Of a stretch of DNA of 32,000 nt, positions 1-32,000 are shown one piece after another (positions within the stretch are counted from its first letter, which is position 1; every line of letters starts with the position of its first letter). The DNA comes from Candidatus Saccharimonadota bacterium (GTDB taxonomy: Bacteria > Patescibacteriota > Gracilibacteria > UBA4473): positions 540,001 to 572,000 of the forward strand of contig OY781871.1 of assembly GCA_963677105.1 (NCBI GenBank), given 5' to 3'. The notes beneath the pieces were generated by a model, which saw only the letters and a list, made by a program, of their open reading frames with translations, was not told the origin of the DNA and did no database searches. Made by a program: the position numbers and the translations under genes.

Positions 1-4
1 CACG

Positions 5-33
5 GAAAAACAAAAGACCAGCCTCGCCAGTCT
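5..33 (-). terminator. putative rho-independent terminator of the TrpR/YerC-like gene
   Basis: Minus-strand RNA folds as AGACUGG-cgagg-CUGGUCU (7 bp including two G.U pairs, so it pairs only in the minus-strand transcript). It is followed by UUUGUUUUU and lies about 25 nt after the stop at 60-62. Confidence 0.4.
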
Positions 34-59
34 GTATTGATTGCAATTTTTTTGTTTAA

Positions 60-383
60 TTACGCATCAAAACACGCTGGCGAAACTGTGCCAGAATGAT
101 GATGTTGTGAATTGAGACGATTTAAAACAAGTTTGTATCCTTTATACTTTCCCTTCAGGAAACTCGAAATGCGAGCAATTGTTGTCGAACTCATTTTTGT
201 TTTTTCTTCGATCTTTTTATAAGAGATTTTTTTATCAAGCATTTGAACAACTTCCCAACGCCGAGAGAAATCATTTATTTCGTCCATGGTCAGTAAATCC
301 CGTAAAAATGCACTCATCTCTTGCTCGCTTTCAAGAGAAAGGAAAGCAGTTATGAGATTGCGCACGGAAGAATTGATTTTCAT
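60..383 (-). CDS. TrpR-related YerC/YecD-family helix-turn-helix protein (107 aa from ATG 383)
   Basis: LSLESEQEMSAFLRDLLTMDEINDFSRRWEVVQMLDKKISYKKIEEKTKMSSTTIARISSFLKGKYKGYKLVLNRL matches the YerC/YecD TrpR-like family layout. The ORF-track start at 503 would run through the hisS promoter and start. ATG 383 lies 10 nt below a TTGACA-17-TAAAGT promoter. Confidence 0.75.
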   Translation of the reverse strand: MKINSSVRNLITAFLSLESEQEMSAFLRDLLTMDEINDFSRRWEVVQMLDKKISYKKIEEKTKMSSTTIARISSFLKGKYKGYKLVLNRLNSQHHHSGTVSPACFDA

Positions 384-393
384 TTGCACGAGC

Positions 394-422
394 ACTTTAT
401 TTAAGTAAAGTATTTTTGTCAA
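394..422 (-). promoter_or_regulatory. sigma70-type promoter of the TrpR-like gene
   Basis: Minus strand: TTGACA (422-417), 17 nt spacer, TAAAGT (399-394), then 10 nt to ATG 383. Confidence 0.45.
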
Positions 423-450
423 ATTTTTTTTAAGACGAGGCTCTCCTTTT

Positions 451-479
451 TTGAATACCAACCATAACTCTGCTAACAT
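451..479 (+). promoter_or_regulatory. sigma70-type promoter of hisS-rhomboid
   Basis: TTGAAT (451-456), 17 nt spacer, TAACAT (474-479), then 7 nt to ATG 487. The TTG at 451 is what the ORF track used as a start codon. Confidence 0.4.
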
Positions 480-486
480 TCTCTCG

Positions 487-1893
487 ATGGCAAAACTAAA
501 CACATCGACTCCAAGTGGATTTCCAGAATTTTCTCCTGCTGAGCAGCGTGTTATTCAACAGTGGAAACGAACAATTGCAGAAATATTCGAGAAAAACGGA
601 TTTCCAATGCTCGAGACACCGCTTGTAGAACGTGCGGAAAATTTCGAAGCGAAGGGCGGAAATGCGAAGGAAATTTATATTTTAGATCGATTACGAAGAG
701 AGGAAGCGGCGGATCAAGACAAAGATGTTCGCGCGATTCGTTTTGATCATACAGTTCCATTAGCGTTATACGTTGCACGTCATTTCAACGAATTAGCTTT
801 TCCGTTTCGACGGTCAGTAATCGGTCCGGTTATGCGTGGAGAAAGGGCGCAAAAAGGACGTTTTCGACAATTTGATCAATGTGATATTGATGTGGTTGGA
901 AGTGAAAAATTAAGTCTCGCCAATGATGCACAGATGGTTGCAATAATTTCTCAGATTTTTGAGAGATTAATGCCGGATCAAGGATTTATAATAAGTATTA
1001 GTAATATAAAAATATTAAAAGGCCTTTTTGGGCATTATGGTTTTTCTGATAGACAAATTATTGAATTAAAAAAAGTTCTTGATGATTATGAAAAAGTGTC
1101 ATATAAAGAATTTTCAAAACGTGTTCATGAAACAGGAGTGTCAGAAGAGTTTTTTGATTACTTTATGAAATTCATGGAAGATATAACAAAGATTGAGAGT
1201 AACGACGAAATAATAAAAAGACTAAAAGAGGAGGCAGAAAAGAAAGAAATAACAAATAGTTCTTTTTTAGAGGGGGTTAAAGAGTTAGAAAAAGTGTGGG
1301 GAATAATAAAAATAATGATAGACGTAAAGCTTAAAGACCCCGTATATTTAGATGAAATTGAAGAAAATGGGGAGAGGAGGAAAATATTTGTACGTGAAAA
1401 ATGTAAGTTTAATTTATGGATAGTTCGTGGACTCGACTACTATACTGGAACAGTTTATGAAACGAATCTTTTAAATGAAGACGGAACAATAAATAAATCA
1501 TTGGGTTCAGTTTGTTCTGGAGGAAGATATGACGATTTGGCGTCTCTTTTTACTGGGAAAATATTACCAGGAGTGGGAATTTCTATTGGACTTACTCGCC
1601 TACTTTGGCAACTGTTTGATGCAAAATTAGTTGATGTTGACCGAGTGAATAATTCAGAAGTGATCATTCTTTCTCGAAACACAGAGTTGATAAAAGAATC
1701 GATAAAACTCGGCTCAGTATTGCAAGAACAGGGAATCGCTGCGGAAGTGTATATGGAAGAAAAGAAAATTCAGAAGCAGTTTGATTATACAAAAAAGATG
1801 GGGATTCCATGTTGCGTAATTGTTGGAGAGGAAGATACGATTGTGGAATGTGATGATCTTGAGCTCAAAGCTCAGGTTGAGAATCTGATTTAA
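487..1893 (+). CDS. hisS: histidine--tRNA ligase (class II), 468 aa from ATG 487
   Basis: HisRS blocks are present: FPMLETPLVERAENF, IRFDHTVPLALYVARH, motif 2 GPVMRGERAQKGRFRQFDQCDIDVVG, RGLDYYTGTVYE and GGRYDDL. A C-terminal anticodon-binding domain is also present (EVIILSR...MGIPCCVIVGEED). The insertion domain between motifs 2 and 3 is K/E-rich and looks longer than in E. coli HisRS. Confidence 0.9.
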   Translation: MAKLNTSTPSGFPEFSPAEQRVIQQWKRTIAEIFEKNGFPMLETPLVERAENFEAKGGNAKEIYILDRLRREEAADQDKDVRAIRFDHTVPLALYVARHFNELAFPFRRSVIGPVMRGERAQKGRFRQFDQCDIDVVGSEKLSLANDAQMVAIISQIFERLMPDQGFIISISNIKILKGLFGHYGFSDRQIIELKKVLDDYEKVSYKEFSKRVHETGVSEEFFDYFMKFMEDITKIESNDEIIKRLKEEAEKKEITNSSFLEGVKELEKVWGIIKIMIDVKLKDPVYLDEIEENGERRKIFVREKCKFNLWIVRGLDYYTGTVYETNLLNEDGTINKSLGSVCSGGRYDDLASLFTGKILPGVGISIGLTRLLWQLFDAKLVDVDRVNNSEVIILSRNTELIKESIKLGSVLQEQGIAAEVYMEEKKIQKQFDYTKKMGIPCCVIVGEEDTIVECDDLELKAQVENLI

Positions 1894-2424
1894 ATGCGAG
1901 ACTTTCCGCCGATAACGAAAGCGTTGCTTATTATAAATGTGATTATTTTCATCGCGAATCAGTTTGGAGCACTTCCATACACAGTTTCATTTCCAGGAAT
2001 TTATTCCATAGGAACTCTTTTGGCGCACTTTTCTCATGCATCATTGTTTCATTTGGGATCTAATATTATAGGGATTATCATTGTTTCTCCGATGCTTGAG
2101 CAAGACCTAAGAAAGAAGAAATATATTTTGCTTTTGCTCTTTTTGTGGCTTTCACAAGCGGCAGCTATTCCATTTTTAATAAATGCTCCGACATTAGGAT
2201 TCTCGGGGATTTTACTGGGATTGCTGACTTTTTTTGCAATACGGCTTTGGGTTCAAACGCGAAATATGTCGAATTTCACACTTGGAAGAGATTTATTATT
2301 TCTTGTAGGAATTAATGTTGCGCTGCCATTATTCGTTCCACAAATATCATTTATTGGACACGCGCTAGGAGCGTTACTAGGATTGATTGCTGCAACAGCG
2401 TCTCTCATTCCTTGCAGGAAATAA
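1894..2424 (+). CDS. rhomboid-family intramembrane serine protease (176 aa)
   Basis: Polytopic hydrophobic protein with HASLFHLGSN (H..xxH..N), the GFSGILLGL catalytic GxSG motif and the IGHALGALLGL catalytic His helix. Its ATG directly abuts the hisS stop (TAAATG at 1891-1896). Confidence 0.8.
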   Translation: MRDFPPITKALLIINVIIFIANQFGALPYTVSFPGIYSIGTLLAHFSHASLFHLGSNIIGIIIVSPMLEQDLRKKKYILLLLFLWLSQAAAIPFLINAPTLGFSGILLGLLTFFAIRLWVQTRNMSNFTLGRDLLFLVGINVALPLFVPQISFIGHALGALLGLIAATASLIPCRK

Positions 2425-2461
2425 TTTTGTGATTTCGGGAGTCATATATTACAGTTCGTCC

Positions 2462-3214
2462 ATGTTACCAATTTTAATTTCATTGCCACATTGCTCAGAT
2501 CATATTCCATATGATATTCGAGACTCTGTCGCGCTTTCTGATCTTGACTTAAAAAATCATTGTGATCTGTATACTTCGTGGATTTTTGACATTCCTGAAA
2601 CGTTTCAAGTAAAAGCGAGTTTTTCACGGCTCGTTTGTGATCCAAATCGTTCGGTAGATGATATTAAATTTCGCGACCAAAATGATTATGCGGAGTTCAT
2701 TTCCGACAGTATTCCGCTTCATTCTATCGACAAAAAACCAATTTATAAAAATGTTCTTACCGAGGAAGAAGTAGCACGACGAGTGAGAAAATATCATGCG
2801 TTGTATCACTGGCAGCTAGAAATGTATTTACCAATGGTGAAGTTTTTTATTGACGGACACTCTATGTACAATATTGCGCCAGATATTTATCGTAATGCTG
2901 GACAACAGCGACCAGATATTTGTCTTGGGACGCGTGATGGAACGACTTGTAAACCAGAACATGCAGAGTTTTTCAAAACATTTTTTGAAGCATGTGGATA
3001 TCACACAACTATTGATTCTCCTTTCAAGGGAAAATACATTATGGAGCGTTATTGCTCTTCAAATAGAGTTCCGGGGATTCAAGTAGAGTTTAATCAACGA
3101 TTCTACATTGACCCCGAAACACTCGAGCCAAAGTACGATAAAATTGAAGAACTAAATAAACAGATGACAAATTTAACGTTTGCTTTCTGTCAGAAATTTT
3201 TTCCAGAAGAGTGA
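2462..3214 (+). CDS. N-formylglutamate amidohydrolase (FGase, HutG-like) family protein, paralog 1 (250 aa from ATG 2462)
   Basis: Blocks align from memory to Pseudomonas HutG: LPILISLPH, FSRLVCDPNR, KYHALYH, FFIDGHSM, RPDICLGTRDGTTC, DSPFKGKYIMERY, PGIQVEFNQ. The ORF-track start at 2387 overlaps the rhomboid gene. Confidence 0.8.
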   Translation: MLPILISLPHCSDHIPYDIRDSVALSDLDLKNHCDLYTSWIFDIPETFQVKASFSRLVCDPNRSVDDIKFRDQNDYAEFISDSIPLHSIDKKPIYKNVLTEEEVARRVRKYHALYHWQLEMYLPMVKFFIDGHSMYNIAPDIYRNAGQQRPDICLGTRDGTTCKPEHAEFFKTFFEACGYHTTIDSPFKGKYIMERYCSSNRVPGIQVEFNQRFYIDPETLEPKYDKIEELNKQMTNLTFAFCQKFFPEE

Positions 3215-3925
3215 GATTGCGCGTTCTATTTTTTGAGAGACAGCGGTAAGTTGTTCGCCATTTATATTTTCAGCATTCGTAGAAAAAAGTCCGCGTCGAA
3301 CTTCGATTTGAACACCAGGAAGTGTTTTTTTGGAACAAAAATGTGTGAGTAAATGTCCGCCAAGAAAAGGATCATCTATTTGGACAGAAAACCCAAGAGA
3401 CTGAAATATTTCAGAAAACAAGAAGGCAGTTTTTTTATTGCACGTTCGAAAATTATTCGTGGAAAGGACAATGTCTGGTCGTTTACTTTTTGGATCAACT
3501 TCTTCATCCAGCGAAAGGTCTTCCATCGTATGTCCAGCGATAAAAAATTGAATATTTTCGTTTTTAATTATTTGCAAGCACCTTGCATAAAATTCTTTGT
3601 GCTCTTTTTCTCGAGATATTTTTTCAGAATCAGTTAGCGGAGTCATATATATTTCTTTGCCGTATTCTGTTTTTTGGCGAACAATTCCAGCTCGCTTAAA
3701 ATTTTTAGAAAGAGTCCAATCGTTACTTGCTCGATTCAAATCACAAAATAATCGAGAATATTTTGCTGACAAGATGTGAAATTTATCATGCGTGAAAATT
3801 TCTTTACTTCCATAATCCCAATAATACTTTTGTATTTGCTCAGTAGAAAGAGTTAATTGTTCTCGTGTAGCGATTGGCAGACAAGTTTCTCCATGAGGAA
3901 GGGCAATTAAAATGGGAAGCTTCAT
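3173..3925 (-). CDS. N-formylglutamate amidohydrolase (FGase) family protein, paralog 2 (250 aa)
   Basis: Same family blocks: LPILIALPHG, YSRLFCDLNR, FFIAGHTM, RPDIVLSTNNFRTC, DDPFLGGHLLTHF, PGVQIEVRR. Its start overlaps the ATP-grasp stop (ATGA at 3922-3925). Its 3' end overlaps paralog 1 by 42 nt. Confidence 0.8.
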   Translation of the reverse strand: MKLPILIALPHGETCLPIATREQLTLSTEQIQKYYWDYGSKEIFTHDKFHILSAKYSRLFCDLNRASNDWTLSKNFKRAGIVRQKTEYGKEIYMTPLTDSEKISREKEHKEFYARCLQIIKNENIQFFIAGHTMEDLSLDEEVDPKSKRPDIVLSTNNFRTCNKKTAFLFSEIFQSLGFSVQIDDPFLGGHLLTHFCSKKTLPGVQIEVRRGLFSTNAENINGEQLTAVSQKIERAISLFWKKFLTESKR

Positions 3926-5187
3926 TCTTGAAGTCTTATTGAATTACGGATTTCATGCAAAAGTTTTGTCGCATTGTTGAGTGTTTGTTGAAATTCTTTT
4001 CCATACACAAGAAACTTCATAATGAATTTTCCTCCACGAGAAGCTGGTCCGACCATTTCTCCGTTTTTTCGGTTAAGAGTTATATTTTTAATATCATCGC
4101 GATTTTTCAAACATGAAAAATCAATGGAATCGAGTTTCCCTATATTTGGTGAAAATATTTCGACTACCGCCGTATAAACAGGATATTTTTCTGGCAGAGA
4201 AATAGTATCTCCGAGTGCGACCTGAATACATATTTCATTGAGATCGAAGTTTCTTTGAGTTGCGACATCGAACATTTCTCCACGAAATCCTCCTGAACGT
4301 GCTGCGACTTCTACAACAGAACATTCATTTGTTTCTCGCTTAAAAAACACCTCAGTATGACTTCCACAAAAATTCGTTCCTAGCGCATCGAGCGCTTTTT
4401 TCACGGTATTATAAATAATAGATTCCTGTTCAGGAGTGTAGTCGGCAGGCAGAATTCTGATTGGTAAATGATGATCAGAAATTCCTATTTCTTCGGAAGT
4501 TACATATCTACAAATCGGAGTAAAATGATGTTTCCCGTTTACTGTCAGTGCATCGATTGATAATTCTTCTCCAACTAAAAGTTCTTCTAAAAGAAAATGA
4601 GTACGTGGATCAGGAGTAGTAGGAATTTTTTCATGATTAAATAATTGATCATGAAGAGTCGCCATTTCGTTTTGAATTTCTTCTTGAAAGACTCGCAATG
4701 TTTGAGCGAGATCTTCTCGTGATTTCACTTTTGCGACAAACCGGGAATGAACTCCAGAAAGTTGTTTTAAGATCAATGGAAATTTGTGACAGGTCAAAAA
4801 TTCTTCTGCCTTTTCCATACTATCAATTAAAACAAAATCAGCAGCTGGGACTTTCTGTTCCGCAAAAACTTGTTTCATCAAGAACTTATTTCGAAAGTTT
4901 ACAGATTTTTCAAGGGAAATTCCGGGAAGTTTTTTTGCTTCAGCAATTGCTGCCGTGGGAACAATGAAGTCTTCAAAACGTGTTAGGACGGCATCAAATT
5001 CAGACTTCGCTAAAACAGAACGCACCTCTTCCCAATCGAAAATATCATTTACTTTCCATATTTTTGAAAATGAATTTTCATATTCCAACTTAAATTCTCC
5101 TTTATTTATTAATAAAAAGTTTTCGTTATTTTTTGATAAATGTGTTGATTTACCGCGATATCCTACAAATAAAATTCTTTTTTTCAT
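3922..5187 (-). CDS. ATP-grasp domain carboxylate-amine/L-amino-acid-ligase-like enzyme (421 aa from ATG 5187)
   Basis: ATP-grasp layout: NKFLMKQVFAEQKVP, FPLILKQLSGVHSRFVAKVKSREDL, FLLEELLVGEELSIDAL, GSHTEVFF...CSVVEVAARSGG. The ORF-track start at 5205 is a TTG. ATG 5187 (MKKRILFVG) lies 8 nt below an extended -10. Confidence 0.75.
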   Translation of the reverse strand: MKKRILFVGYRGKSTHLSKNNENFLLINKGEFKLEYENSFSKIWKVNDIFDWEEVRSVLAKSEFDAVLTRFEDFIVPTAAIAEAKKLPGISLEKSVNFRNKFLMKQVFAEQKVPAADFVLIDSMEKAEEFLTCHKFPLILKQLSGVHSRFVAKVKSREDLAQTLRVFQEEIQNEMATLHDQLFNHEKIPTTPDPRTHFLLEELLVGEELSIDALTVNGKHHFTPICRYVTSEEIGISDHHLPIRILPADYTPEQESIIYNTVKKALDALGTNFCGSHTEVFFKRETNECSVVEVAARSGGFRGEMFDVATQRNFDLNEICIQVALGDTISLPEKYPVYTAVVEIFSPNIGKLDSIDFSCLKNRDDIKNITLNRKNGEMVGPASRGGKFIMKFLVYGKEFQQTLNNATKLLHEIRNSIRLQE

Positions 5188-5195
5188 CACGCAGT

Positions 5196-5204
5196 ATCTT
5201 AGCA
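5196..5204 (-). promoter_or_regulatory. extended -10 element of the ATP-grasp/FGase operon
   Basis: Minus strand TGcTAAGAT (5204-5196), 8 nt upstream of ATG 5187. No convincing -35. Confidence 0.3.
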
Positions 5205-5373
5205 AAAATAATGAAGAAGTGGGAGTGATTTTTCGTTTTCCAGTGTCACTTGACGGAAATTATTTTTTATTATAAAAAGGGCTTGTATTTTCGTTTATAG
5301 ATTTTAGATAAAATACTTATAACGAATACTCTTTGATAGAACGAGTTAATTTAAGAAAAATAAGGAGGCTGGA

Positions 5374-5652
5374 ATGAAAGCCATTTTAGCGATATTGGTG
5401 ATTGCTGCTTTTTGTTGGTTTGTACTTCAACCACTTGCTGAATCCACGAGATTTAGTAACGAATTAAACGAACTCAACTCTTGTCAGGAATTACTTGATT
5501 GGGCGAAGGAACGACACGATTTTACTGATCCACAAAAGAAAGAGGTCGCGCAAAGATTTTCTGAAATTGTTGAAAAGACGGGGAAAGAGATTGATTTTTT
5601 AAAATTTAAAGAATCGTTTGGTGATATGGGAATAAGGATCAAATTAAAATAA
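5374..5652 (+). CDS. hypothetical small membrane-anchored/secreted protein (92 aa)
   Basis: This is the only gene in the window with a canonical Shine-Dalgarno: AAGGAGG at 5362-5368, 5 nt before the ATG. It has an N-terminal hydrophobic helix (MKAILAILVIAAFCWFVLQPL) and a terminator downstream. I recognise no family. Confidence 0.6.
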   Translation: MKAILAILVIAAFCWFVLQPLAESTRFSNELNELNSCQELLDWAKERHDFTDPQKKEVAQRFSEIVEKTGKEIDFLKFKESFGDMGIRIKLK

Positions 5653-5678
5653 CCAACTCGTAATATCATACCTTTTGG

Positions 5679-5702
5679 GCGGGACGAAAGTTCCGCTTTT
5701 TT
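5679..5702 (+). terminator. rho-independent terminator after the 92-aa ORF
   Basis: GCGGGA-cgaaag-UUCCGC (6 bp including one G.U pair) followed by a T6 run. Confidence 0.5.
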
Positions 5703-5752
5703 AATATTAAAATTTTGGACTTGAGATTTCCTGAAAACTAAGTACAACGTGC

Positions 5753-5781
5753 TTGTTATTTTGCGCTATATATGGTACAAT
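5753..5781 (+). promoter_or_regulatory. sigma70-type promoter (extended -10) of the MFP-RND operon
   Basis: TTGTTA (5753-5758), 17 nt spacer, TGgTACAAT (-10 at 5776-5781). The predicted leader to ATG 5810 is about 22 nt and has no SD. Confidence 0.45.
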
Positions 5782-5809
5782 TTACAGAATTTTAAAAATT
5801 TTTCAAAAC

Positions 5810-7456
5810 ATGAAATCACTCATCCAACGAATCAATTGGAAAAAGGTATCCATAATTGTCTGCGCAATTATGTTATTGCTCGTCTTAAATCGAGTCTTTA
5901 ATAAACCAGCAGTGAAAGAAACAACAATTTCCGATTCACAAGCAAAACAAGTTTCAATAATCGAATTCGGTCGTTGGTCATCTGACGAACAACGAGAAAT
6001 TACGGGAACAATTCTCTCTGGAACAGATGTGGATGTACGAGCGGAAGTACCAGGAATAATCGAGAAAACATTCGTAAAAATTGGTGACATGGTTGAAGAG
6101 GGGCAAGTTTTGGCTTCTTTTCAACGGAAAAATGATGCGACACAAATTTCATATGAAAATCTGCTTCAGCAATTAGCAGTTGCAAAAATTCAAGCATCAT
6201 CTTCGGTTCAATCTGCAGAGATTGCTTTAAATTCCGCTCAACGTCAATTAGAACAAACAGCGAAAAGCGAAGCTCAAAATTATTCTCGCACATTCGATTT
6301 ACTAAAAACACAGGCTCGAAATGCTGAAAGTGAATTCGTGAATATCCTAGATTGGGCAGATACGCGACTTATGGTTTCTCATTCTGCGCGAGCAAATGCG
6401 GATTACAATGCACAACAAATTGGGAAAAATAATACGATCATGCGACAGAACTTGAAAAATGATTTGGAAGAATTATTGCGAGAACAAAAACGAATTCACC
6501 AAGAAAACCTTCCCGAGGTTATGACAGACGATGAAGTCTTGTTTTTGGCGACAGATCGATTGCAGCTTTTGAAAAAAATACGAACTTTTACTCGATCATT
6601 TAATCTGCTAGTACAAGGAACGCCAGTAACAGGATCTTTTTCTCAGGCAAACAAGACGGCTTATGAAAATGAAGCAACAAGTTTCGTAGCATCTATTGAT
6701 GCAAAGGTTCTTTCTCTTGAGACCCAGATTGAAGCTGCAAAATCAGAACAAGGACGGAATCGCCTTTCTGTTTTAGGCGCAGAAAATTCAGTACAAAACT
6801 TAGAAGCAGGACTTGCTGTGGCGAGAGCGCAAGCAGGATCACAGATCACACAATTGGAAACACAAATTCGTTTGGCACGTAGTAATCAAGAAGATCTTAT
6901 TGTTCGCGCTCCGTTTACGGGGACAGTTGTAGGGAAAACGGTTCTTCCTTTTGATCAGGTGAGAGCAGGAGACATTTTATTTTCTCTTGTTGGGGAAAAA
7001 GTTGCGCCAAAGATAATTGCGACTATTACTCGGAACGAATTAATGCGAATACAAACTTCTCCAGGGAAAGTAGAAGCAGTATTCAAAGACGGGAAAACAG
7101 TACCACTTACAGAGGTTCGTATTAGTGGGAAATTAAACGCCATTACACAGAAATTAGAGGTAGAATTTCCAATTGAAGAACTTCCAAAAGAAACTCTTGT
7201 AGGAGAATTTGTACGAATTCGAGTTCCGCTCAACGGAAAACACAACAACTTACTTCCTATTTCTGCGGTATCTTTTGAACCAGACGGACCAGAAATTCTT
7301 ATATTGGAAAAGGGAGAAGGAAAGAGACAAAAAATTGAGGCGGGAGAAATTATATCAAATGCGATAGAGATTCTTTCGGATCTTCCCGAAGGTTTGCAGG
7401 TGATACGATATCGGAATCGAGCACACGCAGGAGAAAAATTAGAAATTCGTAAATAA
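5810..7456 (+). CDS. efflux RND-type periplasmic adaptor / membrane fusion protein (HlyD family), 548 aa from ATG 5810
   Basis: N-terminal TM anchor (KKVSIIVCAIMLLLVL). Lipoyl-like half-motifs VDVRAEVPGIIEKTFVKIGDMVEEGQVLASF and LIVRAPFTGTVVGKTV flank a coiled-coil of about 250 aa, followed by a C-terminal beta-barrel region. The stop overlaps the RND start (TAATG at 7454-7458). Confidence 0.85.
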   Translation: MKSLIQRINWKKVSIIVCAIMLLLVLNRVFNKPAVKETTISDSQAKQVSIIEFGRWSSDEQREITGTILSGTDVDVRAEVPGIIEKTFVKIGDMVEEGQVLASFQRKNDATQISYENLLQQLAVAKIQASSSVQSAEIALNSAQRQLEQTAKSEAQNYSRTFDLLKTQARNAESEFVNILDWADTRLMVSHSARANADYNAQQIGKNNTIMRQNLKNDLEELLREQKRIHQENLPEVMTDDEVLFLATDRLQLLKKIRTFTRSFNLLVQGTPVTGSFSQANKTAYENEATSFVASIDAKVLSLETQIEAAKSEQGRNRLSVLGAENSVQNLEAGLAVARAQAGSQITQLETQIRLARSNQEDLIVRAPFTGTVVGKTVLPFDQVRAGDILFSLVGEKVAPKIIATITRNELMRIQTSPGKVEAVFKDGKTVPLTEVRISGKLNAITQKLEVEFPIEELPKETLVGEFVRIRVPLNGKHNNLLPISAVSFEPDGPEILILEKGEGKRQKIEAGEIISNAIEILSDLPEGLQVIRYRNRAHAGEKLEIRK

Positions 7457-10400
7457 TGAGAAAAAGTCTTTCCGGATTCTGGACATTTTTTATCACGCGT
7501 TTTCGTGTGACGTTGTTAGCGATAATTTTCATATTAACAGCCGGACTGTATTCATATAAAACGATTGCGCGCGAGACAGAACCCAAAGTAGACATTCCAA
7601 TGGCGACAATTATGACCATTTGGCCAGGAGCCTCGTCGGCAGATGTGGAAAAACTCATAACGAATAAGCTCGAAACAGAAATAAAAAGCCTTGATCATAT
7701 AAAAAAATACACATCATCTTCTCTTTCGGGAGTATCACTTATTACAGTGGAATTCGATGTTGAGAGTGATAAGCAAGTTAATCTTCAAAAATTACGAGAC
7801 AAAATTGACGACGCTACTCCAAAACTTCCTGGAACATTACCAGACGACCCTAGTGTTTCAGAAATTTCTTTGTCGGATGTAGCAGTTGTAAATATATCGT
7901 TGTCGGGAGATTTTTCGTGGTCAGAACTTAAGCGATTTGCTGAGACCTTGGAAGATGAATTTGCTGGAATGAATAACGTGAAAGACGTGAATTTACTGGG
8001 AGTTCCAGAAGATGAAGTTCATATTTCTTTGGATCCAGGAAAATTAGAAGCCTTAAATTTAAGTGTAAATGAAGTTCTACAAGCCGTTCGTGCTGGACAC
8101 GTAGATATGCCATTAGGAGTGATGGAAATAGATGGACAATCCGTTGAAGTAACGGCGCGAGCGGAATATGAAAACACGAAAGAAATCGCATCCGTTCCCA
8201 TTACAGTAAAAAATGGAGCGACTATTACGCTCGGAGACATTGGGGAAGTGCGTCAAGAGTTTGAGTCATTTGATGTAGAGACGTATTTTCAAGATGAAAA
8301 GGGTATTTCTCCTTCTGTATCGATTGAGGTAACAAAATCAGCCGAATCAGGAAACGTTCTGATTATGGTGGAAAATATCTTAAATCGAATGGAAGAACTG
8401 AAGACACAAGAAGCAATTCCTCGTTCATTAAACACAACTGTAACGTATAATCGAGCAGACGAAGTTCGCGAGAGCTTAGACACTCTTATCAAAAGTGGGA
8501 GTCAAACGGTTCTTTTGATTATGCTCATTATGTTTATTTTTGTTGGATGGAAGGAAGCGCTTCTTGCTTCGATTGTTATTCCTTTATCGATGTTGTCAGC
8601 GGTCGTATCAATGCAAATAAGTGGAGGAACATTCAACGGGATATCTTTATTTGCCCTTGTGTTGGGACTCGGGCTTCTTGTTGATAATGCGATTGTTATT
8701 GTTGAGAGCATGTCTGAGGCAATAAACAAAAGACACATGACTCCAGAGGAAGCAGCAGAACACACTTTAAAAGTTTTTCGTTGGCCACTTATCACAGGGA
8801 CGGCAACAACAGTCTGTGCTTTTTTACCAATGATTTTCTTCATTTCGGGAATTATGGGAGATTATATTGCCGTTATTCCAAATACAGTAAACGCTATTTT
8901 GTTATCGGCATTATTTATTGCGTTGTGGTTATTGCCATCTGTGGGAGTTCGATTCTTTAAAATGTTTCCTCCGAAAAAAAACAGAGAAAGAAAAGGGCTT
9001 CAGTTCGTTCAGTCATGGTATGTCAGCATCATGAAAAAAGTTTTATCAAAAAAAAGACACATTTTTGGAACACTTGGATGTTCCTTTCTTGCGTTAGTCT
9101 TTTCATTAACATTAGTAATAACGAAACAGGTACCAGTGGAAGTATTTCCTTCATCTGATATGCCGTTTTTTACCGCAGATTTTGAATTCCCCACGGGAAC
9201 AGATCTCAGTGAAACACGTCAATTGATTAAGCCAATATCCGAGCAATTACGTCCGTTTTTGGGAACACAAAAAGATGGAGATGTTTGGATCGACAGCTTC
9301 GTTTTTACAGCAGGAAAATCACAGTCTTGGGATCATCATGGAGGATCTGGTTTATCAGAAAGTAATGTTCTTGGATTGTCTGTTTATTTAACGAATAAAA
9401 ATAAGAGAGAAATTCGTTCATATGATGTTTTCCCAAAGATTAAAGAGGCGGTACTTCCTGTTATCCCAGAATATGTAGAAGACACTTTTTCGGAGCTACA
9501 AGCAGGACCACCGACAGGAGAAGCAGCGATTTCGGTGCGTTTAACTGGACCAGATTATTCACGGTTAGAAGAACTTGGTCGTGATCTACAGAAAGAGTTA
9601 AAAAAGTTAGAGGGACCTTTAAACGTTCGAGACGACAGTGCTGAGAAAGTATTTCAGCTTACGTGGACATTTGATCGCGATGTATTGGCTCGATTTGGAC
9701 TTGCCCCAGCAACAATAATGGAAACATTACGAACAGCAGTAAACGGAACAACTGTTGTAAAAATCACAGAAGGAGATGAAGAGATAGATGTTGTAACGCG
9801 AATAAATTGGGAAGGAAATAGAGACTGGGACAATCCAAGCTCTCTTGATGTACTAAATCAAATTTCAGTAAAAACACCCCAAGGGAATTTCATTTCTCTG
9901 GAGCAAGTGGCTCATCCAAAATTATCATCAGAAGTTTCATTGTTGCGTCATCGAGACGGATTGCGAACATTGACAGTTTTAGCAGACATGAAGGATGGAA
10001 TGCCGGTTTCTGTTATTCAATCAGATATAAACAAGGCAATAAAAAAACTAAATCGATTGCCAGGAGAAATGATAGAAATGGGAGGAGATAGCGAAGAGGG
10101 AGATCGTTTGATGGGAGAAATGGGAGTTGCAATGGGAATTGCAGTTTTGCTAATCCTTGTTGTTCTTGTGACGCAATTTAACTCATTTTGGCAAGCCTTT
10201 ACGACGCTGGCCATGGTTCCACTTTCTCTCACAGGAGTGTTTGTTGGGTTTTGGCTTCATGGTCTTACTATCTCATTTCCAACGATGATTGGGATCGTTT
10301 CTTTGGCGGGGATTATTGTAAATGATGCAATTGTTTTGATTGATCACATAAACCAAAACATCGGAGAACATAATTTACAATGGAAAGAAGCATTTATCGA

Positions 10401-10641
10401 AGCAGGAAGAAGTCGATTACAACCGATTTTTCTTACATCAATTACAACTGTCGTTGGGTTGTTACCGCTTTCTCTTTCTGATGAAATGTGGGCAGGACTT
10501 GGATTTGCGATTATTTATGGGATGTCTCTTTCAACAATTCTTACGTTACTGTTGGTTCCGTGTTTTCTTGGAGCAGGACACATTATGGGAGAATGGTTTA
10601 AAAAATGTTGGAAGCAGTTTATGTGTTGGATGATGTGCTAG
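7456..10641 (+). CDS. RND superfamily efflux permease (AcrB/AcrD/AcrF-like), 1061 aa
   Basis: 12-TM/2-large-loop architecture. Conserved TM4 and TM10 blocks: GLGLLVDNAIVIVES and LAGIIVNDAIVLIDHI. Length is typical for the family. Confidence 0.9.
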   Translation: MRKSLSGFWTFFITRFRVTLLAIIFILTAGLYSYKTIARETEPKVDIPMATIMTIWPGASSADVEKLITNKLETEIKSLDHIKKYTSSSLSGVSLITVEFDVESDKQVNLQKLRDKIDDATPKLPGTLPDDPSVSEISLSDVAVVNISLSGDFSWSELKRFAETLEDEFAGMNNVKDVNLLGVPEDEVHISLDPGKLEALNLSVNEVLQAVRAGHVDMPLGVMEIDGQSVEVTARAEYENTKEIASVPITVKNGATITLGDIGEVRQEFESFDVETYFQDEKGISPSVSIEVTKSAESGNVLIMVENILNRMEELKTQEAIPRSLNTTVTYNRADEVRESLDTLIKSGSQTVLLIMLIMFIFVGWKEALLASIVIPLSMLSAVVSMQISGGTFNGISLFALVLGLGLLVDNAIVIVESMSEAINKRHMTPEEAAEHTLKVFRWPLITGTATTVCAFLPMIFFISGIMGDYIAVIPNTVNAILLSALFIALWLLPSVGVRFFKMFPPKKNRERKGLQFVQSWYVSIMKKVLSKKRHIFGTLGCSFLALVFSLTLVITKQVPVEVFPSSDMPFFTADFEFPTGTDLSETRQLIKPISEQLRPFLGTQKDGDVWIDSFVFTAGKSQSWDHHGGSGLSESNVLGLSVYLTNKNKREIRSYDVFPKIKEAVLPVIPEYVEDTFSELQAGPPTGEAAISVRLTGPDYSRLEELGRDLQKELKKLEGPLNVRDDSAEKVFQLTWTFDRDVLARFGLAPATIMETLRTAVNGTTVVKITEGDEEIDVVTRINWEGNRDWDNPSSLDVLNQISVKTPQGNFISLEQVAHPKLSSEVSLLRHRDGLRTLTVLADMKDGMPVSVIQSDINKAIKKLNRLPGEMIEMGGDSEEGDRLMGEMGVAMGIAVLLILVVLVTQFNSFWQAFTTLAMVPLSLTGVFVGFWLHGLTISFPTMIGIVSLAGIIVNDAIVLIDHINQNIGEHNLQWKEAFIEAGRSRLQPIFLTSITTVVGLLPLSLSDEMWAGLGFAIIYGMSLSTILTLLLVPCFLGAGHIMGEWFKKCWKQFMCWMMC

Positions 10642-10786
10642 GAAAATTCTTGATTTTCAAAAAAAAGAGACGATAATTCCACTGTCTTATTTATTAACCA
10701 CTAAAGTTACGAATATATTCTTGGGCATCGTTTAGAATTTTTATTCAGTTTAGTAAAAATTCATTTTATTTTTTTATTTTTTAAAA

Positions 10787-10918
10787 ATGTATAGCTCTTG
10801 TGATTGCGGTTGTGACTGCAAAAAATGTAAAGAATGTAAAAAGCCTTATTGTGAATGTGACTGTGAAACGGAGACTACTCCGTTGGTAGGAGAAGAAGAA
10901 CGAGACTTTGAATGGTGA
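10787..10918 (+). CDS. untracked 43-codon ORF: cysteine-rich (9 Cys) metallothionein-like peptide
   Basis: My own translation is MYSSCDCGCDCKKCKECKKPYCECDCETETTPLVGEEERDFEW followed by TGA. A strong terminator starts 13 nt after the stop. There is no SD, but that is the norm in this window. Confidence 0.5.
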   Translation: MYSSCDCGCDCKKCKECKKPYCECDCETETTPLVGEEERDFEW

Positions 10919-10930
10919 TTTAGAAAAAAA

Positions 10931-10955
10931 GCCTTCGTGAAGACGAAGGCTTTTT
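10931..10955. terminator. strong rho-independent (potentially bidirectional) terminator
   Basis: GCCTTCGT-gaag-ACGAAGGC, a perfect 8-bp GC-rich stem, flanked by an A7 run upstream and a T5 run downstream. Confidence 0.7.
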
Positions 10956-10999
10956 AATAAAATCTTTTTAAAGATACTTTATATGATTTTTTCGTATAC

Positions 11000-11036
11000 A
11001 AAAATATTTTCAAACAAAACAAGTTGAAAATATTTT
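11000..11036 (-). terminator. AT-rich hairpin immediately 3' of tRNA-Thr (possible terminator)
   Basis: Inverted repeat AAAAATATTTTCAA (11000-11013) / TTGAAAATATTTT (11024-11036). On the minus strand it follows the tRNA 3' end by 2 nt and is followed by U-rich sequence. Confidence 0.35.
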
Positions 11037-11038
11037 AG

Positions 11039-11114
11039 TGGAGCCGCCTTCGAGAATCGAACTCGAGATCTCGTCCTTACCAAGGACGCGCTCTAGCCAC
11101 TGAGCCAAGGCGGC
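11039..11114 (-). tRNA. tRNA-Thr (anticodon GGU), 76 nt, CCA encoded
   Basis: The reverse complement GCCGCCTTGGCTCAGTGGCTAGAGCGCGTCCTTGGTAAGGACGAGATCTCGAGTTCGATTCTCGAAGGCGGCTCCA folds as a cloverleaf. Acceptor GCCGCCT/AGGCGGC, D stem GCTC/GAGC, anticodon stem CGTCC/GGACG with loop TTGGTAA, T arm TCGAG-TTCGATT-CTCGA. Confidence 0.9.
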
Positions 11115-11126
11115 GCAACGAGCAGA

Positions 11127-11154
11127 ATTGTACTAAGCATGGTTGAAATAGCAA
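11127..11154 (-). promoter_or_regulatory. sigma70-type promoter of tRNA-Thr
   Basis: Minus strand: TTGCTA (11154-11149), 16 nt spacer, TACAAT (11132-11127), 12 nt before the mature tRNA 5' end. Confidence 0.4.
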
Positions 11155-11197
11155 TACCGAAGTGGAAATTTTTAAAAAAATGAGTACGATTTGCTCG

Positions 11198-12190
11198 ATG
11201 AAACGAAAAATACTCGTTACTGGAGGAGCCGGGTTTATTGGTTCAAACTTTGTCCATCATGTATTGGAAAATACTGATTGGGAAATTGTGAATCTTGATT
11301 TGCTCACATATGCTGGAAATCTAGAGAATTTAAAATCCATAGAAGAAAATCTGAAGTACACTTTTGTAAAAGGAGATATTGCAGATGCAAAATTCATTGA
11401 TGAATTATTTGAAAAAGAAAAATTTGATGGAGTAATTAACTTTGCGGCAGAAACACACGTTGACCGTTCAATAGAAGATTCTTCGCCATTTATTCGAACA
11501 AATATTTTGGGAACACATGTTTTGCTAGAAGCTTGTAGAAAGCATGAAGTTGCTCGATATCACCAAGTTTCGACAGATGAAGTGTATGGTGATTTAGGTG
11601 ATCCATTGCCAGGAGAAGCATTAAAGTTTTTCACAGAAAACACGCCACTTGCGCCAAATTGTCCGTATGCAGCAGCGAAAACTTCAGCAGATTTATTGGT
11701 TCGATCTTGGCATCACACCTATGGTTTACATGCGACGATTTCACGATGTTCAAATAATTATGGACCATATCAATTTCCAGAAAAACTAATTCCATTTTTC
11801 CTCTTCAAAGCAATGAAGAACGACACATTGCCAATGTATGGAGATGGAAAAAATATTCGTGATTGGTTGTATGTGCGTGATCATTGTGAGGCGATTCGAC
11901 TCATTTTCGAAGAATCAAAACCAGGAGAAGTTTGGAATATTGGAGGACACAATGAAAAAACAAACTTAGAAATTACGGACATGATTTTGCAGGAGACAGG
12001 ATCGACGTCAGAAATGAAATTTGTTCCCGACAGAAAAGCGCACGATCGTCGATATGCAATTGATGCGAGTAAAATTGAACGAGAACTTGGATGGATCCCG
12101 GCTCATACTTTCGAAGAAGCGCTTCCTCTGACAATTAAATGGTATCAAGAAAATAAAGAGTGGGTGGAGAGTTGTCGAGAAAAAGTCTAA
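11198..12190 (+). CDS. rfbB: dTDP-glucose 4,6-dehydratase (330 aa from ATG 11198)
   Basis: Extended SDR with ILVTGGAGFIGSNF, the catalytic STDEVYG and the YAAAKTSADLL (YxxxK) motif. End-to-end RmlB-like sequence (NYGPYQFPEKLIP, GDGKNIRDWLYVRDH, HDRRYAID). A TACGAT -10-like box lies 7 nt upstream of the ATG. Confidence 0.9.
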   Translation: MKRKILVTGGAGFIGSNFVHHVLENTDWEIVNLDLLTYAGNLENLKSIEENLKYTFVKGDIADAKFIDELFEKEKFDGVINFAAETHVDRSIEDSSPFIRTNILGTHVLLEACRKHEVARYHQVSTDEVYGDLGDPLPGEALKFFTENTPLAPNCPYAAAKTSADLLVRSWHHTYGLHATISRCSNNYGPYQFPEKLIPFFLFKAMKNDTLPMYGDGKNIRDWLYVRDHCEAIRLIFEESKPGEVWNIGGHNEKTNLEITDMILQETGSTSEMKFVPDRKAHDRRYAIDASKIERELGWIPAHTFEEALPLTIKWYQENKEWVESCREKV

Positions 12191-12255
12191 ACGAATTAAA
12201 AACTACCATTTTGGATTTTCAATTTGCATACATTTTTTTATTGGAGAATTAAATA

Positions 12256-12281
12256 TAAATCAGTACACTTTTTCTGATTTA
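12256..12281 (+). terminator. AT-rich hairpin downstream of rfbB (weak terminator candidate)
   Basis: TAAATCAG-tacacttttt-CTGATTTA (8 bp) followed by ATTTTTA. It lies 66 nt after the rfbB stop. Confidence 0.3.
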
Positions 12282-12294
12282 ATTTTTATACAAA

Positions 12295-12594
12295 ATGGCA
12301 GATAAAATTTACTGCGGAAACGGAAAAAAGATTACAACACGTTATGGAGACATGATGCGGTTAAGTTTATCTGAAAGCGATCTACAAGCGCTACAAGATA
12401 ATTTAGAAAACGGTTGGGTAAATGTAAAAGTTTGTGAGAGACGAGAACCAAGTCAGAGCGGAATGACTCATTATTTAGAAGTAGACACATGGAAACCAAA
12501 TCAAGATCGAGATGATGCGGCTCCGGCAGCGGCAAAAGCCCCAGCGAAACCAGCTCAGACGGACGAAGTAAGCGCAGAGGATTTACCGTTTTAG
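12295..12594 (+). CDS. hypothetical 99-aa protein with an SSB-like tail (Pro/Ala linker plus acidic EDLPF C-terminus)
   Basis: Clean ORF with a strong terminator downstream. Globular N-terminal region of about 65 aa (KIYCGNGKKITTRYGDMMRLSLS...GWVNVKVCERR...THYLEVDTWKP). This is followed by DRDDAAPAAAKAPAKPAQTDEVSAEDLPF. Confidence 0.6.
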   Translation: MADKIYCGNGKKITTRYGDMMRLSLSESDLQALQDNLENGWVNVKVCERREPSQSGMTHYLEVDTWKPNQDRDDAAPAAAKAPAKPAQTDEVSAEDLPF

Positions 12595-12624
12595 TCAGAG
12601 AAAAAATAAAAAAGTGTATGTTTT

Positions 12625-12651
12625 GAGCGCATTAATTTGCGCTCTTTTTTT
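12625..12651 (+). terminator. rho-independent terminator after the 99-aa ORF
   Basis: GAGCGCA-ttaatt-TGCGCTC, a perfect 7-bp stem, followed by a T7 run. Confidence 0.7.
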
Positions 12652-12665
12652 GTCTTCCATAAAAT
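12637..12665 (+). promoter_or_regulatory. candidate radA promoter overlapping the preceding terminator
   Basis: TTGCGC (12637-12642), 17 nt spacer, TAAAAT (12660-12665), then 9 nt to ATG 12675. Confidence 0.35.
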
Positions 12666-12674
12666 GTGGATCCA

Positions 12675-14024
12675 ATGGCAAAAAACAATCAACAATGGCT
12701 GTGTACGGAATGTGGAGAAGTTTTTGGTAAATGGAGTGGACAGTGTTCCTCCTGTCAGGAATGGAACACCATTAAAGAGTTTCGCGAATCAAAGATTCCC
12801 AATGGGAAAACGGATTTATCGAAAGGGAAAGACTTAAGCAAATTACAAACTTCAAATATACAAAGTGCAAATAAGGAGAGAGTATCTTCTGGGATTGAAG
12901 AAGTGGATCGTGTTTTGGGAGGAGGATTTTTTCCGGGAACACTTGCTTTGTTTGGTGGATCTCCTGGGATTGGAAAATCTACATTGGCGCTTCAAATTTT
13001 TATGAAAACAAAAGAGGCGCTTTATTTTTCTGGAGAAGAGTCAGTAGAACAGGTAAAGAATCGAGCAACGAGATTAAACCCAAAGGAGATTTTGGGATCA
13101 ATTTTCTCTACTAGTTCACTTGAAGATATTTGCCAAACAATTGCAAAAATTAATCCTGAGCTTGCTATAATTGATTCTATTCAAATGGTTGGGACGGAAA
13201 ATTCTTCGTTTGGACAGCTATCTCAAATAAAAGAAAATGCAGAAATTTTGCTTAAATTAGCGAAGTCAACAGGAACGACAATTTTGGTTATTGGTCATGT
13301 GACAAAAGCGGACGAAATTGCAGGACCCAAAGTTCTCGAACACATCGTTGACGTTGTTTTACGATTGAACGGAGAAGGAAATAGTGAGGTTCGAGTTTTG
13401 AGTTCTCCGAAAAACCGATTTGGAAGCACATTAGAAATTGGTGTGTTTGAAATGCGTGGAAATGGACTCGTGGAGCTAGCAAATCCTTCGGAATTTTTCT
13501 TGGCAGAACGAGCAGAAAATGCTTCTGGTTCAGCAATTGCGGTTGTTCGTGAAGGTTCTCGGAATTTTTTATTAGAAATTCAAGCGCTTATGGTTCGTAC
13601 AAATTTTGGACAACCGCGACGAACAAGTCATGGAATCCCTTTAAATAAATTTCACTTGCTTCTTGCGGTGGTGAGTAAGTTTACGCCATTTAAATGTGGA
13701 GAATATGACGCATACATAAGTGTTGTTGGCGGAATGAAAATACATGAACCGGCTGCTGATTTAGCGATTTGTGCAGCAATATTGAGTTCTCGTGCGGAAA
13801 AGGAAATTCCAGCAGATACAGTAATTTTAGGAGAAGTTGGATTGAGCGGAGAAGTTCGGAGTATCGCACAGATGGAAACAAGATTAATTGAAGCTTCTAA
13901 ATTAGGTTTCAAAAAAGCAATCATTCCCTGTACTCGAGGGAAAATAAAATTGCCAAAAGAGATGACCGTTACAGAGGTACGAAGTGTTTTAGAGTTAGTG
14001 AAAGCGGTATTTAAAAACGATTAA
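12675..14024 (+). CDS. radA: DNA repair/recombination protein RadA (Sms), 449 aa from ATG 12675
   Basis: N-terminal C4 zinc finger CTECGEVFGKWSGQCSSCQEW. RecA-like Walker A GGSPGIGKSTL. The RadA-specific KNRFG motif. C-terminal Lon-protease-like domain (ISVVGGMKIHEPAADLAICAAILSS). Confidence 0.9.
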   Translation: MAKNNQQWLCTECGEVFGKWSGQCSSCQEWNTIKEFRESKIPNGKTDLSKGKDLSKLQTSNIQSANKERVSSGIEEVDRVLGGGFFPGTLALFGGSPGIGKSTLALQIFMKTKEALYFSGEESVEQVKNRATRLNPKEILGSIFSTSSLEDICQTIAKINPELAIIDSIQMVGTENSSFGQLSQIKENAEILLKLAKSTGTTILVIGHVTKADEIAGPKVLEHIVDVVLRLNGEGNSEVRVLSSPKNRFGSTLEIGVFEMRGNGLVELANPSEFFLAERAENASGSAIAVVREGSRNFLLEIQALMVRTNFGQPRRTSHGIPLNKFHLLLAVVSKFTPFKCGEYDAYISVVGGMKIHEPAADLAICAAILSSRAEKEIPADTVILGEVGLSGEVRSIAQMETRLIEASKLGFKKAIIPCTRGKIKLPKEMTVTEVRSVLELVKAVFKND

Positions 14025-14397
14025 ACTTGTCTCGTTTTCGTTTATCTTTTTTACTTTCACGACCATCTCCATATCGAAACTTAACTTTTCGATCATCTCG
14101 TTTTTGTGCGGATTCTATTTTTTTATGTTCTATTGCAATCGTTTCAAACTTAGGACTCAAGTTCTCAAAATATCCGTCTGCCATTTCCTCTTTCCCTCTC
14201 TTTTCTAAATATTTGAGAACTTTATATCTTTTCACTCCAGCTGGAAATTCAACAGAAACTTCATCTCCAATTTTAACCAATTTTGATGGTTTTACCTTAT
14301 TTCCATTTATAGAAACACGTCCAGATCTACAAAATTCTCCTGCTTGTGTACGAGATTTGACCATCCAAGTCGTCCAAATCCATTTATCAACGCGCAT
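14011..14397 (-). CDS. hslR: S4-domain RNA-binding protein, Hsp15-like (128 aa)
   Basis: MRVDKWIWTTWMVKSRTQAGEFCRSGRVSINGNKVKPSKLVKIGDEV is the Hsp15/S4 alpha-L motif (R-x-DKWLW...R..A...G.V.vNG...KPS). Basic C-terminal tail. Its ATG lies 1 nt after the valS stop. Its 3' end overlaps radA by 14 nt. Confidence 0.8.
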   Translation of the reverse strand: MRVDKWIWTTWMVKSRTQAGEFCRSGRVSINGNKVKPSKLVKIGDEVSVEFPAGVKRYKVLKYLEKRGKEEMADGYFENLSPKFETIAIEHKKIESAQKRDDRKVKFRYGDGRESKKDKRKRDKFNRF

Positions 14398-14398
14398 T

Positions 14399-17300
14399 TT
14401 AAAGACTCGTTAACTCCTTTTGTAATGTATCTAATTTGGTCTCAGCATCAGTGAGTTGTTGTTTCGTTTGGTTCACTAAATGCTCAGGAGCTTTATCGAT
14501 ATATGACTTATTAGTTAAACGTCCCTTCAGTCCACTAATTGATTTCTCGAGAGAAGCGATTTCAGCTTCTAAGCGTTTCTTTTCTGCCGTTGCATCAAAA
14601 GGAACTTCCACGAAAATCTCCATTCCGTTGATCAGTACCATTGCTGAACGTTCCGGCTTGGACGCCTTTTCTGTAATTTCAACATCGGACAGATTCGCCA
14701 ACACCTTCATCACCTCAACTGTTTTGTCCAAAGAATCCGCATTCTTACCTGCTGAAATTTTAACTGAAATCTTATCCTTCGGATTCAATTTCTTCTCCGC
14801 TCGAACCTTTCGGATTTCTGTCACAATTTCTTGCATGAGTGTAAAAATTCTTTTTGATTCAGTGTCTTTAAATTTTAAATCGGGGAAATTTTGTTCGATT
14901 AAAAATGAATTTTTTGGGTTTAATTCACTCCATAAGTTTTCTGTAATAAATGGAACAAGTGGATGTGCTAATTTTAGAATTTCCAGAAATACGCTATATA
15001 AAAATTTTGGATTTCTATCTATCTTTTGAGTCTCCAAAAACCAACTACAAAATTCATCCCACACGAAATGATAGATCTCATCTCCAGCGGAAGAAATTTC
15101 ATATTTTTCTAGTTTTTGCGAAACACTTGTAGAAACTTCGGAAAATCTATGTAGAAGCCATTTTTCTGAAAGAGAAGTAGGATTCTTTAATATTTTTTCA
15201 ACATCAAATTCAGAATCAACGTCTTCCAATTGCATTTGTACAAATCTTCCGGCATTCCACATTTTATTTACAAAGTTTCGGTATCCAGACACTTTCGCTT
15301 TTCCAAGTGGAATTGGATTTCCAGGAGTTGCTCCGATTACAAGAGAAAGACGAACAGCGTCCGCTCCCACTTCTTCAATTATTTCGAGCGGATCAATTCC
15401 ATTTCCTTTCGATTTCGACATTTTTTGTCCATTTTCATCACACACCAATCCATGCAAATACACCGTATGAAATGGATATTTTCCTGTTGCATATCGTCCG
15501 AACATAATCATTCGAGCCACCCAAAAGAAGATAATATCATGTCCCGTTTCGAGCACATCTGTTGGATAAAATTTCTCAAAATCAGGCGTTTTGTCAGGCC
15601 AACCAAGCGTTGAAAATGGCCACAATGCAGAGCTAAACCATGTATCGAGAGTATCTTTGTCTTGTTGTAAACCTTCTCCAACAGGATCAGCTAAAACCGT
15701 TAATGCACGAATTTCCCCCTTTTCCCATTTCCACTCAGAACGGAATCGCACAAATTTTTCTTCATCTTCACTTCGGCTAAAATGAAACAAGGCAGCGGTG
15801 AAATTTTTGTGTCCAATCACGAGAACATCGTCTTCTTTTTTTAATCGTTCAATTACGTTTTGAGCTCGCCGAGAAATATCAATTAAGTCCTCGTCTTCTG
15901 TTTTATCAAATTGAATTTCAAAAGGGCCTTCGCGATGCAAATTTGCTTTTCCAGCTAACTCTGAACTCGTGAATTCTGCCAACTCTGGCCACACCTCTAC
16001 AGGAACATTTAATTCGGCAGCAACGATTTCAGCGGTTTGATGTCCGCGTTTTAAATTAGAACAAATTATTTTCTTAATCCCTTTCTTTCGAATATTTTCA
16101 GCTATTTTGCGAGCATCTTGCAAACCATTATCCGTAAGAGGATAATCTCCCCCAAGAATTTTTTTTGCGTTCGCTTCACTTTCCCCGTGTCGAGCAAAGA
16201 GAATATTTTTTTCCACGGGCAGATGAATATTTTCATTTTTATCGTACCAAACGGGGATTCTGTGTCCCCACCAAATTTGTCGTGAAATACACCAATCTCT
16301 TAGATTATCAATCCATTGAAAATAGACCTTTTCAAAGCGCTGCGGAATAATTTTTATATGATTTTCACGAACCGCTTCTTGCATCTGTTTTTTGAGCGTT
16401 GTTTTTTTTCCTGTAAATTCGTCGATGAATTCTTTTTCCACAGAAATAAACCACTGAGGAGAAAGCATTGGTTCTACGATTGTTCCAGAACGATAGCATT
16501 TTGGAACACGATTTGGATGTGGTCGTTTTTCAAACAATAATCCCTTTTCTTCCAACAATTCTCCAGCTCGTTTTCGGGCTTCTTGAACAGGCATTCCGGC
16601 ACACGGTCCTGCAATATCGGTCATCGTTCCAGCAAAATCAATTTTCTGGATAAGTGGTAAATCTCGACGTTGTGCTAATTCAAAATCATCTGGAGAATGA
16701 GAAGCGGAAATAGTCATTGCTCCTGTTCCAAACGCTGGATCAATAATTTCATCAGCAATTACCCAAAATTTTCGCGGTCCCGCATATGTTTCTGCTGTGA
16801 ATTCTTGTCCGACAAGAGCTTCTCCAGGAACAACTTCTTGGATATTAAAATCTTTTCGTAATTCTGTGTGTGCGTCGTAGTATTTTTTTGTTACAATACA
16901 CTCTTTTCCTGTTGCATTTATAGCGCGTACATATTCAGCAGTTGGATGTACTACTACAGGAGAATCTGCACATTTTGTTTCAGTTCGAACAGTTCCAATT
17001 AAAAATGGACCACACCAAAACTCATAAAAATCTGCTATATTGTCGTCCCATTCTACTTCGTCATCAGCAAGTACAGATTGTGCGCCAACGGACCAATTTA
17101 TCATTCGATGACCACGAACAATAAGTCCGTCTTCATAGAGTTTTTTAAATACCCAATTTACCGCAAAGTTTCTTTCAGAATCAAATGTATAGGCTTCTCG
17201 AGACCAATCGAGATGTGCGCCCATTTTTTTTATTTGATGAGTAATTCGATCATGTTTTTCTCCTGCAAATTTTCTACATTCAGATAAAAAATCTTCTCGA

Positions 17301-17608
17301 TCCATTTCTTCTCGCGTCTTCAATCCCAAATGTTTTAATACGACATTTTCGGTTGCAATTGCTGCATGGTCTGTTCCTGGTAACCAAAGCGTTTCGTGTC
17401 CCGTCATTTTTTTATAACGGATCAAAATATCTTCTACAGCTAGCATTGCAGCGTGACCAAGATGTAATTGCCCAGTTACATTCGGTGGAGGAAGAGGAAT
17501 TGTGTACGGCTTTTTGTTGGAAGAAACATCAGCGGTCATCACATCTGTTTTTTCCCATTTTGCATAAATTGCATCTTCTGAGCCGTTATGATCATAATTT
17601 TTTTGCAT
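14399..17608 (-). CDS. valS: valine--tRNA ligase carrying an internal histidine-phosphatase domain (1069 aa from ATG 17608)
   Basis: ValRS blocks: PNVTGQLHLGH (HIGH), TVRTET (TTRPET-like, CP1), FGTGAMTISASHSPDDF, WCISRQIWWGHRIPVWY, DTLDTWFSSALWPFSTLGWP, KMSKS, and a C-terminal coiled coil. With the start at ATG 17608, MQKNYDHNGSEDAIYAKWEK aligns residue-for-residue with the E. coli ValRS N-terminus as I remember it. The track start at 17623 is a GTG. Confidence 0.9.
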   Translation of the reverse strand: MQKNYDHNGSEDAIYAKWEKTDVMTADVSSNKKPYTIPLPPPNVTGQLHLGHAAMLAVEDILIRYKKMTGHETLWLPGTDHAAIATENVVLKHLGLKTREEMDREDFLSECRKFAGEKHDRITHQIKKMGAHLDWSREAYTFDSERNFAVNWVFKKLYEDGLIVRGHRMINWSVGAQSVLADDEVEWDDNIADFYEFWCGPFLIGTVRTETKCADSPVVVHPTAEYVRAINATGKECIVTKKYYDAHTELRKDFNIQEVVPGEALVGQEFTAETYAGPRKFWVIADEIIDPAFGTGAMTISASHSPDDFELAQRRDLPLIQKIDFAGTMTDIAGPCAGMPVQEARKRAGELLEEKGLLFEKRPHPNRVPKCYRSGTIVEPMLSPQWFISVEKEFIDEFTGKKTTLKKQMQEAVRENHIKIIPQRFEKVYFQWIDNLRDWCISRQIWWGHRIPVWYDKNENIHLPVEKNILFARHGESEANAKKILGGDYPLTDNGLQDARKIAENIRKKGIKKIICSNLKRGHQTAEIVAAELNVPVEVWPELAEFTSSELAGKANLHREGPFEIQFDKTEDEDLIDISRRAQNVIERLKKEDDVLVIGHKNFTAALFHFSRSEDEEKFVRFRSEWKWEKGEIRALTVLADPVGEGLQQDKDTLDTWFSSALWPFSTLGWPDKTPDFEKFYPTDVLETGHDIIFFWVARMIMFGRYATGKYPFHTVYLHGLVCDENGQKMSKSKGNGIDPLEIIEEVGADAVRLSLVIGATPGNPIPLGKAKVSGYRNFVNKMWNAGRFVQMQLEDVDSEFDVEKILKNPTSLSEKWLLHRFSEVSTSVSQKLEKYEISSAGDEIYHFVWDEFCSWFLETQKIDRNPKFLYSVFLEILKLAHPLVPFITENLWSELNPKNSFLIEQNFPDLKFKDTESKRIFTLMQEIVTEIRKVRAEKKLNPKDKISVKISAGKNADSLDKTVEVMKVLANLSDVEITEKASKPERSAMVLINGMEIFVEVPFDATAEKKRLEAEIASLEKSISGLKGRLTNKSYIDKAPEHLVNQTKQQLTDAETKLDTLQKELTSL
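15671..16204 (-). other. in-frame insertion of about 178 aa encoding a histidine-phosphatase (PGAM-branch) domain within valS
   Basis: ILFARHGESEAN (RHG motif), LTDNGLQDARKIA, IICSNLKRGHQTAEIV, PELAEFTSSELAGK, DVLVIGHKNFTAALF. Flanked by WWGHRIPVWYDKNENIHLPVEKN and LQQDKDTLDTWFSS. Confidence 0.7.
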
Positions 17609-17634
17609 TTCAGCGTGGTACACAAATCACGCAA

Positions 17635-17662
17635 AGTGTAGCGGATTTTCAGGGGTTTTCAA
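17635..17662 (-). promoter_or_regulatory. candidate valS-hslR promoter
   Basis: Minus strand: TTGAAA (17662-17657), 16 nt spacer, TACACT (17640-17635), 26 nt upstream of ATG 17608. No SD. Confidence 0.35.
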
Positions 17663-17677
17663 TGATAAATACAAAAA

Positions 17678-18739
17678 TCAATCCTTCTTTAAGTAGATTG
17701 TGCGAGTTGGGAATGCCATTTCGATTTTCTCAGCTTCAAATCGCTCCAAAATCCCGAGGTTTACCGTTTCCTGAGTATCCATATGGTCCATTTTTTCTCC
17801 GGTTAAAACACGGTAAATAACGATAAATCCAAGACTTGAATCATCAAACGAATGAAAATGTGCTCGTACAAATTCCGCTAATTCAATTTTTTCTATTACT
17901 TCTTCAACGATTTTTGGAATGAGTTTTAATTTCCTTGAAGGGGTGTTATATGTCACCCCGAATTTAAATTCTACACGACGGGTTTTTAATTTTTTAAAGT
18001 TTTGTACGCGAGATTCTGTAAGTTCTTTATTCGAAATTACCAACTCTTCTCCGCGGAGCGCTTTTATTCGGGTTGTTTTTAATCCAATCTTTTCTACAGT
18101 TCCTTCATGCGCTCCAATTACAATATAGTCTCCAACTTGAAACGGTTTATCAAAATAGATGGTAAAGCTTGAGAATAAATCACTCAAAATATTCTGTGCC
18201 GCAAGAGCAATTGCAATACCTCCAATTCCAAGAGACGCTGCAAGAGTGGAAATATCAAATCCCAGATTATCGAGTACAACTAGTGCGCCGAGTGCCCAGA
18301 GCGCAATATTGGCGACGAGTTTTACCCCTTGCAAAGAGGTTTTATTCTTTCCAATACTGGATCGCTTGAGGCCCCAATACATGACCGCTTGTCCAATTTT
18401 CAAAATCTCATATGCAAGCGAAATAATAAAGGCAGATTGGATAAGATGTTCAATCTTTGGCTGAAGAACAACAAAAAATTCAACAGAAATAAAGAGAGCA
18501 AACAGGAGAAAGAAAATATTTGAAATCTTTTGTGCTACGGAAAGAGCAATATCATCCCATTGAGACGAAGTTTTTTCAGTAAGTGTGGTGAATCTTCGAA
18601 GAAAGATATTTCGAAATATTTTAATTCCTAATAAAATAGCAAAAAATACGATTAGAGCCGTGGAAAATTGCCCCAATGTATTTCCAGATAGTTGATAACT
18701 CCAAAATGTTGTTAGCCAGTCCGGGAAATATTTTTCCAT
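17678..18739 (-). CDS. mechanosensitive ion channel family protein (MscS-like), 353 aa
   Basis: N-terminal TM helices followed by the conserved MscS pore/beta-domain block IALAAQNILSDLFSSFTIYFDKPFQVGDYIVIGAHEGTVEKIGLKTTRIKALRGEELVISNKEL. Confidence 0.85.
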   Translation of the reverse strand: MEKYFPDWLTTFWSYQLSGNTLGQFSTALIVFFAILLGIKIFRNIFLRRFTTLTEKTSSQWDDIALSVAQKISNIFFLLFALFISVEFFVVLQPKIEHLIQSAFIISLAYEILKIGQAVMYWGLKRSSIGKNKTSLQGVKLVANIALWALGALVVLDNLGFDISTLAASLGIGGIAIALAAQNILSDLFSSFTIYFDKPFQVGDYIVIGAHEGTVEKIGLKTTRIKALRGEELVISNKELTESRVQNFKKLKTRRVEFKFGVTYNTPSRKLKLIPKIVEEVIEKIELAEFVRAHFHSFDDSSLGFIVIYRVLTGEKMDHMDTQETVNLGILERFEAEKIEMAFPTRTIYLKKD

Positions 18740-18850
18740 TTTTTAGAAAAGTTTTTACAATGTCTTTGAAATCACGAAAAGTGTAAAAGCTTAAGGGGTT
18801 AAAAGCAAAAAAGATTCCTCTTTTGAAACAGAATTTAATCATTACTTACT

Positions 18851-19780
18851 ATGCAACACGAAAAGCTCGTTATCATCGGTTCAGGTCCAGCAGGTTTCAC
18901 GGCGGCAATTTATGCTGCTCGAGCAGACTTAAACCCACTAGTTCTTGAAGGAAAGCAGCCAGGGGGACAGCTCATGGGAACGACAGAAATCGAGAATTGG
19001 CCAGGTGCGACAGAAGGATTGACTGGGCCGAAACTCATGAGCGATCTTCGAGAGCAAGCGAAGAAATTTGGTGCGAGAACAGAATTTAAATATGTAGAGA
19101 GAGTAGATTTCAGTAATTCAGACAAGTTACATTTATGGATTGGTGAGGAAGAAATTACAGCGGATTCTGTTATTATCGCCACGGGAGCAAGTGCTCGTTG
19201 GTTAAATTTAGGGAAAGGAGAAGAGCGGTATTGGGGAAAGGGATATTCTGCGTGTGCAACGTGTGATGGAGCATTCTTTCGAGGGAAAACAGTTGCCGTT
19301 GTTGGCGGTGGAGATTCTGCGTGTGAAGAGGCGATGTTTTTAACGAAATTTGCTGAAAAAGTATATCAACTTGTACGACGAGATGAAATGAGAGCAAGCA
19401 AGCCAATGCAACAACGAGTGCTTGATAATCCAAAGATTGAAGTAATTTGGAACACTGCACCAAGCAATTTAAAAGGAGAAAAAATTCTTGAAAGTGTTGA
19501 GCTTACGGACACGCAAACACAAGAAAAACAAGACTTAAAAATAGATGGGTTATTTGTCGCGATTGGACACACGCCAAACACAGGATTCTTGGGAGAAAGT
19601 GTAGAATTGGATCGAGGATTTATAAAAGTTACAGATCATACAAAAACAAACGTAAAAAGTGTTTTTGTGGCAGGAGATGTTGCAGATCCACATTATCAAC
19701 AAGCAGTTGTTGCTGCAGGAAGTGGATGTAAAGCGGCGCTTGACGCAGAAGATTATTTGTCTCGTCTTTCTCGATACTGA
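18851..19780 (+). CDS. trxB: thioredoxin-disulfide reductase (309 aa)
   Basis: VIIGSGPAGFTAAIYAAR (FAD), redox-active CATCDG, VVGGGDSACEEA (NADPH), GHTPNT, VFVAGDVAD. Confidence 0.9.
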   Translation: MQHEKLVIIGSGPAGFTAAIYAARADLNPLVLEGKQPGGQLMGTTEIENWPGATEGLTGPKLMSDLREQAKKFGARTEFKYVERVDFSNSDKLHLWIGEEEITADSVIIATGASARWLNLGKGEERYWGKGYSACATCDGAFFRGKTVAVVGGGDSACEEAMFLTKFAEKVYQLVRRDEMRASKPMQQRVLDNPKIEVIWNTAPSNLKGEKILESVELTDTQTQEKQDLKIDGLFVAIGHTPNTGFLGESVELDRGFIKVTDHTKTNVKSVFVAGDVADPHYQQAVVAAGSGCKAALDAEDYLSRLSRY

Positions 19781-21279
19781 ATCGCTTCTGCTACATGAGT
19801 AAGTGTTATGTTTTTCTCATTTGCTAGATCAGCAATAGTTCTGGCAAGTTTCAATATTCGATAATAAGCGCGTCCAGAGAGATTCATTTGTGCCGCAGCA
19901 GAACGAAGCAACTCTTTTGTCGCATCATCAATGACGCAGTATTTTTTCACAAGAGGAGAAGACATTTCAGCATTTGTTTTTATTCGTTCGTTTTGGAGTC
20001 GATTGTTTTGTAAATCACGAGCTGCTTGAACTCGTTTTCGAACTGTTTCGGAATTTTCTCCAACGGAAAGTCCAGAAAGTTTTTCAAATGGAATTCGTGG
20101 AACTTGAATATGTAGATCAATTCGATCGAGAAACGGTCCAGATAATTTACTTCGATATCGCATTATATTGTGTGGTGGACAAGTACAGTCTTTTTCAGTG
20201 TCTCCCAAAAATCCACAAGGGCAAGGATTCATAGCAGCAATTAAAATTATTTGCGCAGGAAATGTGCAACTTCCAGAGCTTCGAGAAACGGTAACGACGC
20301 CGTTTTCAAGTGGCTGACGAAGGGTTTCCAGTGTTTTAGGATTAAATTCTGGAAGTTCATCGAGAAATAAAACTCCGCGATGAGAAAGGGAAATTTCTCC
20401 GGGTCGTGGAGGATTTCCCCCTCCGACAATTGCTACGCCAGAAGCAGTGTGATGAACGGATCGAAACGGTCGTTGCAAGGCGATTGGTTTTTTCCCATCA
20501 ATAAGTCCAGCAATAGAATGGAGTTTTGTAATTTCCAACGCCTCAGAAACAGTAAGTCGAGGAAGAATAGTTGAAAATGCCTGTGCGAGCATTGTTTTTC
20601 CTGATCCTGGTGGACCAGACATGAGAATATTATGTCCTCCAGCAGCAGCAATTTCGAGGGCACGTTTTGCGTGTTCGTTTCCTCGAATATGAGAAAAATC
20701 GTAATCGCTTCGCGGAGACAATTGACGTTCATCAAGTCCAGGAGATGACATTGGTTCAATTTCTTTTATTCCTCGTAAATGGTCACATATTTCTCGCAAT
20801 GAGTTCGATCCTCGAACGGTTATATTTTCAATAAGAGCCGCTTCAGAGGCATTTTCAATTGGGCAAAAAAATTCTTTAAATCCATTTATTGCTGCCCCAG
20901 AAGCAGTTGGTAAAATTCCAGGAATAGGTCGTAACTCTCCGCCAAATCCTAATTCTCCCAAGAACACAATATTGGAAATATTTTTCGGTAAATGAATTTC
21001 TCCGGCAGCATGGAGAATTCCTAATGCAATTGGAACATCAAACCGTGGACCATATTTTTTCAAATCTGCTGGAGCCAAATTTACAGAAATTTGAATTCCA
21101 GGAAAACTAAAACCGGAATTTTTGATGGCAGCTTTTACGCGTTCTCTTGCTTCTTGTACAGCAGTATCACCGAGACCAACAATTGAAAATTTTGCCATTC
21201 CACGATGAAGATCTACTTCAATAGAAACTTCTTCGGCATCTAATCCAAGAAGAGTGAGCGTTTTTAGTCTTGCAAGCAT
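19753..21279 (-). CDS. comM: YifB/ComM-family Mg-chelatase-like AAA+ ATPase (508 aa from ATG 21279)
   Basis: N-terminal Lon-like domain (MLARLKTLTLLGLDAEEVSIEVDL). Walker A MSGPPGSGKTMLA. Walker B GVLFLDELPEF. Cys cluster NPCPCGFLGDTEKDCTC. C-terminal ChlI_C helix bundle. The track start at 21315 is a TTG that forms a -35 box. The 3' end overlaps trxB by 28 nt. Confidence 0.85.
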   Translation of the reverse strand: MLARLKTLTLLGLDAEEVSIEVDLHRGMAKFSIVGLGDTAVQEARERVKAAIKNSGFSFPGIQISVNLAPADLKKYGPRFDVPIALGILHAAGEIHLPKNISNIVFLGELGFGGELRPIPGILPTASGAAINGFKEFFCPIENASEAALIENITVRGSNSLREICDHLRGIKEIEPMSSPGLDERQLSPRSDYDFSHIRGNEHAKRALEIAAAGGHNILMSGPPGSGKTMLAQAFSTILPRLTVSEALEITKLHSIAGLIDGKKPIALQRPFRSVHHTASGVAIVGGGNPPRPGEISLSHRGVLFLDELPEFNPKTLETLRQPLENGVVTVSRSSGSCTFPAQIILIAAMNPCPCGFLGDTEKDCTCPPHNIMRYRSKLSGPFLDRIDLHIQVPRIPFEKLSGLSVGENSETVRKRVQAARDLQNNRLQNERIKTNAEMSSPLVKKYCVIDDATKELLRSAAAQMNLSGRAYYRILKLARTIADLANEKNITLTHVAEAIQYRERRDK

Positions 21280-21287
21280 CGAGTTAG

Positions 21288-21315
21288 ATAGTGGCGTGCT
21301 TTTAGAAAAAATCAA
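21288..21315 (-). promoter_or_regulatory. candidate comM promoter
   Basis: Minus strand: TTGATT (21315-21310), 16 nt spacer, CACTAT (21293-21288), then 8 nt to ATG 21279. Confidence 0.3.
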
Positions 21316-21384
21316 TTTCTAGTATTCATGAAAATTTCATGTCGGTACGAACAGGTGGAGAGAATGGAAATTGTACTGATTGGG

Positions 21385-21413
21385 TTTATAAATTCTCAAA
21401 ACTCAGCTAGAAT
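21385..21413 (+). promoter_or_regulatory. candidate pgi promoter
   Basis: TTTATA (21385-21390), 17 nt spacer, TAGAAT (21408-21413), then 7 nt to ATG 21421. Confidence 0.3.
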
Positions 21414-21420
21414 CTTTGTG

Positions 21421-22551
21421 ATGAAATTCGATTTTTCTCAGATCGGTGTCCCGCAGGAAGATTTATTTGGTACAAAAGAAGAATTGGAAAGTATGCTGGA
21501 AAGTTTTCATAAAAAGAAACAAGGATTTTTGAAATCACTGAACGATGACCTGACAGAAGTCCTTCGCTTTGCGGAGGACAATCGAGATAAATACGAAAAA
21601 ATTGTGGTATTAGGAATTGGAGGAAGTGCGCTTGGAGCGAGAATGATCGCGGATTATTTCGATAACGAAAAGTTGCTTGTGCTTGACACATTGGATCCAC
21701 ATGCTGTTGAAAAAATATTAAAAAGTATCCCATTGGCAAAGACGCTTTGGATTGTTGTTTCGAAGTCCGGAACAACACTTGAAACAATGACTTTGCGTGA
21801 TATGCTCAAACCAGGAATTCCTCAAGGGAATTGGGTTATTATTTCTGAAAAAGATAGTGAATTGTGGAAATGGTCGCAGGAAATAAATTGTCCAGCATTT
21901 GAGATGCCGAAAAGTGTAGGAGGAAGATTTTCAGTGCTTACAACAATTGGAATGATTCCAGCAGCATTAGCGGGATTACCAGTGGAAAAAATAATTTCTG
22001 GAGCAAAAAAAATGAGTCAACATTCTTTAAGCGAGAATGTTGATGAAAATTATGCATGGCAATTAGCAAGCGTCATTGAAACATTTGGAAGAGAAAAAAT
22101 AGTTCATTGGGCGTATTGCTCAGCGTTGAAAACGTTTGGAGATTGGTGGACACAATTGGTAGCAGAATCTTTGGGAAAAAATGATACAGGAGTTACTCCA
22201 ATTGCAGCAATTGGACCGACAGATCAACATTCATTATTACAACTTGTAACAGAGGGAGATGATAATTTTTTCAATATTTTTGTGCGAGATGCTTCGATTG
22301 AGAGATCTCCTTTGGGGAAAATAATGAACGTAGAACTTCGTGCAACAGCACAATCGCTTTCAGAACTCGGTCGTCCGAGTTGTATTCTCGATATTAAAAA
22401 TCGAAACGCGAGCACATTGGGACAACTTATTATTTTATGGGAAATGACAACAGCGTTTCTTGGAGAGTTGCGCGGAATTAACGCATTTAATCAACCAGGA
22501 GTTGATCGTGGGAAAGCTTTGACGCAAGAGTTTTTAGCAGAAAAAGAATGA
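21421..22551 (+). CDS. pgi: glucose-6-phosphate isomerase, short type (376 aa from ATG 21421)
   Basis: PGI/SIS signatures: VVLGIGGSALG, VSKSGTTLET, VGGRFSVLT, PTDQHSLLQL. Confidence 0.8.
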   Translation: MKFDFSQIGVPQEDLFGTKEELESMLESFHKKKQGFLKSLNDDLTEVLRFAEDNRDKYEKIVVLGIGGSALGARMIADYFDNEKLLVLDTLDPHAVEKILKSIPLAKTLWIVVSKSGTTLETMTLRDMLKPGIPQGNWVIISEKDSELWKWSQEINCPAFEMPKSVGGRFSVLTTIGMIPAALAGLPVEKIISGAKKMSQHSLSENVDENYAWQLASVIETFGREKIVHWAYCSALKTFGDWWTQLVAESLGKNDTGVTPIAAIGPTDQHSLLQLVTEGDDNFFNIFVRDASIERSPLGKIMNVELRATAQSLSELGRPSCILDIKNRNASTLGQLIILWEMTTAFLGELRGINAFNQPGVDRGKALTQEFLAEKE

Positions 22552-23726
22552 AAACATATATTCTTGAGCTCGGACGTAATTGGGAGCTTTGTTATGCAGA
22601 AGCAATGTTTAAGTGTGATGAAATTTTTTCGGATCCATTGAAACACCTTTTACTTGCTGAAAATTTAAAATTTGAAAATCTACGGAATCTCCCCAAAAAA
22701 GAAGAACAAATTTTTCTTGATAGATTAGGAGGATGTATTCGGGTAGCTGAGGTTATTGGAGAATTTAGAGAAAAAGCAAAAATTGTAGAGAAGATTTATA
22801 CACATGTGAAAGCAGAACAACCAGAGGGAAAACCAAAATTGGGAGTTTCGAGTTGGGGAACGGGAAAAGGATTTTTGCAGAGCCTATTATCGCTTCTTCA
22901 TGCAAAATTTGGGGAAGTTCGTACGGAAAATGTAAGTGGAGAAAATATGACATCGGGGCAGGTTTTTGATCGAAAATTGATAAAAAAAGGATTTGAATTT
23001 TTGGTATGGCAAAACGGAGATTCGTTTTTATTAGGGCGAACAAAAGCGGTACAAAATCTTCGAAATTATACACTTCGTGATAGAGGAAAAACGTTTCGTG
23101 ATGCAGAGATGGGAATGTTGCCGCCGAAATTGGCACAACAATTAATCAATTTTGCCAATCCATCAGAAAAGGAAGTGATTGTAGACCCATTTTGTGGATC
23201 AGGAACAATTTGTGTAGAAACCGCAATTGCTGGTTGGAAAACAGTAGGAAGTGATATGGTTGCAGAGCGAGTAAAGGGGGCGAAAGAGAATTATTTATTT
23301 TTAGCAGAAAAATTTCGGTATGAGGAAGAAAGTGGAGAATTTTTTACGTGTGATGCGACGAAGTTTCCGTGGCCACGATTTGAAAAATCAATTGTTGCTA
23401 CAGAAGGATTTTTGGGTGAGAATTTCACAAAACAACCAAATCGCGGTCAAGCAGAGGAACAGGCGGATTTTGTATTAAAGTTATGGGAGAATTTTTGGCA
23501 AAATGCGAAAAAGAATGGACCACGGAAAGTGGCTTGCTGTCTGCCTCGGTGGCATGTTTTGAGTGGAGACCTAGATATTGTTCAAAAATTTCTTGCCAGC
23601 GCAACAAAGGTTGGGTACACTCCGCTCGCTCTTTTTGATGAAAAAATTTCTTGCACATATGATCGTCCAGGTGCATATGTTGCACGAGAAATTATTGTAC
23701 TGGAAAGAAGACCCAACAAAGCATAG
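22548..23726 (+). CDS. class I SAM-dependent (UPF0020/Trm11/RlmL-like) putative RNA methyltransferase (392 aa)
   Basis: GMLPPKLAQQLINFANPSEKEVIVDPFCGSGTICVETAIAG is the substrate-loop plus motif I pattern of this MTase class. The N-terminal region of about 190 aa is uncharacterised. The start overlaps the pgi stop (ATGA at 22548-22551). Confidence 0.6.
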   Translation: MKTYILELGRNWELCYAEAMFKCDEIFSDPLKHLLLAENLKFENLRNLPKKEEQIFLDRLGGCIRVAEVIGEFREKAKIVEKIYTHVKAEQPEGKPKLGVSSWGTGKGFLQSLLSLLHAKFGEVRTENVSGENMTSGQVFDRKLIKKGFEFLVWQNGDSFLLGRTKAVQNLRNYTLRDRGKTFRDAEMGMLPPKLAQQLINFANPSEKEVIVDPFCGSGTICVETAIAGWKTVGSDMVAERVKGAKENYLFLAEKFRYEEESGEFFTCDATKFPWPRFEKSIVATEGFLGENFTKQPNRGQAEEQADFVLKLWENFWQNAKKNGPRKVACCLPRWHVLSGDLDIVQKFLASATKVGYTPLALFDEKISCTYDRPGAYVAREIIVLERRPNKA

Positions 23727-23738
23727 CTTTGTATACTC

Positions 23739-23813
23739 TCCCGAGTAGCTCAGGGGTAGAGCAGTTGGCTGTTAACCAACTTGTCGTCGGTTCAAATCCG
23801 ACCTCGGGAGCCA
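23739..23813 (+). tRNA. tRNA-Asn (anticodon GUU), 75 nt, CCA encoded
   Basis: TCCCGAGTAGCTCAGGGGTAGAGCAGTTGGCTGTTAACCAACTTGTCGTCGGTTCAAATCCGACCTCGGGAGCCA folds as a cloverleaf. Acceptor TCCCGAG/CTCGGGA, D stem GCTC/GAGC, anticodon stem GTTGG/CCAAC with loop CTGTTAA, T arm GTCGG-TTCAAAT-CCGAC. Confidence 0.9.
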
Positions 23814-23850
23814 TTTTAAAATTATTTTTAAAGGAAGTTTTTATTTTAAT

Positions 23851-23878
23851 TTGCACATATTGTTTTTTTTTGTATGCT
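23851..23878 (+). promoter_or_regulatory. candidate cold-shock gene promoter (implies a 5' UTR of about 85 nt)
   Basis: TTGCAC (23851-23856), 16 nt spacer, TATGCT (23873-23878). Long 5' UTRs are typical of csp genes. Confidence 0.3.
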
Positions 23879-23969
23879 CATAGTCCAAGAGCTGTCGTTT
23901 TAGAGGATTTAGAAGATAAATTTCAATAAAGCAAAACTTGCGGAATTTATTTTTTAACCTTTTCATACA

Positions 23970-24167
23970 ATGAAACAAGGTACTATCAAAAAAATCCTTA
24001 ATGGATTCGGATTCATCACTCCAGAAGGAGAGACGAAAGACATTTTCTTTCACGCTAACGACCTTGAAGGTATTGCGTTTGAGAGCCTTAACGAAGGTGA
24101 CGCTGTTACTTACGAAGAAGGAGAATCTCCAAAAGGACCAAAAGCAGAGAAAATTGCGCTTGTGTAA
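23970..24167 (+). CDS. csp: cold-shock domain protein (CspA family), 65 aa
   Basis: [34 protein letters not shown]... carries RNP1 (GFGFI) and RNP2 (IFFH). Typical length. Confidence 0.9.
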
Positions 24168-24192
24168 TTGCAACTACAGTAATAATGCTTTA

Positions 24193-24221
24193 AAAGACCA
24201 AGTAATATACTTGGTCTTTTT
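24193..24221. terminator. bidirectional rho-independent terminator shared by csp (+) and the ATPase gene (-)
   Basis: AAAGACCAAGTA-ata-TACTTGGTCTTT, a perfect 12-bp stem. T-run on the plus strand and A-run (T-run on the minus strand) on the other side. It sits between the stops at 24167 and 24228. Confidence 0.7.
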
Positions 24222-24227
24222 ATTATT

Positions 24228-26741
24228 TCACTCAGATTTCTTTTTTGTTTCGACGCGCTTCTTTCCCATTGAAGGTTTCTCTTTTTCTTCGTTTTTCTCT
24301 TTGGTATCTTTCTTTCGTTTATCATTTTCTGGACGTGTCCAGCGAGTTATTTTTTCTTCTACAACAGATCGCGGTTTTGCATATCGTTGGCGAGAAAAAT
24401 TTCGAATCTTTTTCATGCGTTCTTCCGGAGATTCGTCGCACTTAATTTTTGGTGGAGGAAGAGTATCTCCAGAGAAAACTTCACTCGTTACTCCATCGAC
24501 CATGATGCGATTATATACTTTATATTTTGGAAGACTTGCTAGGTTTACAGGTAAAACGCGATCTTCATCAAACTGTTCGGATAATATTTTTGCGTCATCA
24601 ATCCCCACTTGAAAAGAAATTAATGATCCGACATTTCCAAATACAGCAGCACAAACTTCTTCTGACATCTGCGCAATATACTGATTTGCCATTGTAAGAT
24701 TGAGCTTATATTTACGTGCTTCGGACAAAATTGTCGCAAAAGAATCAGTGGCAAAGTTTTGGAACTCATCCACATAAAGATAAAAATCTTTTCGTTGTTC
24801 TATTGGAATATCAGCACGACTCATCGCATCAAGTTGGAATTTTGTAATCAAAAGAGATCCAAGCATTGCAGAATTATCTTCTCCGAGTTTTCCCTTTGAA
24901 AGATTCACAATTATTATTTTTCCAGAATCCATTGCAAAACGAATGTCGAGAGTGGATTTTGGTTGACCAACAATATTTCGGATCACTGGCGTAGAGAGGA
25001 ATTGCCCAACCTTATTTTGTATTGGACCAACAGCTTCTGCTAATTTTTGTGGAGCGAGAGCACTAAATTCAGTTTCCCAGAAACTTCGGACCATTGGGTC
25101 TTCTACATAATGCAGAATCTTTTGGCGATAACTTTTATCAACCAGCATTCTTGTGATTCCTAACATCGTAGTATCGGGAGCTTCCACGAGTGCCAAAACA
25201 GTATTTCGTAAAAAGTGCTCTAATCGTGGTCCCCAAGAATCAATATTTAATTTTTTAATCACACCGATGAGTCCAGACGCAACAAGACCTCGTTGTTCTG
25301 GATTTTTTCCTTCCAATAAATTAAAAGCGAGTGGAAACTCTCGATCCGCCGGATCAAAAAGAATCACATCATTCGTTCGATGTTTGGGAACAAATTGCAT
25401 AACGGCTTCAGCCAAGTCTCCATGAGGATCAATTACAGCGACACCTTTCCCAGCTTCAATATCTGAAAAAATCATATTTTCCATAATGGTCGATTTTCCC
25501 ATTCCTGTTTTCCCAATCACATATACATGACGACGACGATCATCTGGACGAATTCCGTATTCGTCCCGTTGTAATCGGAAATTTGTTTTTCCAATAAGAG
25601 TAATGTCAGCCTCTCCTCTTCCCGGTAAATTTGCTGGTGGTTCAAGTTTTGGGGCATTTACCCATTGAATTCGTGCCGTAGAGACGCTTATCGTTGGCAA
25701 ATGGAACATGGTAGCCAATTCTTCTTGAGACAAGATAAATGGAGAATCAAGACGTCTTGCGACGATATTACGAAAAGTATGAGAATCTTTCCCCTTTTGA
25801 AGGGTTCGTATGTCAAAGTAGTTCAATTGTGGTTGTGAAAATTGTTGGAAGGTTCCAGCGATTTCTCGAAGTTTTGCTTCAGCGTGTAACGCATCTTCAT
25901 CATCGTGGATATATGCAGCACGAATATTTACACAGAATGCCTGGCGTGAAACTTTATCATAAGAAGCTCCATATACAGTTTCTCGATCGTGTCTTCCCGA
26001 AGAAGTTCGTTCGTCTACTTCTCCTTCGGTTTCTTCTGAATTATCGCGAGAAACTATGGAAGAGTGTGGGCGATTTTTTCCCCAAAGGAAAAATAAGTGA
26101 ATAAGAAAGAATAATGGGCTGCGCAATATGCGAGTAGATTTATTTGGTGAAATTCGAAGCCATTGATATAATTTTCGGAACCATTTCCATTGCCATACTC
26201 CGGTACGGAAAAAACGTTTGAGCGTTTTTTCAGCGACTTCATTCCATTTTTTATCAACCGGGGCAATAACCCATTGTAATACAGCCGTATCAGTTCGTGA
26301 ATGAAGACTTGAGATAGCAGAAGTGATTGCACCAAGAGGATCTTCAAATGTTCGAGCAGAGGTATCTTCGAATTGTGCGTAACGTTTAAATGGGAAAACC
26401 CATGGTTCACTAGGTTCTAATGATGTTGAGATAACTTTTTTATTTGCAATTAATTTGTTTGTGAAAAAATTACAAACAGTTTCTATCTCAACCGAAGGAT
26501 ATTGTGCAAAAATTTGAGAAGAAATAAGCGTTCGTAAATGTGCTGGAACGGAGACATAAAAATGTATCATTCCACACATGTTCACAATTTCAAAACTTAT
26601 CGTTTCTTGTTCGTTATTTTTCATAGATCGCAAAATCAATCCATGTAAACTTGCCAGGATTTGCTCAAACGCAACTGGTCCTTTTTCGTTTAATTTAGGG
26701 ACGGAGAGGCGAAGCACAGTGCGAGAATTCTTTTTCTTCAT
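24228..26741 (-). CDS. VirD4/TraD-like (AAA_10 / type IV coupling-protein-like) P-loop NTPase with a large uncharacterised N-terminal domain (837 aa from ATG 26741)
   Basis: Walker A HVYVIGKTGMGKST, then AVIDPHGDLAE. Walker B FYLYVDEFQNF. SEARKYKLNLTMANQ. The N-terminal region of about 400 aa has no motif I recognise apart from a hydrophobic stretch (LFFLIHLFFLW). Lys-rich C-terminal tail. The track start at 26747 is a GTG. Confidence 0.75.
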   Translation of the reverse strand: MKKKNSRTVLRLSVPKLNEKGPVAFEQILASLHGLILRSMKNNEQETISFEIVNMCGMIHFYVSVPAHLRTLISSQIFAQYPSVEIETVCNFFTNKLIANKKVISTSLEPSEPWVFPFKRYAQFEDTSARTFEDPLGAITSAISSLHSRTDTAVLQWVIAPVDKKWNEVAEKTLKRFFRTGVWQWKWFRKLYQWLRISPNKSTRILRSPLFFLIHLFFLWGKNRPHSSIVSRDNSEETEGEVDERTSSGRHDRETVYGASYDKVSRQAFCVNIRAAYIHDDEDALHAEAKLREIAGTFQQFSQPQLNYFDIRTLQKGKDSHTFRNIVARRLDSPFILSQEELATMFHLPTISVSTARIQWVNAPKLEPPANLPGRGEADITLIGKTNFRLQRDEYGIRPDDRRRHVYVIGKTGMGKSTIMENMIFSDIEAGKGVAVIDPHGDLAEAVMQFVPKHRTNDVILFDPADREFPLAFNLLEGKNPEQRGLVASGLIGVIKKLNIDSWGPRLEHFLRNTVLALVEAPDTTMLGITRMLVDKSYRQKILHYVEDPMVRSFWETEFSALAPQKLAEAVGPIQNKVGQFLSTPVIRNIVGQPKSTLDIRFAMDSGKIIIVNLSKGKLGEDNSAMLGSLLITKFQLDAMSRADIPIEQRKDFYLYVDEFQNFATDSFATILSEARKYKLNLTMANQYIAQMSEEVCAAVFGNVGSLISFQVGIDDAKILSEQFDEDRVLPVNLASLPKYKVYNRIMVDGVTSEVFSGDTLPPPKIKCDESPEERMKKIRNFSRQRYAKPRSVVEEKITRWTRPENDKRKKDTKEKNEEKEKPSMGKKRVETKKKSE

Positions 26742-26770
26742 ATTCACGGAAAATTGTACGTATTTTTAGG

Positions 26771-26804
26771 AAAAAAACAACGAGCACCCGATTGGATGCT
26801 CGTT
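26771..26804 (-). terminator. rho-independent terminator after the lipoprotein gene
   Basis: Minus-strand RNA: AACGAGCA-uccaaucggg-UGCUCGUU (8 bp) followed by GUUUUUUU. It lies between the lipoprotein stop (26834) and the ATPase start (26741). Confidence 0.6.
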
Positions 26805-26833
26805 TTACTATTTATGAAAATGAATAGCGTTAA

Positions 26834-27781
26834 TTATCCACAACTTGCGTCAGAGTTTGCGCCAGTTCCTTCCCAACCAAATCCAGGAGCAGGAGCTTCA
26901 GCAGAAAGTTCTGCGTCACATTCTTCTGGTTTTTCTTCGAATGCAGAACAAATTACGGCTAACAATCCAGCAGAATCACGTCCTGACGGAATTTTTGTTC
27001 CATTAATCACCAATGAAGGAGATCCTTGTACTCCGAATTCTTGGTTTTCAGCGTCATAAATCATGAATTTTGGAAATCGTCCGTTGAGCCATCCTTCTTT
27101 GTCTTCAAGATTTGCCATAATACTGAATTCTGCATCAGCAGCTTCTGTACATGTCGTAAGGACTGATCGATCGATTTCAGTTTCAGCCAGACATGTTTCT
27201 CCAGCTTCGTCTCCACCATCTGTTCCAAGAAAACATTCTAAGTACGGAATAAGTTTTTCGTTTTGGTCTTTTGCGATACAGTATTCGTTCAACTGTTCTT
27301 TTATTTCTTTTTCTCCGTGCATTGCGTAGTTTACGAACTTCAAGTTGAAATCAATAGTGTCTTTCAATTGTTTTACAACCGGAATCATTCCTTTTTCCAT
27401 TTGAGTTCCAAATGGGCAGTGACTCATAATAAAAAGATCCACAACAGGTTTTTCTGTTTTTGTTATCTCAGGAACGGCAGGAGGAGCTGCAACAGCACCT
27501 TTTTCTTCTGTCATTTTGTCGATTTCCATCACGCTTGGGAAGAAAATTTCTCCATCTCCAGACATGTATGAAGTAATTTCTTTTCCTTGTGCATCTACAA
27601 GAACCTTAAAGAGACCATTTTCAATAGTCACTTCTTTTACAGTTGCAGTTGTTCCCGGAGCCATCAAAACAGTATTAATAAAGTTAGACGCTCGTTCTTT
27701 TGCGGCGTCTTCTGTCATTTGTGTACATCCTGCGAGGAATACTGCGCTGATCGCAAGTGCCACTCCAATAAATTTTTTCAT
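26834..27781 (-). CDS. lipoprotein with a thioredoxin-fold (DsbA/GILT-like) domain (315 aa)
   Basis: Signal peptide plus lipobox: MKKFIGVALAISAVFLAG|C. Thioredoxin-fold hallmarks: VVDLFIMSHCPFGTQ ... GVQGSPSLVINGTKI. Several additional Cys in the C-terminal half. Confidence 0.7.
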   Translation of the reverse strand: MKKFIGVALAISAVFLAGCTQMTEDAAKERASNFINTVLMAPGTTATVKEVTIENGLFKVLVDAQGKEITSYMSGDGEIFFPSVMEIDKMTEEKGAVAAPPAVPEITKTEKPVVDLFIMSHCPFGTQMEKGMIPVVKQLKDTIDFNLKFVNYAMHGEKEIKEQLNEYCIAKDQNEKLIPYLECFLGTDGGDEAGETCLAETEIDRSVLTTCTEAADAEFSIMANLEDKEGWLNGRFPKFMIYDAENQEFGVQGSPSLVINGTKIPSGRDSAGLLAVICSAFEEKPEECDAELSAEAPAPGFGWEGTGANSDASCG

Positions 27782-27859
27782 TTTAGGGGTAATTAAAAAA
27801 TCTTTATAAAGGTATAGATAGGCGGGTTAAAAGACAAATTTTTTTATACAAATTCCCTT

Positions 27860-28669
27860 CTATTTTCCTTGGAAGTACTCAACAGCATTCTTGAAAATCT
27901 GTAAATTCTCTGTCCATTCTGGTACGGGTTTTCCTGCACGAATGAGAGTTTCTTTTACCAAAGTGAAATCTGGACGATTGCTAAACCACAATCCTCTTTC
28001 TGGATGAGGCATCATTCCCATAATTCGTCCACTTGCATCACAAATAGCAGCGATATCACGTTTTGCTCCATTTGGATTATGCGGAAAGACTTCTTTTGCG
28101 GCAACGCCATTTTCATCTACATAGGAGAAAACAATTTGATCATTTTTTTCTAATTGGTCGAGCGATTCATCTGGAAGAAAGAAGTTTCCTTCTCCGTGAG
28201 CTACCGGCAAAAACAAAGTATCGATTCCCTTTGTCCAAACACACTTTTTTGATTTATTTTTCAAATGTACATAACGACAAATGAATCTATTCGACGTATT
28301 TGTTAATAGCCCAGCTTGACGTTCTCCATATTTTTCATTTAACGCAGGAACAAGACCAAGAGCAACTAACACTTGAAATCCATTACAAATTCCGAGCGTG
28401 AGCGTGTCACGTTTCACAAAATCTAAAATTTGTTCTCCAATTCTGTCGAGCAAAAGATTCGATAAAGCTTTTCCTGAGCCAGTGTGATCGCCAAAAGAAA
28501 ACCCACCAGGAATAACTAAAATATTCGCTTTTTCTAGTATTTCAGGATGTTCTATTAAGTCCGAAACATGCACATATTTTGCATCTGCTCCTGCTTGATT
28601 GAACGCAAAAATAGTTTCCGCTTCTGAGTTAATTCCATATCCGCCGAGAACGATTGCTGATGGTTTCAT
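27860..28669 (-). CDS. purQ: PurQ-like class I glutamine amidotransferase (FGAM synthase glutaminase subunit-like), 269 aa from ATG 28669
   Basis: LVIPGGFSFGD, nucleophile elbow LGICNGFQVLV, VAHGEGNFF, NPNG...IAAICD, MGMMPHPER. These align along the whole length with B. subtilis PurQ as I remember it. Confidence 0.75.
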   Translation of the reverse strand: MKPSAIVLGGYGINSEAETIFAFNQAGADAKYVHVSDLIEHPEILEKANILVIPGGFSFGDHTGSGKALSNLLLDRIGEQILDFVKRDTLTLGICNGFQVLVALGLVPALNEKYGERQAGLLTNTSNRFICRYVHLKNKSKKCVWTKGIDTLFLPVAHGEGNFFLPDESLDQLEKNDQIVFSYVDENGVAAKEVFPHNPNGAKRDIAAICDASGRIMGMMPHPERGLWFSNRPDFTLVKETLIRAGKPVPEWTENLQIFKNAVEYFQGK

Positions 28670-28778
28670 ATTTTCGCCCAGATTGTACAAAAAAAATGAC
28701 TTTTGAGAAGTGATTTACGATAATTAACAAAATAGTTTAAATCGCCACATCTCGTCAACAACTTCAACCCCATAAGGA

Positions 28779-28806
28779 TTGAAAAAATCATTATTTCGGG
28801 TATAAT
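28779..28806 (+). promoter_or_regulatory. near-consensus sigma70 promoter of clpC
   Basis: TTGAAA (28779-28784), 16 nt spacer, TATAAT (28801-28806), 23 nt upstream of ATG 28830. No SD. Confidence 0.5.
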
Positions 28807-28829
28807 CACACGACATCAAAAATAAATAC

Positions 28830-31460
28830 ATGAATTCACATTTCGACTCATTTACACCATTCGCTCGAAACGCATTAATCCTCGCACAAGAAGAGATGCG
28901 TACTTTGAATGAAAAACAAGTACAAACACAACATCTTCTTTTAGGACTTCTTCGTCAGCCTAAATCGATGGCAACAGAGATTTTAAAAAACTTTGGAGTA
29001 ACGCATGAAAACGCATTTCGTATTTGCGAAGAACTTCGAGGAGTAGACGATAAAACGAAAAAAGTAGAGGAGAACGTATTTTCTCCTTTTGCAGAAAAAG
29101 TGATTGAAGCCGCGGCACAAGCGACACTCGACTTTGGTCATACGATGGTTGATTCCGAGCATATTTTATACGCTTTACTTCGCCAGAAAAATTCGGGAGC
29201 AGTTCATATTTTAAAAACGCTAATGGTTCGTCCAGAACAGATAATTCAATATCTGGAGGATTTATTTCAAAAAGCTGGAGGAAAAAATGATACACCCACA
29301 GATGAAGATCAAAAAAGCATAGAATCATTATTAGATGGACTTCAAAGTATTCTCGTTGGAATTAGTGCTCGTCCTGGAGACGATCGAGCTGGAAGTGGAG
29401 GACAGTTTTCAGCGAACGATTTATTTGATGAACCCGGCATGCCAATGCAACTAGGAGAAAAAAATGGGAAACGTTCTGGTCGTGTAAAAAAATTGGCACT
29501 TGATTATTTTTGTGATGATTTTACCGAGCAAGCTCGTTCAAAAAAATTAGATACAATCATTGGGCGTGACATTGAAATAGAGAGAACTATTCAGATTCTC
29601 AGTCGAAAAACAAAAAATAATCCGGTTCTTATTGGAGATCCAGGAGTAGGAAAAACAGCTATCGCAGAAGGATTAGCGCAACGAATCGCCGAAGGACATG
29701 TTCCAGATTCTCTTATGGACAAGCGTGTTTTATGTCTTTCGATGGCAAATTTAGTCGCTGGAACGAAATATCGAGGAGAATTTGAGGAACGACTGAAACG
29801 AATTATTGAAGAAGCTTCTGCGAGCGATAATGAAGTAATTCTCTTTATTGACGAGCTTCACACCATTATTGGAGCGGGAAGTAGCGAAGGATCACTTGAT
29901 GCAGCAAATATTTTGAAACCGGCTCTTTCACGAGGACAAATTCAAGTGATTGGAGCAACTACAATTGATGAATATCGAAAGCATGTAGAAAAAGATTCTG
30001 CACTTGCTCGTCGTTTTCAAATGGTAAATATTCCAGAGCCAACAGAAGAACAAACGGTAGCGATATTAAAAGGACTTCGTCGCCATTTTGAAGATTATCA
30101 TCTTGTAAATATTACTGATGAAGCGATTGAAACGGCGGTACGACTAAGTGTTCGATATATTCCGGATCGATTTTTACCAGACAAAGCAATTGATTTGATA
30201 GACGAATCTTGTGCCGCAAAAGGACTTACAAATCGATTAAATGGAAAAGAAATTCGTGAATTGAGAAAAAAATTAACCAGTACTCAACAAAAGAAAGAAG
30301 AGGCTGTTTTGACTCAAAATTATGAAAAAGCGAATAAATTACATCAAACGGAAAATGAATTAGAAGAAGCGATTCAGGAAATGAAAAAGAGAAAAGTTTC
30401 TTCAAAAGCACGAAAAGACGTTAAAAAGACAGATATTGCACACGTTCTTGAACTTACAACGGGAATTCCAGTTTCAAAACTTGTCGGCTCTGATTTAGAA
30501 AATTTGAAAACATTAGAAAAAACACTTGAGAAAAAAATTGCAGGACAGTCAAATGCAATTGAAACAATTTCACGTGCAATTCGACGATCACGATTAGGAT
30601 TACAAAATCCAGATCGCCCGCTTGGAGCGTTTCTTTTTCTTGGGCCAACAGGAGTTGGGAAAACAGAATTGGTGCGACAATTAGCTCGAGAAGTGTATCA
30701 CGATGAAAAATCATTGATTAAAATTGATATGTCAGAATTTAGCCAACCTCACACAGGAAGTCGACTTGTTGGTTCTACGGCTGGATATATTGGGCACGAA
30801 GACGGAGGAGAATTGACAGAAAAAGTTCGTCGTCGACCGCATTCAATCGTACTATTTGATGAGATAGAAAAAGCACACAAAGATGTACACAATATGCTGT
30901 TACAGATTTTTGAAGATGGACATCTTACAGATGGAAAAGGAAGAACCGTGAGTTTTCGAAATTGTGTGATTATTTTAACTTCCAATATTGGAGCAAATCG
31001 ATTTCAACAGAATGCGAACTCAATTGGATTTGGAGCTACAAAAACAGATATTGCAGAAAGCGAATCAGAATTTAAACAAATTACTGATGATGTTCAGAAA
31101 GATCTTAAAAAGACTTTTAGTCCAGAGTTTTTAAATCGTTTGGATGCAACGGTAATTTTCAGACCACTTGATCGAGAATCAATTAAACGCATTGTGAAAC
31201 TTCAAGTGAAAGAATTGGAAACACGTCTCAAAGATAAAAATATACAATTACAAATAGGGGGGAATGTTATCAATGCACTTGCAAAAGCGGCGTATAATCC
31301 TGAATTTGGAGCGAGAGAAGTTCGTCGAGTTCTTGCAGATAGACTTGAAACAGCGCTTGCCGAAGCAATGATTGCTGATGAAATTACTGACAACAATGAG
31401 TACATCGTGAGTCATGATGCGAAAAAACGTTTATGTACATTTGTGTTAGCGAAGAAGTAG
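28830..31460 (+). CDS. clpC: ATP-dependent Clp protease ATP-binding subunit ClpC-type (876 aa)
   Basis: Two Clp_N repeats. D1 has Walker [16 protein letters not shown] and Walker B ILFIDELH. Short UVR-like middle motif ([20 protein letters not shown]). D2 has Walker [11 protein letters not shown] and Walker [12 protein letters not shown] ClpP-docking IGF loop (NSIGFGA) argues for ClpC/A rather than ClpB. Confidence 0.9.
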
Positions 31461-31505
31461 GTTTTAGGGTTCGAACTTGAGTTTAGATTTTATTTACATG
31501 CAAAA

Positions 31506-31533
31506 TTGTGTTCTATAAGTGATTGAGTATAAT
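31506..31533 (+). promoter_or_regulatory. sigma70-type promoter of pheT
   Basis: TTGTGT (31506-31511), 16 nt spacer, TATAAT (31528-31533), then 8 nt to ATG 31542. Confidence 0.4.
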
Positions 31534-31541
31534 TACGCAGA

Positions 31542-32000
31542 ATGAAATTTTCACGAAACTGGCTTCGAGAATTTATTGATATACAAGATATCGATTCACA
31601 AAAAATAGGTGATTCGCTCACGCTTCATACATGTGAATTAGAGGAGATTATTGAGGTTTCACAAAATTTTGATCATGTGTTTGCGGGGAAGTTGCTTGAA
31701 GTAAAATCGCATGAAAATTCGGACAAATTGCATGTCGGAATATTCGATTGTGGGAAAAAAGGGAAAAAACAAATTGTTTTTGGGAATGTATTCGATCTTA
31801 CGGTTGGAGAAATGTATCCTGTAGCATTAGACGGCGCAAAACTCGCTTCAGGAGTTGAAATTGCGAACACAGAAGTGCGAGGTGTGAAATCAGAAGGAAT
31901 GGTTTGTACGTGTTCAGAATTGGGAATGAAACAAGAAACATTGTTGCGATTTAATGAATCAGACACGGGGAAATCATTGCCCGAAATTATTCCAGAATTT
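31542..32000 (+). CDS. pheT: phenylalanine--tRNA ligase beta subunit, N-terminal 153 codons (runs off the window; not in the ORF track)
   Basis: My own translation is MKFSRNWLREFIDIQDIDSQKIGDSLTLHTCELEEIIEV...VFAGKLLEVKSHENSDKLHVGIFDCG...VRGVKSEGMVCTCSELGM. This is the canonical PheT N-terminus plus tRNA-binding OB (B2) domain. The frame is open to position 32000. Confidence 0.85.
   Translation, partial: MKFSRNWLREFIDIQDIDSQKIGDSLTLHTCELEEIIEVSQNFDHVFAGKLLEVKSHENSDKLHVGIFDCGKKGKKQIVFGNVFDLTVGEMYPVALDGAKLASGVEIANTEVRGVKSEGMVCTCSELGMKQETLLRFNESDTGKSLPEIIPEF

Follow-up and report, generated by a model that had tools for sequence, protein, structure and literature searches.

An ATP-grasp carboxylate-amine ligase and two FGase-family amidohydrolases are encoded by adjoining, overlapping genes in a small-genome bacterium of the candidate phyla radiation type, which raises the question of what three such enzymes accomplish together. 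The locus lies at positions 2462–5187 of the window, i.e., the whole 32,000-nucleotide stretch of DNA that was analyzed. A first-pass annotation suggested that the trio may synthesize and trim a glutamate-containing small molecule or a peptide or protein tail. The three open reading frames were confirmed at the positions given there, their products belong to the families it named, and both gene overlaps it described are present (Table 1).

Table 1. Features of the ligase–FGase locus, in window positions.
Feature	Position	Strand	Description
FGaseA	2462..3214	+	250 aa; PF05013 E=1.6e-42; more canonical FGase-family amidohydrolase
FGaseB	3173..3925	-	250 aa; PF05013 E=2.9e-28; divergent FGase-fold zinc amidohydrolase
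ATP-grasp carboxylate-amine ligase	3922..5187	-	421 aa; PF13535 E=1.1e-13
ATGA stop/start overlap, ligase/FGaseB	3922..3925	-	read in sequence; translational coupling
Convergent 3'-end overlap, FGaseA/FGaseB	3173..3214	.	42 bp; from ORF coordinates and sequence
Presumed promoter region upstream of ligase	5188..5373	.	assigned by position only

The ligase and FGaseB genes meet on the minus strand at ...CAA GAA TGA AGC..., where the TGA of the ligase and the ATG of FGaseB share the ATGA. The genetic code of the window is the standard one, in which TGA is a stop. Since ligase homologues begin with the same MKK..., the ATG at 5187 is favored as the ligase start over an upstream TTG at 5205. Beyond it, the presumed promoter region is bordered by a divergent, non-conserved 92-aa ORF; a promoter and terminator scan gave nothing above shuffle expectation, and an Rfam search gave no match. 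Four proteins were compared with the PADLOC models of anti-phage defense, and none matched. A relative (L098/L099) whose ligase is ~67–70% identical has this trio too, with both overlaps; its ligase/FGaseB overlap is likewise 4 nt, and the convergent FGaseA/FGaseB overlap in L098 measures 36 bp. An ATGA stop/start junction was also read in the sequence of L060, and comparable convergent overlaps join the ligase to a MATCAP gene in Dependentiae and a ligase–FGase fusion to an M19 gene (L009). Because the trio recurs in L098/L099, and ligase–hydrolase adjacency recurs across the ligase family, the arrangement is no chance neighborhood.

Both hydrolases are clear members of PF05013 (gathering threshold, 28.9 bits), with scores of 146.6 bits for FGaseA and 100 bits for FGaseB, each covering profile positions 2–218 of 219. 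The residues invariant in the family are all present in both proteins, i.e., H10, D35, R56, D60, N62, R63, H133, R150, D152, P187, G190, Q207, and E209 in FGaseA numbering. The two are only 30% identical over 236 residues (E=3e-33) and belong to separate subfamilies of old standing, with distinct orthologues for each, in keeping with the earlier view of conserved HutG blocks and an old duplication. The AF2 model of FGaseB (pLDDT 92.1) retrieved 2Q7S (TM 0.80) and 2ODF first in Foldseek, followed by Amidase_3, poly-gamma-glutamate hydrolase, and M42 structures. FGaseB is 39–41% identical to FGase domains that are fused to the ligase in relatives (L001, L009), and by this measure is their orthologue. 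FGaseA matches 2Q7S, a solved N-formylglutamate amidohydrolase, with E=2.7e-14 and, at 81–84% identity in close relatives, is the most conserved gene of the trio. It is also the looser member, as it is co-directional with hisS–rhomboid in the window and merely converges on the ligase/FGaseB pair, and in other genomes of the group (L100, L101) an A-type FGase stands alone, with no ligase.

The ligase could not be assigned to any NCBIfam family. Its AF2 model (pLDDT 92.4) found 3VOT, BacD, RizA, and 4DIM as best Foldseek matches (TM 0.67–0.82), with values of 0.80/0.82 for 3VOT, 0.80 for BacD, and 0.72 for RizA that correspond to the multi-domain ATP-grasp fold of L-amino-acid ligases (LALs). 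A profile search of PDB sequences returned the same set (E 1e-26 to 1e-16). The invariant catalytic residues of ATP-grasp enzymes are in place (K101, K141, E201, H277/E279, E293, and R297-x-G-G). In NCBIfam, however, the protein scored below the cut-off of every model. Rejected candidates include the LAL equivalogs BacD (50.7 vs. 850) and DdaF (28.6 vs. 840), as well as PurK (15.4 vs. 318), PurD (29.1 vs. 288), Ddl (22–24 vs. 245–310), LysX (24.3 vs. 276), and CphA (14.4 vs. 850). RimK was likewise rejected (TIGR00768, rimK_fam, 31.7 vs. 143.4, with the match confined to the ATP-binding segment), as was PurT, since NCBIfam scores are far under the housekeeping cut-offs. The first-pass description of an LAL-like enzyme distinct from PurK, PurT, and Ddl thus stands. 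The ligase founds a small family whose predicted fold is nearest that of LALs, comprising ~25 clusters at 50% identity among 1.84 billion proteins. Its hosts are Peregrinibacteria/Gracilibacteria-type genomes and Dependentiae, and the carriers are known here from metagenome assemblies only.

Across this family, the ligase keeps company with hydrolases. In at least 23 distinct loci, drawn from the same two groups of hosts, it directly adjoins a hydrolase of zinc exopeptidase type, either a B-type FGase or a MATCAP/QEGLA metallocarboxypeptidase. The latter (PF08014/TIGR02421; named “flavohemoglobin expression-modulating QEGLA motif protein” by NCBI) is adjacent in at least 15 related loci, and it, rather than an FGase, is the partner in most relatives. 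These MATCAP partners retain intact HExxxH and (Q/E)EG(L/V)A motifs, with H172, E173, H177, E204, G205, and A207 invariant. In the window, tblastn found no MATCAP, and FGaseB stands in its place. The two genes that are joined only by the ATGA overlap in the window are fused elsewhere, in two different ways: the L001/L062 fusions (P0008/P0009, 668–670 aa) have lost the FGase N-terminus, while the L009 fusion (680 aa) keeps the FGase start Met-Thr-Lys-Lys-Leu-Pro. The hydrolase partners are interleaved on the ligase tree. Since relatives keep the ligase adjoining or fused with such hydrolases, the pairing is a real conserved unit and not part of histidine breakdown, and the linkage anticipated in the first-pass annotation holds.

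A second hydrolase is often present as well. It is an A-type FGase in the window, L098, L016, L114, and L115, an M20 PepT-like enzyme in Peribacteria (TIGR01883, 182 bits), and an M19 dipeptidase converging on the L009 fusion. In one ligase sub-clade (L016, L114, L115), a MurD-like ligase directly upstream and in the same direction opens the operon, and an A-type FGase closes it, in the order MurD-like>ligase>MATCAP>FGase. In L115, the stop-to-start gap after the MurD-like gene is 4 nt, and MurL lies upstream. A Mur ligase and DivIC precede the fusion in L001. Two family members (L013, L116) have no hydrolase neighbor, and a basal sub-clade adjoins TruB/MnmA instead of hydrolases. Among all neighborhoods, neither a conserved candidate target gene nor a conserved transporter or downstream pathway gene was found.

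Similar modules exist outside the family. Six Rhizobiaceae-type replicons carry a triad in the order FGase>QEGLA>GshB-paralogue, in which the ligase is a GshB paralogue (NF009110, 480 bits). One Vibrio protein fuses FGase to MATCAP, and in Vibrio and Pseudoalteromonas FGase–MATCAP is also encountered with no ligase close by. Dependentiae possess an operon of 7TM_transglut>ATPgrasp_ST>MATCAP, with a RimK-like ATPgrasp_ST, and an Enterococcus folate cluster contains an FGase. The first-pass interpretation was sound as to families, LAL-like fold, hut genes, and linkage, and incomplete as to the MATCAP, M20, and M19 partners, the Proteobacterial triad, and the looser attachment of FGaseA.

The preferred answer, put forward tentatively but as quite possibly correct, is that the locus encodes a synthetase and exopeptidases that work as a couple on a short peptide, probably one of glutamate type. 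Going by what is typical of the enzyme families, the ATP-grasp enzyme would turn a carboxylate into an acyl phosphate and let it react with an amino acid's amino group, so that the product ends in a new C-terminal residue whose alpha-carboxylate is free. FGaseB, translated from the message of the ligase, or MATCAP in most other relatives, would then cleave that type of bond and free the terminal residue. Finally, FGaseA, which sits in the slot of the M20 (PepT-like) or M19 dipeptidase, would split the leftover N-acyl-amino acid or dipeptide. The net effect would be to set how much of a small peptide is present or how long it is; the peptide, probably of di- or tripeptide size, may derive from a cell-wall stem peptide. 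Such logic may be likened to that of the trypanothione/glutathionylspermidine synthetase–amidase couple, or of RimK with RimB.

Coupling of ligase and hydrolase is supported by the ATGA overlap, the two in-frame fusions, the 23 or more adjacent loci, and the interleaving of partners on the tree. A small molecule, as opposed to a protein, is suggested as the target since the ligase fold is nearest to ligases of free amino acids (BL00235, BacD, RizA), since amidases and peptidases of the FGase, M20, and M19 families act on small substrates, and since the Rhizobiaceae-type triad uses a GshB-paralogue ligase and FGase and MATCAP are fused in Vibrio. Glutamate is the probable specificity by analogy with the enzyme families. 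This lead, and that to the cell wall, comes from the MurD-like gene that opens three operons (with MurL near in one), the RimK-like enzyme that precedes MATCAP in Dependentiae, the FGase of the Enterococcus folate cluster, and the annotation of FGase-family enzymes as N-formyl-Glu and gamma-Glu-Gly amidohydrolases (PMC9397018). Several points weigh against the short-peptide reading. The sole characterized MATCAP-family enzymes act on protein tails, namely of tubulin (PMC10499314), and a ligase and hydrolase acting on the same bond would run a futile, ATP-burning cycle unless regulated, with no regulator evident. In addition, FGaseA runs with hisS–rhomboid and its type can lack a ligase, some ligase relatives have no hydrolase or adjoin TruB/MnmA, and the MurD linkage is limited to one sub-clade and missing from the window.

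Those MATCAP/TMCP enzymes that have been characterized work as carboxypeptidases and deglutamylases of protein tails (PMC10499314), which points to another kind of target. The ATP-grasp enzyme might extend the C-terminus of a housekeeping protein, whose gene lies elsewhere, by one or more residues that FGaseB or MATCAP might remove, much as RimK/RimB act on ribosomal protein S6 and TTL/MATCAP on tubulin. The intact motifs of the MATCAP partners in most ligase loci fit this idea, as does the order of ATPgrasp_ST and MATCAP in Dependentiae. Moreover, prokaryotic operons of ATP-grasp enzymes and peptidases are predicted to attach peptide tags and take them off again (PMC3495828), and RimB takes off glutamates added by RimK, with RimB–RimK hybrids in existence (PMC11957791). 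Nevertheless, reversible protein tagging is unlikely here: the ligase is LAL-like rather than RimK- or TTL-like, the remaining partners belong to small-substrate families, and no candidate target gene is conserved nearby. A broader version, in which the ligase with MATCAP or FGaseB carries out reversible C-terminal tagging of a protein or stem-peptide alpha-carboxylate as a prokaryotic antecedent of the TTL/MATCAP cycle, with FGases as de-tagging carboxypeptidases, is doubtful to a like degree. If it were true, FGase-fold enzymes would constitute a previously unrecognized “de-tagging” carboxypeptidase class able to replace MATCAP.

The Mur genes upstream in L001, L016, L114, and L115 invite a different view, i.e., that the module serves remodeling or recycling of cell-wall stem peptides. 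The ligase would supply a dipeptide or an extra residue for peptidoglycan precursors, and the hydrolases would act on competing or released muropeptides, not on the ligase’s own product. The systems of VanA/VanX/VanY or of MpaA/PepD offer a parallel by analogy. A ligase together with carboxypeptidase-like and dipeptidase-like enzymes (M19, M20, FGase) would suit such a task, and cell-wall amidases of the Amidase_3 type are the structural neighbors of FGaseB after the FGases. This proposal is also rather unlikely, as Mur linkage is confined to one sub-clade and missing from the window, the ligase does not resemble Ddl, the rhizobial and Vibrio versions have no Mur neighbors, and in-frame ligase–FGase fusions favor one shared molecule.

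Less probable still is a salvage relay, in which the hydrolases would act on imported N-blocked amino acids or peptides to free an amino acid in short supply, which the ligase would at once build into another compound, so that hydrolase feeds ligase instead of opposing it. The hosts, named as lineages of the candidate phyla radiation or TM6, have small genomes, with apparently near-complete contigs of 0.96 and 1.2 Mb, and such organisms are generally amino-acid auxotrophs. FGase–MATCAP without a nearby ligase looks like a purely degradative unit, A-type FGases are found alone, and a ligase–FGase fusion would favor channeling. Against this, the neighborhoods share no conserved transporter or downstream pathway gene, and retention of carboxypeptidase-type partners beside the ligase is left unexplained.

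Finally, although both hydrolases are recognized as FGase-family proteins and the FGaseA sequence can be aligned to that of a solved N-formylglutamate amidohydrolase, the notion that they are ordinary HutG enzymes of histidine catabolism placed by chance beside an unrelated ATP-grasp gene is effectively refuted by scores of 75.3 and 33.5 bits against the HutG equivalog cut-off of 278.75 (TIGR02017), by the absence of HutH, HutU, and HutI domains from every large ORF of the window and of their genes from the related loci examined, and by the conserved linkage to the ligase, fusions included. Hence neither outcome that the first-pass annotation had named as fatal to its proposal, i.e., a housekeeping ATP-grasp clade without FGase linkage or ordinary HutG copies, was found, and its doubt about a classical histidine role was justified.

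The swapping of FGaseB for MATCAP and of FGaseA for M20 or M19, together with the fusions, predicts that all of these hydrolases act on one short peptide or its C-terminal residue. The locus offers a genomic handle on three groups: a ligase family without a characterized member, a non-Hut branch of FGases, and the prokaryotic MATCAP/QEGLA proteins, whose sole studied relatives are tubulin detyrosinases. The rhizobial triad provides a genetically tractable setting for finding the substrate. If the cell-wall lead is true, the module bears on building or recycling of peptidoglycan in small-genome bacteria.

Among known systems, HutG shares Pfam family, fold, and conserved catalytic residues with the FGases described here, which differ in lying far under its equivalog cut-off and in lacking hut context. 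LALs (BL00235, 3VOT; BacD/YwfE, 3VMM; RizA, 4WD3) have the ATP-grasp architecture of the present ligase (TM 0.72–0.82; profile E 1e-16 to 1e-20) and have the CxTHTE and R-x-G-G catalytic loop in common with it. Identity is only 16–20%, however, and all curated cut-offs are missed; unlike LALs, the family has invariant residues of its own, e.g., R302/E304 after the GG loop, and has hydrolases, not antibiotic-biosynthesis genes, as its linked partners. In gamma-glutamylation pathways (ethanolamine utilization; SCO1615), an ATP-dependent ligase installs an amide that a PF05013 enzyme removes at the end (PMC9397018), but that ligase is glutamine-synthetase-like and oxidoreductases act between the steps, with no such enzymes linked here. 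The tubulin tyrosination cycle pairs an ATP-grasp enzyme, TTL, that attaches a C-terminal residue with a MATCAP-family enzyme that takes one off (PMC10499314). The substrate there is a eukaryotic protein and TTL is not LAL-like, so the parallel is an analogy only and implies no cytoskeletal target.

RimK, an ATP-grasp ligase, is co-transcribed with RimB, a hydrolase that takes off what the ligase has added, and natural fusions of the two exist (PMC11957791). Neither family is represented in the window. QEGLA/MATCAP operons of Proteobacteria and Dependentiae (TIGR02421, PF08014) combine an ATP-grasp enzyme with MATCAP, with or without an FGase, as do the window’s relatives. They use GshB/RimK-type ligases; the window differs in having FGaseB in place of a MATCAP gene. 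Trypanothione synthetase-amidase unites in one polypeptide an ATP-grasp C:N ligase and an amidase that acts on the same amide (PMC2427367). The amidase of the trypanothione/glutathionylspermidine enzymes is an N-terminal papain-like CHAP cysteine hydrolase, whereas the hydrolase here is a C-terminal zinc FGase-fold domain, and the ligase clades differ. Relatives of this locus (P0008, P0009, L009) carry ligase and FGase in a single protein, whereas in the window the two genes share only the ATGA overlap. With the amidase folds being different, the likeness is one of functional analogy rather than membership.

Gene-neighbourhood evidence is what decides the question of the 421-aa ATP-grasp protein (the ligase) and its amidohydrolase (FGase) partners. 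Ligase loci were gathered from species-representative genomes, metagenomes and an exact-protein look-up, and partner genes were mapped by tblastn and ORF clustering. The first-pass annotation had proposed conservation of ligase-FGase pairs among relatives as a check, and this adjacency does recur in relatives, fusions included. The arrangements observed, together with the coordinates of individual features, are collected in the table.

Features of the window and of related loci (L numbers, related loci; P numbers, related ligase-family proteins; > separates genes in order)
Feature or arrangement	Location	Strand	Details
FGaseA	window 2462-3214	+	Pfam FGase over whole domain, E=1.6e-42
FGaseB	window 3173-3925	-	Pfam FGase over whole domain, E=2.9e-28
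ATP-grasp ligase, 421 aa	window 3922-5187	-	PF13535, E=1.1e-13
TrpR/YerC-like HTH ORF	window 60-503	-	PF01371; overlaps hisS start
PF01371 HTH genes	L114:10587-10874; L116:10287-10532
ValRS, 1074 aa	window 14399-17623	-	PF00300 insert, E=8.9e-26, residues 474-618 (window ~15764-16216)
VirD4/TraG-like DUF87 ATPase, 839-874 aa	window 24228-26747	-
VirD4/TraG-like DUF87 ATPase, 839-874 aa	L001:14861-17485
Ligase>FGaseB, FGaseA converging	window, L098, L099
Ligase>FGaseB only	L060		1.7-kb contig ends after; lineage of window, L098, L099
Ligase>FGaseB	L017, L065
Ligase-FGaseB in-frame fusion	L001/L061 and L062/L063		668-670 aa (P0009 and P0008)
Ligase-FGaseB fusion, separately joined	L009		680 aa
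M19 dipeptidase converging on fusion end	L009
MATCAP>ligase>M20	at least six distinct Peribacteria loci		M20 PepT-like, TIGR01883
MurD-like ligase>ligase>MATCAP>A-type FGase	L016, L114, L115
Ligase converging on MATCAP	at least six Dependentiae (TM6) loci
7TM_transglut>ATPgrasp_ST>MATCAP	L019:11241-14537; equivalents L020-L024		L019, candidate division TM6 GW2011_GWF2_28_16
FGase>QEGLA/MATCAP>GshB paralogue	L106:3451-7213; equivalents L108-L112		operon, Rhizobiaceae chromids
FGase (42-223) + MATCAP (324-644)	L105:4113-6104		one 663-aa protein, Vibrio sp. HDW18 plasmid NZ_CP049914.1
FGase-family gene	L117:4965-5729		Enterococcus faecium plasmid NZ_CP034948.1
Gap 3' of ligase	L013:11260-12315
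Small RimK-like ATP-grasp	L103:2-358; L104:424-720

Across unrelated contexts, only hydrolases of the zinc exopeptidase type stay with the ligase, and they occupy two positions. The first, directly adjacent or fused to the ligase, is held by FGaseB or by a metallocarboxypeptidase of the MATCAP/QEGLA family, and the optional second by FGaseA, M20 or M19. The MATCAP partners match PF08014 and TIGR02421, and their HExxxH and EEG(L/V)A signatures are preserved. In the separately joined fusion the FGase start codon is read through (junction ...K-E-M-T-K-K-L-P-I-L), and the FGase N-terminus is lost in the other fusions. Within one four-gene operon (L115), the gap between the MurD-like gene and the ligase is 4 nt and MurL lies upstream. 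The Dependentiae MATCAP is the final gene of an operon that also encodes a RimK-like ATP-grasp protein (ATPgrasp_ST). In L019-L024 the gene of the L-amino-acid ligase (LAL)-like protein meets this operon convergently, with an overlap, so that a single MATCAP lies between two ATP-grasp ligases of different kinds. ORF clustering of related loci found no conserved small substrate or precursor gene adjoining the ligase; the hydrolases alone persist. On a neighbour-joining tree of the ligases, built without support values, and in their identity matrix, FGaseB and MATCAP partner types are interleaved, which suggests that the partners have been replaced repeatedly.

The linkage has exceptions. Neither L013 nor L116 has a hydrolase neighbour for the ligase, and no degraded FGase or MATCAP was found beside the ligase in either. 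The ~1-kb gap in L013 lies where relatives have the hydrolase; it carries stops in all six frames, and neither an Rfam match nor a remnant of FGase or MATCAP was detected in it. A basal ligase sub-clade (L018, P0020, P0075) adjoins TruB/MnmA, in one case behind a small RimK-like ATP-grasp. At L103 and L104 (basal sub-clade, 31% identity to the window ligase), the small RimK-like ATP-grasp gene is directly upstream and truB and mnmA are downstream, giving a tandem of two ligases without a hydrolase.

ORF coordinates and Pfam matches confirmed the three genes of the window at the positions first assigned to them. The ATGA that had been taken to imply co-translation is indeed common to the ligase stop and the FGaseB start (minus strand CAA GAA TGA AGC), and FGaseA and FGaseB do converge, tail to tail, with a 42-bp overlap. 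The two FGases, described at first sight as distant paralogues retaining all alignable blocks, are 30% identical, and both possess every residue that is invariant among 15 aligned relatives (H10, D35, R56, D60, N62, R63, H133, R150, D152, P187, G190, Q207 and E209). The genetic code is standard; an alternative code with UGA as glycine, used by some Gracilibacteria, was rejected because TGA terminates 6 of 19 genes and long ORFs are unbroken. A promoter and terminator scan of positions 1800-5800 gave no signal exceeding shuffle expectation, and Rfam gave no match in positions 1-12000. PADLOC likewise gave no match, and a reading of the trio as a defence system was rejected.

Other genes of the window include hisS, a rhomboid gene, HlyD/AcrB-type exporters, radA, valS, an MscS channel, trxB, pgi, purQ and clpB. 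The ValRS contains a PGAM-like histidine-phosphatase domain within its class-I catalytic core, with the RHGES motif (FARHGESEAN) and a later VIGHKNF intact, an unusual insertion for an aminoacyl-tRNA synthetase. Small TrpR/YerC-like HTH genes lie 2-5 kb from the module in three otherwise different contexts; this proximity may be due to chance, as such genes are possibly numerous in these genomes. DUF87 ATPases of one homology cluster by ORF clustering lie <20 kb from the module in the window and in an unrelated fusion-carrying genome (L001).

The ligase reached no cut-off among the curated NCBIfam models. Its scores against the PurK, PurD, Ddl, RimK, LysX and cyanophycin synthetase models are small fractions of the thresholds, in agreement with the proposal that it lacks PurK or Ddl character, and identity as PurK, PurT, PurD, Ddl, RimK, LysX or CphA was rejected on these scores. 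The LAL-like layout noted by eye is supported by Foldseek and by profile search, both of which place LALs nearest among solved structures. An AlphaFold model built with 18 family members (pLDDT 92.4, pTM 0.91) most resembles BL00235 (TM 0.80/0.82), BacD/YwfE (0.80), RizA and the structural-genomics entry 4DIM, with biotin carboxylases and PurD ranking behind these. The sequence profile retrieves the same structures (E 1e-26 to 1e-16), which have CxTHTE and R-x-G-G motifs in common with the ligase. In an exhaustive HMM search only ~25 of 1.84 billion cluster representatives had E <1e-60, which makes the core family a small one; past these runs an unbroken series of generic LAL-like proteins (189 at E <=1e-30). 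The contig that carries the ligase measures 962 kb. The nearest named relatives belong to Gracilibacteria and Peregrinibacteria, which would make the host a bacterium of candidate phyla radiation type. Distant homologues (24-30% identical) also occur in Actinobacteria, Bacillus, Enterococcus and Providencia; their surroundings are unrelated capsule or secondary-metabolite clusters, and they were judged uninformative for the core family.

FGaseB had no match among PDB sequences. Its model (pLDDT 92.1) matches 2Q7S (TM 0.80) and 2ODF, followed by Amidase_3 cell-wall amidases, phage poly-gamma-glutamate hydrolase and M42/M20-type peptidases, so that FGaseB is, from sequence and predicted fold, a divergent FGase. 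A word-indexed protein search found just six relatives, and its breadth was therefore judged from the loci. FGaseA (E=2.7e-14 to 2Q7S) is nearer to canonical FGases: it scores 75 bits against the HutG model and FGaseB 33 bits, for an equivalog cut-off of 278.75. A HutG role was rejected on these scores and on the absence of hut genes. The identified genes of the 32-kb window do indeed lack hutH, hutU and hutI, and a part in histidine catabolism can in effect be dismissed.

Of the three genes, FGaseA is the more loosely attached. Within the window it lies on the plus strand behind hisS and the rhomboid gene and does no more than converge on the ligase and FGaseB, and A-type FGases occur alone in other genomes of the group (L100, L101). 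Its membership in the module is argued for by three findings: A-type FGases are the last gene of the four-gene operons, other dipeptidase-type enzymes take its position elsewhere, and in both comparable lineages FGaseA shows the highest conservation of any gene in the set. Identities in the window lineage are 81-84% for FGaseA, 67-70% for the ligase and 56-58% for FGaseB; in the other, they are 77-85% for FGaseA versus 61-75%, 55-70% and 51-66% for the remaining genes.

A tblastn search of plasmid and chromid records with a MATCAP partner found 106 replicons, mainly of Sinorhizobium/Ensifer. Six carry a triad of FGase (270 aa), QEGLA/MATCAP (631 aa) and a GshB paralogue: those of Shinella, an unverified "Roseateles" record, Sinorhizobium sp. 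RAC02, S. fredii pNGR234b, S. medicae pSymB and R. gallicum. The triad proteins are 54-93% identical across genera. The GshB paralogue scores 480 bits against NF009110, under the true GshB equivalog cut-offs, and the rhizobial FGase is detected by the A-type profile (E=4e-14) and not by the B-type profile. Pfam has no match for the N-terminal ~250 residues of the QEGLA protein, and the NCBI name of this protein only describes a phenotype. The Vibrio fusion of FGase and MATCAP is annotated as a "QEGLA motif protein", and no ATP-grasp gene lies within 5 kb of it. From these cases, ATP-grasp, MATCAP and FGase form a recurrent association, with different ATP-grasp clades.

ATP-grasp ligases couple a carboxylate to an amino acid through an acyl phosphate, giving an amide, and FGase, MATCAP, M20 and M19 enzymes hydrolyze amides adjoining a residue with a free carboxylate. 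A single molecule as the target of both ligase and hydrolase is argued for by translational coupling, the two fusions and the substitution of MATCAP for FGaseB. We infer a stepwise model in which MATCAP or FGaseB would remove a terminal residue and FGaseA, M20 or M19 would split the remainder; it would be in keeping with an FGase-MATCAP fusion and with two positions for hydrolases. A short peptide is favoured over a protein as substrate, because the ligase is LAL-like with a GshB-like rhizobial counterpart, of the four hydrolase families three have small substrates, and no target gene is conserved near the ligase. The same points count against reversible C-terminal tagging of a protein, which is unlikely but is kept in view because the only MATCAP enzymes studied act on protein tails. 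A role in the cell wall, to which we would give little credence, takes its support from the MurD-like/MurL linkage and the combination of ligase, carboxypeptidase and dipeptidase, which recalls VanA/VanX/VanY or MpaA/PepD recycling. A salvage relay, with the hydrolases feeding the ligase, is less likely still.

One FGase-family gene is found in the terminal part of a folate cluster on an Enterococcus faecium plasmid, with genes for an ECF-folate S component, folB, folE, a "cyanophycin synthetase", folP, NUDIX, FGase and GNAT; the "cyanophycin synthetase" may be a FolC-type ligase. This setting hints that some FGases are N-acyl-glutamate (p-aminobenzoyl-Glu or folate) amidases. For the short-peptide reading, a glutamate-type residue in the substrate is suggested solely by analogy with this gene, with the MurD-like and RimK-like neighbours in relatives, with FGase substrates, namely N-formyl-Glu and, by annotation, gamma-Glu-Gly (PMC9397018), and with the deglutamylation carried out by MATCAP/TMCP enzymes (PMC10499314).

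The literature searched, which lay outside the 2009 amidoligase survey (Iyer et al.), contained no account of this ligase family, of a ligase-FGase domain fusion, of FGase/MATCAP partner interchange, or of the Rhizobiaceae triad and the Vibrio fusion protein. It also paired neither formylglutamate amidohydrolase nor KIAA0895, DUF1704 or TIGR02421 with ATP-grasp. The module is a solid, testable result of comparative genomics, with a chemistry proposed from the families involved. The coupling of an ATP-grasp ligase to a hydrolase is a known kind of system, and prokaryotic ATP-grasp ligases paired with tag-reversing peptidases are a published idea (PMC3495828, citing Iyer et al. 2009). Characterised precedents in which an ATP-grasp ligase is fused to, or co-transcribed with, a hydrolase of the same bond are trypanothione synthetase-amidase (PMC2427367) and the RimK/RimB pair, of which a natural RimB-RimK hybrid also exists (PMC11957791).

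Follow-up and report, generated by a model that had tools for sequence, protein, structure and literature searches.

We found a small protein-coding gene, 43 codons long, in the gap between an RND efflux pump and a convergent tRNA-Thr gene of a Gracilibacteria genome. It lies within the 32,000-nucleotide stretch of DNA that was analyzed, hereafter the window. Comparison with related lineages strongly supports this open reading frame (ORF) as a translated gene under purifying selection. The reading of its product that we favor, with a probability of about one-half, is that of a metallothionein-like cytoplasmic peptide with a single metal-thiolate cluster, whose conserved acidic tail ends in F-x-W. 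Together with a promoter-like element, a leader, and a terminator, the ORF forms a compact module of ~300 bp that occurs or is missing as a whole. The features of the locus are as follows:

10650..10677, + strand: promoter-like element from a consensus scan, TTGATT (10650-10655), 16-nt spacer, GATAAT (10672-10677)
10684..10786, + strand: putative 5′ leader, ~100 nt, A+T-rich, from alignments of the ORF-bearing loci
10787..10918, + strand: small protein-coding gene, 43 codons plus TGA; Cys-rich head (residues 5-26), variable acidic linker (27-35), invariant C-terminal E-E-R-x-F-x-W
10926..10955, unstranded: intrinsic terminator hairpin, 13-bp stem (10926-10938 with 10943-10955), GAAG loop, A-run before and U-run after
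11039-11114, convergent to the small ORF: tRNA-Thr(GGT), the next feature downstream

The frame opened by the ATG at 10787 translates as MYSSCDCGCDCKKCKECKKPYCECDCETETTPLVGEEERDFEW and is closed by the TGA at 10916-10918, exactly as an earlier interpretation made from these letters only (the sequence-only reading) had described it. The nine Cys residues (positions 5, 7, 9, 11, 14, 17, 22, 24, and 26) agree with the pattern given there, CxCxCxC-x2-C-x2-C-x4-CxCxC; all nine fall within 22 residues, and Cys makes up 21% of the peptide (9/43) and 41% of its head (9/22). There are 12 acidic residues (Asp/Glu), six basic ones (Lys/Arg), and no His; four aromatics (Y2, Y21, F41, and W43) are all invariant across four lineages. 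No signal peptide or hydrophobic segment was found in the peptide sequence.

Length alone is not significant, since 15% of 5000 dinucleotide-preserving shuffles of the interval 10642-11038 contain an ATG-initiated ORF of at least 43 aa. An ORF with at least nine Cys arose in none of the same 5000 shuffles. The GC content of the ORF, at 39.5%, is like that of coding sequence, unlike the 21.5% of its flanks, and among the ATG-initiated ORFs of at least 25 aa in the whole window it is the most Cys-rich. We rejected a tandem-repeat origin for the CxC run: the frame holds a single imperfect in-frame duplication of 21 nt (76% identity, 45 nt apart), which is not a microsatellite. The interval 10642-11038 had been taken for the largest gap in the window; 5206-5752 is longer, although it contains a 92-aa ORF.

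Since searches with the protein were empty, we compared the DNA around pump orthologs that are 75%-80% identical. An ORF of 41-43 codons is found in three other lineages, at the same site between the RND pump and the convergent tRNA-Thr; the pumps of these lineages show 76%-79% protein identity. Two further loci, L250 and L256, repeat L249 and L255 in truncated form, and the number of distinct lineages is thus four:

Window, 10787-10918, + strand: MYSSCDCGCDCKKCKECKKPYCECDCETETTPLVGEEERDFEW, stop TGA
L248, 6332-6457: MYSTCDCGCDCKKCKECRKPYCECECDLDTSNPEEERDFEW, stop TAG
L255, 5936-6061: peptide identical to that of L248 (MYSTCDCGCDCKKCKECRKPYCECECDLDTSNPEEERDFEW), stop TAG
L249, 5279-5407: MYSSCDCGGDCKKCKGCQKPYCECECEFDASKQDDEEREFDW, stop TAA

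Twenty-six of the 43 alignment columns are invariant, including eight Cys, the K-P-Y turn, and the C-terminal E-E-R-x-F-x-W. The one variable Cys is the third, which is Gly in one lineage. Conservation extends well beyond Cys: ten other head residues (D6, G8, D10, K12, K13, K15, K19, P20, Y21, and E23) and five tail residues (E37, E38, R39, F41, and W43) do not vary. The lengths of 43, 41, and 42 aa differ by whole codons, all within the variable linker, and the stop codon (TGA, TAG, or TAA) aligns across all copies. Over 35 alignable codons, substitutions at codon positions 1, 2, and 3 number 2/1/9, 2/1/12, and 2/2/15 in the three comparisons, an excess at the third position with binomial P between 4e-3 and 6e-5. 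On these 35 codons, pN is 0.05-0.09 and pS 0.52-0.73, a pN/pS of 0.10-0.14 (Jukes-Cantor-corrected dN/dS, 0.04-0.08); the pump gene has a pN/pS of 0.11-0.23 for the same lineage pairs. All of these selection statistics rest on ~35 codons and four lineages.

The conserved frame, the conserved Cys columns, the in-frame length differences, the shared stop codon, and the third-position bias together are the grounds on which we regard the ORF as coding. The proposal that it specifies a translated peptide is therefore strongly supported by the comparison, with frame, eight of nine Cys columns, and synonymous bias all conserved in the three other lineages. Frame-breaking indels and nonconservation of the Cys codons, which had been set beforehand as outcomes that would count against it, are seen in none of the three homologous regions.

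The small gene also appears to be a stand-alone unit, since neither the −35 and −10 hexamers nor the distance between them varies, and a strong terminator follows it in every copy. The promoter-like element starts 9 nt past the stop codon of the pump; it is invariant in hexamers and spacing in four of four ORF-bearing loci and absent from six of six loci that lack the ORF, and we infer that it acts as a promoter. There is no terminator between the pump and the small gene, and read-through from the pump operon is possible. The leader contains two invariant blocks, GTCTTATTT (10684-10692) and GGCATCGTT (10724-10732). We found no conserved RNA structure in it, and searches for riboswitches and against Rfam gave no real match, the sub-threshold matches all being due to the terminator hairpin. 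The start context is ttttaaaaATG, with no Shine-Dalgarno sequence before the small ORF. This is normal here, since every gene in the window lacks one and A/T-rich tracts ahead of the ATG are the rule.

The terminator begins 7 nt past the ORF. A perfect 8-bp GC-rich terminator had been reported at this site: A strong hairpin is indeed present, but the 8-bp core is only part of a stem of 13 pairs. A simple terminator scan overlooked it, as the U-run lies inside the stem. The folding energy is −18.8 kcal/mol on the + strand (z = −6.1) and −16.9 kcal/mol on the − strand. With an A-run on one side, a U-run on the other, and nearly equal folding of the minus strand, the hairpin looks bidirectional and could also terminate the convergent tRNA-Thr. 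In L248, L255, and L249, an equivalent hairpin lies 3′ of the ORF (ΔG −18 to −21.5); its sequence differs by lineage, and paired changes preserve the stem.

Six syntenic lineages (L003-5, L006-7, L251, L252-3, L254, and L257) lack promoter-like element, leader, and ORF together; in two of these loci, pump and tRNA lie just 106 bp (L003) and 171 bp (L006) apart. In a neighbor-joining tree of the pump, itself poorly resolved, the ORF carriers do not form one clade. Because the components are missing together in six lineages and the carriers are not one clade, the ~300-bp unit seems to have been repeatedly lost or gained. L248 and L255 differ at only two of 126 nt in the ORF (124/126 identical, 98%), both differences being synonymous, and their leaders are 92% identical. 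Their pumps show 80% nucleotide identity, with synonymous sites near saturation (pS = 0.62), and at deeper divergences the synonymous sites of the small ORF do saturate as well (pS, 0.52-0.73). Two readings of the near-identity are possible: a recent exchange of the cassette or an additional constraint at the nucleotide level.

The best named relatives of the pump are from Candidatus Gracilibacteria, at ~54% identity; the closest of all is fragment P0023, at 87%, and a contig scan with the pump returned distant relatives only. The carriers are Gracilibacteria, probably of the GTDB order UBA4473, and use the standard genetic code. The code matters for the stop codon, as TGA is read as Gly in some Gracilibacteria. 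We rejected this code here, since a number of long, tightly packed genes of the window end in TGA, one of them in an ATGA overlap at 22548, and the orthologs of the small ORF have TAG or TAA at the codon in question. L255 (JAGYLK010000036) belongs to the metagenome-assembled genome M50B91 from the stratified meromictic Lake Shunet, classified as Patescibacteria; Gracilibacteria; UBA4473, 0.89 Mb in size with 40.9% GC, and listed under translation table 11 (PMC8382752).

The peptide belongs to no known family, and it represents a new one, which would be of metallothionein type should metal binding be borne out. A word-indexed protein database gave no match to the single peptide or to the alignment, and no bacterial relative was found among 1.84 billion representative proteins. 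Exhaustive phmmer gave one match, at E = 8e-4, to an unrelated repeat protein of 1773 aa. For none of three peptide variants did Pfam return a family at E up to 10, in a search that included SmtA/BmtA (PF02069), eukaryote-type metallothioneins, zinc fingers, and ferredoxins. No NCBIfam metallothionein model matches the peptide at E up to 10, nor does any NCBIfam zinc-finger, SCIFF, or other precursor model; PHROGs, PADLOC, and PDB sequences yielded nothing usable, and tblastn against phages and plasmids yielded nothing. A DNA pattern of the Cys spacing, applied to metagenome and viral contigs, hit TGC/TGT trinucleotide repeats throughout among the matches listed, and a specific DNA pattern had no match on viral contigs. 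The literature search found no paper with the motif strings of the peptide and none linking metallothioneins to this bacterial group.

Single BLASTP comparisons with two known metallothioneins, whose sequences were entered by hand, gave E = 1.2 for human MT2A and E = 0.01 for Neurospora metallothionein, the latter over 16 residues of Cys, Gly, and Ser; both are similarities at the level of composition only. A single-sequence AlphaFold model of the peptide has low confidence (mean pLDDT 70, pTM 0.31) and places a β-hairpin (14-18/21-24) around the invariant K-P-Y turn. A PDB fold search with this model found no match.

It is the composition of the peptide that leads us to favor the metal-thiolate reading: a Cys-rich head built of CxC and CxxC motifs, in which Lys and Asp/Glu are interspersed and a hydrophobic core is lacking. 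The combination of CxC and CxxC motifs with Lys beside Cys is typical of metallothioneins. With 41-43 residues, the peptides lie below the mass of about 10 kDa by which metallothioneins are delimited, and they show the high content of Cys in CxC/CxxC/CC motifs that also defines them. A further trait of the class is the lack of His and the scarcity or absence of aromatics, a rule that bacterial metallothioneins relax; the peptide has no His but four invariant aromatics. Because there is no signal peptide, the product would remain in the reducing cytoplasm. Its head would become ordered only around metal ions, in one metal-thiolate cluster holding ~3 Zn/Cd or 4-6 Cu(I) per peptide, by analogy with the nine-Cys β-domain of vertebrate metallothionein, and the peptide would then buffer or sequester a thiophilic metal in the cytoplasm. 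More speculatively, the acidic tail (E-E-R-x-F-x-W-COOH) may dock on a partner protein or tune metal release. Each step in this chain, from Cys-rich to metal-binding and from metal-binding to metal-buffering, is one that we infer.

Vertebrate β-domains and fungal Cu-thioneins have ~22-30 residues with seven to nine Cys in CxC and CxxC motifs, and a set of nine Cys suits a single M(II)3S9 or Cu(I)4-6 cluster. The head of the peptide resembles the vertebrate β-domain and the Neurospora crassa Cu-thionein in having Lys between Cys (CKKCKEC, CKCKEC in mammals) and in lacking a hydrophobic core. However, homology is not detectable, the CxCxCxC run is denser, and the peptide has an additional acidic tail of ~17 residues ending in the invariant F-x-W, as well as four aromatics and a bacterial (Patescibacteria) origin.

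Among bacterial systems, SmtA is a Zn metallothionein. In the Pseudomonas metallothioneins, a Zn3Cys9His cluster is combined with a C-terminal tail that is disordered (PMC7387436), and the peptide resembles them in having nine Cys plus a tail. SmtA and BmtA (PF02069) nevertheless differ from it: their family model is unmatched, the peptide has neither His nor their zinc-finger-like fold elements, and its gene has no divergent SmtB-type repressor gene beside it. MymT, from Mycobacterium tuberculosis, uses Cys together with His and belongs to a copper-responsive regulon. It too is a very small, Cys-rich bacterial peptide, believed to be cytoplasmic, yet it shows no sequence similarity to the 43-aa peptide, and unlike for MymT, no metal regulator or regulon is visible around the gene. 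Binding of up to six Cu(I) has been reported for MymT (PMC3841717).

One point against the favored reading is the conservation outside the Cys residues. In their degree of conservation, the non-Cys residues of head and tail match an average protein, and an invariant aromatic tail is not known as a usual feature of metallothioneins. This points to a role more specific than that of a metal sponge, a model that leaves the invariant aromatic and acidic C terminus unexplained. For that reason we retain a structural zinc microprotein as an alternative, if an unlikely one. Here the eight invariant Cys would form two Zn(Cys)4 sites of zinc-knuckle or ribbon-like type, and the F-x-W acidic tail would plug into a partner as regulator, inhibitor, or adaptor. 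The count of eight suits two sites of four, and two CxxC spacings (C11/C14 and C14/C17) are available. The β-hairpin predicted at the K-P-Y turn (14-18/21-24, pLDDT 70) would be compatible with a small fold, as would the invariance of the non-Cys head residues from D6 through E23. Invariant E37, E38, R39, F41, and W43 beside a variable linker give the pattern of a short C-terminal docking motif. However, the density of CxCxCxC is far above that of zinc ribbons and knuckles, whose ligand pairs sit at least 10 residues apart. Neither a zinc-finger family nor a fold was matched, and the structural model itself has low confidence (pTM 0.31). No candidate partner is conserved along with the peptide either; the constant neighbors of the gene are the pump, the tRNA, and a sugar dehydratase.

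A bolder version of the metal-thiolate reading, which we hold to be rather improbable as a whole, joins both parts of the peptide. The Candidate Phyla Radiation would thereby gain its first metallothionein-like family, with a single thiolate-cluster head and a conserved acidic F-x-W docking tail, acting on one particular partner as a targeted metal donor, acceptor, or inhibitor rather than as a passive sponge, and encoded on a mobile 300-bp cassette at a tRNA-Thr hot spot. Mobility of the cassette, if true, would explain both the patchy distribution and the near-identical copies of L248 and L255 beside a strongly diverged pump.

The alternation of Cys with Asp/Glu in the head (CDC, CECDCE) is reminiscent of ranthipeptides and QhpC, where radical-SAM enzymes crosslink pairs of Cys and acidic residues. 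The peptide is also small and has a variable segment, so that a RiPP precursor comes into consideration, for example, one with ranthipeptide-like thioethers from Cys to Asp/Glu formed by an enzyme encoded elsewhere. We consider this improbable; the sequence-only reading had likewise called it less likely. A Pfam scan of the long ORFs of the window shows no radical-SAM, YcaO, LanM-type, DUF692, or peptidase-exporter match, and no maturase is among the Pfam families recorded for the flanking genes of L248, L249, and L255, whose loci also lack the sole ATP-grasp gene of the window (3922-5205). No SCIFF or other precursor model of NCBIfam fits, and the Cys block begins at residue 5, which leaves the peptide with no N-terminal leader. 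Genomes of ~0.9-1 Mb, moreover, leave scant room for such a pathway.

Slightly less probable again is a redox-active or iron-sulfur peptide, in which a CxxCxxC...C segment would hold an Fe-S cluster or the thiols would serve as a sacrificial redox buffer. The segment C11-x2-C14-x2-C17-x4-C22 comes near to the ferredoxin-type CxxCxxCxxxC, but ferredoxins have x3 and then Pro where the peptide has x4, and their motif requires a larger surrounding fold; no ferredoxin or Fe-S family was matched. Genes for a thioredoxin-reductase-like protein (18851-19780) and a thioredoxin-like protein (26834-27781) are present in the window, though at 8-16 kb from the small ORF.

The view that the locus is a regulatory or noncoding element (a leader ORF that senses Cys-tRNA and controls the terminator, a small RNA, or a chance ORF) is largely refuted by the substitution pattern, and we give it very little weight. 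It draws on the insignificance of ORF length, on the terminator 7 nt after the ORF, and on a 10-mer of the window, AAAAAGCCTT (10838-10847), that duplicates the terminator's 5′ arm, so that pairing with the 3′ arm over 10-11 nt would be possible. The L248-L255 module is, in addition, far better conserved (ORF 98%, leader 92%) than the synonymous sites of the pump (pS 0.62), which could mean constraint at the RNA level. Yet the antiterminator-like repeat and pairing are not kept in L248, L249, or L255; there is no conserved RNA structure or Rfam match; and no target lies downstream on the + strand, where the next feature is the convergent tRNA gene. Relatives without the module share the same arrangement of tRNA and dehydratase. 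The conservation of non-Cys residues and of the C-terminal tail as protein, biased to the third codon position, is unexpected of a stalling track or an RNA.

For the Cys-sensing leader peptide in particular, we rejected the candidate because there is no downstream gene, the pairing is not conserved, and amino acids beyond Cys are. The mycobacterial polycysteine leader ORFs, cysteine-responsive attenuators upstream of a regulated operon whose amino acid sequence is not the functional product (bioRxiv 10.1101/834739), are likewise short, unannotated, and packed with Cys codons. Unlike these, the small gene has no downstream target, and its protein sequence is itself under purifying selection.

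The suggestion that the peptide might be tied to the pump through metal handling finds no support in the neighborhood. Its authors had proposed to check whether the adjacent RND belongs to the HME (CzcA/CusA) clade, and the permease instead scores best with multidrug (HAE1-type) models: 466 bits for RND_permease_2 and 359 bits for RND_permease_1, against 300 bits for CusA/CzcA TIGR00914, all three scores falling below the curated cut-offs of their models. A conserved promoter-like element of its own precedes the small gene, and six syntenic lineages have the pump but no peptide. In several relatives a TetR-type regulator lies ahead of the pump operon, and the scanned ORFs of the window include no gene for a metal sensor, a metal pump, or a metallochaperone. 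An accessory peptide of an HME-type RND was rejected on the same scores. AcrZ-type small proteins are likewise encoded by genes of ~40-50 codons that adjoin an RND transporter gene, but AcrZ is a single hydrophobic transmembrane helix, whereas the 43-aa peptide is highly charged and Cys-rich (12 Asp/Glu, six Lys/Arg, nine Cys) with no hydrophobic stretch; an AcrZ-like membrane peptide is therefore rejected as well. The gene also differs from those of AcrZ type in having its own promoter-like element and in being dispensable in relatives that keep the pump.

The peptide is missing from the protein databases because gene callers skip the small gene; the L248 record has, in its place, a 72-aa call in a different frame (6345-6563) that extends into the tRNA in antisense orientation. 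A gene under purifying selection is thus absent from collections of 5.8 and 1.84 billion proteins only through omission by gene callers. Since such a gene is skipped, and in one relative overlain by a call in the wrong frame, the small-protein content of reduced, uncultured bacteria is still undercounted. If the peptide binds metal, it would constitute a new family of metallothionein type, with no sequence relation to SmtA or MymT, and would provide a handle on metal handling in genomes of ~1 Mb.

The small-gene cassette, comprising a promoter-like element, a leader of ~100 nt, the cysteine-rich ORF (43 codons in the window) and a terminator, is unusually similar between two of the relatives that carry it behind the pump gene. 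Comparing L248 6184-6500 with L255 5787-6104, we find that the ORF is 98% and the leader 92% identical in nucleotides, against 80% (pS 0.62) for the neighbouring pump gene. Since identity in the cassette so far exceeds that of the pump, the comparison points to either a recent exchange of the cassette between the two lineages or a constraint on its nucleotides. The L248 copy is also a concrete example of masking, as the public gene call at this place is in the wrong frame and hides the real small gene:

L248 6345-6563: spurious 72-aa call, overlapping the real small ORF and running antisense into tRNA-Thr

The same two loci bear on the region 5′ of the pump operon. In both L248 and L255 the rhomboid gene lies directly 5′ of the operon with no intervening block; the block found between them in the window therefore looks like an insertion specific to the window lineage. 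This block and the other window genes considered here are as follows:

2387-5205: block separating the rhomboid gene from the pump operon, with two genes of the N-formylglutamate-amidohydrolase family and one ATP-grasp (RimK-like) gene
12295-12594, + strand: 99-aa gene, between a dTDP-glucose-dehydratase-like gene and radA
14399-17623, − strand: valyl-tRNA synthetase with a histidine-phosphatase insert (His_Phos_1)
23739-23813: tRNA-Asn, adjoining the coupling-protein gene
24228-26747, − strand: 839-aa VirD4/TrwB/HerA-type protein (type IV coupling protein)

The 99-aa gene is strongly conserved across all relatives, with an invariant C-terminus, EVSAEDLPF, that resembles the acidic tips seen in single-strand DNA-binding proteins; its product matches a phage SSB family weakly (E 0.008), and no Pfam family is on record for its counterpart in the relatives. 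The His_Phos_1 insert occupies residues 474-618 of the valyl-tRNA synthetase, within the catalytic domain, and the same insertion is on record for the enzymes of L003 and L004. The coupling protein may belong to an integrated element or to the DNA-uptake machinery, which is common in these bacteria.

Three relatives lacking the small ORF share a different conserved intergenic element, cctcttcaaatcaaaacacc...taggaattttgatttgg, 3′ of the pump:

L006 9187-9357
L251 6187-6351
L254 6136-6260

A TetR-family regulator gene lies upstream of the MFP gene of the pump operon in L251, L252, L254 and L257 (4/4), all without the small ORF, and in no ORF-bearing locus (the upstream flank of L249 does not reach far enough to judge). 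Across about ten lineages, uncorrected for phylogeny, this association is not significant.

Two of these loci carry a partial duplicate of the tRNA-Thr 3′ end (ggagccgcc..tcga) beside tRNA-Thr, at about 6250-6275 in L252 and about 6260-6285 in L254. The extra DNA flanked by the partial copies is about 230 bp in L252 and an MFS transporter gene in L254, an arrangement which suggests that this tRNA-Thr site is a hot spot for integration. Such a hot spot may be relevant to the patchy distribution of the small gene among the lineages.

Follow-up and report, generated by a model that had tools for sequence, protein, structure and literature searches.

What is a histidine phosphatase (HP) doing inside the catalytic core of a valyl-tRNA synthetase (ValRS)? 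Few enzymes have been studied as closely as the aminoacyl-tRNA synthetases, whose bacterial architecture is regarded as nearly fixed; the translation apparatus of the Patescibacteria is otherwise known mainly for its losses. The window analysed here, a 32,000-nucleotide stretch of contig OY781871.1 from a tiny, uncultured bacterium, carries a valS gene in which a preliminary description had recognized a phosphatase domain inserted in frame. A second, unrelated enzyme, predicted to be intact, is nested within the core of this ValRS, and also in the isoleucyl-tRNA synthetase (IleRS) of the same lineages.

A complete ValRS surrounds the insert

The reading frame of valS is continuous through the insert, so that the initial view of the gene as one uninterrupted ORF stands (Table 1). 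An alternative GTG start at 17623 would lengthen the ORF to 14399..17623 and the product to 1074 residues; the product of the ATG start is identical to database protein P0121. The conserved blocks that had been quoted on either side of the insert, including WCISRQIWWGHRIPVWY, are found as stated in the translation.

Around the insert the synthetase is otherwise complete, with HIGH, KMSKS, and CP1 motifs, an anticodon-binding domain, and a C-terminal arm. The C-terminal part matches the second stretch of Pfam tRNA-synt_1, Anticodon_1 (PF08264, E 1e-32), and Val_tRNA-synt_C (PF10458, E 2e-13). Thr206, Arg208, Glu210, Thr211, Asp286, Gly294, His304, and Asp308 occupy columns that are invariant across 88 homologues. 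Despite the insertion the protein passes the NCBIfam valS equivalog cut-offs, scoring 897.9 bits against 704 for PRK05729 (NF004349) and 801.7 bits against 612.1 for TIGR00422. The full-length protein is modelled by AF2 with a pLDDT of 89.4; of all PDB entries, T. thermophilus ValRS (1GAX) matches this model best, with a TM of 0.82 when normalised to the target. The nearest GTDB record, L078, is a Candidatus Peribacteria MAG whose ValRS is 86.7% identical.

Two other possibilities at this locus were considered and rejected. A T-box leader upstream of valS would have to fit into a gap of only ~55–70 nt, depending on the start codon, and Rfam gave no match there. An alternative genetic code is not indicated, since TGA terminates 6 of 20 ORFs.

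Table 1. Features of valS and its product in the window (residue numbers from the ATG start).
Feature	Residues	Position	Strand	Remarks
valS	1069 aa	14399..17608	-	single ORF from ATG, stop codon included
ValRS N-terminal part	1-463	16220..17608	-	Pfam tRNA-synt_1, first stretch; first Rossmann-fold half, CP1, CP2
HIGH motif, LHLGH	48-52	17453-17467	-	in N-terminal part
CP1 editing-domain motif, GTVRTET		16976-16996	-	in N-terminal part
CP1 editing-domain motif, GTGAMTISASHSPDD		16685-16729	-	in N-terminal part
WCISRQ block		16277-16294	-	in N-terminal part
HP cassette	464-648 (185 aa)	15665..16219	-	PF00300; envelope from HMM; fills the CP3 slot
RHG motif	Arg473, His474, Gly475	16184..16192	-	His474 predicted phospho-acceptor; alignment to 1FBT
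Asn480	480	16169-16171	-	alignment to 1FBT
Arg521, in CSNLKRGHQTAE	521	16046..16048	-	second phosphate-pocket arginine; alignment to 1FBT; invariant, 69/69
Glu545, in PELAEF	545	15974..15976	-	predicted proton donor; aligned to NEIDAG of 1FBT
Short flexible HP cap region	550-575	15884..15961	-	sole low-confidence insert stretch in both AF2 models
His600, in VLVIGHKN	600	15809..15811	-	second catalytic histidine; aligned to VICHQAV of 1FBT
ValRS C-terminal part	649-1069	14399..15664	-	second Rossmann-fold half, anticodon-binding domain, coiled-coil arm
DTLDTW		15638-15655	-	in C-terminal part
KMSKS	729-733	15410-15424	-	second Rossmann-fold half

The insert is a histidine phosphatase in the CP3 slot

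The distance from WCISRQ to DTLDTW is 213 residues in the window, as against 35–55 in insert-free ValRS relatives. The segment first described, 15671-16204 (residues 469–646 in ATG numbering), translates to ILFARHGESEAN...ADPVGEG and falls within a cassette whose envelope was set with an HMM of 57 homologous inserts. A profile search of the insert bears out its description as a full branch-1 histidine phosphatase domain: PF00300 (His_Phos_1) matches with E 8.9e-26 and 91.2 bits, far above the gathering threshold of 21.7, over residues 474–618 (GTG numbering), and breaks the tRNA-synt_1 match in two. Alignment to rat fructose-2,6-bisphosphatase (1FBT) places Arg473, His474, Asn480, Arg521, Glu545, and His600 on its RHG, Asn, second-Arg, Glu, and second-His motifs, which we take to be the catalytic positions of that enzyme. 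With all six positions aligned, the catalytic set is intact, as had been supposed.

The HP domain is real, and the AF2 models predict it as a confident HP-fold unit. The model of the insert by itself has a pLDDT of 88.3, and Foldseek relates it with probability 1.0 and TM 0.62–0.71 to structures of HFP, F26BPase, dPGM, CobC, and PhoE. By analogy with the superfamily, the flexible region within the fold may serve as the substrate-specificity cap. Toward its C-terminus the insert has a strand element specific to the subfamily, YR..W..EN.E..L. The HP domains are slightly acidic, with a net charge that averages −3 and is −5 in the window copy, and for that reason are not generic RNA binders.

The insert lies below every curated subfamily cut-off tested (dPGM_arch, CobC, GpmB, PspA, SixA). 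Its scores are 65.2 against 225 for NF038349 dPGM_arch and 30.6 against 81.7 for TIGR01258 among the dPGM families, 61.7 against 162.9 (TIGR03162) and 57.6 against 250 (NF011580) for CobC, and 35.2 against 74.5 for SixA (TIGR00249). The nearest curated families are all small-molecule enzymes, namely archaeal dPGM, CobC, GpmB, and PspA, and the nearest structures are the riboflavin-pathway HFP (9MMH), F26BPase, and dPGM. Assignment of a substrate from these neighbours was rejected because those of both sequence and structure are generic across the superfamily. PADLOC gave no match for the insert or for a free-standing homologue; the same queries retrieved from PHROGs only an unannotated family, phrog_12933.

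The insertion had been placed in a surface loop of the second Rossmann half, and the site is a peripheral element of that half of the core, the CP3 subdomain (assignment after PMC7191050). Between the WCISRQ..VWY and QDxDTLDTW blocks, CP3 is normally a hairpin of ~14 residues or a four-cysteine zinc knuckle. In the window ValRS a minimal branch-1 histidine phosphatase of 185 residues takes its place. CP3 is a peripheral and variable subdomain (PMC7191050; PMC13439101), which in human IARS1 acts as a protein–protein interface (PMC13439101).

Distribution among Patescibacteria

A scan of GTDB species genomes with a degenerate DNA pattern for the insert junction returned 88 matches, of which 85 are genuine in-frame cases, representing 85 species genomes across the Patescibacteria (CPR). 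The HP domain is present in 72 of the 120 closest ValRS; this survey of orthologues finds the same phosphatase rather than an unrelated insertion in its place. The junction is constant, with a 26-aa spacer from WCISRQ to [FL]xRHG in dozens of independent assemblies. Within ValRS the domain occurs at three sites (A, B, and C); the HMM of inserts counts as many as three copies per protein, and Pfam as many as four. IleRS of the same lineages likewise carries it at three sites (A, C, and D), one of which adjoins the anticodon-binding domain, and PF00300 is found in ~76 of 120 IleRS relatives. Among the top 150 profile matches, every multi-domain host classified by Pfam or motif is a ValRS or an IleRS. 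The insert is a member of a phosphatase subfamily of ~180 residues. Fusion of this subfamily to ValRS and IleRS has recurred within the Patescibacteria, at several loops and with one to four copies per protein.

Recent tandem duplication is rejected as the source of the multi-copy arrays, since copies within one protein are only 27–39% identical; the copies of a multi-copy protein are closer to copies in other proteins than to each other. Other modules are also inserted in these synthetase genes, DUF559 and a 210-aa ‘domain X’, for which Pfam, PADLOC, PHROGs, and the PDB yielded no match.

Homologues also exist as separate proteins. In one lineage a free-standing HP of 180 residues lies in the gene order tsaD-HP-valS on three contigs. 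Most of the free-standing homologues examined are not adjacent to valS, and the insert-free ValRS P0154 and P0160 have no HP neighbour gene. When metagenomes were scanned with the free-standing HPs, most of the matches were histidine phosphatases that are distant and unrelated; the tsaD-HP-valS order recurred in L101 alone, and L144 proved to be an IleRS host. Many free-standing single- and double-domain relatives are found without any aminoacyl-tRNA synthetase context.

Conservation and exchange of the domain

All 69 first site-A copies have the Arg, the nucleophile His, and the second Arg, and among non-redundant Gracilibacteria-type copies the Arg and His of the RHG motif are kept in 115/116 and 116/116. 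Two positions vary. The Glu of the 545 column is found in 49 of the 69 homologous copies and gives way to Ala, Ser, or Gly in the others, and the second His (600 column) in 59, with Asn in the remaining 10; in Gracilibacteria-type copies the Glu is missing in about a quarter and Asn replaces the second His in ~10%. Paceibacteria-type copies keep the five catalytic residues without exception (32/32), and so does every complete IleRS copy (21/23; the other two are truncated before the RHG motif).

Comparison of the window with L078 gives a dN of 0.097 for the insert and 0.093 for the synthetase core, and an omega of ~0.04 for both, a value that is only approximate because dS is saturated. These substitution rates indicate purifying selection on the insert as strong as that on the core. 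The preliminary description had held that the domain is not a decayed relic, and both the conserved catalytic residues and the slow evolution of the insert agree with that judgement. Decayed HP remnants do exist, in P0234, P0238, and P0239. Taken with the losses of the Glu and second His, they imply that the module is dispensable; in some lineages it is perhaps not catalytic.

The presence and absence of HP are interspersed on a tree of the ValRS core, and many sister pairs differ. The clearest case is that of L170 and L171, from the same sample, whose flanking DNA is 97.3% and 98.3% identical. One has 584 nt of HP where the other has a 71-nt zinc knuckle, and the breakpoints fall exactly at the conserved motifs. 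HP behaves as an exchangeable cassette that comes and goes by recombination inside the conserved motifs on either side, and its presence or absence is a strain-level polymorphism. The insert in the window valS shows no flanking or terminal repeats and no anomaly of GC content or composition, and the window ValRS has no Pfam match to Hint, nuclease, or homing-endonuclease domains. An intein was considered and rejected, as there is neither a Hint domain nor splice-junction residues; the junctions read ...HLPVEKNILF and ...ADPVGEGLQQDKDT.

What the phosphatase might do

It is possible, with a probability that we judge to be about even, that HP is a phosphomonoesterase tethered as an exchangeable accessory to the class Ia Val and Ile synthetases. 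The domain would stay in the mature ValRS, since intein features are lacking, and it would work through a phospho-His474 intermediate. Aminoacylation by the synthetase would be independent of HP, and any benefit would come from physical tethering. As a guess, the substrate might be a phosphate on a nucleotide or on the tRNA acceptor end handled by ValRS and IleRS. Precisely aimed channelling is unlikely. HP occurs at several different loops, which speaks against any mechanism that depends on a set orientation relative to the aminoacylation site. Just how the domain is inserted seems to matter little, and this makes it less plausible that its active site is pointed exactly at that of the synthetase.

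A more specialized role, which we regard as improbable, is that of a horizontally exchanged immunity or repair module, tethered to the synthetases, that would free the tRNA 3′ end of a phosphate or pyrophosphate blocking it, or dephosphorylate another product of a translation-directed toxin. Damage to the 3′ end might come, for example, from toxins that modify tRNA ends or cleave tRNA. Proofreading by ValRS and IleRS depends on the free 3′-OH of A76. Such a role would jointly explain selection on the pocket, the patchy distribution among strains, the multi-copy arrays, and the restriction to Val and Ile synthetases.

The phosphatase might instead be a housekeeping enzyme of the sugar-phosphate, riboflavin, cobamide, or phosphoserine type with no link to translation, which these very small genomes have fused into essential genes of high and constitutive expression only for the sake of co-expression or stability. 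The small-molecule character of its nearest curated families and structures, its many free-standing single- and double-domain relatives outside any synthetase context, and the seeming unimportance of insertion geometry are all consistent with this. The curated family scores, however, are all far under their cut-offs (dPGM 65 vs 225; CobC 62 vs 163), the classified multi-domain hosts are without exception ValRS and IleRS, the tsaD-HP-valS synteny suggests tRNA-related partners, and strain-level presence and absence would be unexpected for a core metabolic enzyme. We consider a passenger of this kind unlikely. It is rather less likely that the HP fold is non-catalytic and acts as a sensor of phosphate or a phospho-ligand that regulates the synthetase, or as a dimerisation or scaffolding surface replacing the CP3 zinc knuckle. 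The tandem and free double-domain forms recall dPGM-like dimers, and dPGM-like enzymes are typically dimeric. A non-catalytic function would also accord with the absence of the Glu (~25%) or second His (~10%) from Gracilibacteria-type copies that retain the phosphate-binding Arg/His/Arg triad, and with the interface role of CP3 in human IARS1 (PMC13439101). It is harder to reconcile with the full catalytic set of the window copy, of all 32 Paceibacteria-type copies, and of every complete IleRS copy, or with the invariance of the nucleophile His, which binding alone does not require; nor is a partner or ligand known.

Patchy distribution, differing sister pairs, variable sites and copy numbers, decayed remnants, the clean swap between co-occurring strains with its breakpoints in conserved DNA, and the further modules (DUF559, ‘domain X’) in the same genes could all be read as the marks of a selfish or neutral in-frame cassette, one that spreads by recombination into conserved essential-gene motifs and persists solely because imprecise deletion would be lethal to the gene. 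We think this very improbable. The protein sequence of the insert has changed at the same slow pace as that of the core and has kept its catalytic residues over large distances, which requires selection on the phosphatase itself; nuclease, Hint, and intein signatures, terminal repeats, and compositional anomaly are all lacking in the window, and we know of no role for the HP fold in DNA mobility. As for an assembly chimera or a frameshifted fusion of two genes, the only point in its favour is that the window derives from a metagenome-type assembly. The insert has ValRS sequence on either side within one unbroken ORF, an identical protein is found on a 962-kb contig, and the junction with its constant spacer recurs in dozens of independent assemblies; its occurrence in 85 independent species genomes effectively refutes an artefact.

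Were the phosphatase to act on tRNA ends, adenylate-derived nucleotides, or a translation-directed toxin, a new level of quality control or defence would sit on the synthetase itself. Were it to act otherwise, the case would still be a striking natural domain insertion tolerated by an essential enzyme. The insertion marks CP3 as an evolvable slot, of possible use in engineering, and the nesting of HP in synthetases offers a definite and testable way into the biology of the Patescibacteria.

Relation to known systems

Literature searches on ValRS/IleRS–phosphatase architecture and on CP3 found no description of this arrangement, which nonetheless resembles several known systems in part. With branch 1 of the histidine phosphatases (PF00300: dPGM, F26BPase, CobC, PhoE, SixA) the insert shares profile, fold, RHG motif, second Arg, Glu, and second His. 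At ~180 residues it is sized like the smallest members, the F26BPase domain (~190 aa) and SixA (161 aa); it differs in being nested within another enzyme and in its subfamily-specific C-terminal strand element. A parallel within the synthetases is the CP1 editing domain of ValRS, IleRS, and LeuRS, also a second hydrolytic domain set within the Rossmann-fold core of a synthetase that still functions. CP1, however, is universal and ancient and hydrolyses mis-acylated tRNA esters, whereas the HP cassette is confined to certain lineages, occupies the CP3 slot, is present in differing numbers of copies, and is predicted to be built for phosphomonoesters. The zinc-knuckle CP3 of Thermus-type IleRS and ValRS occupies the same structural slot (PMC7191050), and relatives P0196, P0155, and P0233 have a CxxC...CxxC knuckle exactly at the position of HP in the window; the knuckle is a structural mini-domain of ~25 residues without a catalytic pocket.

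IleRS with an N-acetyltransferase (NF040702, ileS_w_GNAT), a curated exception family, likewise joins a bacterial class Ia synthetase to an unrelated extra enzyme domain, which in that case is a GNAT acetyltransferase; the window protein, at 193.6 bits against a cut-off of 1999, is not a member. The RNase H/acid phosphatase family NF005567, presumably that of M. tuberculosis Rv2228c (RNase HI–CobC), also combines a branch-1 histidine phosphatase with a nucleic-acid-processing enzyme. The insert matches its HP half (E 2.5e-11) but scores 43.6 against a cut-off of 326, and in that family the fusion is end to end and the partner enzyme is a different one. In its genetic behaviour the HP cassette is reminiscent of inteins and other in-frame mobile insertions, which also adjoin the most conserved motifs of essential genes, are patchily distributed, and are polymorphic among close strains. 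Unlike these elements, it has no Hint domain, homing endonuclease, or splice residues, and it has been selected for a phosphatase pocket.

Architecture of the Synthetase

The window encodes a complete valyl-tRNA synthetase (ValRS). As the preliminary description held, valS is a single uninterrupted reading frame, and the window uses TGA as a stop. A database protein on a 962-kb contig matches the product at 100% identity. The product retains the HIGH, KMSKS, and CP1 (editing-domain) motifs and passes the curated NCBI valS equivalog thresholds (898 bits versus 704; 802 versus 612). In Pfam searches His_Phos_1 (PF00300; E 8.9e-26, 91 bits versus a cut-off of 21.7) interrupts tRNA-synt_1, dividing it in two; Anticodon_1 and the ValRS C-terminal arm come after the second part. 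The extra residues noticed earlier between the conserved blocks are evident in the WCISRQ–DTLDTW spacing, which is 213 residues here versus 35–55 in insert-free relatives. AlphaFold2 models the whole protein with confidence (pLDDT 89.4, pTM 0.82); among solved structures, T. thermophilus ValRS (1GAX) matches the model best (TM 0.82, normalised to target). An S4-domain gene, Hsp15/RqcP-like by domain, begins 1 nt past the valS stop codon, and because of this gap the two genes are probably co-transcribed.

Insert-free homologues, when aligned, have a short hairpin from ...GHRIPVWYD to ...L.QD.DTLDTW, the tip of which is replaced by the histidine-phosphatase domain (HP). This hairpin is a CxxC...CxxC zinc knuckle in some relatives. 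Its counterpart in isoleucyl-tRNA synthetase (IleRS) is the CP3 subdomain, which is structurally variable and binds zinc in Thermus IleRS (PMC7191050); CP3 of human IARS1 acts as a protein–protein interface (PMC13439101).

The Phosphatase Domain

The segment 15671–16204, described earlier as a full histidine-phosphatase domain with an intact catalytic set, translates exactly to ILFARHGESEAN...ADPVGEG, and that reading is upheld by the PF00300 match and by alignment to the rat fructose-2,6-bisphosphatase domain 1FBT (PDB sequence search, E 1e-11). Arg473 and His474 fall on the RHG motif of 1FBT and Asn480 on its Asn; Arg521 pairs with the Arg of MKRTIQTAE, Glu545 with the Glu of NEIDAG, and His600 with the His of VICHQAV. 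These positions are the catalytic residues of the bisphosphatase. Modelled on its own (pLDDT 88.3), the insert resembles many solved histidine phosphatases (Foldseek probability 1.0, TM 0.62–0.71) and favours no single subfamily among them. Since the insert scores far under every cut-off of the curated models for archaeal dPGM, CobC, GpmB, PspA, and SixA, it belongs to the superfamily but to no characterised subfamily.

HP is neither an assembly artefact nor a relic. GC content and skew run without a break across its junctions in the window, no repeats flank it there, and misassembly has a negligible likelihood. At least one intact copy occurs in 72 of the 120 closest ValRS, down to 42% identity. 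A degenerate DNA pattern across the junction, WCISRQ-(26–36 codons)-[FL]xRHG[EQ], searched in one genome per GTDB species, matched 88 loci in Gracilibacteria, Peribacteria, Peregrinibacteria, and Altimarinota, 85 of them in frame with an HP domain and 3 out of frame; a slightly longer spacer adds Moranii-, Kaiser-, Falkow-, Sungii-, Colwell-, and Nomurabacteria and other Paceibacteria. The Arg, His, and second Arg are invariant in 69 first copies at the CP3 site, with the second His kept in 59 and the Glu in 49. None of the five catalytic residues is missing from the 32 Paceibacteria-type copies or from any complete IleRS copy (21 of 23; two end before the RHG motif). Between the window and its nearest species representative, a Candidatus Peribacteria MAG (L078; 86.7% ValRS identity), dN is 0.097 for the insert and 0.093 for the rest of valS, and omega is about 0.04 for both, an approximate value because dS is saturated at ~2.2–2.4. 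The invariant residues and the dN values agree with the initial impression that the domain is not decayed. Truncated remnants that lack RHG are found in three relatives (P0234, P0238, P0239).

Many Paceibacteria-type HP-bearing ValRS ORFs are ~150 residues shorter 3' of the insert than the window protein, which suggests that the C-terminal arm has been lost wholly or in part. Such ORFs, of ~910–930 residues, occur in L005, L009, L021, L046, L049, L053, L056, L073, and L076.

Distribution and Exchange

This HP subfamily is associated recurrently and specifically with ValRS and IleRS. Searching 1.84 billion representative proteins with a profile built from the insert gave 336 matches at E<=1e-30; among the best 150, every multi-domain host classified by Pfam or motif was ValRS or type-2 IleRS (recognised by PF00133 + PF08264 + PF19302). 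[quoted passage not shown]

Tandem pairs at the CP3 site occur in eight ValRS, and three copies in one; P0241 has four by Pfam, three of them confirmed by an HMM of the inserts. A second site, ~35 residues upstream of WCISRQ, is occupied in seven ValRS, four of which also have a CP3 copy, and a third, after DTLDTWFSS...STLCWP, in one ValRS fragment. Recent duplication is rejected as the origin of the multi-copy proteins, because copies within one protein are only 27–39% identical.

Other modules occur within these synthetases. Domain X (~210 residues; F[IL]SEFxYAKxRGW ... FYLLP ... VSxFF ... SSRQT) recurs in frame at the same two sites in the ValRS of relatives, mostly beside an HP copy, and has no sequence match in Pfam, PADLOC, PHROG, or PDB. 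P0179 has a nuclease-like DUF559 (PF04480) within CP1, and the related ValRS P0130 has an HU-type PF00216 match in precomputed annotation.

HP is an exchangeable cassette, dispensable in the short term, as follows from a clean swap between two co-occurring strains, represented by contigs L170 and L171 of one ENA sample, ERZ25074195. Their ValRS proteins (P0181, P0196) are 97.4% identical, and the DNA is 97.3% identical upstream of the swap and 98.3% downstream. A 584-nt HP (L170 5386–5969) stands in one and a 71-nt CxxC..CxxC zinc knuckle (L171 5386–5456) in the other, with breakpoints exactly at the conserved DNA coding for GHRIP and KNLKQDEDT. On a neighbour-joining tree of the ValRS core, presence and absence of HP are interspersed, and many sister pairs differ. 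The CP3 site holds two old paralogous types, alpha and beta: the window has alpha only, P0132 and P0143 have beta only, and P0122, its core 89% identical to that of the window, has both.

Free-standing proteins of ~180 residues have the same architecture as the insert throughout, its characteristic C-terminal strand included, and interleave with embedded copies in similarity. Three contigs of one Paceibacteria-like lineage have the order tsaD–HP–valS with an insert-free valS; HP there overlaps the tsaD stop codon by 4 nt and lies ~90 nt upstream of valS. This neighbourhood support is real but limited to one lineage, since the other free-standing copies examined are not adjacent to valS and, in the clade of the window, two ValRS lacking the insert have no HP beside them. 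Contig L092 has three consecutive histidine-phosphatase genes, the middle one two-domain, and 1.7 kb away a small tRNA_bind (PF01588) gene.

Possible Functions

The nested HP is a selected module with an intact pocket, exchanged in a cassette-like manner. Because Pfam finds no Hint domain in the window HP and inspection of its junctions no splice residues, the domain would stay in the mature protein, where it may work as a phosphomonoesterase via phospho-His474. Tethering to the synthetase, not fixed geometry, seems to matter, because HP sits in a variety of loops and also in arrays. For this reason we favour, with belief and doubt about balanced, an accessory phosphomonoesterase whose substrate would be a phosphate, linked to a nucleotide or to tRNA, that ValRS and IleRS handle. 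The mild acidity of HP domains counts against such a role, which is further tempered by the copies that lack the Glu or second His and by the neighbours of the insert among curated families and solved structures, which point to no substrate.

A metabolic phosphatase that merely hitch-hikes on the synthetase is unlikely, and a non-catalytic sensor or scaffold is unlikelier still. Among the synthetases, it is ValRS and IleRS that depend for editing on the free 3'-OH of A76; a function in tRNA 3'-end repair or immunity at both enzymes is improbable. A selfish or neutral cassette is contradicted by the selection data and is very improbable indeed.

Other Features of the Window

Two convergent, overlapping N-formylglutamate-amidohydrolase-family genes lie beside an ATP-grasp gene. 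Of the two tRNAs, Rfam reports only tRNA-Asn at gathering threshold. The 315-aa ORF next after the VirD4/TraG-like gene has no Pfam match.

Features of the window and of related loci and proteins
Feature	Position	Strand	Remarks
N-formylglutamate-amidohydrolase family	window 2387-3214	+	region 2387-5205
N-formylglutamate-amidohydrolase family	window 3173-3925	-	
ATP-grasp	window 3922-5205	-	
tRNA-Thr(GGT)	window 11039-11114	-	ARAGORN
S4-domain gene	window 14011-14397	-	128 aa
valS	window 14399..17608	-	from ATG, 1069 aa
valS, alternative start	window 17623	-	upstream GTG, 1074 aa
tRNA-Asn(GTT)	window 23739-23813	+	ARAGORN
VirD4/TraG-like coupling-protein homologue	window 24228-26747	-	839 aa; TrwB_AAD_bind, T4SS-DNA_transf, TraG-D_C
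tsaD-HP-valS	L093 925-5415; L095 2971-5074 (L095/L096); L101 1547-3650		
Histidine-phosphatase trio	L092 2464-5151		212, 428, 253 aa
Domain X	P0183 aa ~480-695; P0217 aa 700-916; P0230 aa 705-917; P0186 aa ~400-640; P0197 aa 728-945; P0204 aa 633-870		
DUF559	P0179 aa 262-372		
HP-bearing type-2 IleRS	P0246-P0248, P0252-P0254, P0265, P0288, P0312, P0316, P0385-P0502; locus L144		

Relation to Known Synthetases

A full-text literature search on the architecture returned no account of a histidine phosphatase inside ValRS or IleRS, in keeping with the initial remark that no synthetase with an embedded phosphatase was known; many such proteins are deposited in databases with generic labels, for example 'class I tRNA ligase family protein'. 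The HP-bearing ValRS falls under the synthetases with a nested accessory enzyme, and its closest analogues include the CP1 editing insertion, the curated GNAT-containing IleRS family, and the RNase H/acid-phosphatase fusion.
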